DNA of 64,000 nucleotides from Spirochaetia bacterium (GTDB taxonomy: Bacteria; Spirochaetota; Spirochaetia; SZUA-6; Bin103). The notes beneath the pieces are model-generated. The model did no database searches. It saw only the letters and a program-made list of their open reading frames with translations, and had not been told where the DNA came from. The stretch spans positions 3,392,001 to 3,456,000 of the forward strand of contig OZ241863.1 of assembly GCA_965203055.1 (NCBI GenBank), in the 5' to 3' direction. Position 1 is the stretch's first letter. Every line of letters starts with the position of its first letter. The position numbers were made by a program, and so were the translations under genes. Positions 1 to 64,000 of the stretch are shown here, one piece after another.

Positions 1-3000
1 TCAGCCGTGACGACTTTGCATCCCTGCCCGACGACGCAGTGCAGCCGGCCAAGGTGGTCGTGGCGGTGATCGGCGAAGATGACAACGAGCGGATCGAACC
101 GCAGGAGAGCGAGGAGTTCGAAATCCGCTTCGGCGACCCGCCCGAGCCGGGGCATGGCGGCGTCAGCAAAGTGGAGCGAACATTCAGCGAGGGGCTGGCC
201 GGCCTGCGCGGTCGCGACGCAGTGGCCGAGATCGCAACGAGTCCGTCGTTGGCGGCCGGCAGCGGATCCGTGGGTTACGTCACGCTGCGCACGCCGGTCG
301 AGCAGGGGCGGCGCCGGAGCTTTCGGGTGCTGCGCCCGTCCTTGGTCGCCGAGGTTGAAGAAGACTGGGCGAACCATAATGGCCGGATCGGGCGCTGGAC
401 GGTCAAGGTGCGGAGCTCAGGGGAGCGCGCCGAGCTCGCTCAGTTCTTGCCGATGGCCGGCTCCGGGCCGGCATGGGAACGGGCCGTCACCGCCAGCCGC
501 AAAATCGCCGAATGGTTCGCCAAGACTTACGGCGGGGTCGCGCAGGTATACGACGAGTGCGGCAAGCCGTTTGATCTGATCAGAGGGTACCTGCGCGCAT
601 GGTCGGCGCTGTTGGAAGGCGGCGATCCGACACATGCTCTCGCCCAGACCGTCGAGGTTCAGTCGCTTTCCGGCAGCCCGATCGGCTTGATCGTACTGCC
701 GGCCCATCCACTGCGGGTGGCGTGGCACGCAGCTTACGACAATCTCGTGCTGCACGCCGCGTTCGAGCAAGGCGAGACGGCCAGCAACATCCGCAAGGAA
801 CTGAAGGGCCTAGACGGCGCCATGTTCCCGGCATTCCTGCCCAATCCGCACGGCGGCGCGTTCGTGTTCGCCGACACGCTGGGCTTTCACGCGGCCGGCA
901 TGGTGCCGGATCTCGACCGCGAGCCGAAAGCCGCCGTGGCGCTGCTGGCGCGCGCCTTCGGCGACAACACCGGGGATGCCGCGCCCACGGTGGGCGGGCA
1001 GAGCGCCGCGGTGCTGGGAAACGAAATCGTCAAGTACCTGTCGTGTCACGACACGGCGCGATTGCTGCGCGTGCACACCCTGCGCGCCGGCGACGGCATG
1101 ACGGTGGCACGGGCGCTTGGCGAGGTCCTCCGCCACTACGTCTCCTCTGACGACGAGGCAGAGGACGCGGATACGCTGCCGCCGGCGCCGGTATTCTCGC
1201 TGGAGCTGTATCCTTCAGAGGATCAGCGCGGCGTCACCGGGCGCTTCATCGCCGACGCGCGCGAGAAGCGGCGCAGCGGCGCCGGGGTGCTGGCCGAAGC
1301 GGACCGTTGGATGCTGGAATCCCTGAGTCTTCCCGGCGGCGTCAATCTGCCCCGGCTGCGCTGGGCGCGCAAGGATCAGCAGGATCCGAAGAAGGCAGCG
1401 CACCTGGCGGTCGCCTTCGATACGTTCGAATCCAGGGTGATCGCCGGCCACTCGCCTGCTGCTCCTGTGTCCCGTGCCTGGCACGCGTTCGGGCTGTTGT
1501 CGTTCTACGAACGCCAGTACGCGAGCGTGCCGGGACCCCAATGGACCAGCAGTGCTGGGCCCGCGAGCAAGGGAGAAAAGCACCCGTCCGGCAGGAGTCA
1601 CACCGACACCCTCACTCGCCTGCAGGAGGCACTGCATCGGACGGTCGCTCACCATCTGGGCGCGGAGTCGGGGGTGCCCGTGTTACGAACGGAGATATCC
1701 GATGATAAGGCGGAAAACCTCAAAGCGTTGCACCGATTGTGCGACTGGGTGGTGACGCTGGACCGGAACGCGGGCATCGAGTACTTCGATTCTCCGCGCG
1801 ACCATCAGGAGATCTACGATGCGTACGTGATCGACTGCGTGCCGGAGCGCGAGGATCTCGGCTGCCTGCAGATGATCACCTCCACCGCCAACTTGGCGGA
1901 GGTCCGCAGTCTGCTCGACCGCGCCCTCGACCAGATGGGATTGAGCCGCAGCCTCCGCAACGCGGAGTTCCTGATGGAGCGCTTGAAGGCTCTCAGCGGC
2001 CGGCTCGCCATCCGTCTCACCGGCCACCGTCCGGCCACCTCCGAACTGATCGCTTTGGCCGTAGCTCACGCCCACTGTACGACCGCCGCGCCGGATGACG
2101 TGTGCTGGCTGCCGCTCCGGGACGGATTCATCGTTCCGGCCGATGACGTACGCGATCTGCTGCCGCCGCTGTCGGCGGCGGAGGACGAGGATGACGCGGG
2201 TGAACCGGTGAGCCGCGTGCGTCCCGATCTGATCCATGTCTCGACCACGCCGCACAGCGGGCTGCGGTTGCGCTTCATCGAGGTGAAGTACCGCCGGCAT
2301 CTACGGACGGCGCGAGCGCCTGAGATGCTCGACGGGATACGGAGACAAACCGACGGACTCCGGTCGCGGTGGGAGGAGTGGTACGATCACGAGAACGTCT
2401 GCGCCACGTTCCGGGCGATCCGCCGCGCCAAGCTGGCGCGCGTGCTGCGCTTCTACGCCGACAAGGCGCAGCGACACGGTCTGCCGGCGGAACGACACGC
2501 GGCGCTGGTTGCCGAAATCGACCGCATGATCGAACGCGGCGGAAACTACGCCTTCGCAACTAATGCGGATGACCGGGGCTGGGTATTCTGCCCGGACTAC
2601 GGGGGCGAGCGGCCGCTGCTGATCTCCCCGAACGAGTGGGAGACGAAGATCTACCTGTTCGGTCCGGGCCGCCTGCCGGACTCGGACTTCCGCTTCGAGC
2701 CGGCTCCGGCGGAACCATCCGCGAACCAACCGATCGTACCCACCCCCGAAGCTCAGCCCGGTCCGGATACCTCAGCCTCGCTCAACACGGCGAACGCGTC
2801 GTCCGAAGATGCGGAGCAGACCACACCCTCCGTGTGTCTCGGCACCGACGCCCGTACCAACGCCGCGGTCGATTGGTCACTGGAGGTGCAGGGCAATCCC
2901 CATCTCCTGATCGCCGGACTGCCGGGGATGGGGAAGACGACCTGCCTGCTGAACCTGTGTCGGCAGCTCGTGGCGGCGCAGGTGCGGCCGATCGTCTTCT

Positions 3001-3866
3001 CCTACCATCAGGACATCGACGAGCGGCTCGCCGAGACCGTCGAGTCCGTACGCTTCATCGACTTCGATGGACTCGGTTTCCATCCCTTGCAGGTAGTCGA
3101 CCGCACCGCGCGGGTGCCGTATCTGGACATTGCGGCCGACCTGCGGGACATCTTCACGGCCATCTATCCCGAGCTCGGAGACCTCCAGGGAGAGCGCATT
3201 CGGACCGCCGTCAAGGATAGCTTCGTGGAAGCGGGGTGGGGACCCGACGGGGCGCCCGCAGACGCAGCCGTGCCGGAGTTCGTGCGCTTCGTCGAGATTC
3301 TGCGCGCCACCCCCAAGCCCGATCGCGGTCTGAGCACGCTGCTCGCCCGGCTCAACGAACTCGACGACTACGGATTCTTCCACGTCCGGGAGTCGCACCG
3401 CAGCCTGTGGGATCACGACCAGCCCACCGTCATCCGCATCCACACGACGCAGAACGAGAACTTGCAGCGGGCGTTCGCGTCGCTGGTGTTCTACGGCCTG
3501 TACAAGGAAATGTTCCGGCGCGGCACCCAGGAGCGCATCACCCACGCGCTGGTGTTCGACGAGGCGCACCGCGCGGCGCGGTTGCGGCTCATTCCAACGA
3601 TGGCCAAGGAGTGCCGCAAGTACGGCATCTCTCTGGTGCTTGCGTCTCAGGAGGCGCGCGACTTCAACGTCTCCGTATTCTCGGCGATCGCCAACTATCT
3701 GGTCCTGCGCCTCACCGAGACCGATGCCCGATTCCTGGTCAGGAACGTTTCCAACTCCCGGCAGGAGCGCGCGCTGATCGACCGGATCAAGCAGATGGAG
3801 CGCTTCAAGGGCCTGTTCTTTACGGAAAGCCGGAGCCAGCCGTCGACGGTCAATCTTACGTCATAG
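1..3866 (+). CDS. Large DndH/DptH-like defence protein with a PD-(D/E)XK nuclease motif and a C-terminal HerA/FtsK-type ATPase; 5' end lies outside the window
   Basis: Frame is open from position 3. Nuclease-like RPDLI...FIEVKYR, Walker A GLPGMGKT, Walker B LVFDEAH, and HerA-family KECRKYGISLVLASQ. Confidence 0.65.
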   Translation, partial: SRDDFASLPDDAVQPAKVVVAVIGEDDNERIEPQESEEFEIRFGDPPEPGHGGVSKVERTFSEGLAGLRGRDAVAEIATSPSLAAGSGSVGYVTLRTPVEQGRRRSFRVLRPSLVAEVEEDWANHNGRIGRWTVKVRSSGERAELAQFLPMAGSGPAWERAVTASRKIAEWFAKTYGGVAQVYDECGKPFDLIRGYLRAWSALLEGGDPTHALAQTVEVQSLSGSPIGLIVLPAHPLRVAWHAAYDNLVLHAAFEQGETASNIRKELKGLDGAMFPAFLPNPHGGAFVFADTLGFHAAGMVPDLDREPKAAVALLARAFGDNTGDAAPTVGGQSAAVLGNEIVKYLSCHDTARLLRVHTLRAGDGMTVARALGEVLRHYVSSDDEAEDADTLPPAPVFSLELYPSEDQRGVTGRFIADAREKRRSGAGVLAEADRWMLESLSLPGGVNLPRLRWARKDQQDPKKAAHLAVAFDTFESRVIAGHSPAAPVSRAWHAFGLLSFYERQYASVPGPQWTSSAGPASKGEKHPSGRSHTDTLTRLQEALHRTVAHHLGAESGVPVLRTEISDDKAENLKALHRLCDWVVTLDRNAGIEYFDSPRDHQEIYDAYVIDCVPEREDLGCLQMITSTANLAEVRSLLDRALDQMGLSRSLRNAEFLMERLKALSGRLAIRLTGHRPATSELIALAVAHAHCTTAAPDDVCWLPLRDGFIVPADDVRDLLPPLSAAEDEDDAGEPVSRVRPDLIHVSTTPHSGLRLRFIEVKYRRHLRTARAPEMLDGIRRQTDGLRSRWEEWYDHENVCATFRAIRRAKLARVLRFYADKAQRHGLPAERHAALVAEIDRMIERGGNYAFATNADDRGWVFCPDYGGERPLLISPNEWETKIYLFGPGRLPDSDFRFEPAPAEPSANQPIVPTPEAQPGPDTSASLNTANASSEDAEQTTPSVCLGTDARTNAAVDWSLEVQGNPHLLIAGLPGMGKTTCLLNLCRQLVAAQVRPIVFSYHQDIDERLAETVESVRFIDFDGLGFHPLQVVDRTARVPYLDIAADLRDIFTAIYPELGDLQGERIRTAVKDSFVEAGWGPDGAPADAAVPEFVRFVEILRATPKPDRGLSTLLARLNELDDYGFFHVRESHRSLWDHDQPTVIRIHTTQNENLQRAFASLVFYGLYKEMFRRGTQERITHALVFDEAHRAARLRLIPTMAKECRKYGISLVLASQEARDFNVSVFSAIANYLVLRLTETDARFLVRNVSNSRQERALIDRIKQMERFKGLFFTESRSQPSTVNLTS

Positions 3867-3870
3867 TCAG

Positions 3871-4128
3871 ATGTCTGGGATGCCAGCCACAAGCCAGACG
3901 TGCGTGGGAGTCGAAATACGCCGATGTGTTCCGCCTTTGGGCGCTCAGGCCGAGGACTATCGGCTGCGTGCGGCGCGCGCGGCGTTCCGGCAGTTTCATG
4001 CCCAGTGTTTCTGGTACCTGCGGGCCGACCTGGAGATCACGTTCGCGGACGTGCCCATGATTGCCGACGGGTTGCGGAAGAACGGCGGCCGCGCCGGCTT
4101 CCTGATTGCCGCTGAGCTATGCCGTTGA
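3871..4128 (+). CDS. Small hypothetical protein, putative antitoxin partner of the downstream nucleotidyltransferase
   Basis: 85-aa ORF (FHAQCFWYLRADL) overlapping the start of the AbiEii-like gene; start codon uncertain. Confidence 0.55.
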   Translation: MSGMPATSQTCVGVEIRRCVPPLGAQAEDYRLRAARAAFRQFHAQCFWYLRADLEITFADVPMIADGLRKNGGRAGFLIAAELCR

Positions 4129-4919
4129 CCCGCCTGCACACGGCTCTGCTTACCCGAATCGCCGCCAACCGCAATCCCGAAAGCTACGTCGCGGGAGCGA
4201 CCGTGGTGCATCTCGCGCCGGACTCGCCCCGATTCTCGAACGACATCGATCTGTTTCACGACCTCGAAGACAGCGTTGCCGAGAGCGCAGAGGCGGATGC
4301 CGCGACGCTGCGCGCCGCCGGCTACGAGCTTTCCTGGTTGCTGCGGACTCCAACGTTCCACCGTGCTCTGGTAACCGCGGCCGGGGAGCAACTGAAGCTC
4401 GAGTGGGCGCATGACAGCGCGTACCGCTTCTTTCCGGTTCAGAGAGATGATCTGTGCGGCTATAGACTGCACGACGCGGACGCGGCAACGAACAAGGTCC
4501 TGGCGCTGGCGGGGCGCAACGAAGTCCGCGACTTCGTGGATGTCCTGCACCTGCATGCCACCTACCTTTCGCTCGGCGCCCTGGCGTGGGCGGCCTGTGG
4601 CAAGGATCCCGGGTACACCCCACAGTTTCTCCTCGACTATGCATGCCGGCACGTCGCCTATACCCAGGAAGATATCGACCGGCTCAGCCTGCGCGAACCG
4701 CTTGACATCAGGGAGATGAAGCAGCGCTGGCTCGCCGCGGTCGCGGACGCCCGTGATACCGTAGCCGCGCTGCCCCCCGAGGAGGTGGGAAGTCTCTATC
4801 TCGGACCGGATGGGCAGCCCCAGACGCCCGTTGCGGCATCCCCACGATTTCACCAACTGACGCGCCACACCGGGCGCGTGCGCGGCGCATGGCCGACCGT
4901 GTCGCGCTACCCTGGCTGA
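4119..4919 (+). CDS. AbiEii/AbiGii-like nucleotidyltransferase (type IV toxin-like)
   Basis: YVAGAT...RFSNDIDLF nucleotidyltransferase motif and NKVLALAGR..RDFVD C-terminal motif. Confidence 0.75.
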   Translation: MPLTRLHTALLTRIAANRNPESYVAGATVVHLAPDSPRFSNDIDLFHDLEDSVAESAEADAATLRAAGYELSWLLRTPTFHRALVTAAGEQLKLEWAHDSAYRFFPVQRDDLCGYRLHDADAATNKVLALAGRNEVRDFVDVLHLHATYLSLGALAWAACGKDPGYTPQFLLDYACRHVAYTQEDIDRLSLREPLDIREMKQRWLAAVADARDTVAALPPEEVGSLYLGPDGQPQTPVAASPRFHQLTRHTGRVRGAWPTVSRYPG

Positions 4920-5004
4920 CCGAGTCTGCCTATGGCCAAGGATCGAATGCCCGCCACCCGCCTCGCCGGCCGCCGTTGGGCGGCGGCGCGGGGCGCTACT
5001 GGCG

Positions 5005-5802
5005 CTACACGGTCAGGTACTTGCCCGGAATGCGGGTGACATCAAACTCGGCTTCCGGGTCACGTTCGGCGATTGCGCGCGGGACTTCGCCCTCCCAGTA
5101 GTCGGGTACCGTGTCCGGGCGGCCGTGCCACAGCAGCAACAGATCGCGCGGCTCGTCGGTCTGGTTCTTGTAGGCGGCATGCAGGACGCGCGCGTCGGCG
5201 AGCACCAGGTCGCGCGGCCCCACCTCCACGTTCACCTGATCCGGGTGGTCGCTGAACATGACGGGATGGTCCTCTTCGATGAACCGGGCGCCCTGCTCGT
5301 GCGCGGTCACCAGCTGGTCGTGCAGCGGGATGCGTTTGAGGTGCGTGCCGGGGATGATCTTCAGGCACCCGTTTTCGACGTTGGTGCCCTCCAGGTAGTA
5401 GGAGACGAAGATCTTCTGCGGCCACGGCGTGCAGCTCAACGGATCGTTCCATTGCATCCAGTCCTGATGCCAGTAGAGCGCCGGACCGCGCGCCGGCTTG
5501 GTGAGGACGAGCAGGGACTCGCTGTGGACGAAGTCGCCGAATCCTAGTTCGGCGAGCGCCTGCCGCGTGGGCTGCCACTCCGCGAGCCGGCGCATGATCG
5601 GGTTGTCGGCGAACTTGATGCCAAGGTGAGTGCCCTGGTACTTGGTGTCGGGGTGATGCTGTTCGGTCGCGTTGAGGCGGGCCGTCTCCTGCCGCAGCTC
5701 AGCAACGAGCGCGTCGGTCAGCACCTCGGGGACCACACAGAATCCATCGCGGAGCATCTGCTCCCGCGTCTGCCGTGCGACTTCCGGTGTCATGTTCCCC
5801 AC
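5005..5802 (-). CDS. Phytanoyl-CoA dioxygenase (PhyH) family Fe(II)/2-oxoglutarate oxygenase
   Basis: DGFCVVPEVL, WHQD iron motif, NGCLKIIPGTH, distal His in VLHAA and R in PRDLL. Confidence 0.85.
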   Translation of the reverse strand: MGNMTPEVARQTREQMLRDGFCVVPEVLTDALVAELRQETARLNATEQHHPDTKYQGTHLGIKFADNPIMRRLAEWQPTRQALAELGFGDFVHSESLLVLTKPARGPALYWHQDWMQWNDPLSCTPWPQKIFVSYYLEGTNVENGCLKIIPGTHLKRIPLHDQLVTAHEQGARFIEEDHPVMFSDHPDQVNVEVGPRDLVLADARVLHAAYKNQTDEPRDLLLLWHGRPDTVPDYWEGEVPRAIAERDPEAEFDVTRIPGKYLTV

Positions 5803-6929
5803 GATAGCACGAAGTCGCGCAACGCTTCCGGCGTCTTGATTCCGAGAAGGTGGAAGGACTCCGCGAACGAGGTTCGTCCGCCCAACGTGCTGATCACCAG
5901 CGCGCGGCCGAAGCGGCGCCCTACGCGCGACTGGAGGGTGGGGAAGAAGCTGCCGCCCGTTGCCGCCGCCCGCGTCAGCAGACGGTCATGCTCCGCCTGG
6001 TAGGCTGCCCGAAATGCGGCATCGCCCAATGCCCCCAGGTCGTGGATACGCCGCAGCAGGACCAGCGTGCTGACCTTGAACCGGCGCGCCAGGCGCTTCA
6101 GCGCCGCGGACAGATCTTCTTCCGGTCGAAATTGCTCGCGCAACGCCGGGAGCGGCACGAGCAGCTCGGCCGCGACCCGGTTGCACCAGCCTTCGACCGC
6201 GTGCGCCGGCATCGAGATTGGCGCCGAATCGGAGAGCGCCGACTGACCCAACCAGAGATGCGCCAGTTCGTGGGCCAGGGTGAACATCTGGGCGGCCTTC
6301 GTGTCCGCGGCGTTGATGAAGATGAGCGGAGCGACCTCGTCCGCCAGCGCGAATCCTCGAAACTCCTCCGGGTCGAGCTTGCGATGCGTATTGTTGCCGA
6401 CGACGCTGTTTACCATCACCAGGACGCCAAGCGCCTCGGCCGCGGCGATGAAGTGACGCAGCGCCTCGGTCCAGGTCGGAAGCGCTGCCTGCGCCGCCAA
6501 GTCGAGCTTGAGCGAGTCCCGAATCCGCGTCGCGGCGTGCTCGATGTCACTGGTGCGCGTCTCCGACGCGACGAACGGCAGCGGCCCCTCCCCTTCCGTA
6601 CGGGCGAACTCCCGATACCACTCCTGGCGTTGCTGGCACAGATAGATGGTGCTGAGCAGGTTGGGGCTGGGCCGGCCCATGGGGACGCTGCCGACCGTGC
6701 GCAGATCGGGAATCGGCAGCGACTCGTCGGGGGGCTCGGTCAGAAAGAAGTACCCCACCGCCGCCTGAGTTGCCTTGGCGAGATCTTCCACCTGCCTCAG
6801 CGTCGGCTGCGCGGCGCCGTTCTCCCACTCCTGGTATCTGGGGAACCGCCGCGTCAATGTCTCCATCTCCAGGCCGGCGCGTTCACGCGCCCAGCGCAGC
6901 AGCTCCGGCTTGACCGGCGCGCGAATCAT
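5790..6929 (-). CDS. XRE-type HTH + ImmA/IrrE (Peptidase M78) metallopeptidase
   Basis: Start at MIRAPVKPELLRWARERAG (HTH), FTLAHELAH HExxH motif, E.WCNRVAAELL. Confidence 0.85.
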   Translation of the reverse strand: MIRAPVKPELLRWARERAGLEMETLTRRFPRYQEWENGAAQPTLRQVEDLAKATQAAVGYFFLTEPPDESLPIPDLRTVGSVPMGRPSPNLLSTIYLCQQRQEWYREFARTEGEGPLPFVASETRTSDIEHAATRIRDSLKLDLAAQAALPTWTEALRHFIAAAEALGVLVMVNSVVGNNTHRKLDPEEFRGFALADEVAPLIFINAADTKAAQMFTLAHELAHLWLGQSALSDSAPISMPAHAVEGWCNRVAAELLVPLPALREQFRPEEDLSAALKRLARRFKVSTLVLLRRIHDLGALGDAAFRAAYQAEHDRLLTRAAATGGSFFPTLQSRVGRRFGRALVISTLGGRTSFAESFHLLGIKTPEALRDFVLSWGT

Positions 6930-7050
6930 CGCGCCCCGCGCGCACGGGAGCGGCGGAGTGCGCCGCGCCGCCGCCGTCCGGTCAGCCGGCAGCCCGGGTG
7001 GATCGGTTTGGGGAGAATACCGGGAGTTCCAACCACCATCGCCGCCATCG

Positions 7051-9180
7051 CAGGAAAATCCCATGCTACAGAGGCTGGTGGGAACCGCGCCGACGCGGAG
7101 GCCGCAGTGGCGAGCGACAATCAAGATGAGAACCGAGCGGCTGCCTCCGGCGGAGGGGAATGGGACAGCGGGTGGCGCACCTGAGGGCCGGTTCCCGACC
7201 GTAGTCGCACAGTTGGCCCCCGGACGGCGACCGGATGGGAGCGCGGGGCGGGCCGGGAGTGGTTCGAGGAGTGGGGGCGGAGCGCTTGAAGCGGGCTGCG
7301 CCAGCCTCAGCCGGGCGCCATGAGGGCCTTGATGGCTACCTTCGGGCGCCCGGTAAAGTAGCGTAGTGCCGACGCCACGTTGGTCCACCGGCGGTAGCGC
7401 AGGATCAGTGCCAGCACCAGGTTGTTGCACACCGCGCGATTGGCTGGCGCCGCGTGGCGCCGCGCCAGGCAGGCATCCTCAGCCAAGGTGCGGTCGCGGC
7501 GATGGTGGTTCTTCGACTCGATCGCCCAGTGGCCGCGGTTCCAGGCCAGCAGTTGCTCCGCAGAGGCTTCGGAGGCCGGCACCGAAGTGATGCCGTAGGC
7601 GTAGGTAACGGTCTTCTCGCCGCTCTTGAGCACGTGGCGGTCGCGGCGCACCCGGAACACCTGCGCGACGTGCGGGTAGTTGAGGGTGTTGGGCGGCAAG
7701 GTCATAACTTCGATGTGGCGCCGTTCGATGCGGCCATGGGCCTTCTCGGACGCTGTGGAGAAGCGCGCGGTAGCGTGTTCCCAGGGGATGCTGACGAGTG
7801 CCTCGTAGGTCTCGGAGGAGTTCTGCTTGACGGTCATCTGATAGTGGGCCTGGTGCTGTTCGACGATCTTGGTGGCGGTGTCGCGGGTGGTGTGGAGGGC
7901 ATCGAGGGTGATCACCGCGCCGCCGATCGAGACCGTCTCCAGCAGGGCGCCGACGGCGGCCAACTCGCCATTCTCGTCGTGGAAGTTGAGACTGGCGAGC
8001 GGCACGCCGGTGCCGTGCTCGACCAGGGTGGCGGTCTCGTAGCGTAGCGAGCCGTGGCGATTGGCGCCGCGAATGCGCTTGCCGTCGGCCGCGATGGCGC
8101 GGCGTTGGCGCGGAGCTGGCGGTGGCAGGCGGGACTCGGAATAGCGCTGCAGGATCGCTTCGAGGTGCTCGGTATCGGCGTGCATGAGCACGCGGTGGAT
8201 GGTGGACTTGGGGGGCGGATGGTAGCGCCCGGAGCGCCGATTGCGCCACGCGCCAATATCTTTGAGGTCCTTCTGCGTGAGCCTCTGAGCATACTCCGCC
8301 GCCGCGACCGGGCCGCGAAAGTTGCCCAGCGCAGCCAACAGGTAGACCGTCAGCACGGTCGCAATGGAGTGCTTGCGGCCCTGGCCGCGGCGGTAGTCGG
8401 GGAGGTCTTCGAGTTCGGCGTACAGACTGCGCTTGTCGACTGCGGCGTTATCGTCTGGGTGTTCGGGCCGTGCCCGCCAGCAGTCTGGCAGCTTGCCGGG
8501 CTGGCTGAGGATGCGCCGGGCATCGCGCCGCAAAGGGCGCACGAAGAGACGCTTCGGGTGGCCGTGAGGGTCGGTGTAGTGGCCGTTGCTGCGCGCGTAG
8601 CCCTTGCTGTCGCCGACGTAGGTCCAGTTGCCGGCCTGATACAGGGTGCCGGAGAAGCGCTGCGGATCGACGAAGCTCTCCGCAACCAGCAGCGGATGGC
8701 CGTAGTGCTGCTGCCAATCGGCGCTGAGTTGGCGCAGCATCGCGGCCATCATCCTGGAGGCGAGATTGGGAAACACGCCGCGCTGGCCCAGGACCACGAA
8801 GCGGGTGTTGTTGGCCACCAGATGGAGGCGGCGGAACATTTCGGGGCGGCGCCAGCCGATCCAGCGATCGCGGGGAGCGCACTTGAGGGCGGCGCCCTGC
8901 CAGCCGGCGAGCGCGAGCCAGCGCCCGCGCCAGACGGCGAGATAGCGCAGGCCGCGACCGGCGAAGCGGGTGAAGCCGAGATAGTGATGGTGGTTCATCA
9001 GCGCGTCCCACTGGACGCGCTCGTGGGGGTGTGCGAGGCGCACCTCCACTTCGTCGAGCGCAAACCCTGGGGGCGTGGCCTGGGGCAGGGGTTCGTCGAG
9101 CACCTTCCGAGAGTCCATGGCCTAAGCCTATCAACTCAGTTCTCGGCAGTCCAGTCCCCCCTTAGCATGGGATCGCCTTG
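7051..9180 (-). mobile_element. ISAs1-family insertion sequence, 2130 bp
   Basis: Imperfect 18-bp terminal inverted repeats: CAGGAAAATCCCATGCTA at 7051-7068 versus the reverse complement of 9163-9180, CAAGGCGATCCCATGCTA (14/18 match). Flanked by direct repeat CCGCCATCG at 7042-7050 and 9181-9189. Confidence 0.92.
7307..9118 (-). CDS. ISAs1 DDE transposase with an N-terminal DUF4338 (DruA-like) domain
   Basis: N-terminal HHYLG...CAPRDRWIGW..VANNTRF..NLAS..ESFVDP..GTLYQAGNW. C-terminal DYRRGQGRKH, IAADGKRIRG, ITLDALHT, HGRIERR, RGHWAIESKNH. Confidence 0.92.
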   Translation of the reverse strand: MDSRKVLDEPLPQATPPGFALDEVEVRLAHPHERVQWDALMNHHHYLGFTRFAGRGLRYLAVWRGRWLALAGWQGAALKCAPRDRWIGWRRPEMFRRLHLVANNTRFVVLGQRGVFPNLASRMMAAMLRQLSADWQQHYGHPLLVAESFVDPQRFSGTLYQAGNWTYVGDSKGYARSNGHYTDPHGHPKRLFVRPLRRDARRILSQPGKLPDCWRARPEHPDDNAAVDKRSLYAELEDLPDYRRGQGRKHSIATVLTVYLLAALGNFRGPVAAAEYAQRLTQKDLKDIGAWRNRRSGRYHPPPKSTIHRVLMHADTEHLEAILQRYSESRLPPPAPRQRRAIAADGKRIRGANRHGSLRYETATLVEHGTGVPLASLNFHDENGELAAVGALLETVSIGGAVITLDALHTTRDTATKIVEQHQAHYQMTVKQNSSETYEALVSIPWEHATARFSTASEKAHGRIERRHIEVMTLPPNTLNYPHVAQVFRVRRDRHVLKSGEKTVTYAYGITSVPASEASAEQLLAWNRGHWAIESKNHHRRDRTLAEDACLARRHAAPANRAVCNNLVLALILRYRRWTNVASALRYFTGRPKVAIKALMAPG

Positions 9181-9237
9181 CCGCCATCGGCTCCATCTTA
9201 TCAAGGCAGGCGCGGGCGCGGTACAGTACCGGTTGCG

Positions 9238-10593
9238 ATGACCTATCGGTTGCTGGCGCTGGGCTGCCAGATGAATACTTCGGACGGGGAGCGGATCGCG
9301 GCGGTGCTGCAGGGGGCCGGCTTCACCGAGGCGGCTACCGAGCGGCAGGCCGACCTGCTGGGCGTGGTGGCGTGCTCGGTGCGCCAGAAGGCGATCGACC
9401 GCGTCTACGGCCGCATCCGCGAGTGGAACCGATGGAAGCGGGAGCGGCCGCTGCTCACCTTCGTGTCCGGCTGCATCCTGCCGGAGGACGAAGCGAAGTT
9501 CCTGCGCCTGTTCGACCTGGTGTTCCGCATCGACGACCTGCCGCAGCTCCCGGAGATGATCCGCACCTCAGGCGTGGTCACGCCCGCGGCGGTCGCCGCC
9601 GCCCTGCAGCCGGGCCGCTCGGTGACGCTCAACCACACCGATCGGTTCTGGGGCATCACGCCGCGCTACGGTTCGGCCCATGCCGCCTACGTGCCGATTC
9701 AGAACGGCTGCGACAAGATGTGTACCTTCTGCGCCGTGCCCTACACGCGCGGGCGCGAGGTGTCGCGTCCGGCCGGCGACGTGCTACGCGAGGTGGCGGA
9801 CCTGGTGGAGCGCGGCTACCGCAGCATCACGCTGCTCGGCCAGAACGTGAACTCCTACGGCCGCGATCGGCCGGGAGCCGAACCCACCTTTGCCGCCCTG
9901 CTCGACAAGGTGGGGGCGCTGTGCGATTCCGCTCCGCAGAAGGTGTGGGTCTACTTCACTTCGCCGCACCCGGCGGACATGTCGCCCGCGGTGCTGGAGT
10001 GCATCGCCGAGCACGCGTCCCTGGCCAAGCAGATCCACCTGCCGATGCAGTCGGCCGACGACAAGGTGCTGATTCGCATGAACCGCAACCACCGCCTGGA
10101 CCAGTACCGCGCCGTGGTCGAACGGATCCGCGCGCTGCTGCCAACGGCCACGCTGTTTACCGACGTGATCGTCGGGTTCTGCGGCGAAACCGAGGAGCAG
10201 TTCGAGCGCACCCGCCGCGCCATGGAGGAGTTCGCATTCGACATGGCCTACATCGCGATCTATTCGCCGCGCCCCGGGGCCGCCGCGGCGCGCTGGCCGG
10301 ACGATGTCCCGCAGGCTGAGAAGAAGCGGCGGCTGCAGGTGCTGTCGGCGGTGCTGCAAGAGACCGCCCTGCGCCACAACCGGCGTTGGGAGGGACGCAC
10401 CGCTGAGGTGCTGGTGGAGGCCGAAGACCGCCGGCCGGGGCTGCTGCTGGGCCGCACCGAGGGCCGCATCCCGGTGCGCTTTCCGGGCGGCGCCGACCTG
10501 CTCGGCACCCGCCTGGAAGTGGAGATCGAGCGCGCCCGGCCGCTGTCGCTGGAAGGGCAGCCGGCGGTGCCGGCGGCGCTGGCCGCCTCTTGA
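9238..10593 (+). CDS. miaB: tRNA-2-methylthio-N6-dimethylallyladenosine synthase (radical SAM methylthiotransferase)
   Basis: LGCQMN..D, CSVRQKA, radical SAM motif GCDKMCTFC, VPYTRGRE, LLGQNVNSYG, C-terminal TRAM-like domain. Confidence 0.88.
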   Translation: MTYRLLALGCQMNTSDGERIAAVLQGAGFTEAATERQADLLGVVACSVRQKAIDRVYGRIREWNRWKRERPLLTFVSGCILPEDEAKFLRLFDLVFRIDDLPQLPEMIRTSGVVTPAAVAAALQPGRSVTLNHTDRFWGITPRYGSAHAAYVPIQNGCDKMCTFCAVPYTRGREVSRPAGDVLREVADLVERGYRSITLLGQNVNSYGRDRPGAEPTFAALLDKVGALCDSAPQKVWVYFTSPHPADMSPAVLECIAEHASLAKQIHLPMQSADDKVLIRMNRNHRLDQYRAVVERIRALLPTATLFTDVIVGFCGETEEQFERTRRAMEEFAFDMAYIAIYSPRPGAAAARWPDDVPQAEKKRRLQVLSAVLQETALRHNRRWEGRTAEVLVEAEDRRPGLLLGRTEGRIPVRFPGGADLLGTRLEVEIERARPLSLEGQPAVPAALAAS

Positions 10594-11879
10594 CCGCGGC
10601 GCCGCCGATCGCGCTGCCGCCGGGATTCCGGCGCCGGCCGCTGGCCGAACGGCAGGCAGCGCTTGCCGCGGCCCTGGGCGGCGAGTTGCCGCCCGCGCTC
10701 GCCGGCGACGCGGAAACGAACGCGCTGGCGGACCTGCTGATAGAGAATGCCGTCGGGGCGTTTCCGATTCCCCTTGGGTTGGCGACCGGTTTTCTGATCG
10801 ATGGCGAGGAGCTGAACATTCCGCTCGCCACCGAAGAGGCCTCGGTGGTGGCGGCCGCGAGTTACGCCGCTCGGTTGCTGGCCGCCGGGGACCGCGGCGC
10901 CGGCATTCGCACCGCGGCCGCTCCTCCCATCGCTACCGTTCAGCTCTTCCTGGAGCAGACCCGGCATGAGGCGGAGGCCGCGGTGCTGGCCGCGCAGGCG
11001 GAGATAGCCGCGCTGGTGGATGGCGCGGTGACGACCCTGGCGGCGCGCGGCGGCGGTTTTCGCGGCCTGGTGGTCGAGCGGCTCAGCGCCGCGCTCAAAG
11101 TGGAGATCGATCTCGACGTGCGCGACGCCATGGGCGCGAACAAGGTCAATACTGCCGGCGAGGCGGCGCGGCCACTGCTGGAGCGGCTCACCGGCGGGCG
11201 GCTGCTGATGGCCATCGTCACCAATGCCAGCCGCCGCGCACTGGTGCGGGCGGCCGGTCAGGTGCCGTGCGAGCGGCTGGCGCGCGCCGGCCATTCCGGC
11301 GCTCAGGTAGCGCAGCGCATCGCGCGCGCCGCGGCCATCGCCGCCGCCGACCACGACCGCGCGGTAACCCACAACAAGGGCGTGCTCAACGGCATCGCCG
11401 CGCTTGTCCAGGCAACCGGCAACGACACCCGCGCGGTGGAGGCCGCGGTCCACGGCTGGGCCGCCGCCGGCGGCCGCTACGCGCCGGTCACCAGCTACCA
11501 CGTCGCCGATGACGCCCTGCACTGCCGGCTGGAGTGCCCGCTGCCGCTCGGCAGCGTGGGCGGCGCCGTCGGCCTGCACCCGGTGAGCCGCCTCGCGCTG
11601 CGCATCCTCGGCCAGCCGGACAGCCGCCGCCTGGCGGCCATCGCCGCCGCGGTCGGGCTGGCGCAGAACCTCGCCGCGCTGCGGGCGCTGGTGACCGAAG
11701 GCATTCAGCACGGCCACATGCGCCTGCACGCGGAACGGCTGGCCTTCAGCGCCGGCGCGCGCGACGCCGAGGTGCCGGCGATCGCCGCGGCGCTGGCGGC
11801 CGCGGGGCAGATGGACGTGGCCGCCGCCCGCCAACTGCTGCAGGAGCGGCGCGAGGGCAGGGTTGGCCGGCGCGCGTAG
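10590..11879 (+). CDS. mvaA: Hydroxymethylglutaryl-CoA reductase, class II
   Basis: ENAVG, ATEEASVVAA, DAMGAN, HNKGVLNG, GNDTRA, EGIQHGHMRLH. Confidence 0.93.
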   Translation: MTAAPPIALPPGFRRRPLAERQAALAAALGGELPPALAGDAETNALADLLIENAVGAFPIPLGLATGFLIDGEELNIPLATEEASVVAAASYAARLLAAGDRGAGIRTAAAPPIATVQLFLEQTRHEAEAAVLAAQAEIAALVDGAVTTLAARGGGFRGLVVERLSAALKVEIDLDVRDAMGANKVNTAGEAARPLLERLTGGRLLMAIVTNASRRALVRAAGQVPCERLARAGHSGAQVAQRIARAAAIAAADHDRAVTHNKGVLNGIAALVQATGNDTRAVEAAVHGWAAAGGRYAPVTSYHVADDALHCRLECPLPLGSVGGAVGLHPVSRLALRILGQPDSRRLAAIAAAVGLAQNLAALRALVTEGIQHGHMRLHAERLAFSAGARDAEVPAIAAALAAAGQMDVAAARQLLQERREGRVGRRA

Positions 11880-12825
11880 GGTACGGGTGCGAGCCGCCCC
11901 GTCGCTGGCGCTGGTCAAGTACTGGGGCAAGGCCGACGCGCGGCGCAACCTGGCGGCTACTTCCAGCCTCGCGGTGACGGTCACCGGCCTGTACACCGAG
12001 ACGCGGCTGCAGGAGGCCGAATCCGACCACCTGACGGTAGACGACGCCGTGGTGCCGGCGGCGCGGCATGCCCCCTTCTTCAGCGCCGCGCGCGCCGCGC
12101 TGGGAGTGACCACCCGCTATCGGGCCGCGGCGCGCAACAACTTTCCCGGCGCCGCGGGACTGGCCAGCTCGGCGTCGTTGTTTGCCGCGCTGGCGGCGGG
12201 CTGCGCCGCGCTGGCCGGCGCGCCGCGGGCGCCCGCCCGCCTCTCGGCGCTGGCGCGCGTCGGCTCGGCCTCCGCGGCGCGCGCCGTGTGGGGCGGGTTC
12301 AGCGCGCTGCCGGCCGGCGCCGAGACCGCCTTTTGCGCGTTCCCGCCGGACCACTGGCCGGAGTTGCGGCTGCTGGTGGCGGTTACCTCGCGGCGCCGCA
12401 AGCCGATCTCGTCGCGCGCGGCGATGCTGCGGGTAGCGGAGACCTCTCCATACTACGGCGCCTGGGTCGCCGGCGCGGAGCCCACCTTCCAGGCGGCGCT
12501 GGCAGCGGTGCGCGCCCGCGACCTGCGGCAGCTCGGCCCGCACCTGCGCGCCAGCTACCTGCGCATGTTCGGCACCATGTTCGCCGCCGACCCACCGATC
12601 AACTACCTGCGCCCGCAATCGCTGCGAGTACTGGAAGTATTGGAAACGTTGCGCGGCGCCGGCATCGACGCCTGGGAGACCATGGACGCCGGCCCGCAGG
12701 TCAAGATCGCCTGTCTGGAGGCTGACGTCGACCGGGTCCGCGCCGCCCTGCTCGCCGGGGCCGGGCTGGCGCCCACCGACCTGATCGAGACCGCGCCCGG
12801 TCCGGGCCCCTGCCTCCTTGACTGA
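11863..12825 (+). CDS. mvaD: Diphosphomevalonate decarboxylase
   Basis: ALVKYWGK, NNFPGAAGLASSAS, ARVGSASAAR, TMDAGPQVK. Confidence 0.93.
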   Translation: MAGARRVRVRAAPSLALVKYWGKADARRNLAATSSLAVTVTGLYTETRLQEAESDHLTVDDAVVPAARHAPFFSAARAALGVTTRYRAAARNNFPGAAGLASSASLFAALAAGCAALAGAPRAPARLSALARVGSASAARAVWGGFSALPAGAETAFCAFPPDHWPELRLLVAVTSRRRKPISSRAAMLRVAETSPYYGAWVAGAEPTFQAALAAVRARDLRQLGPHLRASYLRMFGTMFAADPPINYLRPQSLRVLEVLETLRGAGIDAWETMDAGPQVKIACLEADVDRVRAALLAGAGLAPTDLIETAPGPGPCLLD

Positions 12826-13765
12826 GCGCTGCGCCGCGGCGGCGCCGGGCAGCGTGCTGCTGCTCGGCGAGTACGCCGTGACCGAGCCGGAGGCGCCGGG
12901 CATGGCATTGGCGGTGCTGCCCGAAGTTCGCGCCGCCGGCGTTGCCGGCCGCCCGCCGCGCATCACCGGCCGGATGGGCCGGCAGCGGTTTACCTGGACG
13001 CCGCAGGCGTGCGACTCGGCGCTGTTCGCCGCCCTGGTGGAGGAGTGCGGGGCGCCGCGCGGCGGCATCGAAGTGGACTCCGGCGCCTTCGCCGGACCGC
13101 GCGGCAAGCTGGGGTTGGGCTCCAGCGCGGCAGTGGCCGCGGCGGTAGCGGCGCTGCTGTTGTACGACCCGCAACCGGGCGCGGCGCCCGCCCTCGACCG
13201 GCGCCGCGTGTTCGCGGCGGCGCTCGCTGCCCACCGGGCGGCGCAGGGCGGACGCGGCAGCGGCTACGACGTGGCGGCCTCGGTATGGGGCGGGGCGGTG
13301 CGCTTTACCGGCGGCCGCACGCCGGCCGCGGCGCGCCGCCGGCCGCCGGCGCTGCCGCAACTCTACCTGGTCAGCGGGGCGCGGCCAATGGCCACTCCCG
13401 CGGCCGTCGCGCGCTACGAACGGTGGCGGCAGCGCGACCCGGCCGCGGCCGAGCGGTTCCGCGCGCGCTCGCGGGAGGTGGTCGAACAGTTCCTGGCGGC
13501 TACCGAGGCCGCCGCCTGCTGCGCCGCGCTCGGCGCCGGCGGCGAGTTGATCCGCTGGCTCGGGGCGCGTATCGGCGTGGCGGTGGAACCGCCCGACCTG
13601 CGCGCCCGCCTGGATCAGTTTCGCGCCCGCGGCTGGGCCGCCAAGCCGGTAGGGGCCGGCGGCGAGTTGGGGGTGGCCGCGGCGCCGGCGGGTTTGGCGC
13701 CCCCGCCTGCGCCCTACGCCGCGCCGTTGAGACTGGCGGCGGAGGGATTGCGCTGGCTGAGCTGA
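12818..13765 (+). CDS. Phosphomevalonate kinase (GHMP kinase)
   Basis: APGSVLLLGEYAV, KLGLGSSAA, GSGYDVAAS, KPVGAGG; operon position. Confidence 0.82.
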   Translation: MTERCAAAAPGSVLLLGEYAVTEPEAPGMALAVLPEVRAAGVAGRPPRITGRMGRQRFTWTPQACDSALFAALVEECGAPRGGIEVDSGAFAGPRGKLGLGSSAAVAAAVAALLLYDPQPGAAPALDRRRVFAAALAAHRAAQGGRGSGYDVAASVWGGAVRFTGGRTPAAARRRPPALPQLYLVSGARPMATPAAVARYERWRQRDPAAAERFRARSREVVEQFLAATEAAACCAALGAGGELIRWLGARIGVAVEPPDLRARLDQFRARGWAAKPVGAGGELGVAAAPAGLAPPPAPYAAPLRLAAEGLRWLS

Positions 13766-14793
13766 GCGGACGCGCCACCGGCAAGCTGCTGCTGTTCGGC
13801 GAACATGCCGCGGTCTACGGCCACCCCGCCCTCGGCATCAATCTGCCGTGGACGATTGAGGTACGCGTCAGCCCGCTTCCGGCGGCCAGCGCCTCCGGCG
13901 GGCTACGCTCCGCTGGCGCGCGGATTCCGCCGCTGCCCCCGCTCCCGCCGCTGCCGGCGCCGCTCGCCGCCATGCTCGCGCTTCCCGGCGAACCGGCGCT
14001 GATCGAAGTTCGTTCGCAGATCCCGATCGGGCTCGGGTTCGGTTCCAGCGCCGGGCTGTGCGCGGCCGCCGAACGCGCGTTGACGGGCAGGGCGCCCGCC
14101 AAGTCCACGGCGGTGTGGCGCGGAGCCCATGAGCGCGAGAAAGTGTTCCACGGCACGCCGTCGGGCGCCGACACCGGTCTTGCGATCCATCCCGGCATGG
14201 GGTTTCTGAGCTGGACGGAGGCGTCCGGCGGGCTGCCGAGCTACGAGCCGCTGCCGGTGTCCGACCTGCATCTCGTGGTCGCTGCCGTGCCGCGGCGCGG
14301 CGCCACCAAGGCGCAGGTCGCCGCAATCGCCGAGCGCATGCGCGCCGGCGACAGCGCTACGAACGACGCCTTGCGCCACCTCGGCCAGTGCAGCCGCGCG
14401 GCCCGCGAGCTCACGCTCCGGCCGCGGCTGCCGGCGGCGGAACTCGGCGCCGTGGCCGACGCCGCCCAGCGGCTCCTTGCCGGACTCGGCCTGGCCGATC
14501 CCTTGCAGGACCGGCTGCTACGCGCCGCGCGCGACGCAGGGGCCTGCGGCGGCAAGCTCAGCGGGGCCGGCGGCGGCGGCGCCTTCTTTCTGGTGTGCCC
14601 CGGCGCCGCGGCCGCGGCGCCGGTTCTGGCCGCGGTCCGCGGCCGGGCCGCGGCCGCCGCTCACCTCGTCGTTGGCGCCGGCGGCACGCGGCTGGCAGAC
14701 CCGGAATCACGGCCCTGGTCCATCGACCGCTGGCTGCACCGGCCGCCGCCCGCAGACCCCACGTCGACTGCGGCGACCGGCGGCGCCCGGTAG
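13753..14793 (+). CDS. mvk: Mevalonate kinase (start codon uncertain)
   Basis: GKLLLFGEHAAVYG, IPIGLGFGSSA, FHGTPSGAD, GKLSGAGGGG. Confidence 0.88.
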   Translation: MAELSGRATGKLLLFGEHAAVYGHPALGINLPWTIEVRVSPLPAASASGGLRSAGARIPPLPPLPPLPAPLAAMLALPGEPALIEVRSQIPIGLGFGSSAGLCAAAERALTGRAPAKSTAVWRGAHEREKVFHGTPSGADTGLAIHPGMGFLSWTEASGGLPSYEPLPVSDLHLVVAAVPRRGATKAQVAAIAERMRAGDSATNDALRHLGQCSRAARELTLRPRLPAAELGAVADAAQRLLAGLGLADPLQDRLLRAARDAGACGGKLSGAGGGGAFFLVCPGAAAAAPVLAAVRGRAAAAAHLVVGAGGTRLADPESRPWSIDRWLHRPPPADPTSTAATGGAR

Positions 14794-14828
14794 CGGACCG
14801 CGCCGCTTCCGGCGTACCCTGAGCGCGC

Positions 14829-15668
14829 TTGCACGTGATCACCTTCGCATCTGTCGAGCGGAGCCTGGCCGCTCTGCCGGCGGGGCAGGCCGGCCGCTGG
14901 GGGTTTCGCTCCGGCGCGCGCGGCACCCATACCAGCCGGACGATCATGCTCCGGGAGCTCTCGCTCCTGCTTCAGGCCGCGCCGATCGAGGCGGCGCGCG
15001 CCGCCTGCGCGCGGCTCGTCATCGACGAGAATTGCCTGGGCAAGCGCACCGCGGCGACGCGCAAGGCGTCGCTGCAGCGGCTGCGGGAGCTGTACGGCCT
15101 CGACCGCCGGCTGCTCCTGTTCCGGGTCCTCCGAACGCTGTGGCCGCACCACGAGTCGAGCCGCCCGCGGCTGGCGCTGCTGCTCGCCCTGGCGCGCGAC
15201 CCGCTGCTGCGCGCTACCGCCCCGGCCGTGCTCGGCTGCCCCGTCGGCGGGACGCTCTCCCGGCAGGCGGTGACCGACCTCGTCTCCGACGCGGCCGGCG
15301 ATCGCCTGAACCGGCGCACCGCGGATCAGGTGGTGCGCAACGCCCTCTCCTCCTGGACCCAGTCCGGGCACCTGCGCGGCGCCGGCATCAAGGTCCGGCA
15401 GCGGGTACCGGCGACGCCAGCCGCCGCCGCGTACGCGCTGCTGCTCGGCTACGCCGCCGGCCGGCGCGGCGGCCTGCTGTTCGAGACCCCCTGGTGCGCG
15501 GTCCTCGACGCCGGCGCGGGCGGCCTGGTGGGGCAGGCCGCGGCGGCGAAGCGCCTCGGCCTGCTCGATCTCAAGCAATCGGGGCCGATGATCGACGTTT
15601 CATTTGGTATCATGTTGGCGGATACCGGCGGGAGACTTGGCCATGGGACGCATCGACAAGCTGGCTGA
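14829..15668 (+). CDS. brxA: BREX BrxA-like protein
   Basis: First gene of the BREX operon, overlapping brxB. HTSRTIML..NCLGKRT..LRELYGLD..SSWTQSGHL resembles the brxA-position protein of PglZ type B loci. Confidence 0.65.
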   Translation: MHVITFASVERSLAALPAGQAGRWGFRSGARGTHTSRTIMLRELSLLLQAAPIEAARAACARLVIDENCLGKRTAATRKASLQRLRELYGLDRRLLLFRVLRTLWPHHESSRPRLALLLALARDPLLRATAPAVLGCPVGGTLSRQAVTDLVSDAAGDRLNRRTADQVVRNALSSWTQSGHLRGAGIKVRQRVPATPAAAAYALLLGYAAGRRGGLLFETPWCAVLDAGAGGLVGQAAAAKRLGLLDLKQSGPMIDVSFGIMLADTGGRLGHGTHRQAG

Positions 15669-16206
15669 GCGCTACGAACGCTACCTCGCGCTGCCGTGGG
15701 AGCAGGACCTTGCCGGCGCCGAGCGGGTGATCTTCCTGGTCTACGACAAGAGCGACGAACGGCGCCTGCGCGCGCGCAAGACCCTCTTCGAGCTGGCCAC
15801 CAGGCGGGCCGGACACCACTGGCAGGAGTGCGATCTGACGGCGGCGTTCGCGCGCTGGATGGCCGGGATCGACTACCGCGACAGCTACTTCGAGGCGCCG
15901 GAAGATCTGGAACTCAAGCTCGAAGAGGACTTCGCGGAGTACGCGGCCGCCTGGGTCCGCGAGACATTGCGGTCGCCGCAAGCCGGCCGCGGCTCGGGCG
16001 GCTCGGTCACCGGCGTGTTCGGCATCGCCTCGCTGTTCGGGTTCGTCCGCCTGTCCGAGCTGATGAGGGCGGTCGAGCAGGACGTCGCCGGCCGCCTCGC
16101 GGTGTTCTTTCCGGGCGAATATGAAGACAGTCAGTACCGGCTGTTGAACGCTCGGGACGGCTGGAACTACCTGGCCGTGCCGATCACCGCGCACGACGAA
16201 CGATGA
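15643..16206 (+). CDS. brxB: BREX protein BrxB (DUF1788)
   Basis: GIASLFGF..GRLAVFFPGEYE..YRLLNARDGWNYLA; GGAG ribosome-binding site; ATGA overlap with brxC. Confidence 0.85.
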   Translation: MGRIDKLAERYERYLALPWEQDLAGAERVIFLVYDKSDERRLRARKTLFELATRRAGHHWQECDLTAAFARWMAGIDYRDSYFEAPEDLELKLEEDFAEYAAAWVRETLRSPQAGRGSGGSVTGVFGIASLFGFVRLSELMRAVEQDVAGRLAVFFPGEYEDSQYRLLNARDGWNYLAVPITAHDER

Positions 16207-19200
16207 ATACCCCGACACCGACGTTGCAGAACCGGGACGTCTACCGGCAGGACCCCGACGAGATCTCCTTGCTGAACCACGGCGTCGCCGCCATGACTGA
16301 CGCCGCGACCGCGGACGAGCGCCGCATCCTGCGCTTCGAGCTGCGCCACTTCGTATGCGCCGGCCAGTACCGCGGCGGTCTGGTCCGCATCCTGGAGTCC
16401 TACCTCCGGCACCAGGGCCAGCCGGAGCAGCCGGCGGCCTGGATCAGCGGCTTCTTCGGCAGCGGCAAGTCGCATCTGGCAAAGATGCTGCGCTTCCTGT
16501 GGACCGACTTCACGTTCCCGGAGGATGGCGCCACCGCGCGCGGCCTGGCGCGGCTGCCGGACGAGGTGCGGGACCTGCTCGCCGAGGTCTCCACCCTGGG
16601 TCGGCGCGGGCGCGGGCTGCACGCCGCGGCCGGCACGCTGGGCGCCGGCGCCGGGGACAGCGTCCGGCTGGCGCTGCTCGGCATCGTCTTCAAGTCCGCC
16701 GGTCTGCCGGAGAGCTGGCCCCTGGCGCAGTTCTGCCTGTGGCTCAAGAAGAACCGCCTCTACGACCGGGTGCGCGCCGCGGTCGAGGCGGAAGGGCGGC
16801 CGTTTCGGCGCGAGTTGCAGGACCTGTACGTGAGTCCGGTCATCGCCCGCGCGCTGCTCGCCGCCGATGCCAACATCGCCCGCGACGAGCGGGAGGTCCG
16901 GGCGGTGCTGCGCGGACAGTTCCCCAAGGCCGCCGACATCACCACCGACCAGTTCGTCGACGCGCTGCAGGAGGCGTTGGCGGCCGGCGGCGCGCTGCCG
17001 GCGACGGCGATCATTCTCGACGAGGTGCAGCAGTACATCGGCGAGGACACCAACCGCTCCTACGTCGTCCAGGAGGTGGTCGAAGCGTGCAGCAAGCGGT
17101 TCGGCGGCCGCCTGCTGTTCGTCGGCACCGGTCAGACGGCGCTCTCCGGCACCGCGGCGCTGCATCGCCTGCAGGGCCGTTTCGCGGTCAACGTGGAGCT
17201 CTCCGATGCCGACGTCGAGACGGTGATCCGGCGCGTCGTGCTGGCCAAACGCCAGGATCGGGTTGCCGCGGTCCGCGCGGCCCTGGAGGCGAACGCGGGG
17301 GAAATCGGCCGCCACCTGACCGGCAGCCGGATCGGCCCGCGCGCCGAGGATCAGGAGATTCTGGTCGACGACTACCCGCTGCTGCCGGTGCGCCGGCGCT
17401 TCTGGGAGTACACGCTGCGCGCGGTCGACCGCGCCGGCACCGCCGGGCAGCTCCGCACCCAACTCCGCATCGTCTACGACGCCATCCGCCGCACCGCCGG
17501 CGAGCCGCTCGGCAGCGTCGTGCCGGCCGACTTCCTGTTCGACGAACAGGCGTCCAGTCTGCTGCAGTCCGGCGTGTTGCTGCGCGAGCTGCACGAGACG
17601 ATCGTCCGGCAGCGCGCTGACGGCAGTGCCGACGGCCTCCTCAAGTCGCGGCTGTGCGCGCTGGTCTTCCTGATCCGCAAGCTCCCGCGCGAGGCCGGGG
17701 CGGACATCGGCGTGCACGCCACCGCGGAGGCGCTGGCCGACCTGCTGGTGCGGGACTTGGCGACCGACGGCGCGGCGCTGCGCGGCCGGCTGCCGGCGCT
17801 CCTGGACGAGTTGGTCGCCGCCGGCACGCTGATGCAGATCGGCCGGGAGTTCAGCCTGCAGACCCGCGAGAGCAGCGACTGGGAAGCGGAGTTCCGCAAC
17901 CGGCAACGCCGGCTCGGCGGAGATCCGGCCGCCATGAGCAGCGTGCGCTCCACGCTGCTCGGCAGCGCGGTGCAGGCGGCGCTGGGGCCGCTGCGGCTCA
18001 CCCACGGGGCGAGCAAGGAACCGCGCAAGCTGGCGCTGCACTTCGGGTCCGAGGCGCCGCCGGTGGGCCGCGACCTCCCGGTGTGGGTGCGCGACGGGTG
18101 GGGCGCCGCGGAGAGCGCCGTGCTCGCCGAGGCGCGCGCCGCCGGCGCGGACGACCCGGTGATCCACCTGTTCGTGCCCAAGTCCGACGCCGACGCGCTG
18201 GCGCGGCTGATCGCCGCCCGCGGCGCCGCGCAGGAGACGCTGGACTACCAGGGCATCCCGTCCGGGCCGGAAGGGATCGAGGCACGCCAGGGCATGGAGA
18301 CGCGGCTGACCGCGGCGGAGCGCAACCTGCAGGCAATGATGGCGCGCGCCGCCGGCGGCGCGAAGGTGTTTCAGGGCGGCGGCCACGAGCGGCCGGAATC
18401 GACCGTGGCCGAGAAGGTGCGGGCGGCGGCGGCCGCCTCGCTGGAGCGGCTGTTCTTCCGGTTCAAGGACGCCGACCACGACCGTTGGCCCGCGGTGATT
18501 GAGCGCGCCCGCGGCGGCGCGGAGAGCCCGTTGGCGGCGCTCGACTTCAACGGCAAGACCGCCGACCACCCGGTGTGCGCGGCGGTGCTCGCCTGGGTCG
18601 GCGCCGGCAAGCGGGGCCGGGAGGTGCGCGCCCACTTCTCGGCTCCGCCCTGCGGCTGGCCGCGCGACGCGATCGACGGGGCGCTGCTCAGCCTGTTCGC
18701 GACCGGGCACCTGCGCGCGACCGCCAACGGCGTGGCGGTCGCCCCGCGCGGGCTGGACCAGACCAAGGTGTCTCGTACGGACTTCCGGGTGGAGACCGCG
18801 ACGGTAGCCGCGCCGCAGCGCCTGCAGGCGCGCAGGCTGTTTCAGAGCGCGGGCGTGGACTGCAAGCCGAACGAAGAGGTGGAGGCGGCCGGCCGCTTTC
18901 TGGACCGGCTCCTGGAGCTGGCCGACGGCGCCGGCGGCGAGGCGCCGCTGCCGGTCCGGCCGGAAACCGGAGCGGTGGAGGAGCTGCGCTCCCGGGCCGG
19001 CAACGAACAGCTCCTGGCGGTGCTCGACCGGCACGACCAACTGGCGACTAACCTGGCCGACTGGACCGCGGCCGGGCAGTTGGCAGCCGCGCGCCTGCCG
19101 GCGTTCCGTCGCCTGCAGGCGCTGGCCCGCCACGCGGAGGGACTTGCGGCCGCCGGCGCGGCGCAGCCGCAGCTCGCCGCGCTCGTGGAGCACCGGCGGC

Positions 19201-19667
19201 TGCTGGACGCGACCGATCCGGTGCCCGACCTCGCCGCGCGCCTCACCGATGCGCTGCGCGCCGCGTTGGCGCGGTCGCAAGCCGGCTATGACGAGACCTA
19301 CGAGGCGGAGCGGCAACGTCTGGAGCAAGCCGAAAGCTGGCGGCAGCTCGATGCCGCCCGGCGCCGCGAAATCCTCGACCGGCTGCGCCTGGAGCCGGCC
19401 ACCGCCGGGGCGACCGGCACCGAGCGGGAGGTACTGGAATCGCTGGACCGCATCTCCCTGGACGGCTGGCGCACGCGCACCGCGGCCCTCCCGCAGTGGT
19501 TCGCGCAGGCCCGCGCCGCCGCCGACCGGCTGGTCGAACCGGAAATCCGCCACCATAAGCTCACCGGCGCCACGTTGCGCACGCGGGAAGATGTCCGGGC
19601 CTGGATCGAGACCACCGAACGGGAGCTGCTGAATCAGGTGGAGCAGGGCCCGGTCGTCATCGGCTGA
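16203..19667 (+). CDS. brxC: BREX P-loop ATPase BrxC
   Basis: WISGFFGSGKSHL Walker A, ILDEVQQYIG Walker B, PPCGWPRDAI; 1154 aa. Confidence 0.92.
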   Translation: MNTPTPTLQNRDVYRQDPDEISLLNHGVAAMTDAATADERRILRFELRHFVCAGQYRGGLVRILESYLRHQGQPEQPAAWISGFFGSGKSHLAKMLRFLWTDFTFPEDGATARGLARLPDEVRDLLAEVSTLGRRGRGLHAAAGTLGAGAGDSVRLALLGIVFKSAGLPESWPLAQFCLWLKKNRLYDRVRAAVEAEGRPFRRELQDLYVSPVIARALLAADANIARDEREVRAVLRGQFPKAADITTDQFVDALQEALAAGGALPATAIILDEVQQYIGEDTNRSYVVQEVVEACSKRFGGRLLFVGTGQTALSGTAALHRLQGRFAVNVELSDADVETVIRRVVLAKRQDRVAAVRAALEANAGEIGRHLTGSRIGPRAEDQEILVDDYPLLPVRRRFWEYTLRAVDRAGTAGQLRTQLRIVYDAIRRTAGEPLGSVVPADFLFDEQASSLLQSGVLLRELHETIVRQRADGSADGLLKSRLCALVFLIRKLPREAGADIGVHATAEALADLLVRDLATDGAALRGRLPALLDELVAAGTLMQIGREFSLQTRESSDWEAEFRNRQRRLGGDPAAMSSVRSTLLGSAVQAALGPLRLTHGASKEPRKLALHFGSEAPPVGRDLPVWVRDGWGAAESAVLAEARAAGADDPVIHLFVPKSDADALARLIAARGAAQETLDYQGIPSGPEGIEARQGMETRLTAAERNLQAMMARAAGGAKVFQGGGHERPESTVAEKVRAAAAASLERLFFRFKDADHDRWPAVIERARGGAESPLAALDFNGKTADHPVCAAVLAWVGAGKRGREVRAHFSAPPCGWPRDAIDGALLSLFATGHLRATANGVAVAPRGLDQTKVSRTDFRVETATVAAPQRLQARRLFQSAGVDCKPNEEVEAAGRFLDRLLELADGAGGEAPLPVRPETGAVEELRSRAGNEQLLAVLDRHDQLATNLADWTAAGQLAAARLPAFRRLQALARHAEGLAAAGAAQPQLAALVEHRRLLDATDPVPDLAARLTDALRAALARSQAGYDETYEAERQRLEQAESWRQLDAARRREILDRLRLEPATAGATGTEREVLESLDRISLDGWRTRTAALPQWFAQARAAADRLVEPEIRHHKLTGATLRTREDVRAWIETTERELLNQVEQGPVVIG

Positions 19668-19684
19668 GAAGGTACGCGGCGGTA

Positions 19685-21106
19685 TTACGACGCCGCGGCG
19701 GCCAGCTCGTAGAGGTCCTCCAGCGAGTACCAGCGCTCGCGATCCCGCCGGGCGGGCGGCGGGCGGCGTACGAAGTAGCGGCGGCCGAGCGTGGCGCCGC
19801 GGCTGTTGGGATACCGCTCCGCCTTGCGCTCCAGCTCCGCTTCCAGCGCCGCCGGCGACCGCACCGCCCCCCACTTGCATTCGCCCAGATCGGTCCAATC
19901 GTCGTCGCGCATGCCGACCACGTCGATCTGCGTCGACCGGCTCCAGTACTCGCCGACCTGGAATCCGGCGCTCACGCCTTCATGCGCGTAGATGAGCGGC
20001 AGCGCTTCCCGGCACAACCCCTCGAAGCAGGTTCCGAACCAGGCTTCCAGGGCCGGGGCGATACGGTCGCGCAAGGCCCGCGCCGGACCGGCGCCGCGGA
20101 TGACGCTCACGTTGGGGAACACGAACCGGAACCAGAACCGCAGCAGCGGGTCGTCGATGCCGAAGCGCACCTGCTTCGGGTTTGGGCGCCGGCGGTCCAG
20201 CGGGTAACGGCGCCGCAGGTAGCCGAGATCGATGAGCTGGCGCAGGTAGTAGTGCACGTTGCGTTCCGGCAGCTCGGTGGCCGCGGCGATCGCCGGCGCG
20301 GCGCCGTGGCCGGCCGCCAGCGCGTGCAGGATCGCCTGGTAGGGGCCGAGCTCGCGCAACTCCTCGCGGAGCAGAAAGATCGGTTCGTGAAACAGCGGCG
20401 AGAAGTCGTCCAGGAGCCGTTCCTCGACGTTGCGTTCGATCGACCGGCCGTCGTCCAGGCTGAGCAGATACTGCGGCAGGCCGCCGACCAGGAAATAGGC
20501 CCGCGCCCGGTCGGCCGGCGACCAGCGCGGATGGAATCGGCCGGCGTCCAGGTAGCCGAACGGCTGCAGGTGGATCTGCGCGGTGCGCCGCCCGAACAGC
20601 GGACTCTTGGCGCCCAACACGTCCCGCTCCATGAAGCCCAGGTACGAACCGCACACCAGCAGGACCACGATGCCGGCGTCGCGCCAGTGCCGGTCCCAGC
20701 ACTGCTGCAGCTCGGCGAGCAGGTCAGGGCTGGCCGCGGCGATCCACTGGAACTCGTCCAGGGCCAGGACCAGCTTCGCCCCGGGGTTGGCCGCCGTCCA
20801 TTGCGTGACCACGGTGAGCAGCGCCTGCCGCCAGCCGCCGGCGCGCAGCTCGGCGAGCAGCGGCAGGTCGAGCGCGCCGGCGGCCTGTTCCAGGAACTCG
20901 CGCACCTGCAGCGCCGCCGAGGACTGCTGCCCCAGATAGTAGACGCCGGGCTTGTCGGCCATGAACCGCAGGATCAGCTCGCTCTTGCCGACCCGCCGGC
21001 GCCCGTAGATCGGCACGAACTCCGAGCGCGGCGACCCGTACGCCTCCGCCAACAGTCTCAACTCCCGGCCGCGGCCGATGAAGCGCACCATGCCGGGCGG
21101 CAGCAT
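19685..21106 (-). CDS. Archaeal-type AAA ATPase fused to a wHTH and DUF234 PD-(D/E)XK domain
   Basis: FIGRGREL, YGRRRVGKS, LALDEFQ, DPLLRFWFRF, YW...QIDVV...GECKW. Confidence 0.88.
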   Translation of the reverse strand: MLPPGMVRFIGRGRELRLLAEAYGSPRSEFVPIYGRRRVGKSELILRFMADKPGVYYLGQQSSAALQVREFLEQAAGALDLPLLAELRAGGWRQALLTVVTQWTAANPGAKLVLALDEFQWIAAASPDLLAELQQCWDRHWRDAGIVVLLVCGSYLGFMERDVLGAKSPLFGRRTAQIHLQPFGYLDAGRFHPRWSPADRARAYFLVGGLPQYLLSLDDGRSIERNVEERLLDDFSPLFHEPIFLLREELRELGPYQAILHALAAGHGAAPAIAAATELPERNVHYYLRQLIDLGYLRRRYPLDRRRPNPKQVRFGIDDPLLRFWFRFVFPNVSVIRGAGPARALRDRIAPALEAWFGTCFEGLCREALPLIYAHEGVSAGFQVGEYWSRSTQIDVVGMRDDDWTDLGECKWGAVRSPAALEAELERKAERYPNSRGATLGRRYFVRRPPPARRDRERWYSLEDLYELAAAAS

Positions 21107-21241
21107 GGCGCGCTCCGATCATTTCGTCAAGTCACGATTGAACAAGCCTCGACTAGACAAACCCGTGCCTGGCGGCGGTGGCGCTTGCCAAGTCCATGAC
21201 TGATCATGTACGCACTGCTTCAGTGAAGAAGTGGTGCTGCC

Positions 21242-22567
21242 ATGTCGGGAACGCGCCTCGCGCAACGGCGAGCGCAGGCTCGCTTCCTCTGGTTCGACGA
21301 GCAGACGGTACCGGAGACGGGGTTCGGTACGTTGGACGAGGCGCTGTGGAAGCCGCTGCTGAGCGCGCAGGGCGCCGCCGACCCCGCCCTTGCGCTGGAG
21401 AAGATGGGGTTGCTCGCGCGCGGCGTCACCGGCGCGGTGGAGGCGACCGTGGCAGGCCTGCTGCTGTGCAGTCAGGCGCCGGACGAGTGGCTGCCGAATG
21501 CCGCCATAACGGCGACGCACTACCGCGGCGTGGACCGCGCTTCAGGTCAGTTGGACGCCCAGACCATCACCGGACCGTTGAGCCGGCAGATTGCCGAGGC
21601 GGTCGCGTTCGCTGTCCGCAACATGCGGGTCGGCGCCTACAAGAGCCCGGCCCGTATCGACCTGCCGCAATACAGCGAACGCGCGCTGTTCGAAGCGATG
21701 GTCAACGCGGTGGCGCATCGGGACTACTCGATCCGGGGCAGCCGGATTCGCCTGTCGATGTTCGCCGATCGCATCGAGATCAACTCGCCCGGCGGGCTGG
21801 CGAATAATCTCGCGGTGGACACGATGGCCATGCGCCAATCCACGCGCAACGAAGCGCTCGCGTCGGCGCTCGGCCGCCTGCCGGTCGGCGCCGTCCGCGG
21901 GGCGGGCGAGCGGCGCTACTTCATGGAGCGGCGCGGTGACGGCGTGCCGACGATCCTGCGCGAGACGCGCGCGCTGAGCGGCAAGGCGCCGGAGTATCGG
22001 CTGATCGACAACTCCGATCTGTTTCTCACGCTGCCGGCGGCGGCGACCGTCCCTACCCCTGTCAGGATCGTCATCGCGGTGCGCAGCCGAGGCGCCGCCG
22101 TGCCGAACGTCGATCTGCTGGTGCTGATGCCGAACGAATCGTGGCGACGGGCGACGACCTGCGACGCCGGCGAGGCGGTGGTCGAGCTGCATCTTTCACA
22201 CCTCCCCGTCACCGTGTTCGCGGCCGCTGCCGGCTACGCGGCGCACCTGATTCGGGATTGGCAGCCGCGCCGCGGCGCGCTGACCATCGAGCTCGAACCG
22301 CTGCCGGACGGCGGCGCGGTCATCTTCCCGGACGCAACCGGCGAGATTCCCGGGCTTGCAGGGCGCCTCAACCCGGTGCGTGACCCGCTCGACCGCACCT
22401 TCCTCCATGCCTCCGGCATCGCGATCGACCAGGGCCGGCCGCAGCCCGTTCACTTCCTGCTCGGCGAGACCCTGCGGCTCACCGACGCCGATGGCCGCGA
22501 ACGGCTGGCCCGCATCATCGACGTCATCGGCCGCGCGGCCCTGATAGAGTACCGTCCCGTCGGGTAA
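21242..22567 (+). CDS. HATPase_c_4 (RecG C-terminal-like) protein of the AlbA_2/Schlafen family, apparently lacking the N-terminal AlbA_2 domain, with an extra C-terminal domain
   Basis: ALFEAMVNAVAHRDY, DRIEINSPG, RQSTRNE, MERRGDGV. The ORF begins in the linker region (FLWFDEQ), with no E-x4-E-x-K motif. Confidence 0.7.
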   Translation: MSGTRLAQRRAQARFLWFDEQTVPETGFGTLDEALWKPLLSAQGAADPALALEKMGLLARGVTGAVEATVAGLLLCSQAPDEWLPNAAITATHYRGVDRASGQLDAQTITGPLSRQIAEAVAFAVRNMRVGAYKSPARIDLPQYSERALFEAMVNAVAHRDYSIRGSRIRLSMFADRIEINSPGGLANNLAVDTMAMRQSTRNEALASALGRLPVGAVRGAGERRYFMERRGDGVPTILRETRALSGKAPEYRLIDNSDLFLTLPAAATVPTPVRIVIAVRSRGAAVPNVDLLVLMPNESWRRATTCDAGEAVVELHLSHLPVTVFAAAAGYAAHLIRDWQPRRGALTIELEPLPDGGAVIFPDATGEIPGLAGRLNPVRDPLDRTFLHASGIAIDQGRPQPVHFLLGETLRLTDADGRERLARIIDVIGRAALIEYRPVG

Positions 22568-22574
22568 CGCGCGC

Positions 22575-23741
22575 ATGCTCATACAACGGATCAAGCTGCA
22601 GAACCTGCTCTCGTTCGGCCCGGACGCTCAGGAGCTGGAGCTGCGGCCCCTCAACGTGCTGATCGGCCCCAACGGCTCCGGCAAGTCCAATCTGATCGAG
22701 GCCTTCCGGCTCCTGCGGGCCGCGCCGAAGGACCTCGTAGCGCCGATCCGCGCCGGCGGTGGAGCAGGCAACTGGCTCTGGCGAGGACAGCCACCGGCGG
22801 CCTCCGCCCGAATGGAGGCGGTAGTCGAGAATCCGCAGGGACGACAGCCGCTTCGGCATGCTCTTGCGTTTACGGCGAGCGGCCAACGCTTCGAGTTGAC
22901 GGAAGAAATCGTTGCAAACGAGCGGGCGTATCCGGGACGCTCACAACCGTACCTCTATTACGAATTCCGGTCAGGAAGGGCCACGCTGAACTATCGCTAC
23001 CCGAATGAGCGCGAGTTGCGCCTCGAGAATATCGAAATCGACCAATCGATACTGGCGCAGCGCAAGGACCCGGATCACTATCCCGAGCTCACCTACCTGG
23101 GGAAGACGCTCGGACAGATCCAATGCTACACCGAGTGGTCGTTCGGCCGGTCCACACCGTACCGACAACCGCAACCGACCGATCTTCCAAACAGCTATCT
23201 GTTGGAGAACGGAATGAACCTGGGCTTGATGTTGAGCCGTATGGCGCGGGAACCTCAGGTCAAGCGCCGGTTTCTCAACGCCCTCGGTCAGCTCTACGAA
23301 GGCTTGACGGATTATCACGTGAACGTCGAGGCCGGTACCGTCCAGGTCTTTCTCGAGGAGGGCGACCTTACCGTGCCGGCGTCCCGATTGTCCGATGGAA
23401 CGCTCCGCTATCTTTGCCTCCTGGCTATCCTCTGCGACCCCGCGCCGGCGCCGTTGATCTGTCTGGAAGAGCCCGAACTTGGATTGCATCCCGACGTACT
23501 CCCGGGGCTGGCCGAGCTGCTGCGCCAAGCGTCGGAACGGTGCCAGTTGATCGTCACCACGCACTCGGAGGTTCTCGTCGATGCGTTGACCGAGGTCCCG
23601 GACAGCGTGATCGTCTGCGAAAAGCAAGACGGGCAGACGACGTTGCAGCGCCTGCGAAAGGAGGCGCTGACCGAATGGCTGCAGCGATACCAGCTCGGAC
23701 AGCTCTGGGCCTCGGGTTCGATTGGCGGCAATCGCTGGTGA
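22575..23741 (+). CDS. AAA_21 / ABC-type ATPase
   Basis: IGPNGSGKSN, signature LSDGT, Walker B LEEPELGLHP, H-loop TTHS. Confidence 0.9.
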   Translation: MLIQRIKLQNLLSFGPDAQELELRPLNVLIGPNGSGKSNLIEAFRLLRAAPKDLVAPIRAGGGAGNWLWRGQPPAASARMEAVVENPQGRQPLRHALAFTASGQRFELTEEIVANERAYPGRSQPYLYYEFRSGRATLNYRYPNERELRLENIEIDQSILAQRKDPDHYPELTYLGKTLGQIQCYTEWSFGRSTPYRQPQPTDLPNSYLLENGMNLGLMLSRMAREPQVKRRFLNALGQLYEGLTDYHVNVEAGTVQVFLEEGDLTVPASRLSDGTLRYLCLLAILCDPAPAPLICLEEPELGLHPDVLPGLAELLRQASERCQLIVTTHSEVLVDALTEVPDSVIVCEKQDGQTTLQRLRKEALTEWLQRYQLGQLWASGSIGGNRW

Positions 23742-24352
23742 GTGTAACGGTATGTGTCGAAGGCGGCGGCGACTCGAGTACTCTGAAAAGGATGTGTCGA
23801 AAAGGCTTCAGTGAATTCTTTCGTAAGGCAGGGTTGGCCGGCCGCATGCCGAAGATCATCGCGGGCGGCGCACGGGACAACACCTACAAGGATTTTTGCG
23901 TCTTGGTCGGTGCCACGAACCGCGATTTCGTCATCCTGCTGGTCGATAGCGAAGCGCCGGTGTCCGGGAGTTCTGGCGTATGGGAACACTTGAAACGCCG
24001 TGACAAATGGACTCTGCCGGCCGGGGCCGCGGACGAGAACGCTCATCTCATGGTGCAGTGCATGGAGGCTTGGTTCCTTGCGGACAAGGCCACGTTGGCC
24101 GTGTTTTTCGGCAACGGCTTCAACGAGAACGCACTTCCCCGACGGGTAGAAGTCGAGAACATTCCGAAGAAGCAGCTTCTTGACAGTATCGAGAATGCGA
24201 CACGTTCGTGCAGGCCGAAAGGCAAGTATAGCAAGGGCCAGCACTCGTTCCATCTTCTTGGTCAAGTTGAACCGGAGAGGGTCACCGCGGTATCGCCATA
24301 TGCACGGCGTCTCATCGACACCCTGAAGAACAAGGCATCGGGTCGTGAATAA
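23738..24352 (+). CDS. DUF4276 family TOPRIM-like protein
   Basis: GTG start overlaps the ATPase stop (GTGA). VCVEGGGD, LLVDSE, VQCMEAWFLAD, YSKG.HS. Confidence 0.8.
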   Translation: MSVTVCVEGGGDSSTLKRMCRKGFSEFFRKAGLAGRMPKIIAGGARDNTYKDFCVLVGATNRDFVILLVDSEAPVSGSSGVWEHLKRRDKWTLPAGAADENAHLMVQCMEAWFLADKATLAVFFGNGFNENALPRRVEVENIPKKQLLDSIENATRSCRPKGKYSKGQHSFHLLGQVEPERVTAVSPYARRLIDTLKNKASGRE

Positions 24353-25047
24353 ACCTGTGGAGATCGAGTACCCCAGTTCGGACGGTGAGCCGGTGGCGGA
24401 AAGCAGCTTTCAACTCATCCCTCTGTTCTACGCCTTCGACGCGCTGCGGCGCCGCTATGCCGCTCGTGATGACGTGTTCGTAGCGGCCGTCCTGCTGTTG
24501 TACTACCAGGAGGGCAACCCGGCGGCGCGGGTGGCGCCGGACGTATTCGTGGTGCTCGGCGCGGAGAATCGCCCGCGCCACACGTACCAGTTGTGGAAGG
24601 AACCGAAGGGGCCGGACTTCGTGCTGGAGATCACCTCGGCAAGCACCAGGGACCGGGATCAGGGACCGAAGCGAGAGACGTACCGACAGTTGGGAGTGCG
24701 GGAGTACTTCCAGCACGACCCGACGTGGGACTATTTGGACCCGCCGTTGCAGGGGCTGGAACTGATCGGGGGAAGGTACGAGCTGCGGCCCGCCGGAGGA
24801 GCTGGCGGACGGAACTCTGCGGCTGGAGAGCAAGGTGCTGGGGCTGGAATTGCGGCAGGAGGCGGAGAGGCTGCGGTTCTACGATCCGGCGACGCAGGGC
24901 TATCTGCTGTCGTCGAAAGAACTAGAGCAGCAGCGGAAGTTGGAAGACGCCCTCTGGCAGGCGGAAGCCACCCGGAGACAGGCGGAAGCGCGCATCGCCG
25001 AACTTGAGGCGATACTCCGCGAGCGGGCTGAGAAGGGGCTAAAGTAG
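24345..25047 (+). pseudogene. Uma2 (DUF820) PD-(D/E)XK endonuclease, frameshifted near 24790
   Basis: YPSSDGEPVAES, VAPDVFVV, PDFVLEITS, LGVREYFQHDP in one frame. The canonical continuation LESKVLGLELR..LRFYDP is in another frame. Confidence 0.8.
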
Positions 25048-25166
25048 CGGTACCCGGCGCGTTCGGAGTATGGTGGGCGACGGAGGATCACGGATGGCTT
25101 ACGCGCCCGCCGCCAGGCGGAAGCGGGCATCGCCGCACTTGAGGCGCTCCGCGAGCGGGGTGAGAA
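24979..25166 (+). repeat. Imperfect ~55-bp direct repeat (24979-25034 and 25114-25166) duplicating the 3' tail of the Uma2 gene
   Basis: caggcggaagcgcgcatcgccgaacttgaggcgatactccgcgagcgggctgagaa versus caggcggaagcgggcatcgccgcacttgaggcg---ctccgcgagcggggtgagaa. Confidence 0.85.
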
Positions 25167-25194
25167 CGGCACACCAGGCAGATAGCCGCCGGCG

Positions 25195-28100
25195 ATGACG
25201 ACCCTGTCAGCGGACCTGCGCCGGCAACTGGAGCGCACCGTCATGCAAGCGCGCCACGTCGCCGAGACCGGCGCCCGGGCGGCGCTGGAAGCGCTCGCCG
25301 TTGCCGAACCCCAGCCCTACGTTCACATGGACGGCGCGCAGCGCGACCTGCGCCTGCGGTTGCGCGCCCACGCCCGGCAGCTCGGCGACCGGCTCGGCGC
25401 CGCCGCGGGAGCACGGTCAATCGATCACGTGGTCTACGAGTGCGCCTTTGAGCACTGGCACGGCATGCTGTTCGCCCGCTTCCTGGCCGAGAACCACCTG
25501 CTGATCGAGCCGGAACTGGGCATCGAGGTCACCCTGGCCGAATGCGCGGAACTGGCGCAGGAGGAACAGGACGCCGACCAGTGGACGCTGGCCGCGCGCT
25601 TCGCCCAACGCATGCTGCCGCAAGTGTTCCGGCCCGACCACCCGGCTTTCGCGGTCCGCCTCGCCCGCGAACACCGGCTGGCGTTGGAGCGGCTGGTCGA
25701 GAGCCTGCCGGCGGAGGTGTTCGCGGCAGCCGACTCGCTCGGCTGGGTCTACCAGTTCTGGCAGTCCGGCCGTAAGGCCGAGGTGAACCGCTCCGAGGTC
25801 AAGATCGGTGCGGAAGAGATGCCCGCAGTGACGCAACTGTTCACCGAGCCCTACATGGTGAGCTTCCTGCTGGACAACTCCCTGGGGGCGTGGTGGGCGG
25901 CGCGCCGCCTGACCGACCTGAACGAGGCCGCGCTAACCGACGCCGGCACGGAATCGGAACTGCGCCGAGCGGTGGCGCTGCCCGGCGTGCCGCTCGACTA
26001 TCTGCGCTTCGTGCGCCACGACGAAGGAGAAGGAACAGGGCCTGCGCGGTGGCGCCCGGCAGCCGGCGCGTTCGACCGCTGGCCCGAGCAGCTCGGCGAC
26101 CTCAAGGTTCTGGACCCCTGCTGCGGTTCGGGTCACTTCCTGGTCGCCGCCTTGGGCATGCTGGTGCCGATGCGCATGGCAAGCGAGGGGCTGACCGCGC
26201 GCGCAGCCGTGGATGCGGTGCTGCGCGACAACCTGCACGGCCTGGAACTGGACCGACGCTGCGTGGAGCTGGCCGCGTTCGCCCTGGCGCTGGCCGCCTG
26301 GCGCTGGCCCGGCGCCGGCGGCTATCGGCCGCTGCCGTCGCTGAACGTGGCCTGCTCCGGGCTCGCGCCCAACGCGGCCAAGGAGGAGTGGATCACGTTG
26401 GCGGAGCAGGCCGCCGCCGGCGATACCGCGCTTTCGGCTCAGCTTCGCGGCAGCCTGGACGCGCTGCACGATCTGTTTCGGCAGGCGCCGCTGCTGGGCT
26501 CGCTGATCGACCCGCGGACGCTGAAGCGGGAGTTGTTTCAGGGTGACTACGAGTCGGTGCAGGCGCTGTTCGCCGCCGCGGCCGCATCGGAGCGCGCCAC
26601 CTTCGAGCAGACCGAGCGGGCGGTAGCGGCGCAGGGAATCGCGCGCGCCGCCGAGTTGCTGGCCGGCCGCTACCACCTCGTGATCACCAACGTTCCCTAC
26701 CTCACGCGCCGCAAGCAGAACAAAGATCTGCGCGCCTTCTGCGAAGCCCGCTACCCGGCCGCCAAGAACGATCTGGCCACCGTATACCTGGAACGTGCCT
26801 TGAGTCTGTGCGTAGAAGGAGGAACCGCCAGCTTGGTGCTGCCGCAGAACTGGCTGTTTCTCACGAGCTACCGACTGCTCCGCGAGAAGCTGCTCAAGCG
26901 CGAGGCGTGGCATCTGCTCGCCCGGCTGGGGGAAGGAGGATTCGAGTCATCCGCAGCCGCCGGCGCGTTTGCTGTGTTGCTTACGTTGAGCCGCGGCAGT
27001 CCGGCCGATCAACCACTCCGATTGTCCCGCAACCAGACAGCGGACCGCGGAGTATACGGTCTGGACGTTGCTGTAGCTCCAACCGCGAACCAGAAGGCCA
27101 AGCAGCTATTGACTGCGGAGATGACAGGATATCAGCAGCAGGAATACCTGCGAAATCCGAAGGCAGTCATTACGTCTGGCCGTCCTCCTGCAAGCGGAAT
27201 GCAGTTGGCAGAAGGCGCTGACTACGGCAAGGGCAGTACTACCGGTGACGCCCCGAGATTCCTGTCCTGCTTCTGGGAGTTTCCCGAAATCGCGTCCTAT
27301 CATGTCTTGTGGCTCAACTCGCCAAGTGAGCATGCATGGTCCGGAAGGACGCAGATTTGCACGGTGCCATTGAACCACGAGGACCTGAGCGTCCAGAGAG
27401 GATGTCGGATACACGGCCAGCGTGTCTTTGGTCGTCCCGGAGTCGCAGTCAACAAGATGCGGCGGTTGGAACCGTTTCTCTACGCCGGGGAAGTGTTCGA
27501 CGACAACGTATGCCCGATCGCACCGAAAGATGCTGGCCTGATCCCGGCCGTATGGTCATACGTCCAGTCGACTCACTATCACGACGATGTACGGTCCATT
27601 GACCAAAAGCTGAACGTTACGGCCGGGACGCTGACGTCCGTTCCCTTCGACCTGGACCGCTGGACCGAAGTCGCCGCCGAACAATATCCCAACGGCCTTC
27701 CGCTTCCCTACACCGACGATCCCACGCAGTGGATATTCCACGGCCATCCGTGCGGGTCGGTCATCTGGGACGAAACGACCAAACGCACCACCAACGGACC
27801 GTTCCGGCAGGATGCCGGCGTGCTGCAGGTCGCCGTCGCCCGCCTGCTCGGCTACCGCTGGCCGGCGGAACGGGACGATGCCATGGAACTGGCCCCGGAA
27901 CAGCGCGCCTGGGTCCGCCGCTGCGCCACGCTGCACCACTTCGCCGACCAGGACGGCATCGTCTGCCTGCCGGCGGTGCGCGGCGAACTGCCCGCTGCCG
28001 ACCGCCTGCTGCGCCTGCTGGCCGCCGCCTTCGGCGAAGCATGGAGCGACGCCACCCTCCCGCGCCTGCTCGCCGCTGCCGGCAGCGCCAGCCTCGACGA

Positions 28101-28815
28101 CTGGTTGCGCAACCGCTTCTTCGAGCAGCACTGCAAGCGATTCCATCACCGCCCGTTCGTCTGGCACGTCTGGGACGGCCGCCGCGACGGCTTTCACGCC
28201 CTGGTCAACTACCACAAGCTGGCAGCCGAGGGCCGTAAAGGCCGGCAGCTCCTTGAATCCCTCACCTACAGCTACCTGGGCGACTGGATCACGCGCCAGA
28301 AAGACGGCGTGGAACGCGGCGCCGCGGGCGCCGAGGATCGGCTTGCCGTCGCCTTTGCACTGCAACGGCGCCTCGCTGCCATCCTCGACGGCGAACCGCC
28401 GTTCGACCTGTTCATCCGCTGGAAGCCGCTCGCCCAACAACCGACCGGCTGGCACCCGGACGTCAACGACGGCGTACGGCTCAACATCCGTCCATTCATG
28501 GCCGCCGACCTCGACGGCGGCAAGAAGGGCGCCGGCATCTTGCGCGCCAAGCCGAACGTCCACTGGCGCAAGGACCGCGGCAAGGAACCCCGCACGCTGG
28601 CTGACGGCGGCAAGCCCTCGCCCTGGGCGCAAGACGACCGCGACCTGGACGACGACCGCGACCTGCGCCCCAAGGAAGACTACCCGTGGTTCTGGCACGG
28701 CGACCAGTTCACCGGCGACCGGGTAAACGACATCCATCTCACGAACGCCGAGAGATCAGCGCCCCGGGCTCATCCTATCTCGTACTACTTCTCACGGACG
28801 GCCCGTTCGATATAG
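25195..28815 (+). CDS. pglX: BREX adenine methyltransferase PglX (BrxX)
   Basis: PAVTQLFTEPYMV, SAM-binding VLDPCCGSGHF, catalytic ITNVPY, C-terminal FHHRPFVWH and DVNDGVRLNIRP. Confidence 0.9.
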   Translation: MTTLSADLRRQLERTVMQARHVAETGARAALEALAVAEPQPYVHMDGAQRDLRLRLRAHARQLGDRLGAAAGARSIDHVVYECAFEHWHGMLFARFLAENHLLIEPELGIEVTLAECAELAQEEQDADQWTLAARFAQRMLPQVFRPDHPAFAVRLAREHRLALERLVESLPAEVFAAADSLGWVYQFWQSGRKAEVNRSEVKIGAEEMPAVTQLFTEPYMVSFLLDNSLGAWWAARRLTDLNEAALTDAGTESELRRAVALPGVPLDYLRFVRHDEGEGTGPARWRPAAGAFDRWPEQLGDLKVLDPCCGSGHFLVAALGMLVPMRMASEGLTARAAVDAVLRDNLHGLELDRRCVELAAFALALAAWRWPGAGGYRPLPSLNVACSGLAPNAAKEEWITLAEQAAAGDTALSAQLRGSLDALHDLFRQAPLLGSLIDPRTLKRELFQGDYESVQALFAAAAASERATFEQTERAVAAQGIARAAELLAGRYHLVITNVPYLTRRKQNKDLRAFCEARYPAAKNDLATVYLERALSLCVEGGTASLVLPQNWLFLTSYRLLREKLLKREAWHLLARLGEGGFESSAAAGAFAVLLTLSRGSPADQPLRLSRNQTADRGVYGLDVAVAPTANQKAKQLLTAEMTGYQQQEYLRNPKAVITSGRPPASGMQLAEGADYGKGSTTGDAPRFLSCFWEFPEIASYHVLWLNSPSEHAWSGRTQICTVPLNHEDLSVQRGCRIHGQRVFGRPGVAVNKMRRLEPFLYAGEVFDDNVCPIAPKDAGLIPAVWSYVQSTHYHDDVRSIDQKLNVTAGTLTSVPFDLDRWTEVAAEQYPNGLPLPYTDDPTQWIFHGHPCGSVIWDETTKRTTNGPFRQDAGVLQVAVARLLGYRWPAERDDAMELAPEQRAWVRRCATLHHFADQDGIVCLPAVRGELPAADRLLRLLAAAFGEAWSDATLPRLLAAAGSASLDDWLRNRFFEQHCKRFHHRPFVWHVWDGRRDGFHALVNYHKLAAEGRKGRQLLESLTYSYLGDWITRQKDGVERGAAGAEDRLAVAFALQRRLAAILDGEPPFDLFIRWKPLAQQPTGWHPDVNDGVRLNIRPFMAADLDGGKKGAGILRAKPNVHWRKDRGKEPRTLADGGKPSPWAQDDRDLDDDRDLRPKEDYPWFWHGDQFTGDRVNDIHLTNAERSAPRAHPISYYFSRTARSI

Positions 28816-28824
28816 GATCAACCA

Positions 28825-30060
28825 ATGCAACCATCTCCCGCAATACATAATCCCGACCGCTACATGACGGCCTTTCGTCAAATCCTTTCCCAGGGCCGCA
28901 AGCGTATCGGGATCCTGATTGGTGCGGGAGCGCCAACGTCGATTCGCGACGACAGAGACAGTCCACTTATTCCGAATGTTGAAGGTCTCACAAATGCCGT
29001 AATAGACACAATGAACAGTGATGATCGTAAAGTAGTTGAATCTCTCAAGAAACAAATTAAGCAAACAGGAAAGACCATTAACATCGAAACAATACTTACG
29101 CAAGTTCGTTTACTCTCTCAGGCCCTTGGAAATTCGGAAGTTTATGGTCTGAATGGCGACGAATACGGCGAATTGGCACGCCGAATATGTAGTAAGATAG
29201 GTGAGATAGTAGGTGCTCGATTGCCTGTCTCACCTAATCCATATACAGAATTGGTGTCCTGGATATCGGGCACGCAAAGAGAACACTCGGTCGAAATTTT
29301 TACACCCAACTACGACTTGTTGATCGAGGAAGCCTTCGAGCGTTCCAGAGTTCCTTATTTCGATGGATTCAGCGGGTCCTATAGACCGTTTTTTGATGCG
29401 GCTAGCGTCTCTTCCGACGTACTACCGGCACGTTGGGCGCGTCTGTGGAAGCTCCACGGTTCATTGGGATGGAAGATATCAGATAATGCGGTAGTCAGAA
29501 CCGGTCGACGAAATGCAACCGAACTGATATATCCCGACCACCTTAAGTACGATCAAGTTAGGAGACTTCCGTATTCGGCATTATTCGAGCGACTTCGTAC
29601 GTTTCTTTTGATTTCGGATACACTTCTCATCTGTACCGGATTTTCGTTTCTTGATTCGCACATCTGTGCGGTATTGGACGAAGCATTGGCAGAAAACGCT
29701 CATACCGCGATATATGCTTTTCAGTACGGTGAACTCAGCAGAGAGTCGGCGGCTGCTCAGATTGCGCGGTCTCGACCCAATATCAGCATCTACGCTCCAG
29801 ACGGCGCGATCGTCAACGGCGTTAAGGGACTGTGGCGGTTAGGTCATCCTCCTAGCGCAGACTGGGAGGACATCCGTCAGACGTTCTGGAATACGACACC
29901 GAGTGATGGCCAGTATCCGTTTTTGCTAGGCGACTTCGCGATGCTAGCGAGATTCTTGGCATTGATCCAGGCTCCGCAGATAGCATCGTCGGCATCTGAC
30001 CAGAGATCGGACGACTCGGATCAGCTATCTATTCGGGAGCACCATGATGCTCAGTCGTGA
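28825..30060 (+). CDS. SIR2-family (SIR2_2) protein, putative NADase effector
   Basis: ILIGAGAP, FTPNYDLLIEEA, DGFSG, WKLHGSLGW, GFSFLDSHI. Confidence 0.9.
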   Translation: MQPSPAIHNPDRYMTAFRQILSQGRKRIGILIGAGAPTSIRDDRDSPLIPNVEGLTNAVIDTMNSDDRKVVESLKKQIKQTGKTINIETILTQVRLLSQALGNSEVYGLNGDEYGELARRICSKIGEIVGARLPVSPNPYTELVSWISGTQREHSVEIFTPNYDLLIEEAFERSRVPYFDGFSGSYRPFFDAASVSSDVLPARWARLWKLHGSLGWKISDNAVVRTGRRNATELIYPDHLKYDQVRRLPYSALFERLRTFLLISDTLLICTGFSFLDSHICAVLDEALAENAHTAIYAFQYGELSRESAAAQIARSRPNISIYAPDGAIVNGVKGLWRLGHPPSADWEDIRQTFWNTTPSDGQYPFLLGDFAMLARFLALIQAPQIASSASDQRSDDSDQLSIREHHDAQS

Positions 30061-31879
30061 TCCCACATATCTTGGCACGATAGAAGCGGTGTCGGGCGCT
30101 GCGCTCAACGTTCATCTTGCTCCGTCCGTGGCTTCGGGACTGTCAATTATCAAGGGACAGACCTATAGGGTTGGCCAAGTGGGCAGCTTCGTCAGAGTTC
30201 CGCAGGGTTATCAAGACTTGTTCGGGGTCATTTCAGAAGTTGGAGCTAGCGCCGTGCCTGATCAGTTTGATCCCGGCACTGACACTGGACGCTGGATGAA
30301 GATTGAGCTAGTTGGTGAGACTGTCGGCCAGACGTTCGAGCGGGGAGTGAGTCAGTATCCCAACATAGGGGATGCCGTTCACTTGGCAATCGAGGAGCAT
30401 CTACGAAGTATCTATGACGTACGAGGCCATGGCTATGTTGTGATAGGGGCACTTTCCAGTGCGGAGAGCATTTCGGCAAAGGTAGCGCTTAACGAGCTGG
30501 TGACAAGACACTCGGCAGTCCTCGGATCCACCGGATCCGGCAAGTCTACAACGATAGCCAGTCTGCTTCGGGCGATTACCACGGTTAATGATGGGAATGA
30601 TCAATACCCTAGCGCACGAGTCATGGTCCTCGACATACATGGAGAATACTCCGTGCCTCTTGCGGACGTATCGCAGGTGTTCAGCGTCGAGCCACAGTAT
30701 GAAGAAGAGCGCTTGTATATACCCTATTGGGCGCTGGATACTGGCGACCTGCTGGATTTCTTGACTGGGGGAGTGCAGGACAACCAAGCGGCTGCCTTTA
30801 CTGACAAGATTTTTAACCTGAAGGTGGCTTCGCACCAAGCACAGCGGTTTCCAGGTGTCGATCGCGCCTCGATAACCGTTGATACGCCACTTCCATACAG
30901 CCTCAAGAGGCTTTGGCACGAACTCATCGATGTTGAGATCGCGACCTTCGAAGGAAAAGATCGTGATCAGTCTACATGCTACGATCGGGGAAACGCAGAT
31001 ATGCTCGATCGACCGAAGTACAGGCCGCATGCGATGGGATCCGCGGGGCCGTTCTTGAATCCACTGGCTCGCGGAATCGTGCGCCCCCTGGACTTGTTGC
31101 GTTCACGACTGCTTGATCGCCGCTACGACTTTCTTTTGTGTCCCGGCCCGTGGGAACCCGACCTTACTGGTAAGCCGCGGAAAGATCTGGATGAACTTCT
31201 CGGCGACTGGCTCGGCGGCGAAAAACCGATCACCATCCTGGATCTGTCGGGCGTTCCGAGTGGCGTCCTTGAACGCCTCGTGGGCTCGATACTCAAGATC
31301 GTCTACGAAGCGCTGTTCTGGAGCCGCGAGAAGACCGAAGGCGGGATCGAGCGTCCGCTGCTGATCGTGATGGAGGAAGCCCATCGCTACATGTCGAGCC
31401 GATCGGCAGGCACCGCCTCGGAAGTAATTCAACGAATCGCGAAGGAGGGCCGTAAGTACGGCGTGGGCGCTATGGTTGTCAGTCAGCGGCCCTCTGATGT
31501 GGACGAGACGGTGTTGTCGCAGTGCGGTACTTTTTTCGCGCTGCGGCTATCAAACCCCGAAGACCGAGCTCGTGTACGAGGTACGCTACCGGACGGTCTT
31601 GTCGGCCTTCTTGACGTTCTGCCAATTCTCCGCACAGGAGAAGCCATCGTCACCGGCGAAGCGGCAAAGCTGCCGATGCGCTGTCGCGTGACGCTTCCAT
31701 CGAAGAAACACCGGCCTCGTAGCGAGGATCCGGAGATCAGCAAGAAGTGGGGACTTCAGAGGCGCGAGGAAGGCTATCAACGGGTCGTGGCTTCATGGAG
31801 ATCGCAGAGCCCTATCGCGGTTACCAAGGAGTTGGATTTGCAGCGAACCCAGGTCGAGGATGACTCGGCCGTAGATTAG
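30044..31879 (+). CDS. HerA-family ATPase/helicase (HAS barrel + DUF87)
   Basis: N-terminal HAS-barrel-like region, HSAVLGSTGSGKS, LDIHGEY, VMEEAHRY, KEGRKYGVGAMVVSQRPS. Confidence 0.92.
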   Translation: MMLSRDPTYLGTIEAVSGAALNVHLAPSVASGLSIIKGQTYRVGQVGSFVRVPQGYQDLFGVISEVGASAVPDQFDPGTDTGRWMKIELVGETVGQTFERGVSQYPNIGDAVHLAIEEHLRSIYDVRGHGYVVIGALSSAESISAKVALNELVTRHSAVLGSTGSGKSTTIASLLRAITTVNDGNDQYPSARVMVLDIHGEYSVPLADVSQVFSVEPQYEEERLYIPYWALDTGDLLDFLTGGVQDNQAAAFTDKIFNLKVASHQAQRFPGVDRASITVDTPLPYSLKRLWHELIDVEIATFEGKDRDQSTCYDRGNADMLDRPKYRPHAMGSAGPFLNPLARGIVRPLDLLRSRLLDRRYDFLLCPGPWEPDLTGKPRKDLDELLGDWLGGEKPITILDLSGVPSGVLERLVGSILKIVYEALFWSREKTEGGIERPLLIVMEEAHRYMSSRSAGTASEVIQRIAKEGRKYGVGAMVVSQRPSDVDETVLSQCGTFFALRLSNPEDRARVRGTLPDGLVGLLDVLPILRTGEAIVTGEAAKLPMRCRVTLPSKKHRPRSEDPEISKKWGLQRREEGYQRVVASWRSQSPIAVTKELDLQRTQVEDDSAVD

Positions 31880-31889
31880 GAGGGATATC

Positions 31890-32102
31890 TTGGAGAAGCA
31901 GCGTGTCTCGTCTTCTACGGTGATGTCGATAGGATACGACCGCCAGACTGAGACGCTCGAGATCGAGTTCGGGAGCGGCCGCGTATACCAGTACTATGGC
32001 GTTCCTGACAACCTGCACAACGAGATAATGCAGACGCCGTCGAAGGGGCAGTTCTTCAATACTTACATCAGGGATCAATATCCGTATTCACGGGTGGGGT
32101 GA
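31890..32102 (+). CDS. KTSC domain protein
   Basis: VSSSTVMSIGYD..LEIEF.SGRVYQYYGVP..SKGQFFN..IRD; AGGAGG ribosome-binding site upstream of a TTG start. Confidence 0.92.
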   Translation: MEKQRVSSSTVMSIGYDRQTETLEIEFGSGRVYQYYGVPDNLHNEIMQTPSKGQFFNTYIRDQYPYSRVG

Positions 32103-32116
32103 CCGGCGGGTGATCG

Positions 32117-33325
32117 ATGACGATCGAATGGCCTGAGGTCGAGCGGCGCATCGCCGGCGGGGAGGACGACCGTACCGAGTTCAAGCGCGGGATCGGAGAC
32201 CTGCGCGCGGTTGCCCGGACGCTGTGCGCGTTCGCCAACGGCGCCGGCGGGCTGCTCGTGATCGGCGTCGATGACCGCGGCGCGGTTGCCGGCGTGGCCG
32301 CGGACGCCGAATCGGTGCAGGAACGGCTGACCGGCCTGCTGCACACCGCCTGCGGCAAGCCGGTCACCGCGCGCTGCGGGCGGCGCGACACCGGCGCCGG
32401 CTGGGTGCACTGGATCGCCGTGCACCGCCATCAGCGCGGCTACGAACCGTTCGCGTACGACGGCCGCTTCTGGATCCGGCGCGGCCGCGCCACCGTCGCG
32501 CCGTCGCCGTCCGAGCTGCAGGAGCTGTTCAACACCTTCGGGTTCGTGCTCACCGAGCGTCAGATCATCCCCTCGGCGACGGTCGAGGAGATCGACTTCG
32601 GCGCCGTGCGCTCCTTCATGCGGGCGCAGGGCCTCGATACCGAGCGCGAGCCGCAGCCGGCGCGCGCGGACGACCTGCGCAACGCCAGCGTCGCCGACGA
32701 GCTGGACGGCGCGCTGCGCCCCACGCTGTATGGCGCGATGGTGTTCGGGCGCGACCCGCAGGGGTATCCCCACACCTTGAACCTGTTCGTGCAGTGCGTC
32801 CGCTACGGCGGCCTTGACCAGGCGGCCGCGGTGCTGAGCGCGGGCGAGGGCAAGGGCCGCCTGGAAGATCAGGTGACGCGCGCCATGGGGTGGTTTCGCA
32901 GCCTGGGCCGGCGCGAAGTCTACGAGGGGCTCTACCGCCGCGACCTGCCGCTGCTGCCGGAGGACGCGCTGCGCGAGGCGCTGGTCAACGCCGTCATCCA
33001 CCGCGACTACGCCCTCACCGGGTCGCCGGTCCTGCTGGAGGTGTTCGACGACCGCATCGCGGTGACCAGCCCCGGCGCGCTGCCCAACCACATGACGGTG
33101 CAGCAGGCGCGCCTGGGCGGCGCGCCGCGCTCCCGCAACGAGATGATGGCGAACGCCATGGTGGTGCGCCGGCTGATGGAGCGGCGCGGGCGCGGCTGGT
33201 TGATGATGCGCCACGCCATGCGGCGCTTCAACGGGACCGAGCCGGCGCTCCACAACGACGAGCGCGACCGCTTCGTGCGGGTGACGTTCGATCTGCGGCC
33301 GGCTCCCGCGGCAGGCGGCGCGTGA
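32117..33325 (+). CDS. Schlafen/AlbA_2 + HATPase_c_4 protein
   Basis: GEDDRTEFK, CAFANGAGGLLVIGVDD, ALREALVNAVIHRDY, TSPG, SRNE, MERRGRG. Confidence 0.88.
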   Translation: MTIEWPEVERRIAGGEDDRTEFKRGIGDLRAVARTLCAFANGAGGLLVIGVDDRGAVAGVAADAESVQERLTGLLHTACGKPVTARCGRRDTGAGWVHWIAVHRHQRGYEPFAYDGRFWIRRGRATVAPSPSELQELFNTFGFVLTERQIIPSATVEEIDFGAVRSFMRAQGLDTEREPQPARADDLRNASVADELDGALRPTLYGAMVFGRDPQGYPHTLNLFVQCVRYGGLDQAAAVLSAGEGKGRLEDQVTRAMGWFRSLGRREVYEGLYRRDLPLLPEDALREALVNAVIHRDYALTGSPVLLEVFDDRIAVTSPGALPNHMTVQQARLGGAPRSRNEMMANAMVVRRLMERRGRGWLMMRHAMRRFNGTEPALHNDERDRFVRVTFDLRPAPAAGGA

Positions 33326-35685
33326 CGGCCGACGTGACGCCGGGCGCTGCGGCGCCGGGCGTCGAAACGACGGTCGTCGAGGCGCTGGCCGCGGCGCTCG
33401 CCGGCGCCGCCCGCTTCGATCCCGATGACGTGGTGCGGCCGGCCGCGGTCCTGTGGACCGATCCCGCGGCGCAGTGGCAACCGGTCGTGCCCCACCTGCG
33501 CCGGTTCGCGCCGCACCTGCTGGCGCTCGGCGAGTACGATGCCGAGCAGCGCACCGGGCCGTCGATCTGGCTGCGCTGCGTAATCGAGCGGACCCTGGAC
33601 GCGCCCCGCATCCCCGATGCGGCGACCCCGATCCTCTATCTGCCCGGCGTGAGCCGCCAGCAACTCGGCGCGGCGCAGACCTGCCCCCGGCGCCTGCAGC
33701 CGCTGGTGGAACTGCAGTACCGCGGCGCCTGCTGGACGCAGAAGAACGGCCGAGACTGGACGGTGGAGGCATTCCTCACCTCCCGGGCCGGCGGCCTGGG
33801 GCTGGACATGGCCCGGGATGCCGCGACGCGGCAGGCAATGCTGCGCGCCGTGGCGGAGTTGGCGCTCGCGCCGCTGCCGGCGCTGCGCGGCCGGCGGCTG
33901 GACGCGCAGGACTTCGACGGTCTGTTGTCGGATGATCCGATCAAGGACCTGCTGTCCTGGCTCGGCGACCCGCAGGCGATCATGACCGGCTGGGAGGCGG
34001 CGCGCCGGGACGCCTTCGCCGCGCGCTGCCGCGCGGACTTCGACTTCGATCCCGCCGGCGACGGCGAACTGGTCGCCGCCGAGCGGCTCGGCCGGCGCGA
34101 CGGGCCATGGCAAGCGGTCTGGAACCGGTTCGCCGAGGCGCCGGCGCGGTATCCCGGGGTGCCGGCACTGCTGCGCCGCGCGCGGCCCGACGACCTGTTC
34201 GCGGAGCGCTCGTCGTGGCCGCAGGAGAACGAAGCGGACGAAGCGGCGCTGCGGCGCCGCCTTGCGGCCTGCGCCGGCCGCTCGCCCGCCGCCGCGCGCG
34301 CCGAGCTCCGCGCGCTCGAACAGGAGCACGGCCAACGCCGCGGCTGGGTGTGGGCCGCGCTCGGGCAGGCGCCGCTGGCGTACGCGCTGGAGCACGTGGC
34401 GCTGATCGCCGCGCGCACCGCGGAGCAGCTCGGCGGGGCGTCGGCCGCCGAGCTGGCCCGCGGCTACGCGGCCGGCGCGTGGCAGGTCGATGCCGCCGCG
34501 CTCGCCGCGATGGAGGCGGTGAAGTCCGCCGCCGACCGAAAGGCGGTGAGCGCGGCGCTGCAGGCCGTCTATCTGCCGTGGCTGGAAGCTGCGGCGCGGC
34601 GGCTGCAGGCGCTGGCCGAGCAGGAGCCGCGCGCCCTCCGCGACCCGCCGGAGCGCTACGCCGCGCGCGACCAACCCGGTACGGCGATCCTGTTCGCCGA
34701 CGGCCTGCGGTTCGACGTTGCGCAGCGGCTGGCCGCGCGCCTGCGCGCCGACGGCCGCACGGTGCGGGTGGAGACCCGCTGGGCGGCGCTGCCGACCGTG
34801 ACCGCCACCGCCAAGCCGGCGGTCGCTCCGGTTGCCGAACAGATCGCCGGCGCCTCCCCGGGCGAGGAGTTCCGGCCGGCAGGCGCGGACGACGGCCGCC
34901 CGTTGACCGCCGCCCGGTTCCGCAAGCTCCTGACCGCCGCCGGCTACCGGTACCTCGCCGCGGACGAGACCGGCGACCCGGCGGGCCGCGCCTGGACCGA
35001 GCACGGCCAGCTCGACCGGCTGGGCCACTCGCTGCAGGCCGGGCTCGCCGCCGGCCTCGACGACCAGCTCGGCCTGCTGCGCGAACGCGCCGGAGCGCTG
35101 CTCGACGCCGGCTGGCGGGAAGTGCGGGTGGTGACCGATCACGGCTGGCTGTGGCTGCCCGGCGGCCTGCCCAAGGTCGAGCTGCCCCGCTACCTCACCG
35201 CCACCCGCTGGGCGCGATGCGCGGCCATCGCCGGCGATTCGGCGGTCGAGACGCCGGTCGTGGCGTGGCATTGGAACGCCGGTGAACGGATCGCGGTGCC
35301 TCCCGGCGTCGCCTGCTTCACCGCCGGCTGTGAGTACGCGCACGGCGGGGTGAGCCTCCAGGAAAGCCTGATTCCGGTCTTGCGGGTCGCGGCCGGCGCG
35401 GGCGCCGCCCCTGCGCCCACCGCCATTACCGCGCTATCCTGGGTAGGGCTGCGCTGCCGGGTGCGCATCGCCGCGCCGCCGCCGGGCGCGGCCGTCGACC
35501 TGCGCACGCGGGTGGCCGACGCCGCGGCGAGCATCGACCGGGCGCGGCCGGTCGACGCGCAGGGAGCGGCGAGCCTGCTGGTGGCGGACGACGAGCTGGA
35601 AGGCGCCTCGGCCGTGGTGGTGGTGCTGGACGCCGGCGGCCGGGTCGTGGCGCGGCAATCGACCATTGTCGGGGGCGGAGATTGA
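33322..35685 (+). CDS. pglZ: BREX-1 phosphatase/nuclease PglZ (type B-like)
   Basis: GTG start overlapping the previous stop. LFADGLRFD, PTVTATAK, VVTDHGW, YAHGGVSLQE. Confidence 0.9.
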   Translation: MTADVTPGAAAPGVETTVVEALAAALAGAARFDPDDVVRPAAVLWTDPAAQWQPVVPHLRRFAPHLLALGEYDAEQRTGPSIWLRCVIERTLDAPRIPDAATPILYLPGVSRQQLGAAQTCPRRLQPLVELQYRGACWTQKNGRDWTVEAFLTSRAGGLGLDMARDAATRQAMLRAVAELALAPLPALRGRRLDAQDFDGLLSDDPIKDLLSWLGDPQAIMTGWEAARRDAFAARCRADFDFDPAGDGELVAAERLGRRDGPWQAVWNRFAEAPARYPGVPALLRRARPDDLFAERSSWPQENEADEAALRRRLAACAGRSPAAARAELRALEQEHGQRRGWVWAALGQAPLAYALEHVALIAARTAEQLGGASAAELARGYAAGAWQVDAAALAAMEAVKSAADRKAVSAALQAVYLPWLEAAARRLQALAEQEPRALRDPPERYAARDQPGTAILFADGLRFDVAQRLAARLRADGRTVRVETRWAALPTVTATAKPAVAPVAEQIAGASPGEEFRPAGADDGRPLTAARFRKLLTAAGYRYLAADETGDPAGRAWTEHGQLDRLGHSLQAGLAAGLDDQLGLLRERAGALLDAGWREVRVVTDHGWLWLPGGLPKVELPRYLTATRWARCAAIAGDSAVETPVVAWHWNAGERIAVPPGVACFTAGCEYAHGGVSLQESLIPVLRVAAGAGAAPAPTAITALSWVGLRCRVRIAAPPPGAAVDLRTRVADAAASIDRARPVDAQGAASLLVADDELEGASAVVVVLDAGGRVVARQSTIVGGGD

Positions 35686-37736
35686 GACTCACACTCGATG
35701 ACCTGGACCGGCGCGCGGCGCAGGTGTTCGACGGGTATCTGGTACGCAAGGACCTGGTTCGCAAGTACAGCCGCCAGTATCCGGTGCCCACCTACGTCGT
35801 CGAGTTTCTGCTCGGCCGCTACTGCGCCACGACCGACGAGCGGGAGATCGAGGAGGGGCTGGAGATCGTCGAACGGCAGCTTGCCGACCGCACGGTGCGC
35901 ACCGGCGAGGAGGAGCTGGTCAAGGCGCGGGCGCGCGACCGCGGCTCCATCAAGCTGATCGACCTGGTCAAGGCGCGCCTGGACGCGCGCACCGACTCGC
36001 TGCTGGCCGAGCTTCCCGCGCTGGCGATCCGGGACGCCCGCATCGACGACGATCTGGTGCGGCGGCACGAGCGCATGCTCACCGACGGCTTCTACGCCGA
36101 GGTCACCCTGAGCTACGACGCGGCCATCGCGCAGGAGAAGAACGGACGCCCGTTCGCGATCGATGCCGTGCGCGCCATTCAGCTTTCGCACGCCGACGTC
36201 CTGGAGACCCTGCAGCGCGCCCGCCGCGAGCTCGACAGCGGCCAATGGCGGCGCCTGCTGTTGCGCAGCGTCGGTCTGGAGCCGGCCGCGCTCAGCGCGC
36301 GGGCGCAGTTGGTCGCGCTGGTGCGCATGGCGCCGTTCGTGGAGCGCAACTACAACCTGGTGGAGCTGGGGCCGCGCGGCACCGGCAAGAGCCACCTGTT
36401 CCAGCAGATCTCCCCCTACGCCCATCTGATATCCGGGGGCAAGGCGACGGTGGCGAAGATGTTCGTCAACAACGCCACCGGCCAGCGGGGGCTGGTCTGC
36501 CAGTACGACGTGGTCTGCTTCGACGAGATTTCCGGCGTCTCCTTCGATCAGAAGGACGGCGTGAACATCCTCAAGGGGTACATGGAATCGGGCGAGTTTT
36601 CGCGCGGCAAGGAGAGCATCCGCGCGGACGGCGGCGTGGTGATGGTCGGCAACCTCGATGCCGACGCCGCGCAGCAGCAACGCGCCGGCCACCTGTTCAG
36701 CCCGCTGTCCGCGGACCTGCGCGACGACACCGCGTTCATGGACCGCATTCACGCCTACGTGCCGGGCTGGGACTTCCCCAAGCTCGATCCGCGCGCGCAC
36801 TTCACCGATCACTTCGGACTGGTCAGCGACTTCCTGGCGGAGTGCTGGAGCCGGCTGCGCGCCGGCAGCCGCGTCCCGGCGCTGCAGGGCCGGGTGCACT
36901 TCGGCGGCGCGCTCAGCGGGCGCGACCTCACTGCGGTCAACAAGACGGTGAGCGGTCTGCTCAAGCTGCTCTACCCGGACCCGGCGATGCCGGTGCCGGA
37001 CGACGAGCTGGAGGAGCTGGTGCGCATCGCCCTGGAAGTGCGCCGCCGCGTCAAGGAGCAGCAGAAGCGGGTGTTCAAGAGCGAGTTCCGCAACACCCAC
37101 TTCAGTTACGCCCTGGGCGAGGCCGGGATCGAACGGTTCGTGTCCACGCCGGAGCTGGGCAGCGACGATGCCATCGACCCGGATCCGCTGCCGCCGGGTC
37201 AGGTGTGGGGCATCGGCCCCGGCGGGCCGGAGACCGGCCCGGCGCTCTACCGCATCGAGGTGACGGTCGGCCCGGGCAGCGGCGTCCGCATCCTCAACGC
37301 CCCGGTACCGCCGGCGTTCCGCGAGAGTACCCGCTACGCCGAGCAGAACCTGTACGCCCGCGCGCGCGAGCTGGTCGGCGACCGCGACCCGCGCGCCCAC
37401 GAGTTTTCGGTGCAGCTCCGCGCCATGGACCACGACCGCTCCGGCGCGGCGCTCGGGCTGCCGGCGCTGCTGGCGCTGTGCGGCGCGCTGCTGGAGCAGA
37501 GCCTCAAGGGCGGCCTGATCGTGGTCGGCGGGCTCAACCTGGGCGGATCGGTGGAACCGCTCGCCAATGCGGTCGGCGTCGTCGAAGCGGCGGTCGAGAA
37601 GGGCGCCGGCACGGTGCTGCTCCCCGTTTCGGCGCGCCGGCGCCTGTTCGACCTCTCCGACGACATGGCCACGCGCGTCAATCTGCAGTTCTACGGCGAC
37701 GCGCCCGACGCCCTGTTCAAGGCCCTCCTGAAATAG
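35682..37736 (+). CDS. brxL: BREX Lon-like protein BrxL
   Basis: VPTYVVEFLLGRYC, ELGPRGTGKS, VCFDE, FMDRIHAYVPGW, C-terminal Lon-like domain. Confidence 0.92.
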   Translation: MRLTLDDLDRRAAQVFDGYLVRKDLVRKYSRQYPVPTYVVEFLLGRYCATTDEREIEEGLEIVERQLADRTVRTGEEELVKARARDRGSIKLIDLVKARLDARTDSLLAELPALAIRDARIDDDLVRRHERMLTDGFYAEVTLSYDAAIAQEKNGRPFAIDAVRAIQLSHADVLETLQRARRELDSGQWRRLLLRSVGLEPAALSARAQLVALVRMAPFVERNYNLVELGPRGTGKSHLFQQISPYAHLISGGKATVAKMFVNNATGQRGLVCQYDVVCFDEISGVSFDQKDGVNILKGYMESGEFSRGKESIRADGGVVMVGNLDADAAQQQRAGHLFSPLSADLRDDTAFMDRIHAYVPGWDFPKLDPRAHFTDHFGLVSDFLAECWSRLRAGSRVPALQGRVHFGGALSGRDLTAVNKTVSGLLKLLYPDPAMPVPDDELEELVRIALEVRRRVKEQQKRVFKSEFRNTHFSYALGEAGIERFVSTPELGSDDAIDPDPLPPGQVWGIGPGGPETGPALYRIEVTVGPGSGVRILNAPVPPAFRESTRYAEQNLYARARELVGDRDPRAHEFSVQLRAMDHDRSGAALGLPALLALCGALLEQSLKGGLIVVGGLNLGGSVEPLANAVGVVEAAVEKGAGTVLLPVSARRRLFDLSDDMATRVNLQFYGDAPDALFKALLK

Positions 37737-37756
37737 ACGGGATAGTCGATGACGAT

Positions 37757-38467
37757 ATGATGATGTCTGCCGTGCGAAAGACCTGGACGTTGGTGATCCT
37801 GGCCGCCTTGCTGGCCGGTTGCAGCAACGACAGCGCCGACGTCGCCGAGGTAACCGTCGTCGCTTCCTCGGGCGCCGCGTCGATCAAGGGGGAGGTCTGG
37901 GCCGACAACTGGTTTGCCTTCTACCTGGGCGAACGCCTGATCATCGAGGACTCGACGCCGATCACGACGGAGCGCTCGTTCAATGCCGAGGCGTTAGTCT
38001 TCAACGCCGATTACCCGTTGCAACTCAATTTCGTCGCCAAGGACTTCAAGCAGGACGATACCGGTCTGGAATACATCGGCCGCCGCAACCAGCAGATGGG
38101 CGATGGCGGACTGATCGCGCAGTTTACGGATACCGCCACCGGAGCGACGGTCGCCGTCACGAATGCTTCGTGGCGATGCCTGGTGATTCACGAGGCGCCG
38201 CTCGACCGCGCCTGCGAAGGCGCGGCCGAACCGGTGGCCGGCGTCAGCCCATGCCGTTTTGCGGCGCTGGCAGAGCCGGATGGCTGGCGCCTGCCTGGAT
38301 TCGACGACGCCGAATGGCCGTCAGCGGTGGAGTACAGCGCAGCCGAAGTGAGACCGAAGGATGGCTATGAGGCGATCGAATGGCGGGACGAGGCGCGGTT
38401 GATCTGGACCGCCGATCTCGAGACGCACAACACGTTGCTGTGCCGCCTCACCGTCGACCAACCCTGA
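37757..38467 (+). CDS. Putative lipoprotein with a possible beta-sandwich/lectin-like domain
   Basis: Signal peptide with lipobox LLAGC; WADNWFAFY..GDGGLIAQF..FDDAEWP. Confidence 0.65.
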   Translation: MMMSAVRKTWTLVILAALLAGCSNDSADVAEVTVVASSGAASIKGEVWADNWFAFYLGERLIIEDSTPITTERSFNAEALVFNADYPLQLNFVAKDFKQDDTGLEYIGRRNQQMGDGGLIAQFTDTATGATVAVTNASWRCLVIHEAPLDRACEGAAEPVAGVSPCRFAALAEPDGWRLPGFDDAEWPSAVEYSAAEVRPKDGYEAIEWRDEARLIWTADLETHNTLLCRLTVDQP

Positions 38468-38487
38468 CGGCGGGCGGCGCCAGGGGC

Positions 38488-38925
38488 CTAGGGGGCCGAG
38501 CCCCAGCGCCAGCCGGGCAGCGCGGCGGCCTGCCGGATCCACGCCGCCATCTGCGCCTCGTCGAGCTTGCCCTCGTAGATGTCGATCCAGCGCGCGTCCT
38601 TGTCCTTGCCCGCTCCGGGCGGAACCGGCTGCAGCAACGCGCCCTGGAAGAACGTCACCTTGACGTAGCGGGTAAAGACGTGGAACGACACGAACCAGCC
38701 CTGGCCGTCGATGCCGTAGAAGGGCGAGTTCCAGCGCACCGCCTTCCGTACTTCCGGCGCATTGCGCGCGATCAGCTCGTCGAGGCGGCGCCCAAGGCCG
38801 CTCTTCCAGCCCGGCATCGCCGCGAGGTACGCCTGCACGGGAGCATCGCCGTCCCCCTTCGCAATCTGCGGGTTGCCCCCCGACAGCAGAACCGGCTCCC
38901 CACTAGGTCGACTTCGCGCGTTCAC
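38488..38925 (-). CDS. DUF1801 (YdhG-like) protein
   Basis: LLSGGNPQIAKGDG, KAVRWNSPFYG, VKVTFFQG. Confidence 0.8.
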   Translation of the reverse strand: MNARSRPSGEPVLLSGGNPQIAKGDGDAPVQAYLAAMPGWKSGLGRRLDELIARNAPEVRKAVRWNSPFYGIDGQGWFVSFHVFTRYVKVTFFQGALLQPVPPGAGKDKDARWIDIYEGKLDEAQMAAWIRQAAALPGWRWGSAP

Positions 38926-39025
38926 GGTAGTAGTCGCGTATAGTACCGAAGAACCTCGCCAGTCGGAATGCGGTGTCCGCGGTAACCGGCATCCCTTCGC
39001 GGCGGGCCGGAGCTCCGGGGCGCGG

Positions 39026-40099
39026 CTACCGGGCGCGGTGGGCGGCCATCTGGGCGGCGCAGAGGATCGCCTGCACCATGCTGGCCTCGGAGGCGCGGCC
39101 GGTGCCGGCTACGTCGAACGCGGTACCGTGGTCCACCGACACCCGGATCACCGGAATGCCGAGCGTGACGTTGACCCCGTCGACGGCGCTCCACTCCTGC
39201 GCGGCGTTGTCCCACCGGAAGCCCACGACCTTGGCCGGAATGTGGCCCTGGTCGTGGTACATCGCCACCACCAGATCGAAGTAGCCGCCGTTCGCCTGCG
39301 GGAACAGCGTATCGGCCGGCAGCGGCCCCTCGACCGCAATGCCATCCTCCCGCGCCGCGCGTACCGCGGGCAGGATCGCGGTCGCTTCCTCGCGGCCGAA
39401 CAGACCGCCGTCGCTGGCGTGGGGGTTCAGTCCCGCCACCCCGATGCGCGGCCGCGCGAAGCCGAGCATCTGTCCGGCGCCGTGCGCCAGCCGGATCACG
39501 GTCTCCACCCGCTCGCGGGTGACGCGCGCGCACGCCTCGCGCAACGCCACGTGAGTGGACACGTGCACCACCCGCAATGCCCCTGCCATCAGCAGCATGG
39601 CGTAGTCGCGGCTGCCGGTGAGATGGGCGTAGATCTCGGTCTGCCCGGCGAAGTGATGACCGGCGCGGTTCAACGCTTCCTTGTGGATCGGCGCCGTTAC
39701 GGTGGCCGCGGCCGCCCCTGTCTGCGCCAGCCGCACCGCGCCGGCGATAGCGCGGTAGCCGGCGGCGCCGGCCGCCGCCGACACCTCGCCGCGGCGCAGG
39801 TCAGCCGCCGGCGGCCCGCCGCTCGCCACCACGTTGATGCGCCCTCGGTCCCATGCCGCGGCGTCCGCCGCCCCCGGCGCGCCCGCCACTGCCGCCACCG
39901 CGGCGCCGCTGCCGCAAATCCGCGCCGCGGCCTCCAGCACCGCCGGATCGCCCACCACCAGCGGCCGGCAGACGCGCCACACCGCCTCGTGGCGCAGCGC
40001 CTTGACCGCCACTTCCGGCCCCACCCCGGCCGGGTCGCCCATCGTGATCGCCACCACCGGCAGTTCGCCGGCGCCGGTTTCAGCCCTGCTGTCGGCCAT
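39026..40099 (-). CDS. pdxA: 4-hydroxythreonine-4-phosphate dehydrogenase family (PdxA/PdxA2)
   Basis: ITMGDPAGVGPE, TAPIHKEAL, GLNPHA, MYHDQGHIP, RVSVDHGTAFD. Confidence 0.9.
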   Translation of the reverse strand: MADSRAETGAGELPVVAITMGDPAGVGPEVAVKALRHEAVWRVCRPLVVGDPAVLEAAARICGSGAAVAAVAGAPGAADAAAWDRGRINVVASGGPPAADLRRGEVSAAAGAAGYRAIAGAVRLAQTGAAAATVTAPIHKEALNRAGHHFAGQTEIYAHLTGSRDYAMLLMAGALRVVHVSTHVALREACARVTRERVETVIRLAHGAGQMLGFARPRIGVAGLNPHASDGGLFGREEATAILPAVRAAREDGIAVEGPLPADTLFPQANGGYFDLVVAMYHDQGHIPAKVVGFRWDNAAQEWSAVDGVNVTLGIPVIRVSVDHGTAFDVAGTGRASEASMVQAILCAAQMAAHRAR

Positions 40100-40153
40100 C
40101 GCCGCTGACCATAGCATGCCCCCCGACCGGGCCGAACACCGTATACTTGCAGC

Positions 40154-41725
40154 GTGCGCCGGCTCCGGCATCTGTACATCTTTCACTACCACCTCCTGCC
40201 CGGGGGCGTAACCACGGTAATCCGGGACGGACTGCGCGCCATGCTGGGCCATGCCGCGTTGTTCCCCGACCTGCGCCGCATCACGGTGGTCACCGCGGGG
40301 CAAGCGCAAGGCGCGCTGCCGCAGGCGGACGCCGGCGACGCGCGGCTGCCGCAGGTCGCCCACGAGCGCCTCGACGCGGTTGGCTACGACGCCGCGCCAT
40401 CCACCGCGGACGACCAGCAGCGACTCGCGGCCCTGCTCCGGGAGCGCTATGGGGACGGCGTGTGGTGGGTGCACAACCACCACCTGGCCAAGAACACCCG
40501 CTTCACCGGCGCGGTGCTGGCGGCCGCCGCGGCCGGCCAACCGATGCTCCTGCAGATCCACGACTTTCCCGAGTGCGCGCGGCCCGACAACCTGCGGCGC
40601 CTGCTGCAGGAAGTTCCGGCTTCGCCCTACCCCGGCGGCGGCAACGTGCGCTACGCGGTATTGAATCGCCGCGATCAGGCCGCCTTGACCGCCGGCGGAC
40701 TGCCTGCCGGACGCGTCACGCTGTTGGCCAATCCGGTGCGGCCGGCGCCGCCGCTGCCGGAACCGGACGCGCCGCCGGCGCGGGCCGCCCGCGCCGCGCT
40801 GGCCCGCGCCGCCGCGGCGCAGCCGGCAATCGGCATCGGCAGCTACACCTCCCGGCGCCCGCTGTGGCTCTATCCGGTGCGGGTGCGGCGGCGCAAGAAC
40901 GTGTTGGAGGCAGGGCTGCTGGCGCGCTTGGCGGACGCCGAACTGATCGTCACCCTGCCCGCCTCCTCCGCCGCCGAACAGCCCTACTCGCGGCAGGTGG
41001 CGGAACTGTTCGCCGGCGGCGCCATTCCGGGCCTGTTCGGCGTCGGCGAGCGACTGGATCAGCACGGCCTGAGCTTCGACCGGCTGCTGGCCGCGGCGCA
41101 GCGCATCGTCTCACCGTCGGTGGAAGAAGGATTCGGGTTTCAGTTCGTCAACGCCCTGCAATGGCGGCGGCCGCTGCTGGCCCGGCGCCTGCCGGTGCTC
41201 GACGACCTCGCCGAGCTGCTCGCCGGCTATCCCGCAACCGTGTACGAGGAGGTGCGCTGCCCGCTGCCGGGCGCCGCCCGCCGCGCGCTGCTGGAGGCGT
41301 ACCGTCCGAGGATCGCGCGCGCCGCCGGTCTGCTGGCGGCCGGCTGGGAGGAGCGGCTGCATGCCGAGTTGGAGACGATCCTGGGGCGGGACAGCGTGGA
41401 CTTCTCGTTCCTCGGCCTGCGCTGGCAGGTAGACCTCCTGCGCCGCGCCGGCGACCGCGGCGTGCGGCGCGAGCTGGAACAGGCCAACGCGCCGCTGCTG
41501 GCGGCGCTGCGGGCCGCGCCGGAACCGGCGCCGGCCCGCGACCGGCGCATCGACGAGCTGTACGGCGCCGCGGCGTTCGCCGGCCGCGCGGCCGCCGCTC
41601 TGAGCCCGCTGCCGGCGCCCGCCGCGGACGCGGTGTCCACGGCGGACGCCGCAGCCGGGGACCCCGCGGCTGTACGCCGGTTCTTCGCCGGTCCCGCGAT
41701 GCTGCGCCTGCTGATGCAGAGCTGA
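40154..41725 (+). CDS. Putative GT-B (GT4-like) glycosyltransferase
   Basis: HYHLLPGGVTTVI, HNHHLAKN, IHDFPE, PVRVRRRKN, PSVEEGFGFQF (E-x7-type motif). Confidence 0.65.
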   Translation: MRRLRHLYIFHYHLLPGGVTTVIRDGLRAMLGHAALFPDLRRITVVTAGQAQGALPQADAGDARLPQVAHERLDAVGYDAAPSTADDQQRLAALLRERYGDGVWWVHNHHLAKNTRFTGAVLAAAAAGQPMLLQIHDFPECARPDNLRRLLQEVPASPYPGGGNVRYAVLNRRDQAALTAGGLPAGRVTLLANPVRPAPPLPEPDAPPARAARAALARAAAAQPAIGIGSYTSRRPLWLYPVRVRRRKNVLEAGLLARLADAELIVTLPASSAAEQPYSRQVAELFAGGAIPGLFGVGERLDQHGLSFDRLLAAAQRIVSPSVEEGFGFQFVNALQWRRPLLARRLPVLDDLAELLAGYPATVYEEVRCPLPGAARRALLEAYRPRIARAAGLLAAGWEERLHAELETILGRDSVDFSFLGLRWQVDLLRRAGDRGVRRELEQANAPLLAALRAAPEPAPARDRRIDELYGAAAFAGRAAAALSPLPAPAADAVSTADAAAGDPAAVRRFFAGPAMLRLLMQS

Positions 41726-41738
41726 GCCGGCGCCTGCG

Positions 41739-42257
41739 ATGTTGGACGCTCTGGCCCGGATACTGCCGTTCCTGTTGATCGCCGTGCTGGTCGTAAACCT
41801 GCTGCAGCGCGGCCTCACCAAACCGGATCAGGCGGACCGGCCGGCCCGCGCCGCCGCCCACCCGCGCTCCGGCGCCGCGCCGCGCCCGAGGGCCGCGCCG
41901 CGGGCGGCCACGCTGATCCTGGCCGGGTTGGTCCTCGCTGCCTGGGCGGCGGTTCTGCTCCTGCAGCGCTTGGACGCGCCGGACTGGACCGCGCTCGCGC
42001 TGGCGGCGGCGGCCGGCGGCGCCGCGTTCGGGCTGCGCGCCCGCCTCAAGGCGTTTCCACTGCGCTGCCGGCAATGCGGCCGGCGCCTGCCCCCGGGCAT
42101 TACGCTCGGCATCGACGCCGCGGCGGCGGCGCGCTACGAGGCCGGCGCCTGTCCCGCGCCCGACTGCGCCGCGGCGGGCGGCGGCCCGGCCCCGCGCGGC
42201 CCGGCGGCGAATCCCGACGCCGCGGCGCATAACCGCTCCGCGGCGCGCGACCAGTAG
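41739..42257 (+). CDS. Hypothetical membrane protein
   Basis: Three hydrophobic segments and a CxxC...CxxxxC tail; follows the glycosyltransferase. Confidence 0.5.
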   Translation: MLDALARILPFLLIAVLVVNLLQRGLTKPDQADRPARAAAHPRSGAAPRPRAAPRAATLILAGLVLAAWAAVLLLQRLDAPDWTALALAAAAGGAAFGLRARLKAFPLRCRQCGRRLPPGITLGIDAAAAARYEAGACPAPDCAAAGGGPAPRGPAANPDAAAHNRSAARDQ

Positions 42258-43942
42258 CGCCCGCCGGCGAGAGCGCGGCGCCAGGCCGCATCCCCGGCGG
42301 CCAGCGCCTCGAGGGTCCGCAAGCCGAAGCCGCGGGCGAAGGGGAGCACCACCACCTTGCCGCTGATGCGCCCCGCGGCCACTGCTTCCACCGCGGCGCG
42401 CCCCCGCTCCAGGTCGGCGAGCGCGCCCAGCACGATGCCGGGATGCAAGGCACCCTCCGCCACCGAGGCCAGGGTCTGCAGCGTGGCCGCCAGCGGCGAA
42501 CCGGTGGTGCCGGCCACCCGTACGCCGCCAGCGGTGATCGAATGCAGCGGGAGGCGCACGCTACTGCCCTCCGCCACCCCCGCGAACACGTTCAGGTAGC
42601 CGCCGGCGCCCAGGAACCGAGCCGCGTGCTCCGCCGCCGCGGCGGAGGGCGCCAGCAACACCACGTCGTCGAACCCGCGCGGAGCCAGCCGCCGCAGTTC
42701 GCCGTCAACCGCCGCCGAGTCGCCGGAGTCGCCGGGCGCGGGCAGCAGGACCGGGGCCGGCAGTCCGAGCGCCGCGGCGCGCTCGCCCAGCGCCCGCAGC
42801 CGCTCCGGCACTCGGTCGGTGACCACCACGGTGGCCGGCGGTTGCGCCCGGGCCAGCGCGCGCAGCACGTGCATCTGGCCCATCGGTCCCGCTCCGCCGA
42901 CGAACCAGGCGCGGCCGCCAGGCGCCAGGTCGCGGCGCGCGGCGCCGGCATAGGCGGCTGCCACCTTGCCGTCGCAGCGGCCCACCAGGCGGATCCCCTG
43001 ATAGTGGATGCGGCCAATGTCGCACGCCAGCGCCGCGGCGCGGACCGCAGGGGCCGCCACCTGCAGGCTCACCACCGCGTGCCGCGGCAGCGCCGCGAAC
43101 AACCGCTCCATCCAGCCGGACGGCGGCGCGCCGGCGATGATCACGTCGTCGGCGCCCTGCGGCGGCGCGCCGTCGTGCCAGGCGACCGCCGTTCCCAACG
43201 CGCCGGCCCAGCGCTCGACCACGGTGCGATTGGCGCGCGTCAGGCCGGCGGCCACGATCCGCCGCGGCGGCGCGGCGTTCGGGTCGGCGGCCGGGGGCGC
43301 CACTCCCAGCCGTTCCGGCACCGCGCCGAAGCGGACCCCGGCAAGGTCCAGCGCGGGCTGGTCGGCAAAGCCGTACAGGCGCAGCGTGCCGCCGCCGCGC
43401 AGGTGGGTGCGGGCGGCGATCTGGTAGGCCGCCGCCACGCAGCTCCACGGCTCGATGAGCGCCCCTTCCACGGCGCCGACCTGCTCCGGCAGCGCCACCA
43501 GGTAGCAGCCCTCGTCGCCGTCCAGGACCTCGCGCCCCAGCACCACGTATTGCGCCAGCGCTCCGGGAAGCTGGTAGCCGACCGCCAGCGTGCGCCCCCG
43601 GTAGTACACGTCGGGCTGCAGGATGTAGCGCGCCCCGAGCCGCACCTGCCGGCGGCGGCGTTCGCCGACGCCCACCACCGTGAGGGTCACCTCGTGCCCT
43701 GGGGTAACCGGGGCCGCGGCCAGATCTCGCCCGCGCAGGCGGGCGTGCGCGCCGCCGGCCCGCACCAGCTTGGCGTCGGAGTAGCAGATGCCGACGGCAT
43801 CCACGCGACCTATCACGTCGTCCTCGCCGTACGGAGGAAACGGCACCTCGTCCGGGCCGCCGGCAGTCCCGAGGTGCTCCAATCCGGCGCCCTTCAGGCG
43901 CCACGCCAGGATCCGCCGCGGCAGCGGCTCGGCTAGCAGCAT
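42134..43942 (-). CDS. Zinc-binding MDR dehydrogenase (L-sorbose-1-phosphate reductase-like, extended)
   Basis: VGICYSD, TPGHE, LIEPWSCV, GGAGPMGQMH. Confidence 0.8.
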   Translation of the reverse strand: MLLAEPLPRRILAWRLKGAGLEHLGTAGGPDEVPFPPYGEDDVIGRVDAVGICYSDAKLVRAGGAHARLRGRDLAAAPVTPGHEVTLTVVGVGERRRRQVRLGARYILQPDVYYRGRTLAVGYQLPGALAQYVVLGREVLDGDEGCYLVALPEQVGAVEGALIEPWSCVAAAYQIAARTHLRGGGTLRLYGFADQPALDLAGVRFGAVPERLGVAPPAADPNAAPPRRIVAAGLTRANRTVVERWAGALGTAVAWHDGAPPQGADDVIIAGAPPSGWMERLFAALPRHAVVSLQVAAPAVRAAALACDIGRIHYQGIRLVGRCDGKVAAAYAGAARRDLAPGGRAWFVGGAGPMGQMHVLRALARAQPPATVVVTDRVPERLRALGERAAALGLPAPVLLPAPGDSGDSAAVDGELRRLAPRGFDDVVLLAPSAAAAEHAARFLGAGGYLNVFAGVAEGSSVRLPLHSITAGGVRVAGTTGSPLAATLQTLASVAEGALHPGIVLGALADLERGRAAVEAVAAGRISGKVVVLPFARGFGLRTLEALAAGDAAWRRALAGGRYWSRAAERLCAAASGFAAGPRGAGPPPAAAQSGAGQAPAS

Positions 43943-44056
43943 GGGCCCAATGAGCGCCTCTCAGGCGCCGGCCGGTCAAATGCCCCGCGAACGCGCCTTG
44001 CGCGCCTTGCGCACCAAGTAGCCGAAGCCGCCCGCGAAGCGGTATCATTTGGCGCC

Positions 44057-45304
44057 ATGCAACTCATGAGGTCGGACAAGCTCAGGGACGTACGCTACGA
44101 CATTCGTGGTCCGGTTCTGGCCGCGGCGCAACGCCTCGAGGCGGACGGGGTCCGGGTGGCCAAGCTCAATATCGGCGATCCCGCGCCGTTCGGCTTCGAA
44201 GCCCCGGCCGCGATCGTCCGCGAGGTGGCCGAAAATCTCGCCCGCGGTAACGGCTACAGCGAGTCCCAGGGATTGCCCGCGGCGCGCCGCGCGGTGCTGC
44301 AGCGCTACCAGGCGCTCGGCGTGCCGCGCCTGCAGCTCGACGACATCTTTCTCGGCAACGGCGTCAGCGAGCTGATCACCATGGCCATGCAGGGCCTGCT
44401 CAACGCCGGCGACGAGGTGTTGATCCCCGCTCCCGACTACCCCCTGTGGAGCGCCGCGGTCAACCTGTCCGGCGGGCGCGCGGTGCACTACCTGTGCGAC
44501 GAGCAATCCGACTGGGCGCCCGACGTTGCCGACATGGCCTCCAAGGTCACGTCCCGGACCCGCGCCATCGTGGTGATCAATCCCAACAACCCCACCGGGG
44601 CGGTGTACCCGCGCGACTGCCTGGAGCAGATCGTGGCGTTGGCCCGCACCCATCGGCTGGTGCTGTTCGCCGATGAGATCTACGACCGGATCCTCTACGA
44701 CGGCGTGCGCCACACCCCGCTGGCGCTGCTTGCCGACGACATTCTCATTGCTACCTTCAACGGCCTCTCGAAGACCTATCGGATCCCCGGCTACCGTTCC
44801 GGCTGGATGCTGGTCAGCGGCGCCAAGCATTCCGCGCGCGACTACCTGGAGGGCCTCGGCGTCCTGTCATCCATGCGGCTGAGCGCCAACGTACCCGGCC
44901 AGCTCGCCGTCGCGGCCTCGCTTGGCGGCGTTCAGAGCATCGATCAGCTCACCGCTCCGGGGGGGCGGCTGAGGTTGCAGCGCGACGTGGTGTTCGAGGC
45001 ATTGCAGACCATCCCCGGAGTCAGTTGCGTCAAGCCGCGCGGCGCCTTCTACCTGTTTCCCAAGGTAGACGCCGCGCGCTTCGGTATTCAGGACGACGAA
45101 CGGATGATCCTGGATCTGCTGACGCAGGAACAGGTGCTGCTGGTCCATGGCACCGCCTTCGGCTGGAGCCGGCCGGATCACTTTCGCGTGGTGTTTCTCC
45201 CCCACGTCGACCAGCTCACCGCAGTGGCCGCGCGGCTGCGTCACTTCTTCAGCCACTACGTACAGGAGGCCGGCGCCCCGGCCCTGTCCGCGCGGAGCGC
45301 CTGA
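44057..45304 (+). CDS. alaA: PLP-dependent glutamate-pyruvate aminotransferase
   Basis: YDIRGPV, KLNIGDPA, NGVSELI, INPNNPTG, DEIY, NGLSKTYRIPGYRSGW. Confidence 0.9.
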   Translation: MQLMRSDKLRDVRYDIRGPVLAAAQRLEADGVRVAKLNIGDPAPFGFEAPAAIVREVAENLARGNGYSESQGLPAARRAVLQRYQALGVPRLQLDDIFLGNGVSELITMAMQGLLNAGDEVLIPAPDYPLWSAAVNLSGGRAVHYLCDEQSDWAPDVADMASKVTSRTRAIVVINPNNPTGAVYPRDCLEQIVALARTHRLVLFADEIYDRILYDGVRHTPLALLADDILIATFNGLSKTYRIPGYRSGWMLVSGAKHSARDYLEGLGVLSSMRLSANVPGQLAVAASLGGVQSIDQLTAPGGRLRLQRDVVFEALQTIPGVSCVKPRGAFYLFPKVDAARFGIQDDERMILDLLTQEQVLLVHGTAFGWSRPDHFRVVFLPHVDQLTAVAARLRHFFSHYVQEAGAPALSARSA

Positions 45305-45328
45305 GCCGGCTCCGCCGCGCGGGGCCCA

Positions 45329-46645
45329 ATGCCGCCGTCCATCGCCTTCGCCAATCTCGGCTGCCGCCTCAACATCGCCGAAAGCGACGCCCTGGCGGCG
45401 CGCTTCCTGGCCGCCGGTTACCGCGTGGTGACCGCCGGCGCGGCGCCGGACGTGGTGGTCGTCAATACCTGCACCGTGACCGGCCAAGCCGACCGCAAGT
45501 CGCGCAACGCGCTGCAGCGCGCCATCCGGGCGCCGCGGCCCGGCGCCGGTGAGCGCCGCCCGCTGGTAGTGGCGACCGGCTGCTACGTCACGGCGCACGG
45601 CGGCGCGGCCTGCGACCTGCCCGGCGTCGACTACGCGGTGGACAACGCCCGCAAGAGCCAGATCTTCGATCTGGTAGCCGCCCACCTGGCCGGCGAGGTG
45701 GCCGACCCGGCGGCGCTGCCGCCCGATCCGTTTGGCTACCGCCCCGGCCCGCAGCCGCTGCATACCCGCGCCAGCATCAAGATTCAGGACGGCTGCGACA
45801 ACTTCTGCACCTTCTGCATCATCCCGGCGGTGCGCGGCCGCGCCCGCAGCCGGCCGGCCCCCGCCATCCTGCAGGAGGCGCGCCGCCTGATCGCCGCCGG
45901 CCACCGCGAGCTGGTGCTTACCGGCGTCAACCTCGGCCGCTACGACTGGTGCGGCTGGGGCTTCAGCCGGCTGTTGCAGGAGCTGCTGGAGCTGCCGGGC
46001 GAGTACCGCATCCGCGTCTCCTCCCTGGAGCCGGAGCCGCTCGACGAATGCTTCATCGAGCTCACCGCCCACGACAAGCTGTGCCCGCATCTGCACCTGT
46101 GCCTGCAGAGCGGATCGGACCGGGTGCTGCTGCGCATGCGGCGCGAGTACCGCGTCGACCGCTACCTGGAGCTGATCTCCCGCATCCGCGCCGCCTGGGC
46201 GCGGCGCGGCGCGCCCGCCCACTTCAGCACCGACGTGCTGGTGGGCTTCCCCGGCGAGACCGAGACCGACTTCGCCCGCACCCTGGAGGTATGCGAGAGC
46301 GTGGACTTCGGCCACATCCACACCTTCCGCTACTCGCCGCGCGCCGGGACCCGCGCCGCCCGGCTGCCGGACGCCGTACCGGAACCGGTCAAGGCGCAGC
46401 GCAGCGCGGCGATACGCGCGCTGGCGGCCGCCGGGCGCCGCCGCCTGGCGCAACGGTTCCTCGGCCGCGAGCAGCAGGTGCTGGTGGAGGAAGCCACCGG
46501 CGGCAGCGCTGCCGGGTACGGCGAGTCCTACCTGCGGGTCCGCTTCCCGGCCCCCGATCAGCCCGCCGCCGGCGAACTGCGCCGCGTCGTCGTGACCCGA
46601 GCCGCGGCCGACGGGATCCTGGCCGGGCTCCCCGCCGGCGTCTGA
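45329..46645 (+). CDS. mtaB: tRNA t6A37 methylthiotransferase
   Basis: LGCRLN.AES, NTCTVT..ADRKSR, TRASIKIQDGCDNFCTFC, VLTGVNLG, LCPHLHLCLQSG. Confidence 0.88.
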   Translation: MPPSIAFANLGCRLNIAESDALAARFLAAGYRVVTAGAAPDVVVVNTCTVTGQADRKSRNALQRAIRAPRPGAGERRPLVVATGCYVTAHGGAACDLPGVDYAVDNARKSQIFDLVAAHLAGEVADPAALPPDPFGYRPGPQPLHTRASIKIQDGCDNFCTFCIIPAVRGRARSRPAPAILQEARRLIAAGHRELVLTGVNLGRYDWCGWGFSRLLQELLELPGEYRIRVSSLEPEPLDECFIELTAHDKLCPHLHLCLQSGSDRVLLRMRREYRVDRYLELISRIRAAWARRGAPAHFSTDVLVGFPGETETDFARTLEVCESVDFGHIHTFRYSPRAGTRAARLPDAVPEPVKAQRSAAIRALAAAGRRRLAQRFLGREQQVLVEEATGGSAAGYGESYLRVRFPAPDQPAAGELRRVVVTRAAADGILAGLPAGV

Positions 46646-46649
46646 AACC

Positions 46650-46687
46650 GGGCGCGCGCGTCCGGCCCGGCCGGATCGGGCGCGCCC
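46650..46687. terminator. GC-rich hairpin between convergent genes (possible bidirectional terminator)
   Basis: gggcgcgc..tccggc-ccg-gccgga..gcgcgccc inverted repeat; no clear U-tract. Confidence 0.4.
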
Positions 46688-46716
46688 GCGGCGTCCCAAC
46701 CCGGCCGGCTCCCCGG

Positions 46717-49425
46717 CTAACGGCGTGAATGCACGTACAGCTCGGTAAACTCCACCGGCCCGCCCAGGGCGCGCAGGGCGACCGCGTCGGCTTCCCCGCG
46801 CGCGACGTCGGGCGAGACCGCGACCTTGAACTGTTCCATTCCATCCACCAGTACGGTGATCGAGCCGTAACACGGCATGGCGCCCATCGGCTCCGCGCAG
46901 TCGGCGGGTTGGTAGAGCGCCTCCAGCGTCAACCCGGGCGTCAGCCCCTGCAACAGGTTGCGGCTGTTCAGCCACATCAGGCGATTGCCGTCCAGCGACT
47001 GGTAGAGCTGCACCTGGGTAGCTTCCGTGTCGTAGAAGTCCCGTTCGCGGGTTGCCCACACCAAGTAGGAGCGGCCGAAGTTCCAGGTGTTGCCCGACTG
47101 CGGCGTTCCCGAGGCGAGGAAGTGCAACCCGTACCCCACCTTCCGATCGCCGGCGGCGCGCACCGTTATGCCGTACAGGGTCGGCGCCGCCGGCTGCGGC
47201 ACGTTGCGGAACGCGAACTTGGCGTGGCTGCTGTCGGCCTCGACCTGGCTCACGACACCGGCCGGGGAGGTAATCCAGACCCCCTCGCCGGGCAGCGCCC
47301 GCCCCTCGCCGACGCCGCTCACCACGCGCCTGACGCCGGCGGAGCTCAACAGCTCGTCGCGCAACAGCTCGGCCGCGCTCCTGACCCGGTGGCCTTGCCC
47401 GCGCTGGGAGATCACGATCTGTCCGCCGCGCTCGAACCGCAAGGTAAAGGAGTAGGCCGCGCCGCCGACCCCGACGTTGGAGATCACCATCGTCTCGGGG
47501 CCGAGCACGTCGATGGCCGGCGCCGACAGGTCGAGCTCCGGCAGGGTGCCTGAAGCGGGATCAAACAGCTCCTCCACCACCCCCCGGCTGGCGCCGGTGT
47601 AGCGCAACCGCGCGGCCAACTCGCCGCCGTCATACCTGATCCCGGAGACGTAGATCGACTCCGGCCCGGCGACCGACACCTGCGCGCGGTCCAGCTCCAG
47701 GAGATTGAAGTCCACCGCGGTCGGCGTGATGCGCCGCCCCGCGCGGTCCCGCATCAGCACCGCAAGTTCGGCGCGGACCTGCGCCGCGGCCGCCGCCGCG
47801 GCTGCGGCTTCCTCCTGCGCGGCCGCCACCTGCTGCGCCGAGGCGACCGCCGCAGCCTCGGCCGCAACCTGCGCCGCCTCGGTCTCGGCCTGCGCCGCCG
47901 CTACCCGCTGCGCCCAAGCTGCCGCCGCGGTCGCCGCGGCCACTTGCGCAGCCTCGGCTTCAGCCTCCGCCGCCGCCACCTGTTGCGCCGGCGTGGGCGG
48001 CAACGTCACGCGCCGGATCCCGGCCACCTCCAAGCGGTTGCCGCCGGCGTAGCGCAGCCGTCCCGAGTAGCCCTGACCCTCCACTTCGACGTAGGAGACG
48101 TTCAGCGCGTCCGGCGGCACGAAGGCCAGCCGCGTCCGGCCCAGGCCCACCGAGTCGGGAATCAGCTTGCCGCGCGGCCCGTACACCTGCTCCACCGTCG
48201 CGCTGGTACCGCCGCGGTACTTCAACAATGCCGAATAGGTCTGGCCGTCATACCTGATCGACGACACGTAGATCGTGTCCGGCCCGGCCAGCGATGCCCG
48301 CGCCGTAGCGAAGCTCAACCGGTCCGGCATCAGTTGACCGGCGGCAACGGCTACCGCGGCCGGCTGATGCTCGGCCGCCCGCGCCATACCTGCCTCGGCC
48401 CGGGCAGCCGCGGCCTGCGCGGCGCTCACCGCAGCCGCCATCCCGGCCTGCGCCGCGGCCGCGGTCTGCTTCGCTTCCGCCAGCGCCGCGGCCGCCGCCG
48501 CCAGCTCCGCCAGCGCCTCACCGGCGGCCGCCTCGGCGGCTCCTGCCGCGGCCTGCGCCCGGGCGCCTTCAGCCGATGCCGCGGCGAGCTGCTCCTGCAG
48601 ACCGGCAATCCGCTGCGCCGCATTGGGCGGCAGCGTTACCCGCTGAATGCCGGCAACCTCCAACTCATTGCCGCCGGTGTGACGCAACTGACCCGCATAG
48701 CCGCGCCCGCCGACGCCGACGTTGGCCACCTCGAGGGTATTCGGCGCTACCAGCGAGAGACTCGTCTGCGACAGGTCCACCGAGCCGGGAATCGTGGCGC
48801 CATCCGCCGCGAAGACCCGCTCTACCGTGGCCGTGGTGCCGCCCCGATATTTCAGGAGCGCGGAATAGGGCTTCCCGCCATACCTGATCGCCGACACGTA
48901 GATGGTGTCGGGACCGGCCACCGTTACCTGCGCCGCCGAGAGATCCAGCAGGCCGGGATCGAGTTGTTCCGGGGAAACCCGGATGCCGGGGGCGGGCGCG
49001 GCCGCGCGCAGAGCCCTGACCTCGGCCTGCGTCCGCTCGGTTCCCGCCCGGGCCTGCGCGGCCTCGGCCCGGGCCGCCGCCGCAGCCCCCTCAGCCTCGC
49101 TCAGCGCCACTTCCGCGGCCGCCGCTTCCGCTCGCGCGGCAACGGCTTCTTGCTGCGCCGCGGCGACCTGCGCGGTCAGCGCCGCGGCCTCCGCTTCCAG
49201 CGCCGTCACCTTCTCCTGCAGGCCGCTTACCTGCTCGACGGTCGGTTCGGGGGCCGCGGTTGGTTCGGGAGCCGCTGCCTCCGCCGCCGCGGCCTCCTCC
49301 GGCTCGGCAGCCGCCGGCTCGCGCCCGGCGGAGGCCGGAGACACGCAGCCGATCTGACCCAGCATCATCGCAGCGCCAAGCAGCGCCGCGCCCAGTCCCG
49401 TTCTATACATCGTTCGCTCCGTCAT
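46717..49425 (-). CDS. Large (~900 aa) putative surface lipoprotein: Ala-rich coiled coils, three repeated beta-rich modules and a C-terminal globular domain
   Basis: Hydrophobic leader ending LGQIGC; three copies of AGP(D/E)(T/S)IYVS.IRY.G; start overlaps the stop of the upstream lpoB-like gene. Confidence 0.75.
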   Translation of the reverse strand: MTERTMYRTGLGAALLGAAMMLGQIGCVSPASAGREPAAAEPEEAAAAEAAAPEPTAAPEPTVEQVSGLQEKVTALEAEAAALTAQVAAAQQEAVAARAEAAAAEVALSEAEGAAAAARAEAAQARAGTERTQAEVRALRAAAPAPGIRVSPEQLDPGLLDLSAAQVTVAGPDTIYVSAIRYGGKPYSALLKYRGGTTATVERVFAADGATIPGSVDLSQTSLSLVAPNTLEVANVGVGGRGYAGQLRHTGGNELEVAGIQRVTLPPNAAQRIAGLQEQLAAASAEGARAQAAAGAAEAAAGEALAELAAAAAALAEAKQTAAAAQAGMAAAVSAAQAAAARAEAGMARAAEHQPAAVAVAAGQLMPDRLSFATARASLAGPDTIYVSSIRYDGQTYSALLKYRGGTSATVEQVYGPRGKLIPDSVGLGRTRLAFVPPDALNVSYVEVEGQGYSGRLRYAGGNRLEVAGIRRVTLPPTPAQQVAAAEAEAEAAQVAAATAAAAWAQRVAAAQAETEAAQVAAEAAAVASAQQVAAAQEEAAAAAAAAAQVRAELAVLMRDRAGRRITPTAVDFNLLELDRAQVSVAGPESIYVSGIRYDGGELAARLRYTGASRGVVEELFDPASGTLPELDLSAPAIDVLGPETMVISNVGVGGAAYSFTLRFERGGQIVISQRGQGHRVRSAAELLRDELLSSAGVRRVVSGVGEGRALPGEGVWITSPAGVVSQVEADSSHAKFAFRNVPQPAAPTLYGITVRAAGDRKVGYGLHFLASGTPQSGNTWNFGRSYLVWATRERDFYDTEATQVQLYQSLDGNRLMWLNSRNLLQGLTPGLTLEALYQPADCAEPMGAMPCYGSITVLVDGMEQFKVAVSPDVARGEADAVALRALGGPVEFTELYVHSRR

Positions 49426-50126
49426 TCCCACGAAAAGCTCTGGTTGTCGCCCAGCTTCGCGATCACCTGCTCGAACTCCCAGTAGGCGAGTCCGGTGGCA
49501 ATGTTGGTCATGGTAAGCTGGAAGTAGTAATCGACCTGCTGCTTGCCGTCGATCACGTTGGCGCGCTGGATGATCTTGCCGGACAGACTCAATTCCGGCG
49601 CCACCATGGTGCCGTCCTGGGCCACGGTGTCCTGATTGAACAGTTCCGAGTCCTGCAGTTCGCGGGTCTGCGCGCTCAGAGGATCTTCGGGACCCTCCAG
49701 ACCCACCGCGGTGGTCACGATGACCCGGCCGCTGTTGAGCAGGTCGACCCGGATCTTCTTGACGAGCTGATCGGTGTCGATGTTGAGCGTCGTATCGTTG
49801 ATCATGCGGCTGATCGCCATCACCCAGGGCGCGGTGCTGCCCGGTTTGCGCGACAGCGGGCTGCTGAGAAACGACGCCACCGCCTGCTCCGCGGCGTACT
49901 CGAAGTCGCGGTAATCGAGTCCCAGCGTCGTCGTCTCGCCGGGCTGCGGAGACGGCCGGTCGGTATCCAGATAGATCGGCGTGGTCCTGCAACCGGCCGC
50001 CAGCACCGCGGCCGCGGCGATGGCCGCGGCGGTGAACGACGTGACCCGCGCCAACCGGCCGGCCGCTGAGACCGCGCCGGCGCGGGTCGTGGACTGCGAG
50101 ATGACTGAGCGAGCGTGCTGATTCAT
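49422..50126 (-). CDS. LpoB-like / COG3417 lipoprotein (penicillin-binding protein activator family)
   Basis: Lipobox LAAGC, LGLDYRDF, INDTTLNIDTDQLVKKIR, LSGKI, YYFQLTM...GL.YWE. Confidence 0.8.
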   Translation of the reverse strand: MNQHARSVISQSTTRAGAVSAAGRLARVTSFTAAAIAAAAVLAAGCRTTPIYLDTDRPSPQPGETTTLGLDYRDFEYAAEQAVASFLSSPLSRKPGSTAPWVMAISRMINDTTLNIDTDQLVKKIRVDLLNSGRVIVTTAVGLEGPEDPLSAQTRELQDSELFNQDTVAQDGTMVAPELSLSGKIIQRANVIDGKQQVDYYFQLTMTNIATGLAYWEFEQVIAKLGDNQSFSWE

Positions 50127-50191
50127 TTCAGGTTCCTCCTCCTCGAACGAGGGACTGTCTGCGCGCGGCGGCGCGCGGCAACGGCGCCGCC

Positions 50192-51625
50192 CTACCCATC
50201 GCCGAACGCCGCGACGTGGACGGCGGGCGGCACGTCCGAACGAATGGTCTTCACTACCACCAGAACGTAGCGTCCCGCCGGCAGCACCAGCTCCCGCGCG
50301 GAGCCGGCCCCGGTTCCGATCGATATGCGGCCGTCGTCCGGGCGGGCGAGACTGGCGACCCCGATCGACTGCGGCAGCGCCCGCCAGATGCGGGTGTCGG
50401 CCTGGGTGACGACCGCGCTCGCGATCGGCGCGACTACGTTCAACACCGAGGCGATGCCGCCCTGCTCGCGCGCCTGGCGCTGGATCTCCAGTTGGATCAG
50501 ACTGCGGATCACGGTTCCCGCCACCGCCTTGAACACCACCGAATCGTAGCCGGCCTGGAACTCGGTGGCGGCATAGCGATCGACGTCCAGCAGCCGCTCG
50601 GTGCGGTGCTCCCGGCCCGCGGCGGTGACCTGCAGCGCGCCCGCGGCCGGCACGCCGGGGCGAAACTCAGGCAGCGCGGCGGAGACCACGAGCACCCCAT
50701 CGCCGGTGTAGATCGGCAGATCGAAGCGGAACGCCTCCAGGTAGGGCCCGGTACCATCTTCGTGGACGATCCATACCCGGCCGTCGGGCCGCGGCCCTCC
50801 GCCCGCCACCCGCTCGGCCTCCACCAGGTCGGCGAGCACGTGGCGGTTGCTCTGGCCGTCGAGCACCGCGGCGTTGCGGAACAGGTTGGAAGCGCGGTTG
50901 GCTTCGCCGGTCGCCAGCCGGAACACGCCGTGCAGCCAGTCGGTGAACGGATTGCGCAGGCCGCGGTATTGGCCCAACGACTCCACCGCCCGCAGCCGGG
51001 CGGCGACCGGTCCCTGCGGGTCCATCACCTCGTCCATCGAACGGCCGACCTCCTGCCGGTATTGCTCGTCGTCCTCTCCGGCTCCCAGCGCCCCCACCTT
51101 GGAGGCCAGTTGATGCACCGCGTTCTCCTGCCGCTGGTCGGCCCGGTTCAGCTCCACCCGGGCGCGGGCCAGGTCGCCGGTATGCAAGGCGTTCAACGCC
51201 TTGAAGGTATTGACCAGCACGCCGTCGTAGATGGTCCCCTGGTACGACACCATCAGATCGTTGCCCACCAGGGTGAACCCCGCCGCCAGCAGGTCCTCGA
51301 CGCTGGCGACTTCGTCCGCCTTCCACAGCAATTGCGATTCCGCGCGGTCGAATGCCTCCTGCGAGACGTCGAATCTGCCCGCCGCGCGCAGCGTCATGGC
51401 CGCGTGCAGGGAGGTCAGGAGTTGCTCCACCTCATAGTCGAGGCCGCTCTCGCCGCCGAGCAGCGCGCCCGCCGCGTCGTACTGGCCGGCGTGGTACTCA
51501 CCGAGGAACTGTTCGGTGCGGGTGAGGTCCGACATGCCGGCGCAGCCGCACAGCATGACGGCGAGAACGAGCGGCACTCCGAGAGGGATACGATAGCGCT
51601 TCCACACGGTGTGTCTTACGTTCAA
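50192..51625 (-). CDS. COG3014-like lipoprotein
   Basis: Lipobox LCGC, Y.GT.YD.VL.NT.KALN, ARVELNRA..RQ, ADTRIWRALP. Confidence 0.78.
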   Translation of the reverse strand: MNVRHTVWKRYRIPLGVPLVLAVMLCGCAGMSDLTRTEQFLGEYHAGQYDAAGALLGGESGLDYEVEQLLTSLHAAMTLRAAGRFDVSQEAFDRAESQLLWKADEVASVEDLLAAGFTLVGNDLMVSYQGTIYDGVLVNTFKALNALHTGDLARARVELNRADQRQENAVHQLASKVGALGAGEDDEQYRQEVGRSMDEVMDPQGPVAARLRAVESLGQYRGLRNPFTDWLHGVFRLATGEANRASNLFRNAAVLDGQSNRHVLADLVEAERVAGGGPRPDGRVWIVHEDGTGPYLEAFRFDLPIYTGDGVLVVSAALPEFRPGVPAAGALQVTAAGREHRTERLLDVDRYAATEFQAGYDSVVFKAVAGTVIRSLIQLEIQRQAREQGGIASVLNVVAPIASAVVTQADTRIWRALPQSIGVASLARPDDGRISIGTGAGSARELVLPAGRYVLVVVKTIRSDVPPAVHVAAFGDG

Positions 51626-51661
51626 GCTATGGCGCGCAAGCCACCGCTGTCAATCGAATCG

Positions 51662-53026
51662 TCAACCTCCGGCGGGCATCTCATCCATCGGATAGAACAC
51701 CAGCCCGGAAACCGGCTTGGGATAGAAGTAGGTGGACTTGCGCGGCATGCGCTCGCCGCCCCGGGCAATTTCCAGCACGTCCTCCAACCGCGTCGGATTC
51801 ATCAGCAGCGCCGCGTCCGCGGTGCGGCGGTCGACGGCCGCCAGCGCCTCGTCGATGCTCTTGGTGTAGCTCACCTTGGAACCGCCGTCGAGCTCGGCCT
51901 CGGTGATCCCGAGGATCTGCTCCAGCACCAGTACGTTGAGGATGTTCACGTCCAACCGCTTCCAGCGCGACGAGTAGTCCAGATCGACGAGCTGCTCGTA
52001 GGCCTCGGCATCCTTCAGCGTCGCCAGGTAGTAGCAGCCGCTGTTGCGGAGGTACGCTCCGATCTTGTGTTCCCCCGGCTCCGCGTCCGCCAGATCGCGC
52101 AGCCAGCGGCGCGTCGCCGCGGCGCGGCCCGCTTCGGCGTGGGTGTACTTGCGGACCCGAAAGTGCTCCATGATCGGCCCTTCCAGCGGGCGCCGGGCGG
52201 CGATGCGCAGATCGTGCAGGACGCGGTGGGTAGGCAGAATGGTCAGGCCCTGATGCTCGCTGTTGACCAGAAACATGAGGATGAACTCCCACGGCGCGTC
52301 GCGCCCCGCGCCGGGATGCCGGCGGCGCATTTCGTCGCGGAAGCTGAGCATGGTCTGGTAGCGGTGATGCCCGTCGGCGATGAAGATGGTGTGCTCGCGC
52401 ATCAGGCGCGAAATGGCGGCGCAGCGCCGCTCGTCGGTCAGCCGCCACAGGCGATGGCGCACCCCCTGCGGCTCCTCGCGGTGATCGATCGCCAACTCCC
52501 CCTGCTCCGCCCCCTCCAGGAGGTCGTCGATGGCGTAGGCCCGATCCTGGTAGATCGACCAGATATACTCCATCTGCACGTTGCTCGCGCGCATCAGTTG
52601 CAGGCGGTCTTCGACCACGCCGCGCATCACCTGCTCGTGCGGGAGGATGGCGCCGGCGGCGTAGTCCTGCAGCCGCACCAGGCCGATGAAGCCGGTCACG
52701 CGGCGCGCGCCGGTCTGCGGCAGGCTGAACTGCTGTTCGTAGACCCAGAACGCGGGCCGCCTGGTGCGCCGCAGGACCCCGCGGCGCACCCAGTCGTCGA
52801 GGCTGGCGGCGGCGCGGGTGTAGCGGTTGTCGCGCGCGCCGTCGGTGGGATACTGGCGGCCGAGGATGAGACGTACCACGTTGTATGAATGTTGCCGGTA
52901 GTAGCCCGCCTGCATCTCCGGCGAGATCACGTCGTAGGGTTGCGCCAGGCAGAGCCCGAGGTCGTCGATGCGCCGCGCATCGTAGTGCAGCGCGCGGAAG
53001 GGAAGGACGTCGTTGGTGGTGGTCAT
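51662..53026 (-). CDS. DUF1015 family protein
   Basis: PFRALHY, PYDVIS, ILPHE, IADGHHRY, ILPTHR, MPRKSTYFYPK. Confidence 0.88.
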   Translation of the reverse strand: MTTTNDVLPFRALHYDARRIDDLGLCLAQPYDVISPEMQAGYYRQHSYNVVRLILGRQYPTDGARDNRYTRAAASLDDWVRRGVLRRTRRPAFWVYEQQFSLPQTGARRVTGFIGLVRLQDYAAGAILPHEQVMRGVVEDRLQLMRASNVQMEYIWSIYQDRAYAIDDLLEGAEQGELAIDHREEPQGVRHRLWRLTDERRCAAISRLMREHTIFIADGHHRYQTMLSFRDEMRRRHPGAGRDAPWEFILMFLVNSEHQGLTILPTHRVLHDLRIAARRPLEGPIMEHFRVRKYTHAEAGRAAATRRWLRDLADAEPGEHKIGAYLRNSGCYYLATLKDAEAYEQLVDLDYSSRWKRLDVNILNVLVLEQILGITEAELDGGSKVSYTKSIDEALAAVDRRTADAALLMNPTRLEDVLEIARGGERMPRKSTYFYPKPVSGLVFYPMDEMPAGG

Positions 53027-53099
53027 GGTCCGGGTGCCGGTCGCCGCGCAGTGTTACCGAGGATGGCCGGCGCCGGCAAGCCGCCGCGGAGCGCCGCCG

Positions 53100-53873
53100 G
53101 TGAGCGGCAATGCGGTTGCCGCGGCGCTGCTGCGGGCGGCGCGGGACCTGAACGCCGCCCTGGCGGACCTGCGCTTCGCCGCTCCGGTGCGCACCGTGTA
53201 CGCGCCGCTGGAGTACGCTTGGTGCGGATTCCGCGCCTACGTCGAAGGGTACGCGCCAAGCCGCGCCCGGGCGCTGTTTCTGGGGATGAATCCGGGGCCG
53301 TTCGGGATGGCGCAGAGCGGGGTGCCGTTCGGCGACGTGGGCCTGGTGCGCGACTGGCTGGGGATCGACTGTCAGGTTCGGATCCCGGCCAACGTCCATC
53401 CGCGGCGCCCGGTGGAGGGCTTTCAGTGCCGGCGGCGGGAGGTGAGCGGCAGCCGCCTGTGGGGACTGTTTCGCGCCCGCTTCGAGCAGCCCGAGCGCTT
53501 CTTCCGGCACCACTTCGTGGTCAACTACTGCCCGCTGCTGTTTCTCGAAGCGTCGGGGCGCAACCGCACGCCGGACAAGCTGCCGGCGGCCGAGCGCGCG
53601 CCGCTGCTCGCCCGGTGCGACCACCATCTGCAGCGCGTGATCGGCCTGCTGCGCCCGCGCTGGCTGATCGGGGTGGGCGCCTTCGCCGATCAGGCGGCGC
53701 GGCGGGCGGCGGCGGCGCCCGGCCCCGCGCCGCCGCCGCGCTGCGTCCGGCTCCTCCACCCCAGCCCGGCCAGCCCGGCCGCCAACCGCGGCTGGGCGGA
53801 GCGGGCCGGCAACGACCTGGCCGCGGCCGGCGTCTGGAGCCGCGCCGGGGGCGCCGGCGGCCCCGGCGCCTGA
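53100..53873 (+). CDS. SMUG1-type (family 3) uracil-DNA glycosylase
   Basis: LGMNPGPFGMAQSGVPFG, EVSGSRLW, NYCPL, HPSPASP. Confidence 0.9.
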   Translation: MSGNAVAAALLRAARDLNAALADLRFAAPVRTVYAPLEYAWCGFRAYVEGYAPSRARALFLGMNPGPFGMAQSGVPFGDVGLVRDWLGIDCQVRIPANVHPRRPVEGFQCRRREVSGSRLWGLFRARFEQPERFFRHHFVVNYCPLLFLEASGRNRTPDKLPAAERAPLLARCDHHLQRVIGLLRPRWLIGVGAFADQAARRAAAAPGPAPPPRCVRLLHPSPASPAANRGWAERAGNDLAAAGVWSRAGGAGGPGA

Positions 53874-54052
53874 CCGCGGGCGCCGGCGCCGCCAGTTCTT
53901 CGCGCGAGTCGATTGACGAGCTTCCGGCAATTCACGTATGGTAGGTACTCTGGTAGCGCAGCCGACCCTGAGGTCGCGCGTGTGCCGGGAGGCGCGCGCA
54001 GCGCGAGTGAACGCGGCGCATAGTGGCCGCGGCATCTGCAGAACATTACTTT

Positions 54053-57000
54053 ATGAGCTTCTCCACCGTTCCCCCGCAGCAGGGATTGTACCATCCCGCC
54101 TATGAGCATGAGTCCTGCGGCATCGGGTTCGTGGTCGACATGTACGGCCGCAAGTCCCGCAAGCTGATCGACGATGCCCTCGACGTGCTCGCCCACCTCA
54201 ACCATCGCGGCGCCCGCGGCGCCGAACCGGATACCGGAGACGGCGCCGGCGCGCTGCTGCAGATTCCCCACGCCGCGCTGCGCCTCCTGGCGCGGGAGAG
54301 CGGCGTCGAGCTGCCGGAGGCCGGCGCCTACGGCGTGGGCATGTGCTTCCTGCCGGCCGACGCGGCGCAGCGCCGCTTGGTGACGAGCCTCGCCGCCGAG
54401 GTCATCGCGGAGTATGGCCAGGCGCTGCTCGGCTGGCGCGACGTGCCGACCGAGCCGGCCTCCCTGGGTCCCGCGGCGCGCGCCGTGCGGCCGCACGTCA
54501 GCCAGCTCTACGTCGGGCGCGGGCGCGGCATGGACGACGATCAGACCTTCGAGCGGCGCCTCTACGTGATCCGCAAGGTGCTGGAGAACCGGGTCAGGGA
54601 GACCCTGCCGGCGGACGCGCAGTGCTACGTCGCCAGCATGTCGCACCGCACCGTGGTCTACAAAGGCATGCTGACCACCCACCAGCTGCGCCGCTTCTAT
54701 CCCGAGCTGAACCATCCGGCGATGGAGTCGGCCATTGCCCTGGTGCACTCCCGCTTCTCGACCAACACGTTCCCGAGTTGGGACCGCGCCCACCCCTACC
54801 GCTACCTGATGCACAATGGCGAAATCAACACGTTGCGAGGCAATGAGAACTGGATGCGCGCCCGGCAGCCGAGCCTCCGTTCCGAGCTGTTCGGAGATGA
54901 TCTGGCCGCCACGCTGCCGGTGATCGACCCCTCCGGCAGTGATTCCGCCAAGCTCGACAACACCCTGGAGTTGATGGTGCTCGGCGGGCGCTCGCTGGCG
55001 CACGCGTTCATGCTGCTGATCCCCGAGCCGTGGACCAACCACGAGAGCATGAGCGCGGAAAAGAAGGCGTTCTACGAGTACCACTCGTCGCTGATGGAGC
55101 CGTGGGACGGCCCCGCGTCGGTGGCCTTCACCGACGGCATTCAGGTGGGAGCGGTGCTGGACCGCAACGGACTGCGGCCTTCCCGCTACTGCGTAACCCG
55201 AAGCGGGCTGGTGGTGTTGGCCTCCGAGGTGGGGGTGCTCGACCTGCCGCCCGAGGAGATCGTGCGCAAGGACCGCTTGCGGCCCGGCCGCATGCTGCTG
55301 GTGGACACCGGCCAGGGCCGCATCATCGACGACGCGGAGCTGAAGAGCGCCATCGCGGGAGAGCATGACTACGCGCTGTGGCTGCGCGACAATCAGGTAG
55401 ACCTGGAGCAACTTCCCGCCGGCGCGGCGCCGCCGCGGCTGGACGCCGGCGCGCGCGAGCGGCAACAGCGCGCCTTCGGCTACACCTTCGAAGACCTGCG
55501 CATGATTCTGGAGCCGATGACCCGCAACGCCATCGAGCCGGTCGGCTCCATGGGCAACGACGCGCCGCCGGCAGCCCTCTCCGACGCTCCCAAGCTCCTC
55601 TACCACTACTTCCGGCAGCTCTTCGCGCAGGTCACCAATCCGCCAATCGACGCCATCCGCGAGGAACTGGTTACCTCCGCGGTGATCACCCTCGGCGCGG
55701 AGGGCAATCTGCTGCAGGCGCGGCCCGAGAGCTGCCGCCAGGTGCGGCTGCAGAGCCCGGTGCTGTCGGCCGAGGAGCTGGAGCGGCTGCGCGCCCTGGA
55801 CGGGTATGCCGGCACCCACCGCGCGGTGACCCTGGCCGCGCTGTTTGCGCCCGCCGGCCGCGGCCGGGCGCTGCGCGCGGCGCTGGATGACCTGTGCGCC
55901 CGGGCGGACGCCGCCATCGCCGCCGGCGCCACCATTCTGATCCTCTCCGATCGCGGGGTGGACGCCGAGCGGGCGCCGATTCCGGCGTTGCTCGCCACCG
56001 CCGCGGTGCACCATCATCTGATCCGCTCCGGGACCCGCAGCCGGGTCGGCCTGGTGGTGGAGTCCGGCGAACCGCGCGAGGTCCACCACCTGGCCACCCT
56101 GATCGGCTACGGCGCCGGCGCGGTCTGCCCCTACCTGGCCTACGAGGTGATCGACGCCGCCATCGCCGAAGGGCTGTTCGACGAGCCGGCGGACGCCGCC
56201 GCCGAGGGCGGCGCCCCCGCCCCCCTCGCGCCCGCCGGCAGCAACGGCATGAACGACCATGGGGCGGCGCGGGGCCGCGCCGCCGCGGCCCGCTACAACT
56301 ACCGCAAGGCGCTGCTCAAGGGCATCGTCAAGGTGCTCTCCAAGATGGGCATATCCACCATCCAGGCCTACCGCGGCGCCCAGATCTTCGAGTCGATGGG
56401 CCTCAGCCGGGAGGTGGTCGAGCGCCACTTCACCGGTACCGCGGCGCGCCTCTCCGGGATCGGTCTGGAGGAGATCGCCGGCGAGGCGGCGGCCCGCCAC
56501 CTGCGCGGCTACGCGCCGCGCGCCGCGGTGAACGGCGCGCTGGACGCCGGCGGCGAGTACCAGTGGCGCGGCGACGGCGAGTATCACCTCAACAATCCGC
56601 AGACGATCCACAAACTGCAGCAGGCGTGCCGCGCCGGCGACTACCGCACGTTCAAGGAGTACAGCGCGCTGGTCGACTCCCAGCAGGAGAAGCTGGCGAC
56701 CCTGCGCGGACTGCTGGAGCTGACGCCGGCCGCCGAACCGGTGCCGCTGGAGGAAGTGGAGCCGGCCGACACCATCGTCAAGCGCTTCAAGACCGGCGCC
56801 ATGTCCTACGGCTCCATCAGCAAGGAGGCGCACGAGACCCTGGCGATTGCGATGAACCGCATCGGCGGCAAGAGCAATACCGGCGAGGGCGGCGAGGACC
56901 CGGCGCGCTACGTCCGGGACGCCAACGGCGATTCCCGCAACAGCGCCATCAAGCAGGTTGCCTCCGCCCGCTTCGGGGTAACCAGCCAGTACCTGGTCAA

Positions 57001-58738
57001 CGCGCAGGAGCTGCAGATCAAGATGGCGCAGGGCGCCAAGCCGGGCGAAGGCGGCCAGCTCCCCGGCCAGAAGGTGTATCCCTGGATCGCCGAAGTGCGC
57101 CACTCCACCCCCGGCGTGGGCCTGATCTCGCCGCCCCCGCACCACGACATCTACTCCATCGAGGACCTCGCCGAACTGATCCACGACCTGAAGAACGCCA
57201 ACCGCGGCGCCCGCATCAACGTCAAGCTGGTGTCCGAGGTGGGCGTCGGCACCGTGGCCGCGGGCGTCGCCAAGGCGCACGCCGACGTGGTGCTGGTCAG
57301 CGGCAGCGAAGGCGGCACCGGGGCGTCGCCGGTGTCGAGCATCAAGCACGCCGGTCTGCCCTGCGAGCTGGGCATCGCCGAGACCCACCAGACCTTGCTG
57401 CTGAACGACCTGCGCAGCCGCATCGTGGTCGAGGCGGACGGGCAGTTGAAGACCGGCCGCGACGTGGTGATCGCCGCGCTGCTCGGCGCCGAAGAGTTCG
57501 GGTTCGCCACCGCGCCGATCATCGTCATGGGCTGCATCATGATGCGCGTGTGCCACCTCAACACCTGTCCGGTGGGGGTCGCCACGCAGGACCCGGAGCT
57601 GCGCGAGAAGTTCACCGGCGATCCCGCCCACGTGGTGAACTTCATGCGCTTCGTGGCCGAGGAAGTGCGCGAGTTGATGGCGGCGCTCGGCTTCCGCACC
57701 TTCAACGAGATGGTCGGGCGCACCGACCGCCTGCAGCCGCGCCGCGCCATCGACCATTGGAAGGCGCGCGGCATCGACCTGAGCCCGCTGCTGCACCGCC
57801 CGCCGGTGGCCGCCGGCGTCGGCACCTACTGTCAGGTGGCGCAGGACCACGGCCTGGATCGAGCGCTGGACAACAGCCTGCTCGACCTGGCGCTGCCGCA
57901 ACTGGAGCGCGGCCTGAACGTCCGGGAGACCTTGCGCATCAAGAACTCCAATCGGGTGGTGGGTACCATGCTCGGCAGCGAGATCACGCGCCGCTACGGC
58001 GCGGAGGGTCTGGCGGAAGATCGGGTGCAGCTCACCTTTGCCGGCTCCGCCGGGCAGAGCTTCGGCGCGTTCATCCCCGCCGGGCTGACGCTGGTGCTGA
58101 TTGGCGACTCCAACGACTACATCGGCAAGGGACTGTCAGGCGGCAAGATCATCGTCAAGCCGCCGGCCGGCAGCACGTTCGCGCCCGAAGACAACGTCAT
58201 CATCGGCAACGTCGCCTTCTACGGCGCAACCGGCGGTTCCGCCTACGTCAACGGCGCCGCCGGTGAGCGGTTCTGCGTGCGCAACAGCGGCGCCAGCGCG
58301 GTGGTGGAGGGCGTCGGCGATCATGGCTGCGAGTACATGACCGGCGGGCGCGTGGTGGTGCTCGGCCGCACCGGGCGCAACTTCGCCGCCGGCATGAGCG
58401 GCGGCCTGGCCTACGTATTCGATCAGGAGGGCGACTTCCGCAGCCACTGCAACACCGACATGGCGGACCTGGCCGCGCTTGAGGACGAAGCCGAGATCGC
58501 CGAGGTGCGGCAGATGATCGAACGCCACCTGGTGTACACCGGCAGTCCGCGCGCCAACCAAGTGCTCGGCCACTGGGAGGAGATGGTGCCCCGCTTCGTC
58601 AAGGTCTACCCGCGCGACTACCGGCGCATGCAGGAAGCGCTGGCGCGGGCGCGCAGCGAAGGGCTCTCCGGCGACGATGCGGTGATGGCGGCGTTCGAAG
58701 AGAACGCGCACGACCTGGCGCGGGTCTCCGGCAACTAA
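54053..58738 (+). CDS. gltB: Glutamate synthase large subunit
   Basis: [63 protein letters not shown]-terminus. Confidence 0.97.
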
Positions 58739-58757
58739 AGCAACCACACGAACAGAC

Positions 58758-60218
58758 ATGGGCAAACCGACCGGATTCAAGGAAATAGCACGCCGTTTGC
58801 CGGCCGACCGGGCGCCGGAGCAGCGCATCGGCGACTGGCAGGACTTTCACGGCCATGCCCCCGAAGAACAGCTCCGGGCGCAGGCGTCGCGCTGCATGGA
58901 CTGTGGCACGCCGTTCTGCCATACCGGCGGCGGGCGCTCCGACACCCGCCAGACCGTGGGCTGCCCGCTCAACAACCTGATTCCCGAGTGGAACGACCTG
59001 GTCTACCGCGGCCGCTGGCAGGACGCGCTGGACCGGCTGCACAAGACCAACAACTTTCCCGAGTTCACCGGCAAGGTGTGTCCGGCGCCGTGCGAATCGG
59101 CGTGCGTGCTGGCGATCATCGAGCCGGCGGTCACCATCAAGAACACCGAGTGGGCGATCATCGAGCGCGGCTTCGAGGAGGGCTGGGTGCGGGCCGCGCC
59201 GCCCGCGGCGCGCACCGGCAAGCGGGTGGCGGTGGTCGGTTCCGGGCCCGCCGGCCTGGCGTGCGCGGAACAGCTCAACGCGGCCGGGCACCTGGTGACG
59301 GTGTACGAACGCGCCGACCGCATCGGCGGCCTGCTGATGTACGGCATCCCCAACATGAAGCTGGAAAAGCAGTTGGTCGACCGGCGCGTGCGCCTGCTGC
59401 GCGGCGCCGGCGTGGAGTTCCGCACCGGGGTCGAGGTCGGGCGCGATCTGCCGGGCCCGGAGCTGCGCGCCCGGCACGACGCGGTGGTGCTGTGCTGCGG
59501 CGCCACCAAGCCGCGCGAGCTGCCGATCCCGGGCCGGGAGCTGAACGGCATCCACCAGGCGATGGAGTACCTCACCGCAAATACCCGCTGGCTGCTGGAC
59601 GCGGCCGGCGGCCGCCCCGCAATCGACGCCGCCGGCAAGGACGTGTTGGTGATCGGCGGCGGCGACACCGGTACCGACTGCGTCGGCACCGCCATGCGGC
59701 AGGGGTGCCGCTCGCTGACCCAGATCGAAATCGTGCCGCAGTTCCCGGAAGCGCTGCCGTGGCCGCAGTTCGGCCGCACCTCGCTGCCCGACTACGGCCA
59801 GGAAGAGGCGGCGGCCGCGTTCGGGCGGGATCCGCGCCTCTACGGCGTCACCGCCCGCCACTTCACGGGCGGCCGCGGCGGCGCGGTGAACGAAGCGCAC
59901 CTGGTGGACGTGGAGTGGAACAGCGGCGGTCCCAAACCGGTGGCCGGCAGCGAGCGCGCCGTGCCGGCCGGGCTGGTGCTGCTGTCGATGGGGTTCCTCG
60001 GCCCCGAGGACCGGGTGCTCGACCAGCTCCGCCTGGAGCGCGACGCGCGCTCCAACGCGGCCGCGGTCTACGGCAAGTTCACCACCAACGTGGAGGGGGT
60101 GTTCGCCGCCGGCGACGTGCGCCGCGGCGCCAGCCTGGTGGTATGGGCGATCATGGAGGGCCGCGGCGCCGCCCGCGAGTGCGACCGCTACCTGATGGGC
60201 TCAACCCTGCTTCCCTGA
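58758..60218 (+). CDS. gltD: Glutamate synthase small subunit
   Basis: [48 protein letters not shown]. Confidence 0.96.
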
Positions 60219-62087
60219 TTCGGCAACCCCGCCGCGGCGCGCGGCGGGCGGGCGCAACTCCCGGCCGTCTCGAGCCGGCTCCCGCAACGGCAGGTGCAGC
60301 GTAATGGCCGCGCCGGGGCCGTCGAGGTTGTTGGCGGCGGTAATGTCGCCGCCGTTGGCCAGCACCACCGCGCGCGCAATGGCCAGCCCCAACCCGCTGC
60401 CGCGCGCGGCTCCCGCCTGCTTGCCGCGATAGAAGCGGTTGAAGACGTGCGGCAGATCGTCCGCGGCGATGCCCGGCCCCCGGTCGCGCACCCGGATCGT
60501 GGCCCGGCCCCGCTCCTCGGCGGCGCTGATCCGCACCTCGCCGCCGGCGCCGCCGTAGCGAACCGCGTTCTGCAGCACGTTGTCCAAGGCGATTTCGAGA
60601 TCGGCCGATTCGAGCTCGCGCTCGCCGGCGGGCGCGGTCACCTCGACCGCCACGCGTACCCCGGCCGCGGCGGCGGCGCGCGCCGCCCGCCGCTCCGCGC
60701 CCCGCACCAGGTCGCCAAGCGTCACCCGCAGCGACTGCCTGGAGGTAGCGCCCGACTCCAGCCGCGACAGGTTGAGCAGGTTCTCCACGATCCACTCCAT
60801 GCGCTGGATCTGACGGTGGCATTCGCCCAGGAACTCGATGCGCTTCTGCGCGTCGATGCCGCGGCGGCCGCCGGTCCGGAACCCCGCAGCCAGGGCGGCC
60901 GCGGCCGCCACCGGCCGGCGCCACGGCGGGACCTTGACCGCCACGCCGCCCGCGGGCGGCGGTTCCGGCGCGGCGCCGTTTGCCGGCGGCGCCGCGCCGC
61001 CCGCGGCCGCGGCCTCGAGCTCGGCGCCGGCGAGCAACAGCTCGTTGAACGTCTTGAGGGCGGTGACCGGGGTGCGCAACTCGTGCGATGCATCCGCCAC
61101 GAAGCGCCGCAGCACGTCGCGCTCCTGCCGCAGGTCGCGCACCGTCAGCTCCAGCTTGCCCGCCATGGCGTTGAACTGCCGGCCCAATTCCCCGATCTCG
61201 CCGCTGCCGATGAAGGGCGCGCGCGCGGCCAGGTCACCCGACCCCATGCGCACCGCGGAGGAGGTGAGGCCGGCGATGGGAGCGGTCAGCCGGCGCCCGA
61301 ACACCAACCCCAGGAGCGCCGCCAGAACGGTAGCCGCAAGCGCCGCGATGATGAACGGTCCGATGACGGTATCGAGGGCCTCGCCGGTCAGATCGGGACT
61401 GCGCGCGATTTCCACGTAGCCCACGGGATTGGCGGGATCGCCGATCGGTTCGGTATGAGTGTCGCGCATGGGGTCGTCGGCCGCCGCCGCGGCGTCCGGC
61501 GCGGCCGCGGTCAACAACGGCCCCTCGTAGTCCTGAAACTCGATGAAGCTGCCCCACAGCCCGCTGCGGCGGCGCACCACCATTGCCTGGGTATCCCCGC
61601 CGATGCGCTGCAGCGCCGGCAACGAACGGCGCAGCGCGGCGTTCTGGGTCGGGTCGGAAGAGACCGGGATCCACACCCGGTGCCGCACCACGGTGTCGCC
61701 TGCGCTGATGGTCGCCACCATCCGCAGCCATACGTGATCGGAGTCGTCCTGCGGCCCGGAGTCCACCAGCACCCGCCGCTCCCGGTCCAGAATCCGGATC
61801 CGGGAATCAGTGATGAACGCCGCGGTCCGCACCAGATCGCCGAGCGAGAGCGGGCGCGCCACCGGAACCATCAGCGACCGCGCCCGCAGGGCAACGGTGG
61901 CAGCGTTGGACTGCAGGTAGGCGCGTTCGCGCCGCTCCACGAAGTGCTTGAGCAGGGCCCCCGAAAATCCGCCGACGATGCCGATCGCGACCAGGGCGAT
62001 CAGGATGAAGCTCAACACCAGACGCCCGCGGATCGACGACCACGACCGGGCCCATACTCTGGCCAGCGTTTCACTCCCCATGGTCAC
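60201..62087 (-). CDS. Membrane sensor histidine kinase (HAMP-HisKA-HATPase)
   Basis: Two transmembrane segments, [29 protein letters not shown]. Confidence 0.92.
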
Positions 62088-62137
62088 TCACAAGATACCG
62101 GCGCGCCGTCCGGGCGGCCAGATACCCCGGCGCCCCT

Positions 62138-62845
62138 TCAGGTCATCGGGGTTTGGGCGAACTTGTAGCCGTGGCCGCGCACCGTCACGAGCCGCCGCGG
62201 ATGGGTAGGATCATGTTCCAGCTTCTCCCGCAGGTGGCGCATGTGGACGTCCACCGTGCGGTCGTAGCCCACCTCGGCGTGGTAGCCCCACACCGCTTCG
62301 AGAATCTGATCGCGGGTTACCGGCCGGTCGGGATTGGAGGTCAGATAGCGCAGCAGGCGAAACTCGGTGGGGGTGAGATACACCATCCGGTCGGCGCGGT
62401 ACACCTGCAGCAGCTCCAGATCGATGGTCACGTCGTCGAACGTGAACTTCTCGTCGCTGCTGCGGGACAGCTCACCATAGGCGCGGCGCAGCAGCGCGCG
62501 GACGCGCGACAGCAACTCCGGCAACCCATACGGCTTGACTACGTAGTCGTCGGCCCCAACCTCGAAGCCGAGCACCTTGTCCACCTGGTCGTCGCGCGCC
62601 GTGAGCATCAGGATCGGTTGCCGAAACCCCTCCCGGCGCAGCTTCCGGCACACGGCGAAGCCGCTGGTGTCGGGCAGGCGGATATCGAGGACGATCAGGT
62701 GCGGCGACTCGCCCGCCACCAGCCGGTGGCCCGCCGCCCCGTCCTCCGCCCACTTGACGGCGTATCCCTCCTGCTCCAGCGCGAAGCCCAACCCCTTCGC
62801 CACCGCCGGGTCGTCCTCGATCAGGACGATCGTTTCTTCACTCAT
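62138..62845 (-). CDS. OmpR/PhoB-family response regulator
   Basis: IEDD, LDIRLPD, MLTA, GADDYVVKP, RTVDVH, TVRGHGY. Confidence 0.95.
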   Translation of the reverse strand: MSEETIVLIEDDPAVAKGLGFALEQEGYAVKWAEDGAAGHRLVAGESPHLIVLDIRLPDTSGFAVCRKLRREGFRQPILMLTARDDQVDKVLGFEVGADDYVVKPYGLPELLSRVRALLRRAYGELSRSSDEKFTFDDVTIDLELLQVYRADRMVYLTPTEFRLLRYLTSNPDRPVTRDQILEAVWGYHAEVGYDRTVDVHMRHLREKLEHDPTHPRRLVTVRGHGYKFAQTPMT

Positions 62846-64000
62846 CGCCCGGCCAGCGCGTCGCGCACGGTAGCGGCGAGCTGCGGCGGCACCACGGCGC
62901 TCACGCGGAAGCCATCGGCCGCGGCTACCTGGCGCTCGATGCGGCCGGCGGCGCGCAACAACCCGATCAGTCGCGACTCGGCGTAAGGCACCTCGAACTC
63001 GACGCGCACGTGCCCCGCCGAAAGGCGCTGCCGCAGCGCGCGCCGCAAGTCGTCGACGCCTTCTCCGGTCGCCGCGCTGACCGGGACGGCGTCGTCCAGC
63101 CCCAACCGCAGCGGCGAGTCGCGCGCTACCAGGTCGACCTTGTTGAGCACGGTGAGCCGGGGAACCTCCGCGGCGCCGATCTCCTGCAGCGTCTCCGCCA
63201 CCGCCTGCTGCTGGAGCCGCTGCGCGGGGTCGCCGGCGTCAACCACCACCAGCAACAGATCCGCCCCGGCGACCTCCTCCAACGTGGCCCGGAACGCGGC
63301 CACGAGCTGATGCGGCAACTTGTGGATGAAGCCGACGGTATCGGTGAGCAGGGCGCGGCGGCCGGCGCGCAGGTCCACCTGGCGGGTGGTGGGATCGAGC
63401 GTGGCGAAGAGTCGATCCGCGGCATACACGCCGGCGCCGGTAAGCCGATTCATCAGCGTGCTCTTGCCGGCGTTGGTATAGCCGACCAGCGCGAGCACCG
63501 GGCTGCCGGACCGACTCCGGCGCAGGCGCCCGCGGCGGCGCTGCTGAGACAGGCCTCGCAGGCGCGTGCGCAGCACCCCCAGCCGCTGGCGGATGCGGCG
63601 CCGATCGACCTCGATCTGGGTCTCGCCGGGGCCGCGCAGCCCGACCCCCAGGCCGGCGCGGCCCCCGGCCTGCCGCGCCAGGTGGGTCCACAACCGGGTG
63701 AGCCGCGGCAGGCGGTACTCCAGTTGCGCCAGCTCCACCTGGAGCTGGCCCTCGCGGCTGCGCGCGTGGCGGGCGAAGAGGTCGAGGATCAACGCCGTGC
63801 GGTCGATCGCCAGCAGCTCGTCGCCGAGGGTGCGTTCCACGTTGCGCAGTTGCGCCGGGGTCAATTCGTCGTCGAACAGCACCACGCCGGCCCCGGCGGC
63901 GCGCGCGGCGACCGCCGCCTCGGCCAGCTTGCCGGCGCCCAGATAGGTTTGCGGATCGGGCTGCCGCCGCCGCTGCCAGGTGCGGCCCGCCACCCGCAGT
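62842..64000 (-). CDS. hflX: GTPase HflX (5' end at or beyond the window edge)
   Basis: YLGAGK, DRTALILDLF, GPGETQIE, GYTNAGKS, LFATLD, DTVGF, NKVD. Confidence 0.95.
   Translation of the reverse strand, partial: LRVAGRTWQRRRQPDPQTYLGAGKLAEAAVAARAAGAGVVLFDDELTPAQLRNVERTLGDELLAIDRTALILDLFARHARSREGQLQVELAQLEYRLPRLTRLWTHLARQAGGRAGLGVGLRGPGETQIEVDRRRIRQRLGVLRTRLRGLSQQRRRGRLRRSRSGSPVLALVGYTNAGKSTLMNRLTGAGVYAADRLFATLDPTTRQVDLRAGRRALLTDTVGFIHKLPHQLVAAFRATLEEVAGADLLLVVVDAGDPAQRLQQQAVAETLQEIGAAEVPRLTVLNKVDLVARDSPLRLGLDDAVPVSAATGEGVDDLRRALRQRLSAGHVRVEFEVPYAESRLIGLLRAAGRIERQVAAADGFRVSAVVPPQLAATVRDALAGR

Follow-up and report, generated by a model that had tools for sequence, protein, structure and literature searches.

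The 64,000-nucleotide stretch of DNA analyzed here (hereafter the window; positions 3,392,001 to 3,456,000 of contig OZ241863.1, from a Spirochaetia bacterium) very probably encodes a Paenibacillus-type SIR2-HerA system for abortive infection, in which, judging from the sequences, the last domain of HerA, i.e. KTSC, is a separate and translationally coupled gene. The trio is a known and solved system in a form produced by gene fission, and KTSC is not a new kind of component, since it is the tail domain of HerA and is kept across one HerA clade.

The cassette and its three proteins

The following elements make up the cassette, with the basis of each assignment in brackets:

28825-30060, plus strand: SIR2-family NADase gene, 411 aa (ORF, Pfam, PADLOC and PDB match)
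30044-31879, plus strand: HerA ATPase/translocase gene, 611 aa, lacking a KTSC tail (Pfam, PADLOC and PDB match)
31877-31882, plus strand: AGGAGG ribosome-binding site for KTSC (read from the sequence)
31890-32102, plus strand: KTSC gene, 70 aa, TTG start (Pfam PF13619, 8wiv match and AF2 model)

The SIR2 and HerA genes overlap by 17 nt, and KTSC follows HerA after a gap of 10 nt and in another reading frame. Its AGGAGG is situated 7 nt upstream of the TTG start and contains the TAG stop codon of HerA (31877-31879). The initial annotation had described this same arrangement, and its coordinates agree exactly with the ORFs and the sequence. It had also called the block more AT-rich than its flanks, and our recount was identical, with 20/60 GC at 29041-29100 and 51/60 at 26281-26340. 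For entire genes, the GC content was 0.495 (SIR2), 0.564 (HerA) and 0.535 (KTSC), compared to 0.672 for the neighboring PglX gene and 0.768 for PglZ. The return to host-like GC that had been noted after KTSC is seen in the step from 0.535 to 0.729 in the downstream AlbA_2 gene. A promoter and terminator scan of 28000-33500 gave numbers at chance level (2 versus 1.8 expected and 2 versus 3.4 expected, respectively), and no tRNA was found within the window.

The SIR2 protein matched Pfam SIR2_2 (PF13289, E 2e-18), PADLOC model PDLC04094 (E 6.5e-158) and PDB 8w9l (E 7.4e-76). The catalytic residues N162, D164 and H211 are conserved and align with N163, D165 and H212 of the Paenibacillus enzyme, whose catalytic roles are described in PMC11472057; the motifs TPNYDLL and WKLHGS are aligned opposite these residues. 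For HerA, matches were obtained to Pfam DUF87 (E 4e-29) and HerA_C (E 2.5e-9), to PADLOC PDLC04105 (E 1.1e-158) and to PDB 8wiv (E 1.3e-169, window residues 6-589 to chain residues 10-604). The Walker A motif GSTGSGKS and the sequence EEAHRY are invariant across a 26-sequence alignment (A1), and both the full-length similarity and the Walker A/B motifs are those of a HerA-type ATPase.

The KTSC gene, the only one of its kind in its genome, matched all 58 positions (1-58) of Pfam PF13619 with E 1.6e-23 and 82.6 bits (cut-off 25), while no PADLOC model matched it. Its AF2 model (pLDDT 96.4) superposed on 7x8c with a TM of 0.96 and on 4RGI with a TM of 0.93, at 41-43% identity, placing it in the KTSC family by profile score as well as by fold. 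These two structures, from Methanolobus vulcani (7X8C) and Yersinia pestis (4RGI, YPO2434), are stand-alone KTSC proteins that resemble the window KTSC in both fold and length; a literature search found no paper on either. When the model was compared to 48,161 chains using VIA-align, 7x8c scored Z 15.4 and everything else fell below Z 5, with no relatives by fold outside the KTSC family. The fold consequently provides no functional lead. Neither does the literature bear out the initial statement that KTSC domains are established binders of single-stranded nucleic acid, as the papers searched only give predictions, namely "DNA-binding" in the available text of PMC9503650 and "RNA-binding" in that of PMC7824862.

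The same annotation had regarded KTSC as an extra, undescribed component of the system. This view has to be abandoned, because residues 2-69 of the window KTSC match residues 629-696 of 8wiv (E 1e-17), i.e. the C-terminal domain of Paenibacillus HerA. The model also superposed on the KTSC part of chains 8wld_D/L/M, 8wiv_M/O/L/D, 8wof_B and 8wj3_N, with TMq 0.73-0.90, an rmsd of 1.1-2.4 Å and 46-53% identity. The KTSC module of the C-terminal HerA arm is hence present in the window, as a gene of its own. As the HerA match ends at 604 and the KTSC match spans 629-696, the break falls in the linker. Furthermore, the KTSC part of Paenibacillus HerA is resolved in the cryo-EM entries 8WIV and 8WLD, so that the "two-gene" reference system already contains KTSC.

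KTSC among the relatives of HerA

By employing an 8-sequence alignment (A2) in a locus search, we obtained 80 related metagenome loci, 73 of which could be judged. KTSC was a separate gene in 50 of these, was fused to HerA in five and was lacking in 18. The initial annotation had proposed measuring how often KTSC lies beside SIR2-HerA homologues; the answer is 55 out of 55 judged metagenome loci within the clade of the window (50 separate, five fused) and none out of 18 outside it. Pfam detected PF13619 in none of the 116 HerA tails and downstream ORFs of loci scored as KTSC-less. KTSC was also found directly downstream of HerA in all four relatives identified in genome contigs. In the phylum sample, 18 other genomes out of 401 harbor a PDLC04105 HerA, with KTSC in the four closest to the window and none in the other 14, which are all more distant. 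SIR2 precedes the pair in every KTSC-positive metagenome locus with upstream sequence (42/42) and in all eight genome loci.

On a FastTree phylogeny of 79 HerA rows, the presence of KTSC required a single change and defined one clade with a support of 100, comprising 57 rows (50 split, five fused and two not judgeable). The fused versus split state required three changes on the same tree, and both fusion and fission of HerA and KTSC recur. HerA and KTSC are co-inherited: their distances over 37 loci gave a Mantel r of 0.66, which was reached in 0 of 999 permutations. The earlier suggestion that KTSC arrived together with SIR2-HerA is borne out by its position downstream of HerA in every judged relative of the clade and by the lower GC that it shares with the pair. 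Seventeen longer proteins with a close KTSC were made up of 12 full HerA-KTSC fusions, two fragments with HerA_C and KTSC, and three in which only PF13619 was identified. PF13619 occurred in none of the 43 representatives at 50% identity that were scanned in the search for fused KTSC.

E. coli C5 and Rhizobium johnstonii have plasmids in RefSeq that also carry the trio, its three genes being annotated as "SIR2 family protein", "ATP-binding protein" and "KTSC domain-containing protein"; at megablast sensitivity, the plasmid trio occurred in one out of 5,426 complete E. coli genomes. A candidate case of cross-phylum transfer among four loci (L001-L004, from Spirochaetia, Vicinamibacterales and Longimicrobiales MAGs) was rejected, as the match statistics of L001 and L003 equal those of genomes G415 and G414, respectively, both of which were placed in the window's own family.

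The split form is apparently the commoner natural form of the system in this clade, with a separate HerA tail in most natural systems (50 of the 55 judged metagenome loci). In spite of this, SIR2-HerA of the clade has been treated as a two-gene system in catalogues and in cloning, with no model for a third gene in PADLOC-DB 2.0. Cloning only sir2 and herA from a split locus would omit a domain of the solved complex. The split can also be seen as a natural experiment on the role of the KTSC module.

The BREX setting and other readings of KTSC

The cassette probably moves laterally as a unit and sits here within a type 1 BREX operon, flanked by pglX and pglZ. This operon is complete, with brxA, brxB, brxC, pglX, pglZ and brxL (six PADLOC matches) in one orientation:

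14829-15668, plus strand: BrxA (PADLOC PDLC02450)
15604-16206, plus strand: BrxB (PADLOC PDLC02469)
16203-19667, plus strand: BrxC (PADLOC PDLC02489)
25195-28815, plus strand: PglX methyltransferase (PADLOC PDLC02528, E 0), ending 9 nt upstream of SIR2
32117-33325, plus strand: Schlafen/AlbA_2 and HATPase_c_4 gene (Pfam PF04326, PF13749), 14 nt past KTSC
about 33364-35685, plus strand: PglZ (PADLOC PDLC02566, E 1.8e-295)
35682-37736, plus strand: BrxL (PADLOC PDLC02506, E 5.8e-282)

Seven out of the 12 KTSC genes in the host family have no HerA upstream, and five of these seven, in genomes G410, G411, G412, G418 and G423, are intact and 67-90% identical to that of the window; KTSC can therefore persist without SIR2-HerA. 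The gene occupies the same BREX slot, after other cargo, in G410, G411 and G412, and follows an FG-GAP gene in G418 and G423. In four of the five loci the AlbA_2/HATPase_c_4 gene comes next (the copy in G412 is degenerate), and G410 and G412 have no PDLC04105 HerA genome-wide. Instead of SIR2-HerA, the slot may in this family contain DarT/DarG-like genes, a TIR and membrane-protein pair, or almost nothing. Since KTSC has been kept beside the AlbA_2 gene, on the right-hand border of this slot of exchangeable cargo, despite such replacement, a HerA-independent job is possible, and its persistence does not sit well with KTSC being no more than a structural part of HerA, unless the genes are leftovers of recent date. 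KTSC may then be more than a HerA tail, e.g. a small HerA-independent nucleic-acid-binding adaptor common to several defense modules or a recombination anchor for cargo exchange, which we consider unlikely. That it is a sensor or regulator, as first suggested, or a partner of the AlbA_2/HATPase_c_4 gene or of BREX, and adjoins HerA merely through a common cargo slot, strikes us as rather improbable. The HerA-less loci speak for such a role, as do pairwise dN/dS values of 0.1-0.3, but the paths behind these values include time inside the trio and are therefore no proof of selection on orphan KTSC. Against it, no AlbA_2/HATPase_c_4 gene was found in the 36 metagenome loci that are positive for KTSC and extend downstream by 900 nt or more (99 ORFs scanned), and every one of these loci has HerA upstream; HerA is every identified fusion partner; and the GC break lies between KTSC and the AlbA_2 gene rather than upstream of KTSC.

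Two further explanations concern the split itself and the position of the gene. From the two fused homologues known at 79% identity (P0073 and P0117), or from G421 of the same family, where HerA and KTSC share one open frame of 714 aa, one could imagine that the split merely reflects a frameshift error, made in sequencing or assembly, in a truly fused HerA-KTSC gene. It is, however, hardly credible, as the other 118 of the best 120 HerA homologues stop at about 610 aa, and the window KTSC has its own AGGAGG and start in a frame that is open for only five codons upstream of the TTG. Moreover, among 58 independent split loci, KTSC is in frame +2 with respect to HerA in 33, in +1 in 13 and in 0 in 12, and as all three frames are used, these are real separate genes. 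KTSC as an unrelated passenger that by chance came to lie downstream of HerA would suit a broad family with many contexts, only four of the 29 KTSC loci fetched from the phylum sample following HerA. As far as comparative data can do so, the survey refutes such a coincidence, to which we give practically no weight: all 55 judged clade members carry KTSC although their flanks are unrelated, fusions to HerA recur, and the module belongs to the solved HerA structure.

KTSC as a detached domain of HerA hence remains our preferred reading. The orphan genes in the BREX slot may indicate that cargo is exchanged inside BREX operons, and may hint at a wider role of the KTSC family, the function of which is only predicted.

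Comparison with known systems

In the papers found by literature search, SIR2-HerA is presented as two genes. The available text of PMC13434337, on E. coli types I-III, contains neither "KTSC" nor "third gene" nor "three-gene". That a HerA-like ATPase can be paired with KTSC as a gene of its own in conflict systems is, on the other hand, mentioned by Iyer, Burroughs, Anantharaman and Aravind (2022, PMC9503650). The variant in the available part of that paper stems from unpublished observations and has an endoDNase where the sirtuin would be, whereas the window has SIR2; the endoDNase form was not found in the searched loci, all of those judged upstream having SIR2. Of the initial idea of an undescribed subtype, the split three-gene layout stands, being absent from the searched papers apart from this one HerA-KTSC remark, while the novelty of the component does not, as it is the C-terminal domain of HerA.

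E. coli SIR2-HerA/Nezha (PDB 8J4U and others) shares the two superfamilies and the logic of abortive infection by NAD+ depletion with the Paenibacillus type. The window proteins are distant from it and lack the close similarity expected of a Nezha type, with HerA matching 8J4U in two stretches (E 5e-29) and SIR2 over 84 residues (E 4e-11). HerA relatives beyond the window's clade also differ, by the lack of KTSC in 18/18 metagenome and 14/14 phylum loci.

Lastly, the Paenibacillus sp. 453MF system (PDB 8WIV, 8WLD, 8W9L; PMC11472057) belongs to the same clade as that of the window. According to PMC11472057, its HerA is a hexamer and its SIR2 a 12-14-mer ring, joined in a complex of ~1.1 MDa, and the loss of NAD+ in SIR2-HerA defense leads to aborted infection (PMC11472057; Garb et al., preprint). 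The C-terminal region (aa 576-696), with the KTSC fold at its end, is wrapped around the adjacent RecA-like domain. It is named "arm domain" in PMC11472057, where the word KTSC does not occur, and is said to stabilize the split-spiral HerA hexamer, the sole published statement that we found on this region; the arm-domain passages of the paper mention no truncation. The inter-subunit contacts are there ascribed for the most part to helices alpha19-20 together with the linker joining them, which are retained in the window HerA. That these elements remain was counted against the KTSC globule as the arm-completing piece.

The 70-residue KTSC protein would dock non-covalently at the same site of the HerA ring as the fused module does, would act as a stoichiometric third subunit that completes the HerA arm, and may in addition touch nucleic acid. 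As in Paenibacillus, SIR2 has its N/D/H triad and HerA its Walker motifs, and sir2 and herA overlap, by 26 nt in Paenibacillus (PMC11472057) and 17 nt in the window. In contrast to the single Paenibacillus polypeptide of 696 aa with KTSC at residues 629-696, the window has a HerA of 611 aa and a 70-aa KTSC, set apart by a stop codon, the 10-nt gap, a change of frame and a ribosome-binding site and start of its own.

The split SIR2-HerA cassette and the reference HerA

By searching the Protein Data Bank with the three products of the cassette, we found that its third gene encodes the final domain of the reference HerA, severed in the linker. The cassette is composed as follows:

28825-30060, + strand: SIR2-family protein, 411 aa
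30044-31879, + strand: HerA ATPase, 611 aa
31890-32102, + strand: KTSC protein, 70 aa, TTG start

The sequence bears out what the initial annotation described, namely the three-gene order, an overlap between the SIR2 and HerA genes, and an AGGAGG before KTSC. The overlap is 17 nt long; the AGGAGG (31877-31882) includes the TAG stop of HerA, and the TTG of KTSC lies 7 nt further on. The low-GC block was likewise confirmed, the counts of 20/60 and 51/60 being exact: GC is 0.50-0.56 in the three genes versus 0.67-0.77 in the neighboring genes of this high-GC genome (0.699 over the window). SIR2 and HerA each match specific SIR2-HerA models in PADLOC (E about 1e-158), and no PADLOC model was matched by KTSC.

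One 696-residue HerA chain (8WIV, 8WLD and others) was matched by both HerA and KTSC of the window. HerA residues 6-589 correspond to chain residues 10-604 (E 1.3e-169) and KTSC residues 2-69 to residues 629-696 (E 1e-17), while SIR2 matches HerA's partner 8W9L (E 7.4e-76), with the catalytic Asn, Asp and His kept in the alignment as N162, D164 and H211. These entries represent the SIR2-HerA system of Paenibacillus sp. 453MF. The paper on it (PMC11472057) recognizes four parts in HerA: the beta-barrel, the RecA-like domain, the helix bundle and, at residues 576-696, the C-terminal arm domain, which is described as wrapping the neighboring RecA-like domain and stabilizing a split-spiral hexamer. 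The word KTSC does not occur in that paper (0 occurrences). The KTSC of the window, modeled with AlphaFold2 from 58 sequences (pLDDT 96.4), superposed on two crystal structures of stand-alone KTSC proteins, 7X8C and 4RGI, with TM 0.96 and 0.93, respectively, and on chains of 8WLD, 8WIV, 8WOF and 8WJ3 with TMq 0.73-0.90, rmsd 1.1-2.4 A and 46-53% identity, so the KTSC module is resolved in those cryo-EM maps. A fold search with KTSC gave no informative relatives.

Taken together, the BREX operon harbors a real SIR2-HerA system that is apparently intact, belongs to the Paenibacillus type and has a split three-gene form. The initial annotation had put KTSC forward as a candidate third component of the anti-phage system; it is a genuine part of it, yet no new type of component.

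Distribution of the HerA-KTSC link

KTSC lies directly 3' of HerA in all four HerA relatives in genome records (73-83% identity). In the phylum sample of 401 genomes, 18, the window's own left out, had a HerA matching PDLC04105 (E <= 1e-30); a downstream KTSC was found in the four whose HerA is closest to that of the window, and in none of the other 14. A metagenome scan, with an alignment of eight HerA sequences as query, added 80 loci at 30-74% identity. Seven were left unjudged, six with less than 250 nt after HerA (L034, L054, L071, L073, L085 and L088) and one, L063, in which the HerA match extends to the contig end. Among the 73 judged loci, KTSC was a separate gene in 50, fused to HerA in five (L028, L041, L042, L056 and L068) and absent from 18. 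Because our own KTSC profile was possibly too narrow, the KTSC-negative loci were also scanned with Pfam (E <= 0.01), and PF13619 was found in 0 of 116 HerA tails and downstream ORFs.

On a FastTree phylogeny of HerA (79 rows, each covering at least 480 residues), KTSC presence takes one change and corresponds to a single clade, which has 57 rows (50 split, 5 fused and 2 not judgeable) and support 100, a value weaker than a bootstrap on a tree with several long branches outside the clade. How often KTSC accompanies close SIR2-HerA homologues, a check proposed with the initial annotation, thus came out as 55 of the 55 judged metagenome members of this clade. SIR2 was found upstream in all 42 KTSC-positive metagenome loci with upstream sequence and in 8/8 genome loci, and the flanks of the trio are unrelated between loci. 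On an E. coli IncF plasmid and on a Rhizobium plasmid, the RefSeq annotation shows the same trio ('SIR2 family protein | ATP-binding protein | KTSC domain-containing protein'). Downstream of KTSC, a DUF3375 protein gene occurs in two (L041, 5248-6720; L067, 5288-6778) of the 36 metagenome loci scanned there, the other genes being varied, e.g. ArdC, methylases and transposases.

Fused versus split state requires three changes on the HerA tree. Two of the 120 closest HerA homologues (identity 76-100%) are fusions; the other 118 stop near 610 aa without PF13619. Longer proteins with a close KTSC relative numbered 17, i.e. 12 full HerA-KTSC fusions, two HerA_C+KTSC fragments on short contigs and three with PF13619 only; no fusion partner besides HerA was seen among them. 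One recurring frameshift behind the split was ruled out by the frame of KTSC relative to HerA, which in 58 split loci was +2 in 33, +1 in 13 and 0 in 12; the genes are therefore ordinary separate cistrons. Pairwise distances were compared over 37 loci in which HerA and SIR2 are both full-length, one member of an identical pair having been left out. They correlated between HerA and SIR2 (r 0.93) and between HerA and KTSC (r 0.66, reached by 0/999 permutations), the latter showing co-inheritance and not contact. The split layout is apparently the commoner natural form, yet papers and detection models deal with a two-gene system.

KTSC was also encountered elsewhere. In L110 (607-2104), a KTSC gene similar to the HerA-linked type is flanked by an NlpC/LRAT-like peptidase gene and a SAVED-domain gene, with an HTH/IrrE-like gene beside it and no HerA near. 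In the phylum sample, a divergent KTSC gene was found in 8/8 genomes of genus g9 (L125-L131, L133; small, at 1.0-1.8 Mb), at about the same position in the seven carrying it on contig C1, which suggests a housekeeping subfamily unrelated to HerA.

The BREX setting and KTSC without HerA

According to PADLOC, a complete type 1 BREX operon encloses the cassette:

14829-15668: BrxA
15604-16206: BrxB
16203-19667: BrxC
19982-21199: ORF without family match
21242-22567: AlbA-like/HATPase_c_4 gene
22575-24352: HEC-01A/HEC-01B pair (AAA_21 + DUF4276)
24345-25007: Uma2/PDC-S03 nuclease-like gene
25195-28815: PglX, directly before the cassette
32117-33325: Schlafen/AlbA_2 + HATPase_c_4 gene (AlbA2), between KTSC and PglZ
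about 33364-35685: PglZ
35682-37736: BrxL

The genes at 19982-25007 form another inserted block, between brxC and pglX. Elsewhere in the host genome, G000:C1:656250-659733 shares 90-94% DNA identity with most of pglX (query 1-1736 and 1938-3568), which points to a possible second PglX or BREX copy. The gaps flanking the cassette are short (9 nt from pglX to SIR2, 14 nt from KTSC to AlbA2) and promoter and terminator consensus matches around it are not above chance frequency, which makes co-transcription with BREX plausible.

When 40 relatives were searched at the DNA level and followed up, the stretch between pglX and KTSC (compare 28816-32116 of the window) proved variable. SIR2-HerA occupies it in G415, G414 and G421, as in the window, and in G421 (L140/L155) HerA and KTSC form one 714-aa open frame, a fused form beside split relatives in the same family. 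The match statistics of the records L001 and L003 are identical to those of L138 (G415) and L142 (G414), respectively. Three other genomes have the same BREX operon and an intact KTSC at the right edge of the cargo slot. In G411 (L145), the slot measures only 375 nt and holds a small ORF, followed by KTSC (90% identical), AlbA2 (98.8%), PglZ and BrxL. In G410 (L143), KTSC (67%) and AlbA2 (91%) are preceded by genes for a ThsB-like TIR protein and an 8xMP membrane protein, and in G412 (L144), KTSC (76%) and a degenerate AlbA2 are preceded by UvrD fragments, transposases/IS elements, DarT and an ADP-ribosylglycohydrolase protein. No HerA of the PDLC04105 type was found genome-wide in G410 and G412. 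Outside any BREX or SIR2-HerA context, KTSC follows an FG-GAP repeat gene in G418 (L147 4540-6277, 71%), there followed by an AlbA_2/HATPase_c_4 gene, and in G423 (L146 6265-6474, 74%). In total, the host's own bacterial family has 12 KTSC genes in 11 of 24 genomes, with HerA upstream of five and absent upstream of seven. KTSC-AlbA_2 adjacency was seen in 0/36 metagenome loci with room downstream, i.e. outside the family.

These orphan genes are intact, keep the invariant and near-invariant residues of the 58-sequence alignment and retain the cassette's lower GC; pairwise dN/dS of KTSC is 0.1-0.3, along paths that include time inside a trio. Two explanations remain for the orphans, which merit further attention. 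The cargo may have been swapped by recombination ending just before KTSC, leaving it as a scar. Alternatively, KTSC may be of some value without HerA.

Proposed working and comparison with described systems

In the fused Paenibacillus system, SIR2 rings come together with a HerA hexamer in a complex of about 1.1 MDa; upon infection, NAD+ is depleted and the infection is abortive (PMC11472057; Garb et al. preprint). By analogy, the window's system would be the same machine made from three polypeptides, with KTSC produced by translational coupling to HerA and docking non-covalently at the position of residues 629-696 in the solved structure.

DNA or RNA binding by KTSC appears in the literature as predictions only, e.g. 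as an RNA-binding domain of jumbo phages, its only role in PMC7824862, and our search found no experimental paper on nucleic-acid binding or sensing by KTSC. In full-text searches, KTSC, SIR2 and HerA were mentioned together only in two Aravind-group papers, one of which (PMC9503650) remarks on HerA-KTSC coupling; beyond these, none of the 22 papers with the whole word KTSC ties it to HerA. For E. coli, a 2026 classification takes sir2-herA adjacency as the definition of a Sir2-HerA system (PMC13434337), and 'third gene', 'three-gene' and 'accessory' are absent from its searched text; the supplements of these papers may list neighbor genes. The difference from the known system is one of layout: while the KTSC module lies inside the 696-residue HerA of Paenibacillus sp. 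453MF, in the window it is a separate 70-aa protein next to a HerA of 611 aa.
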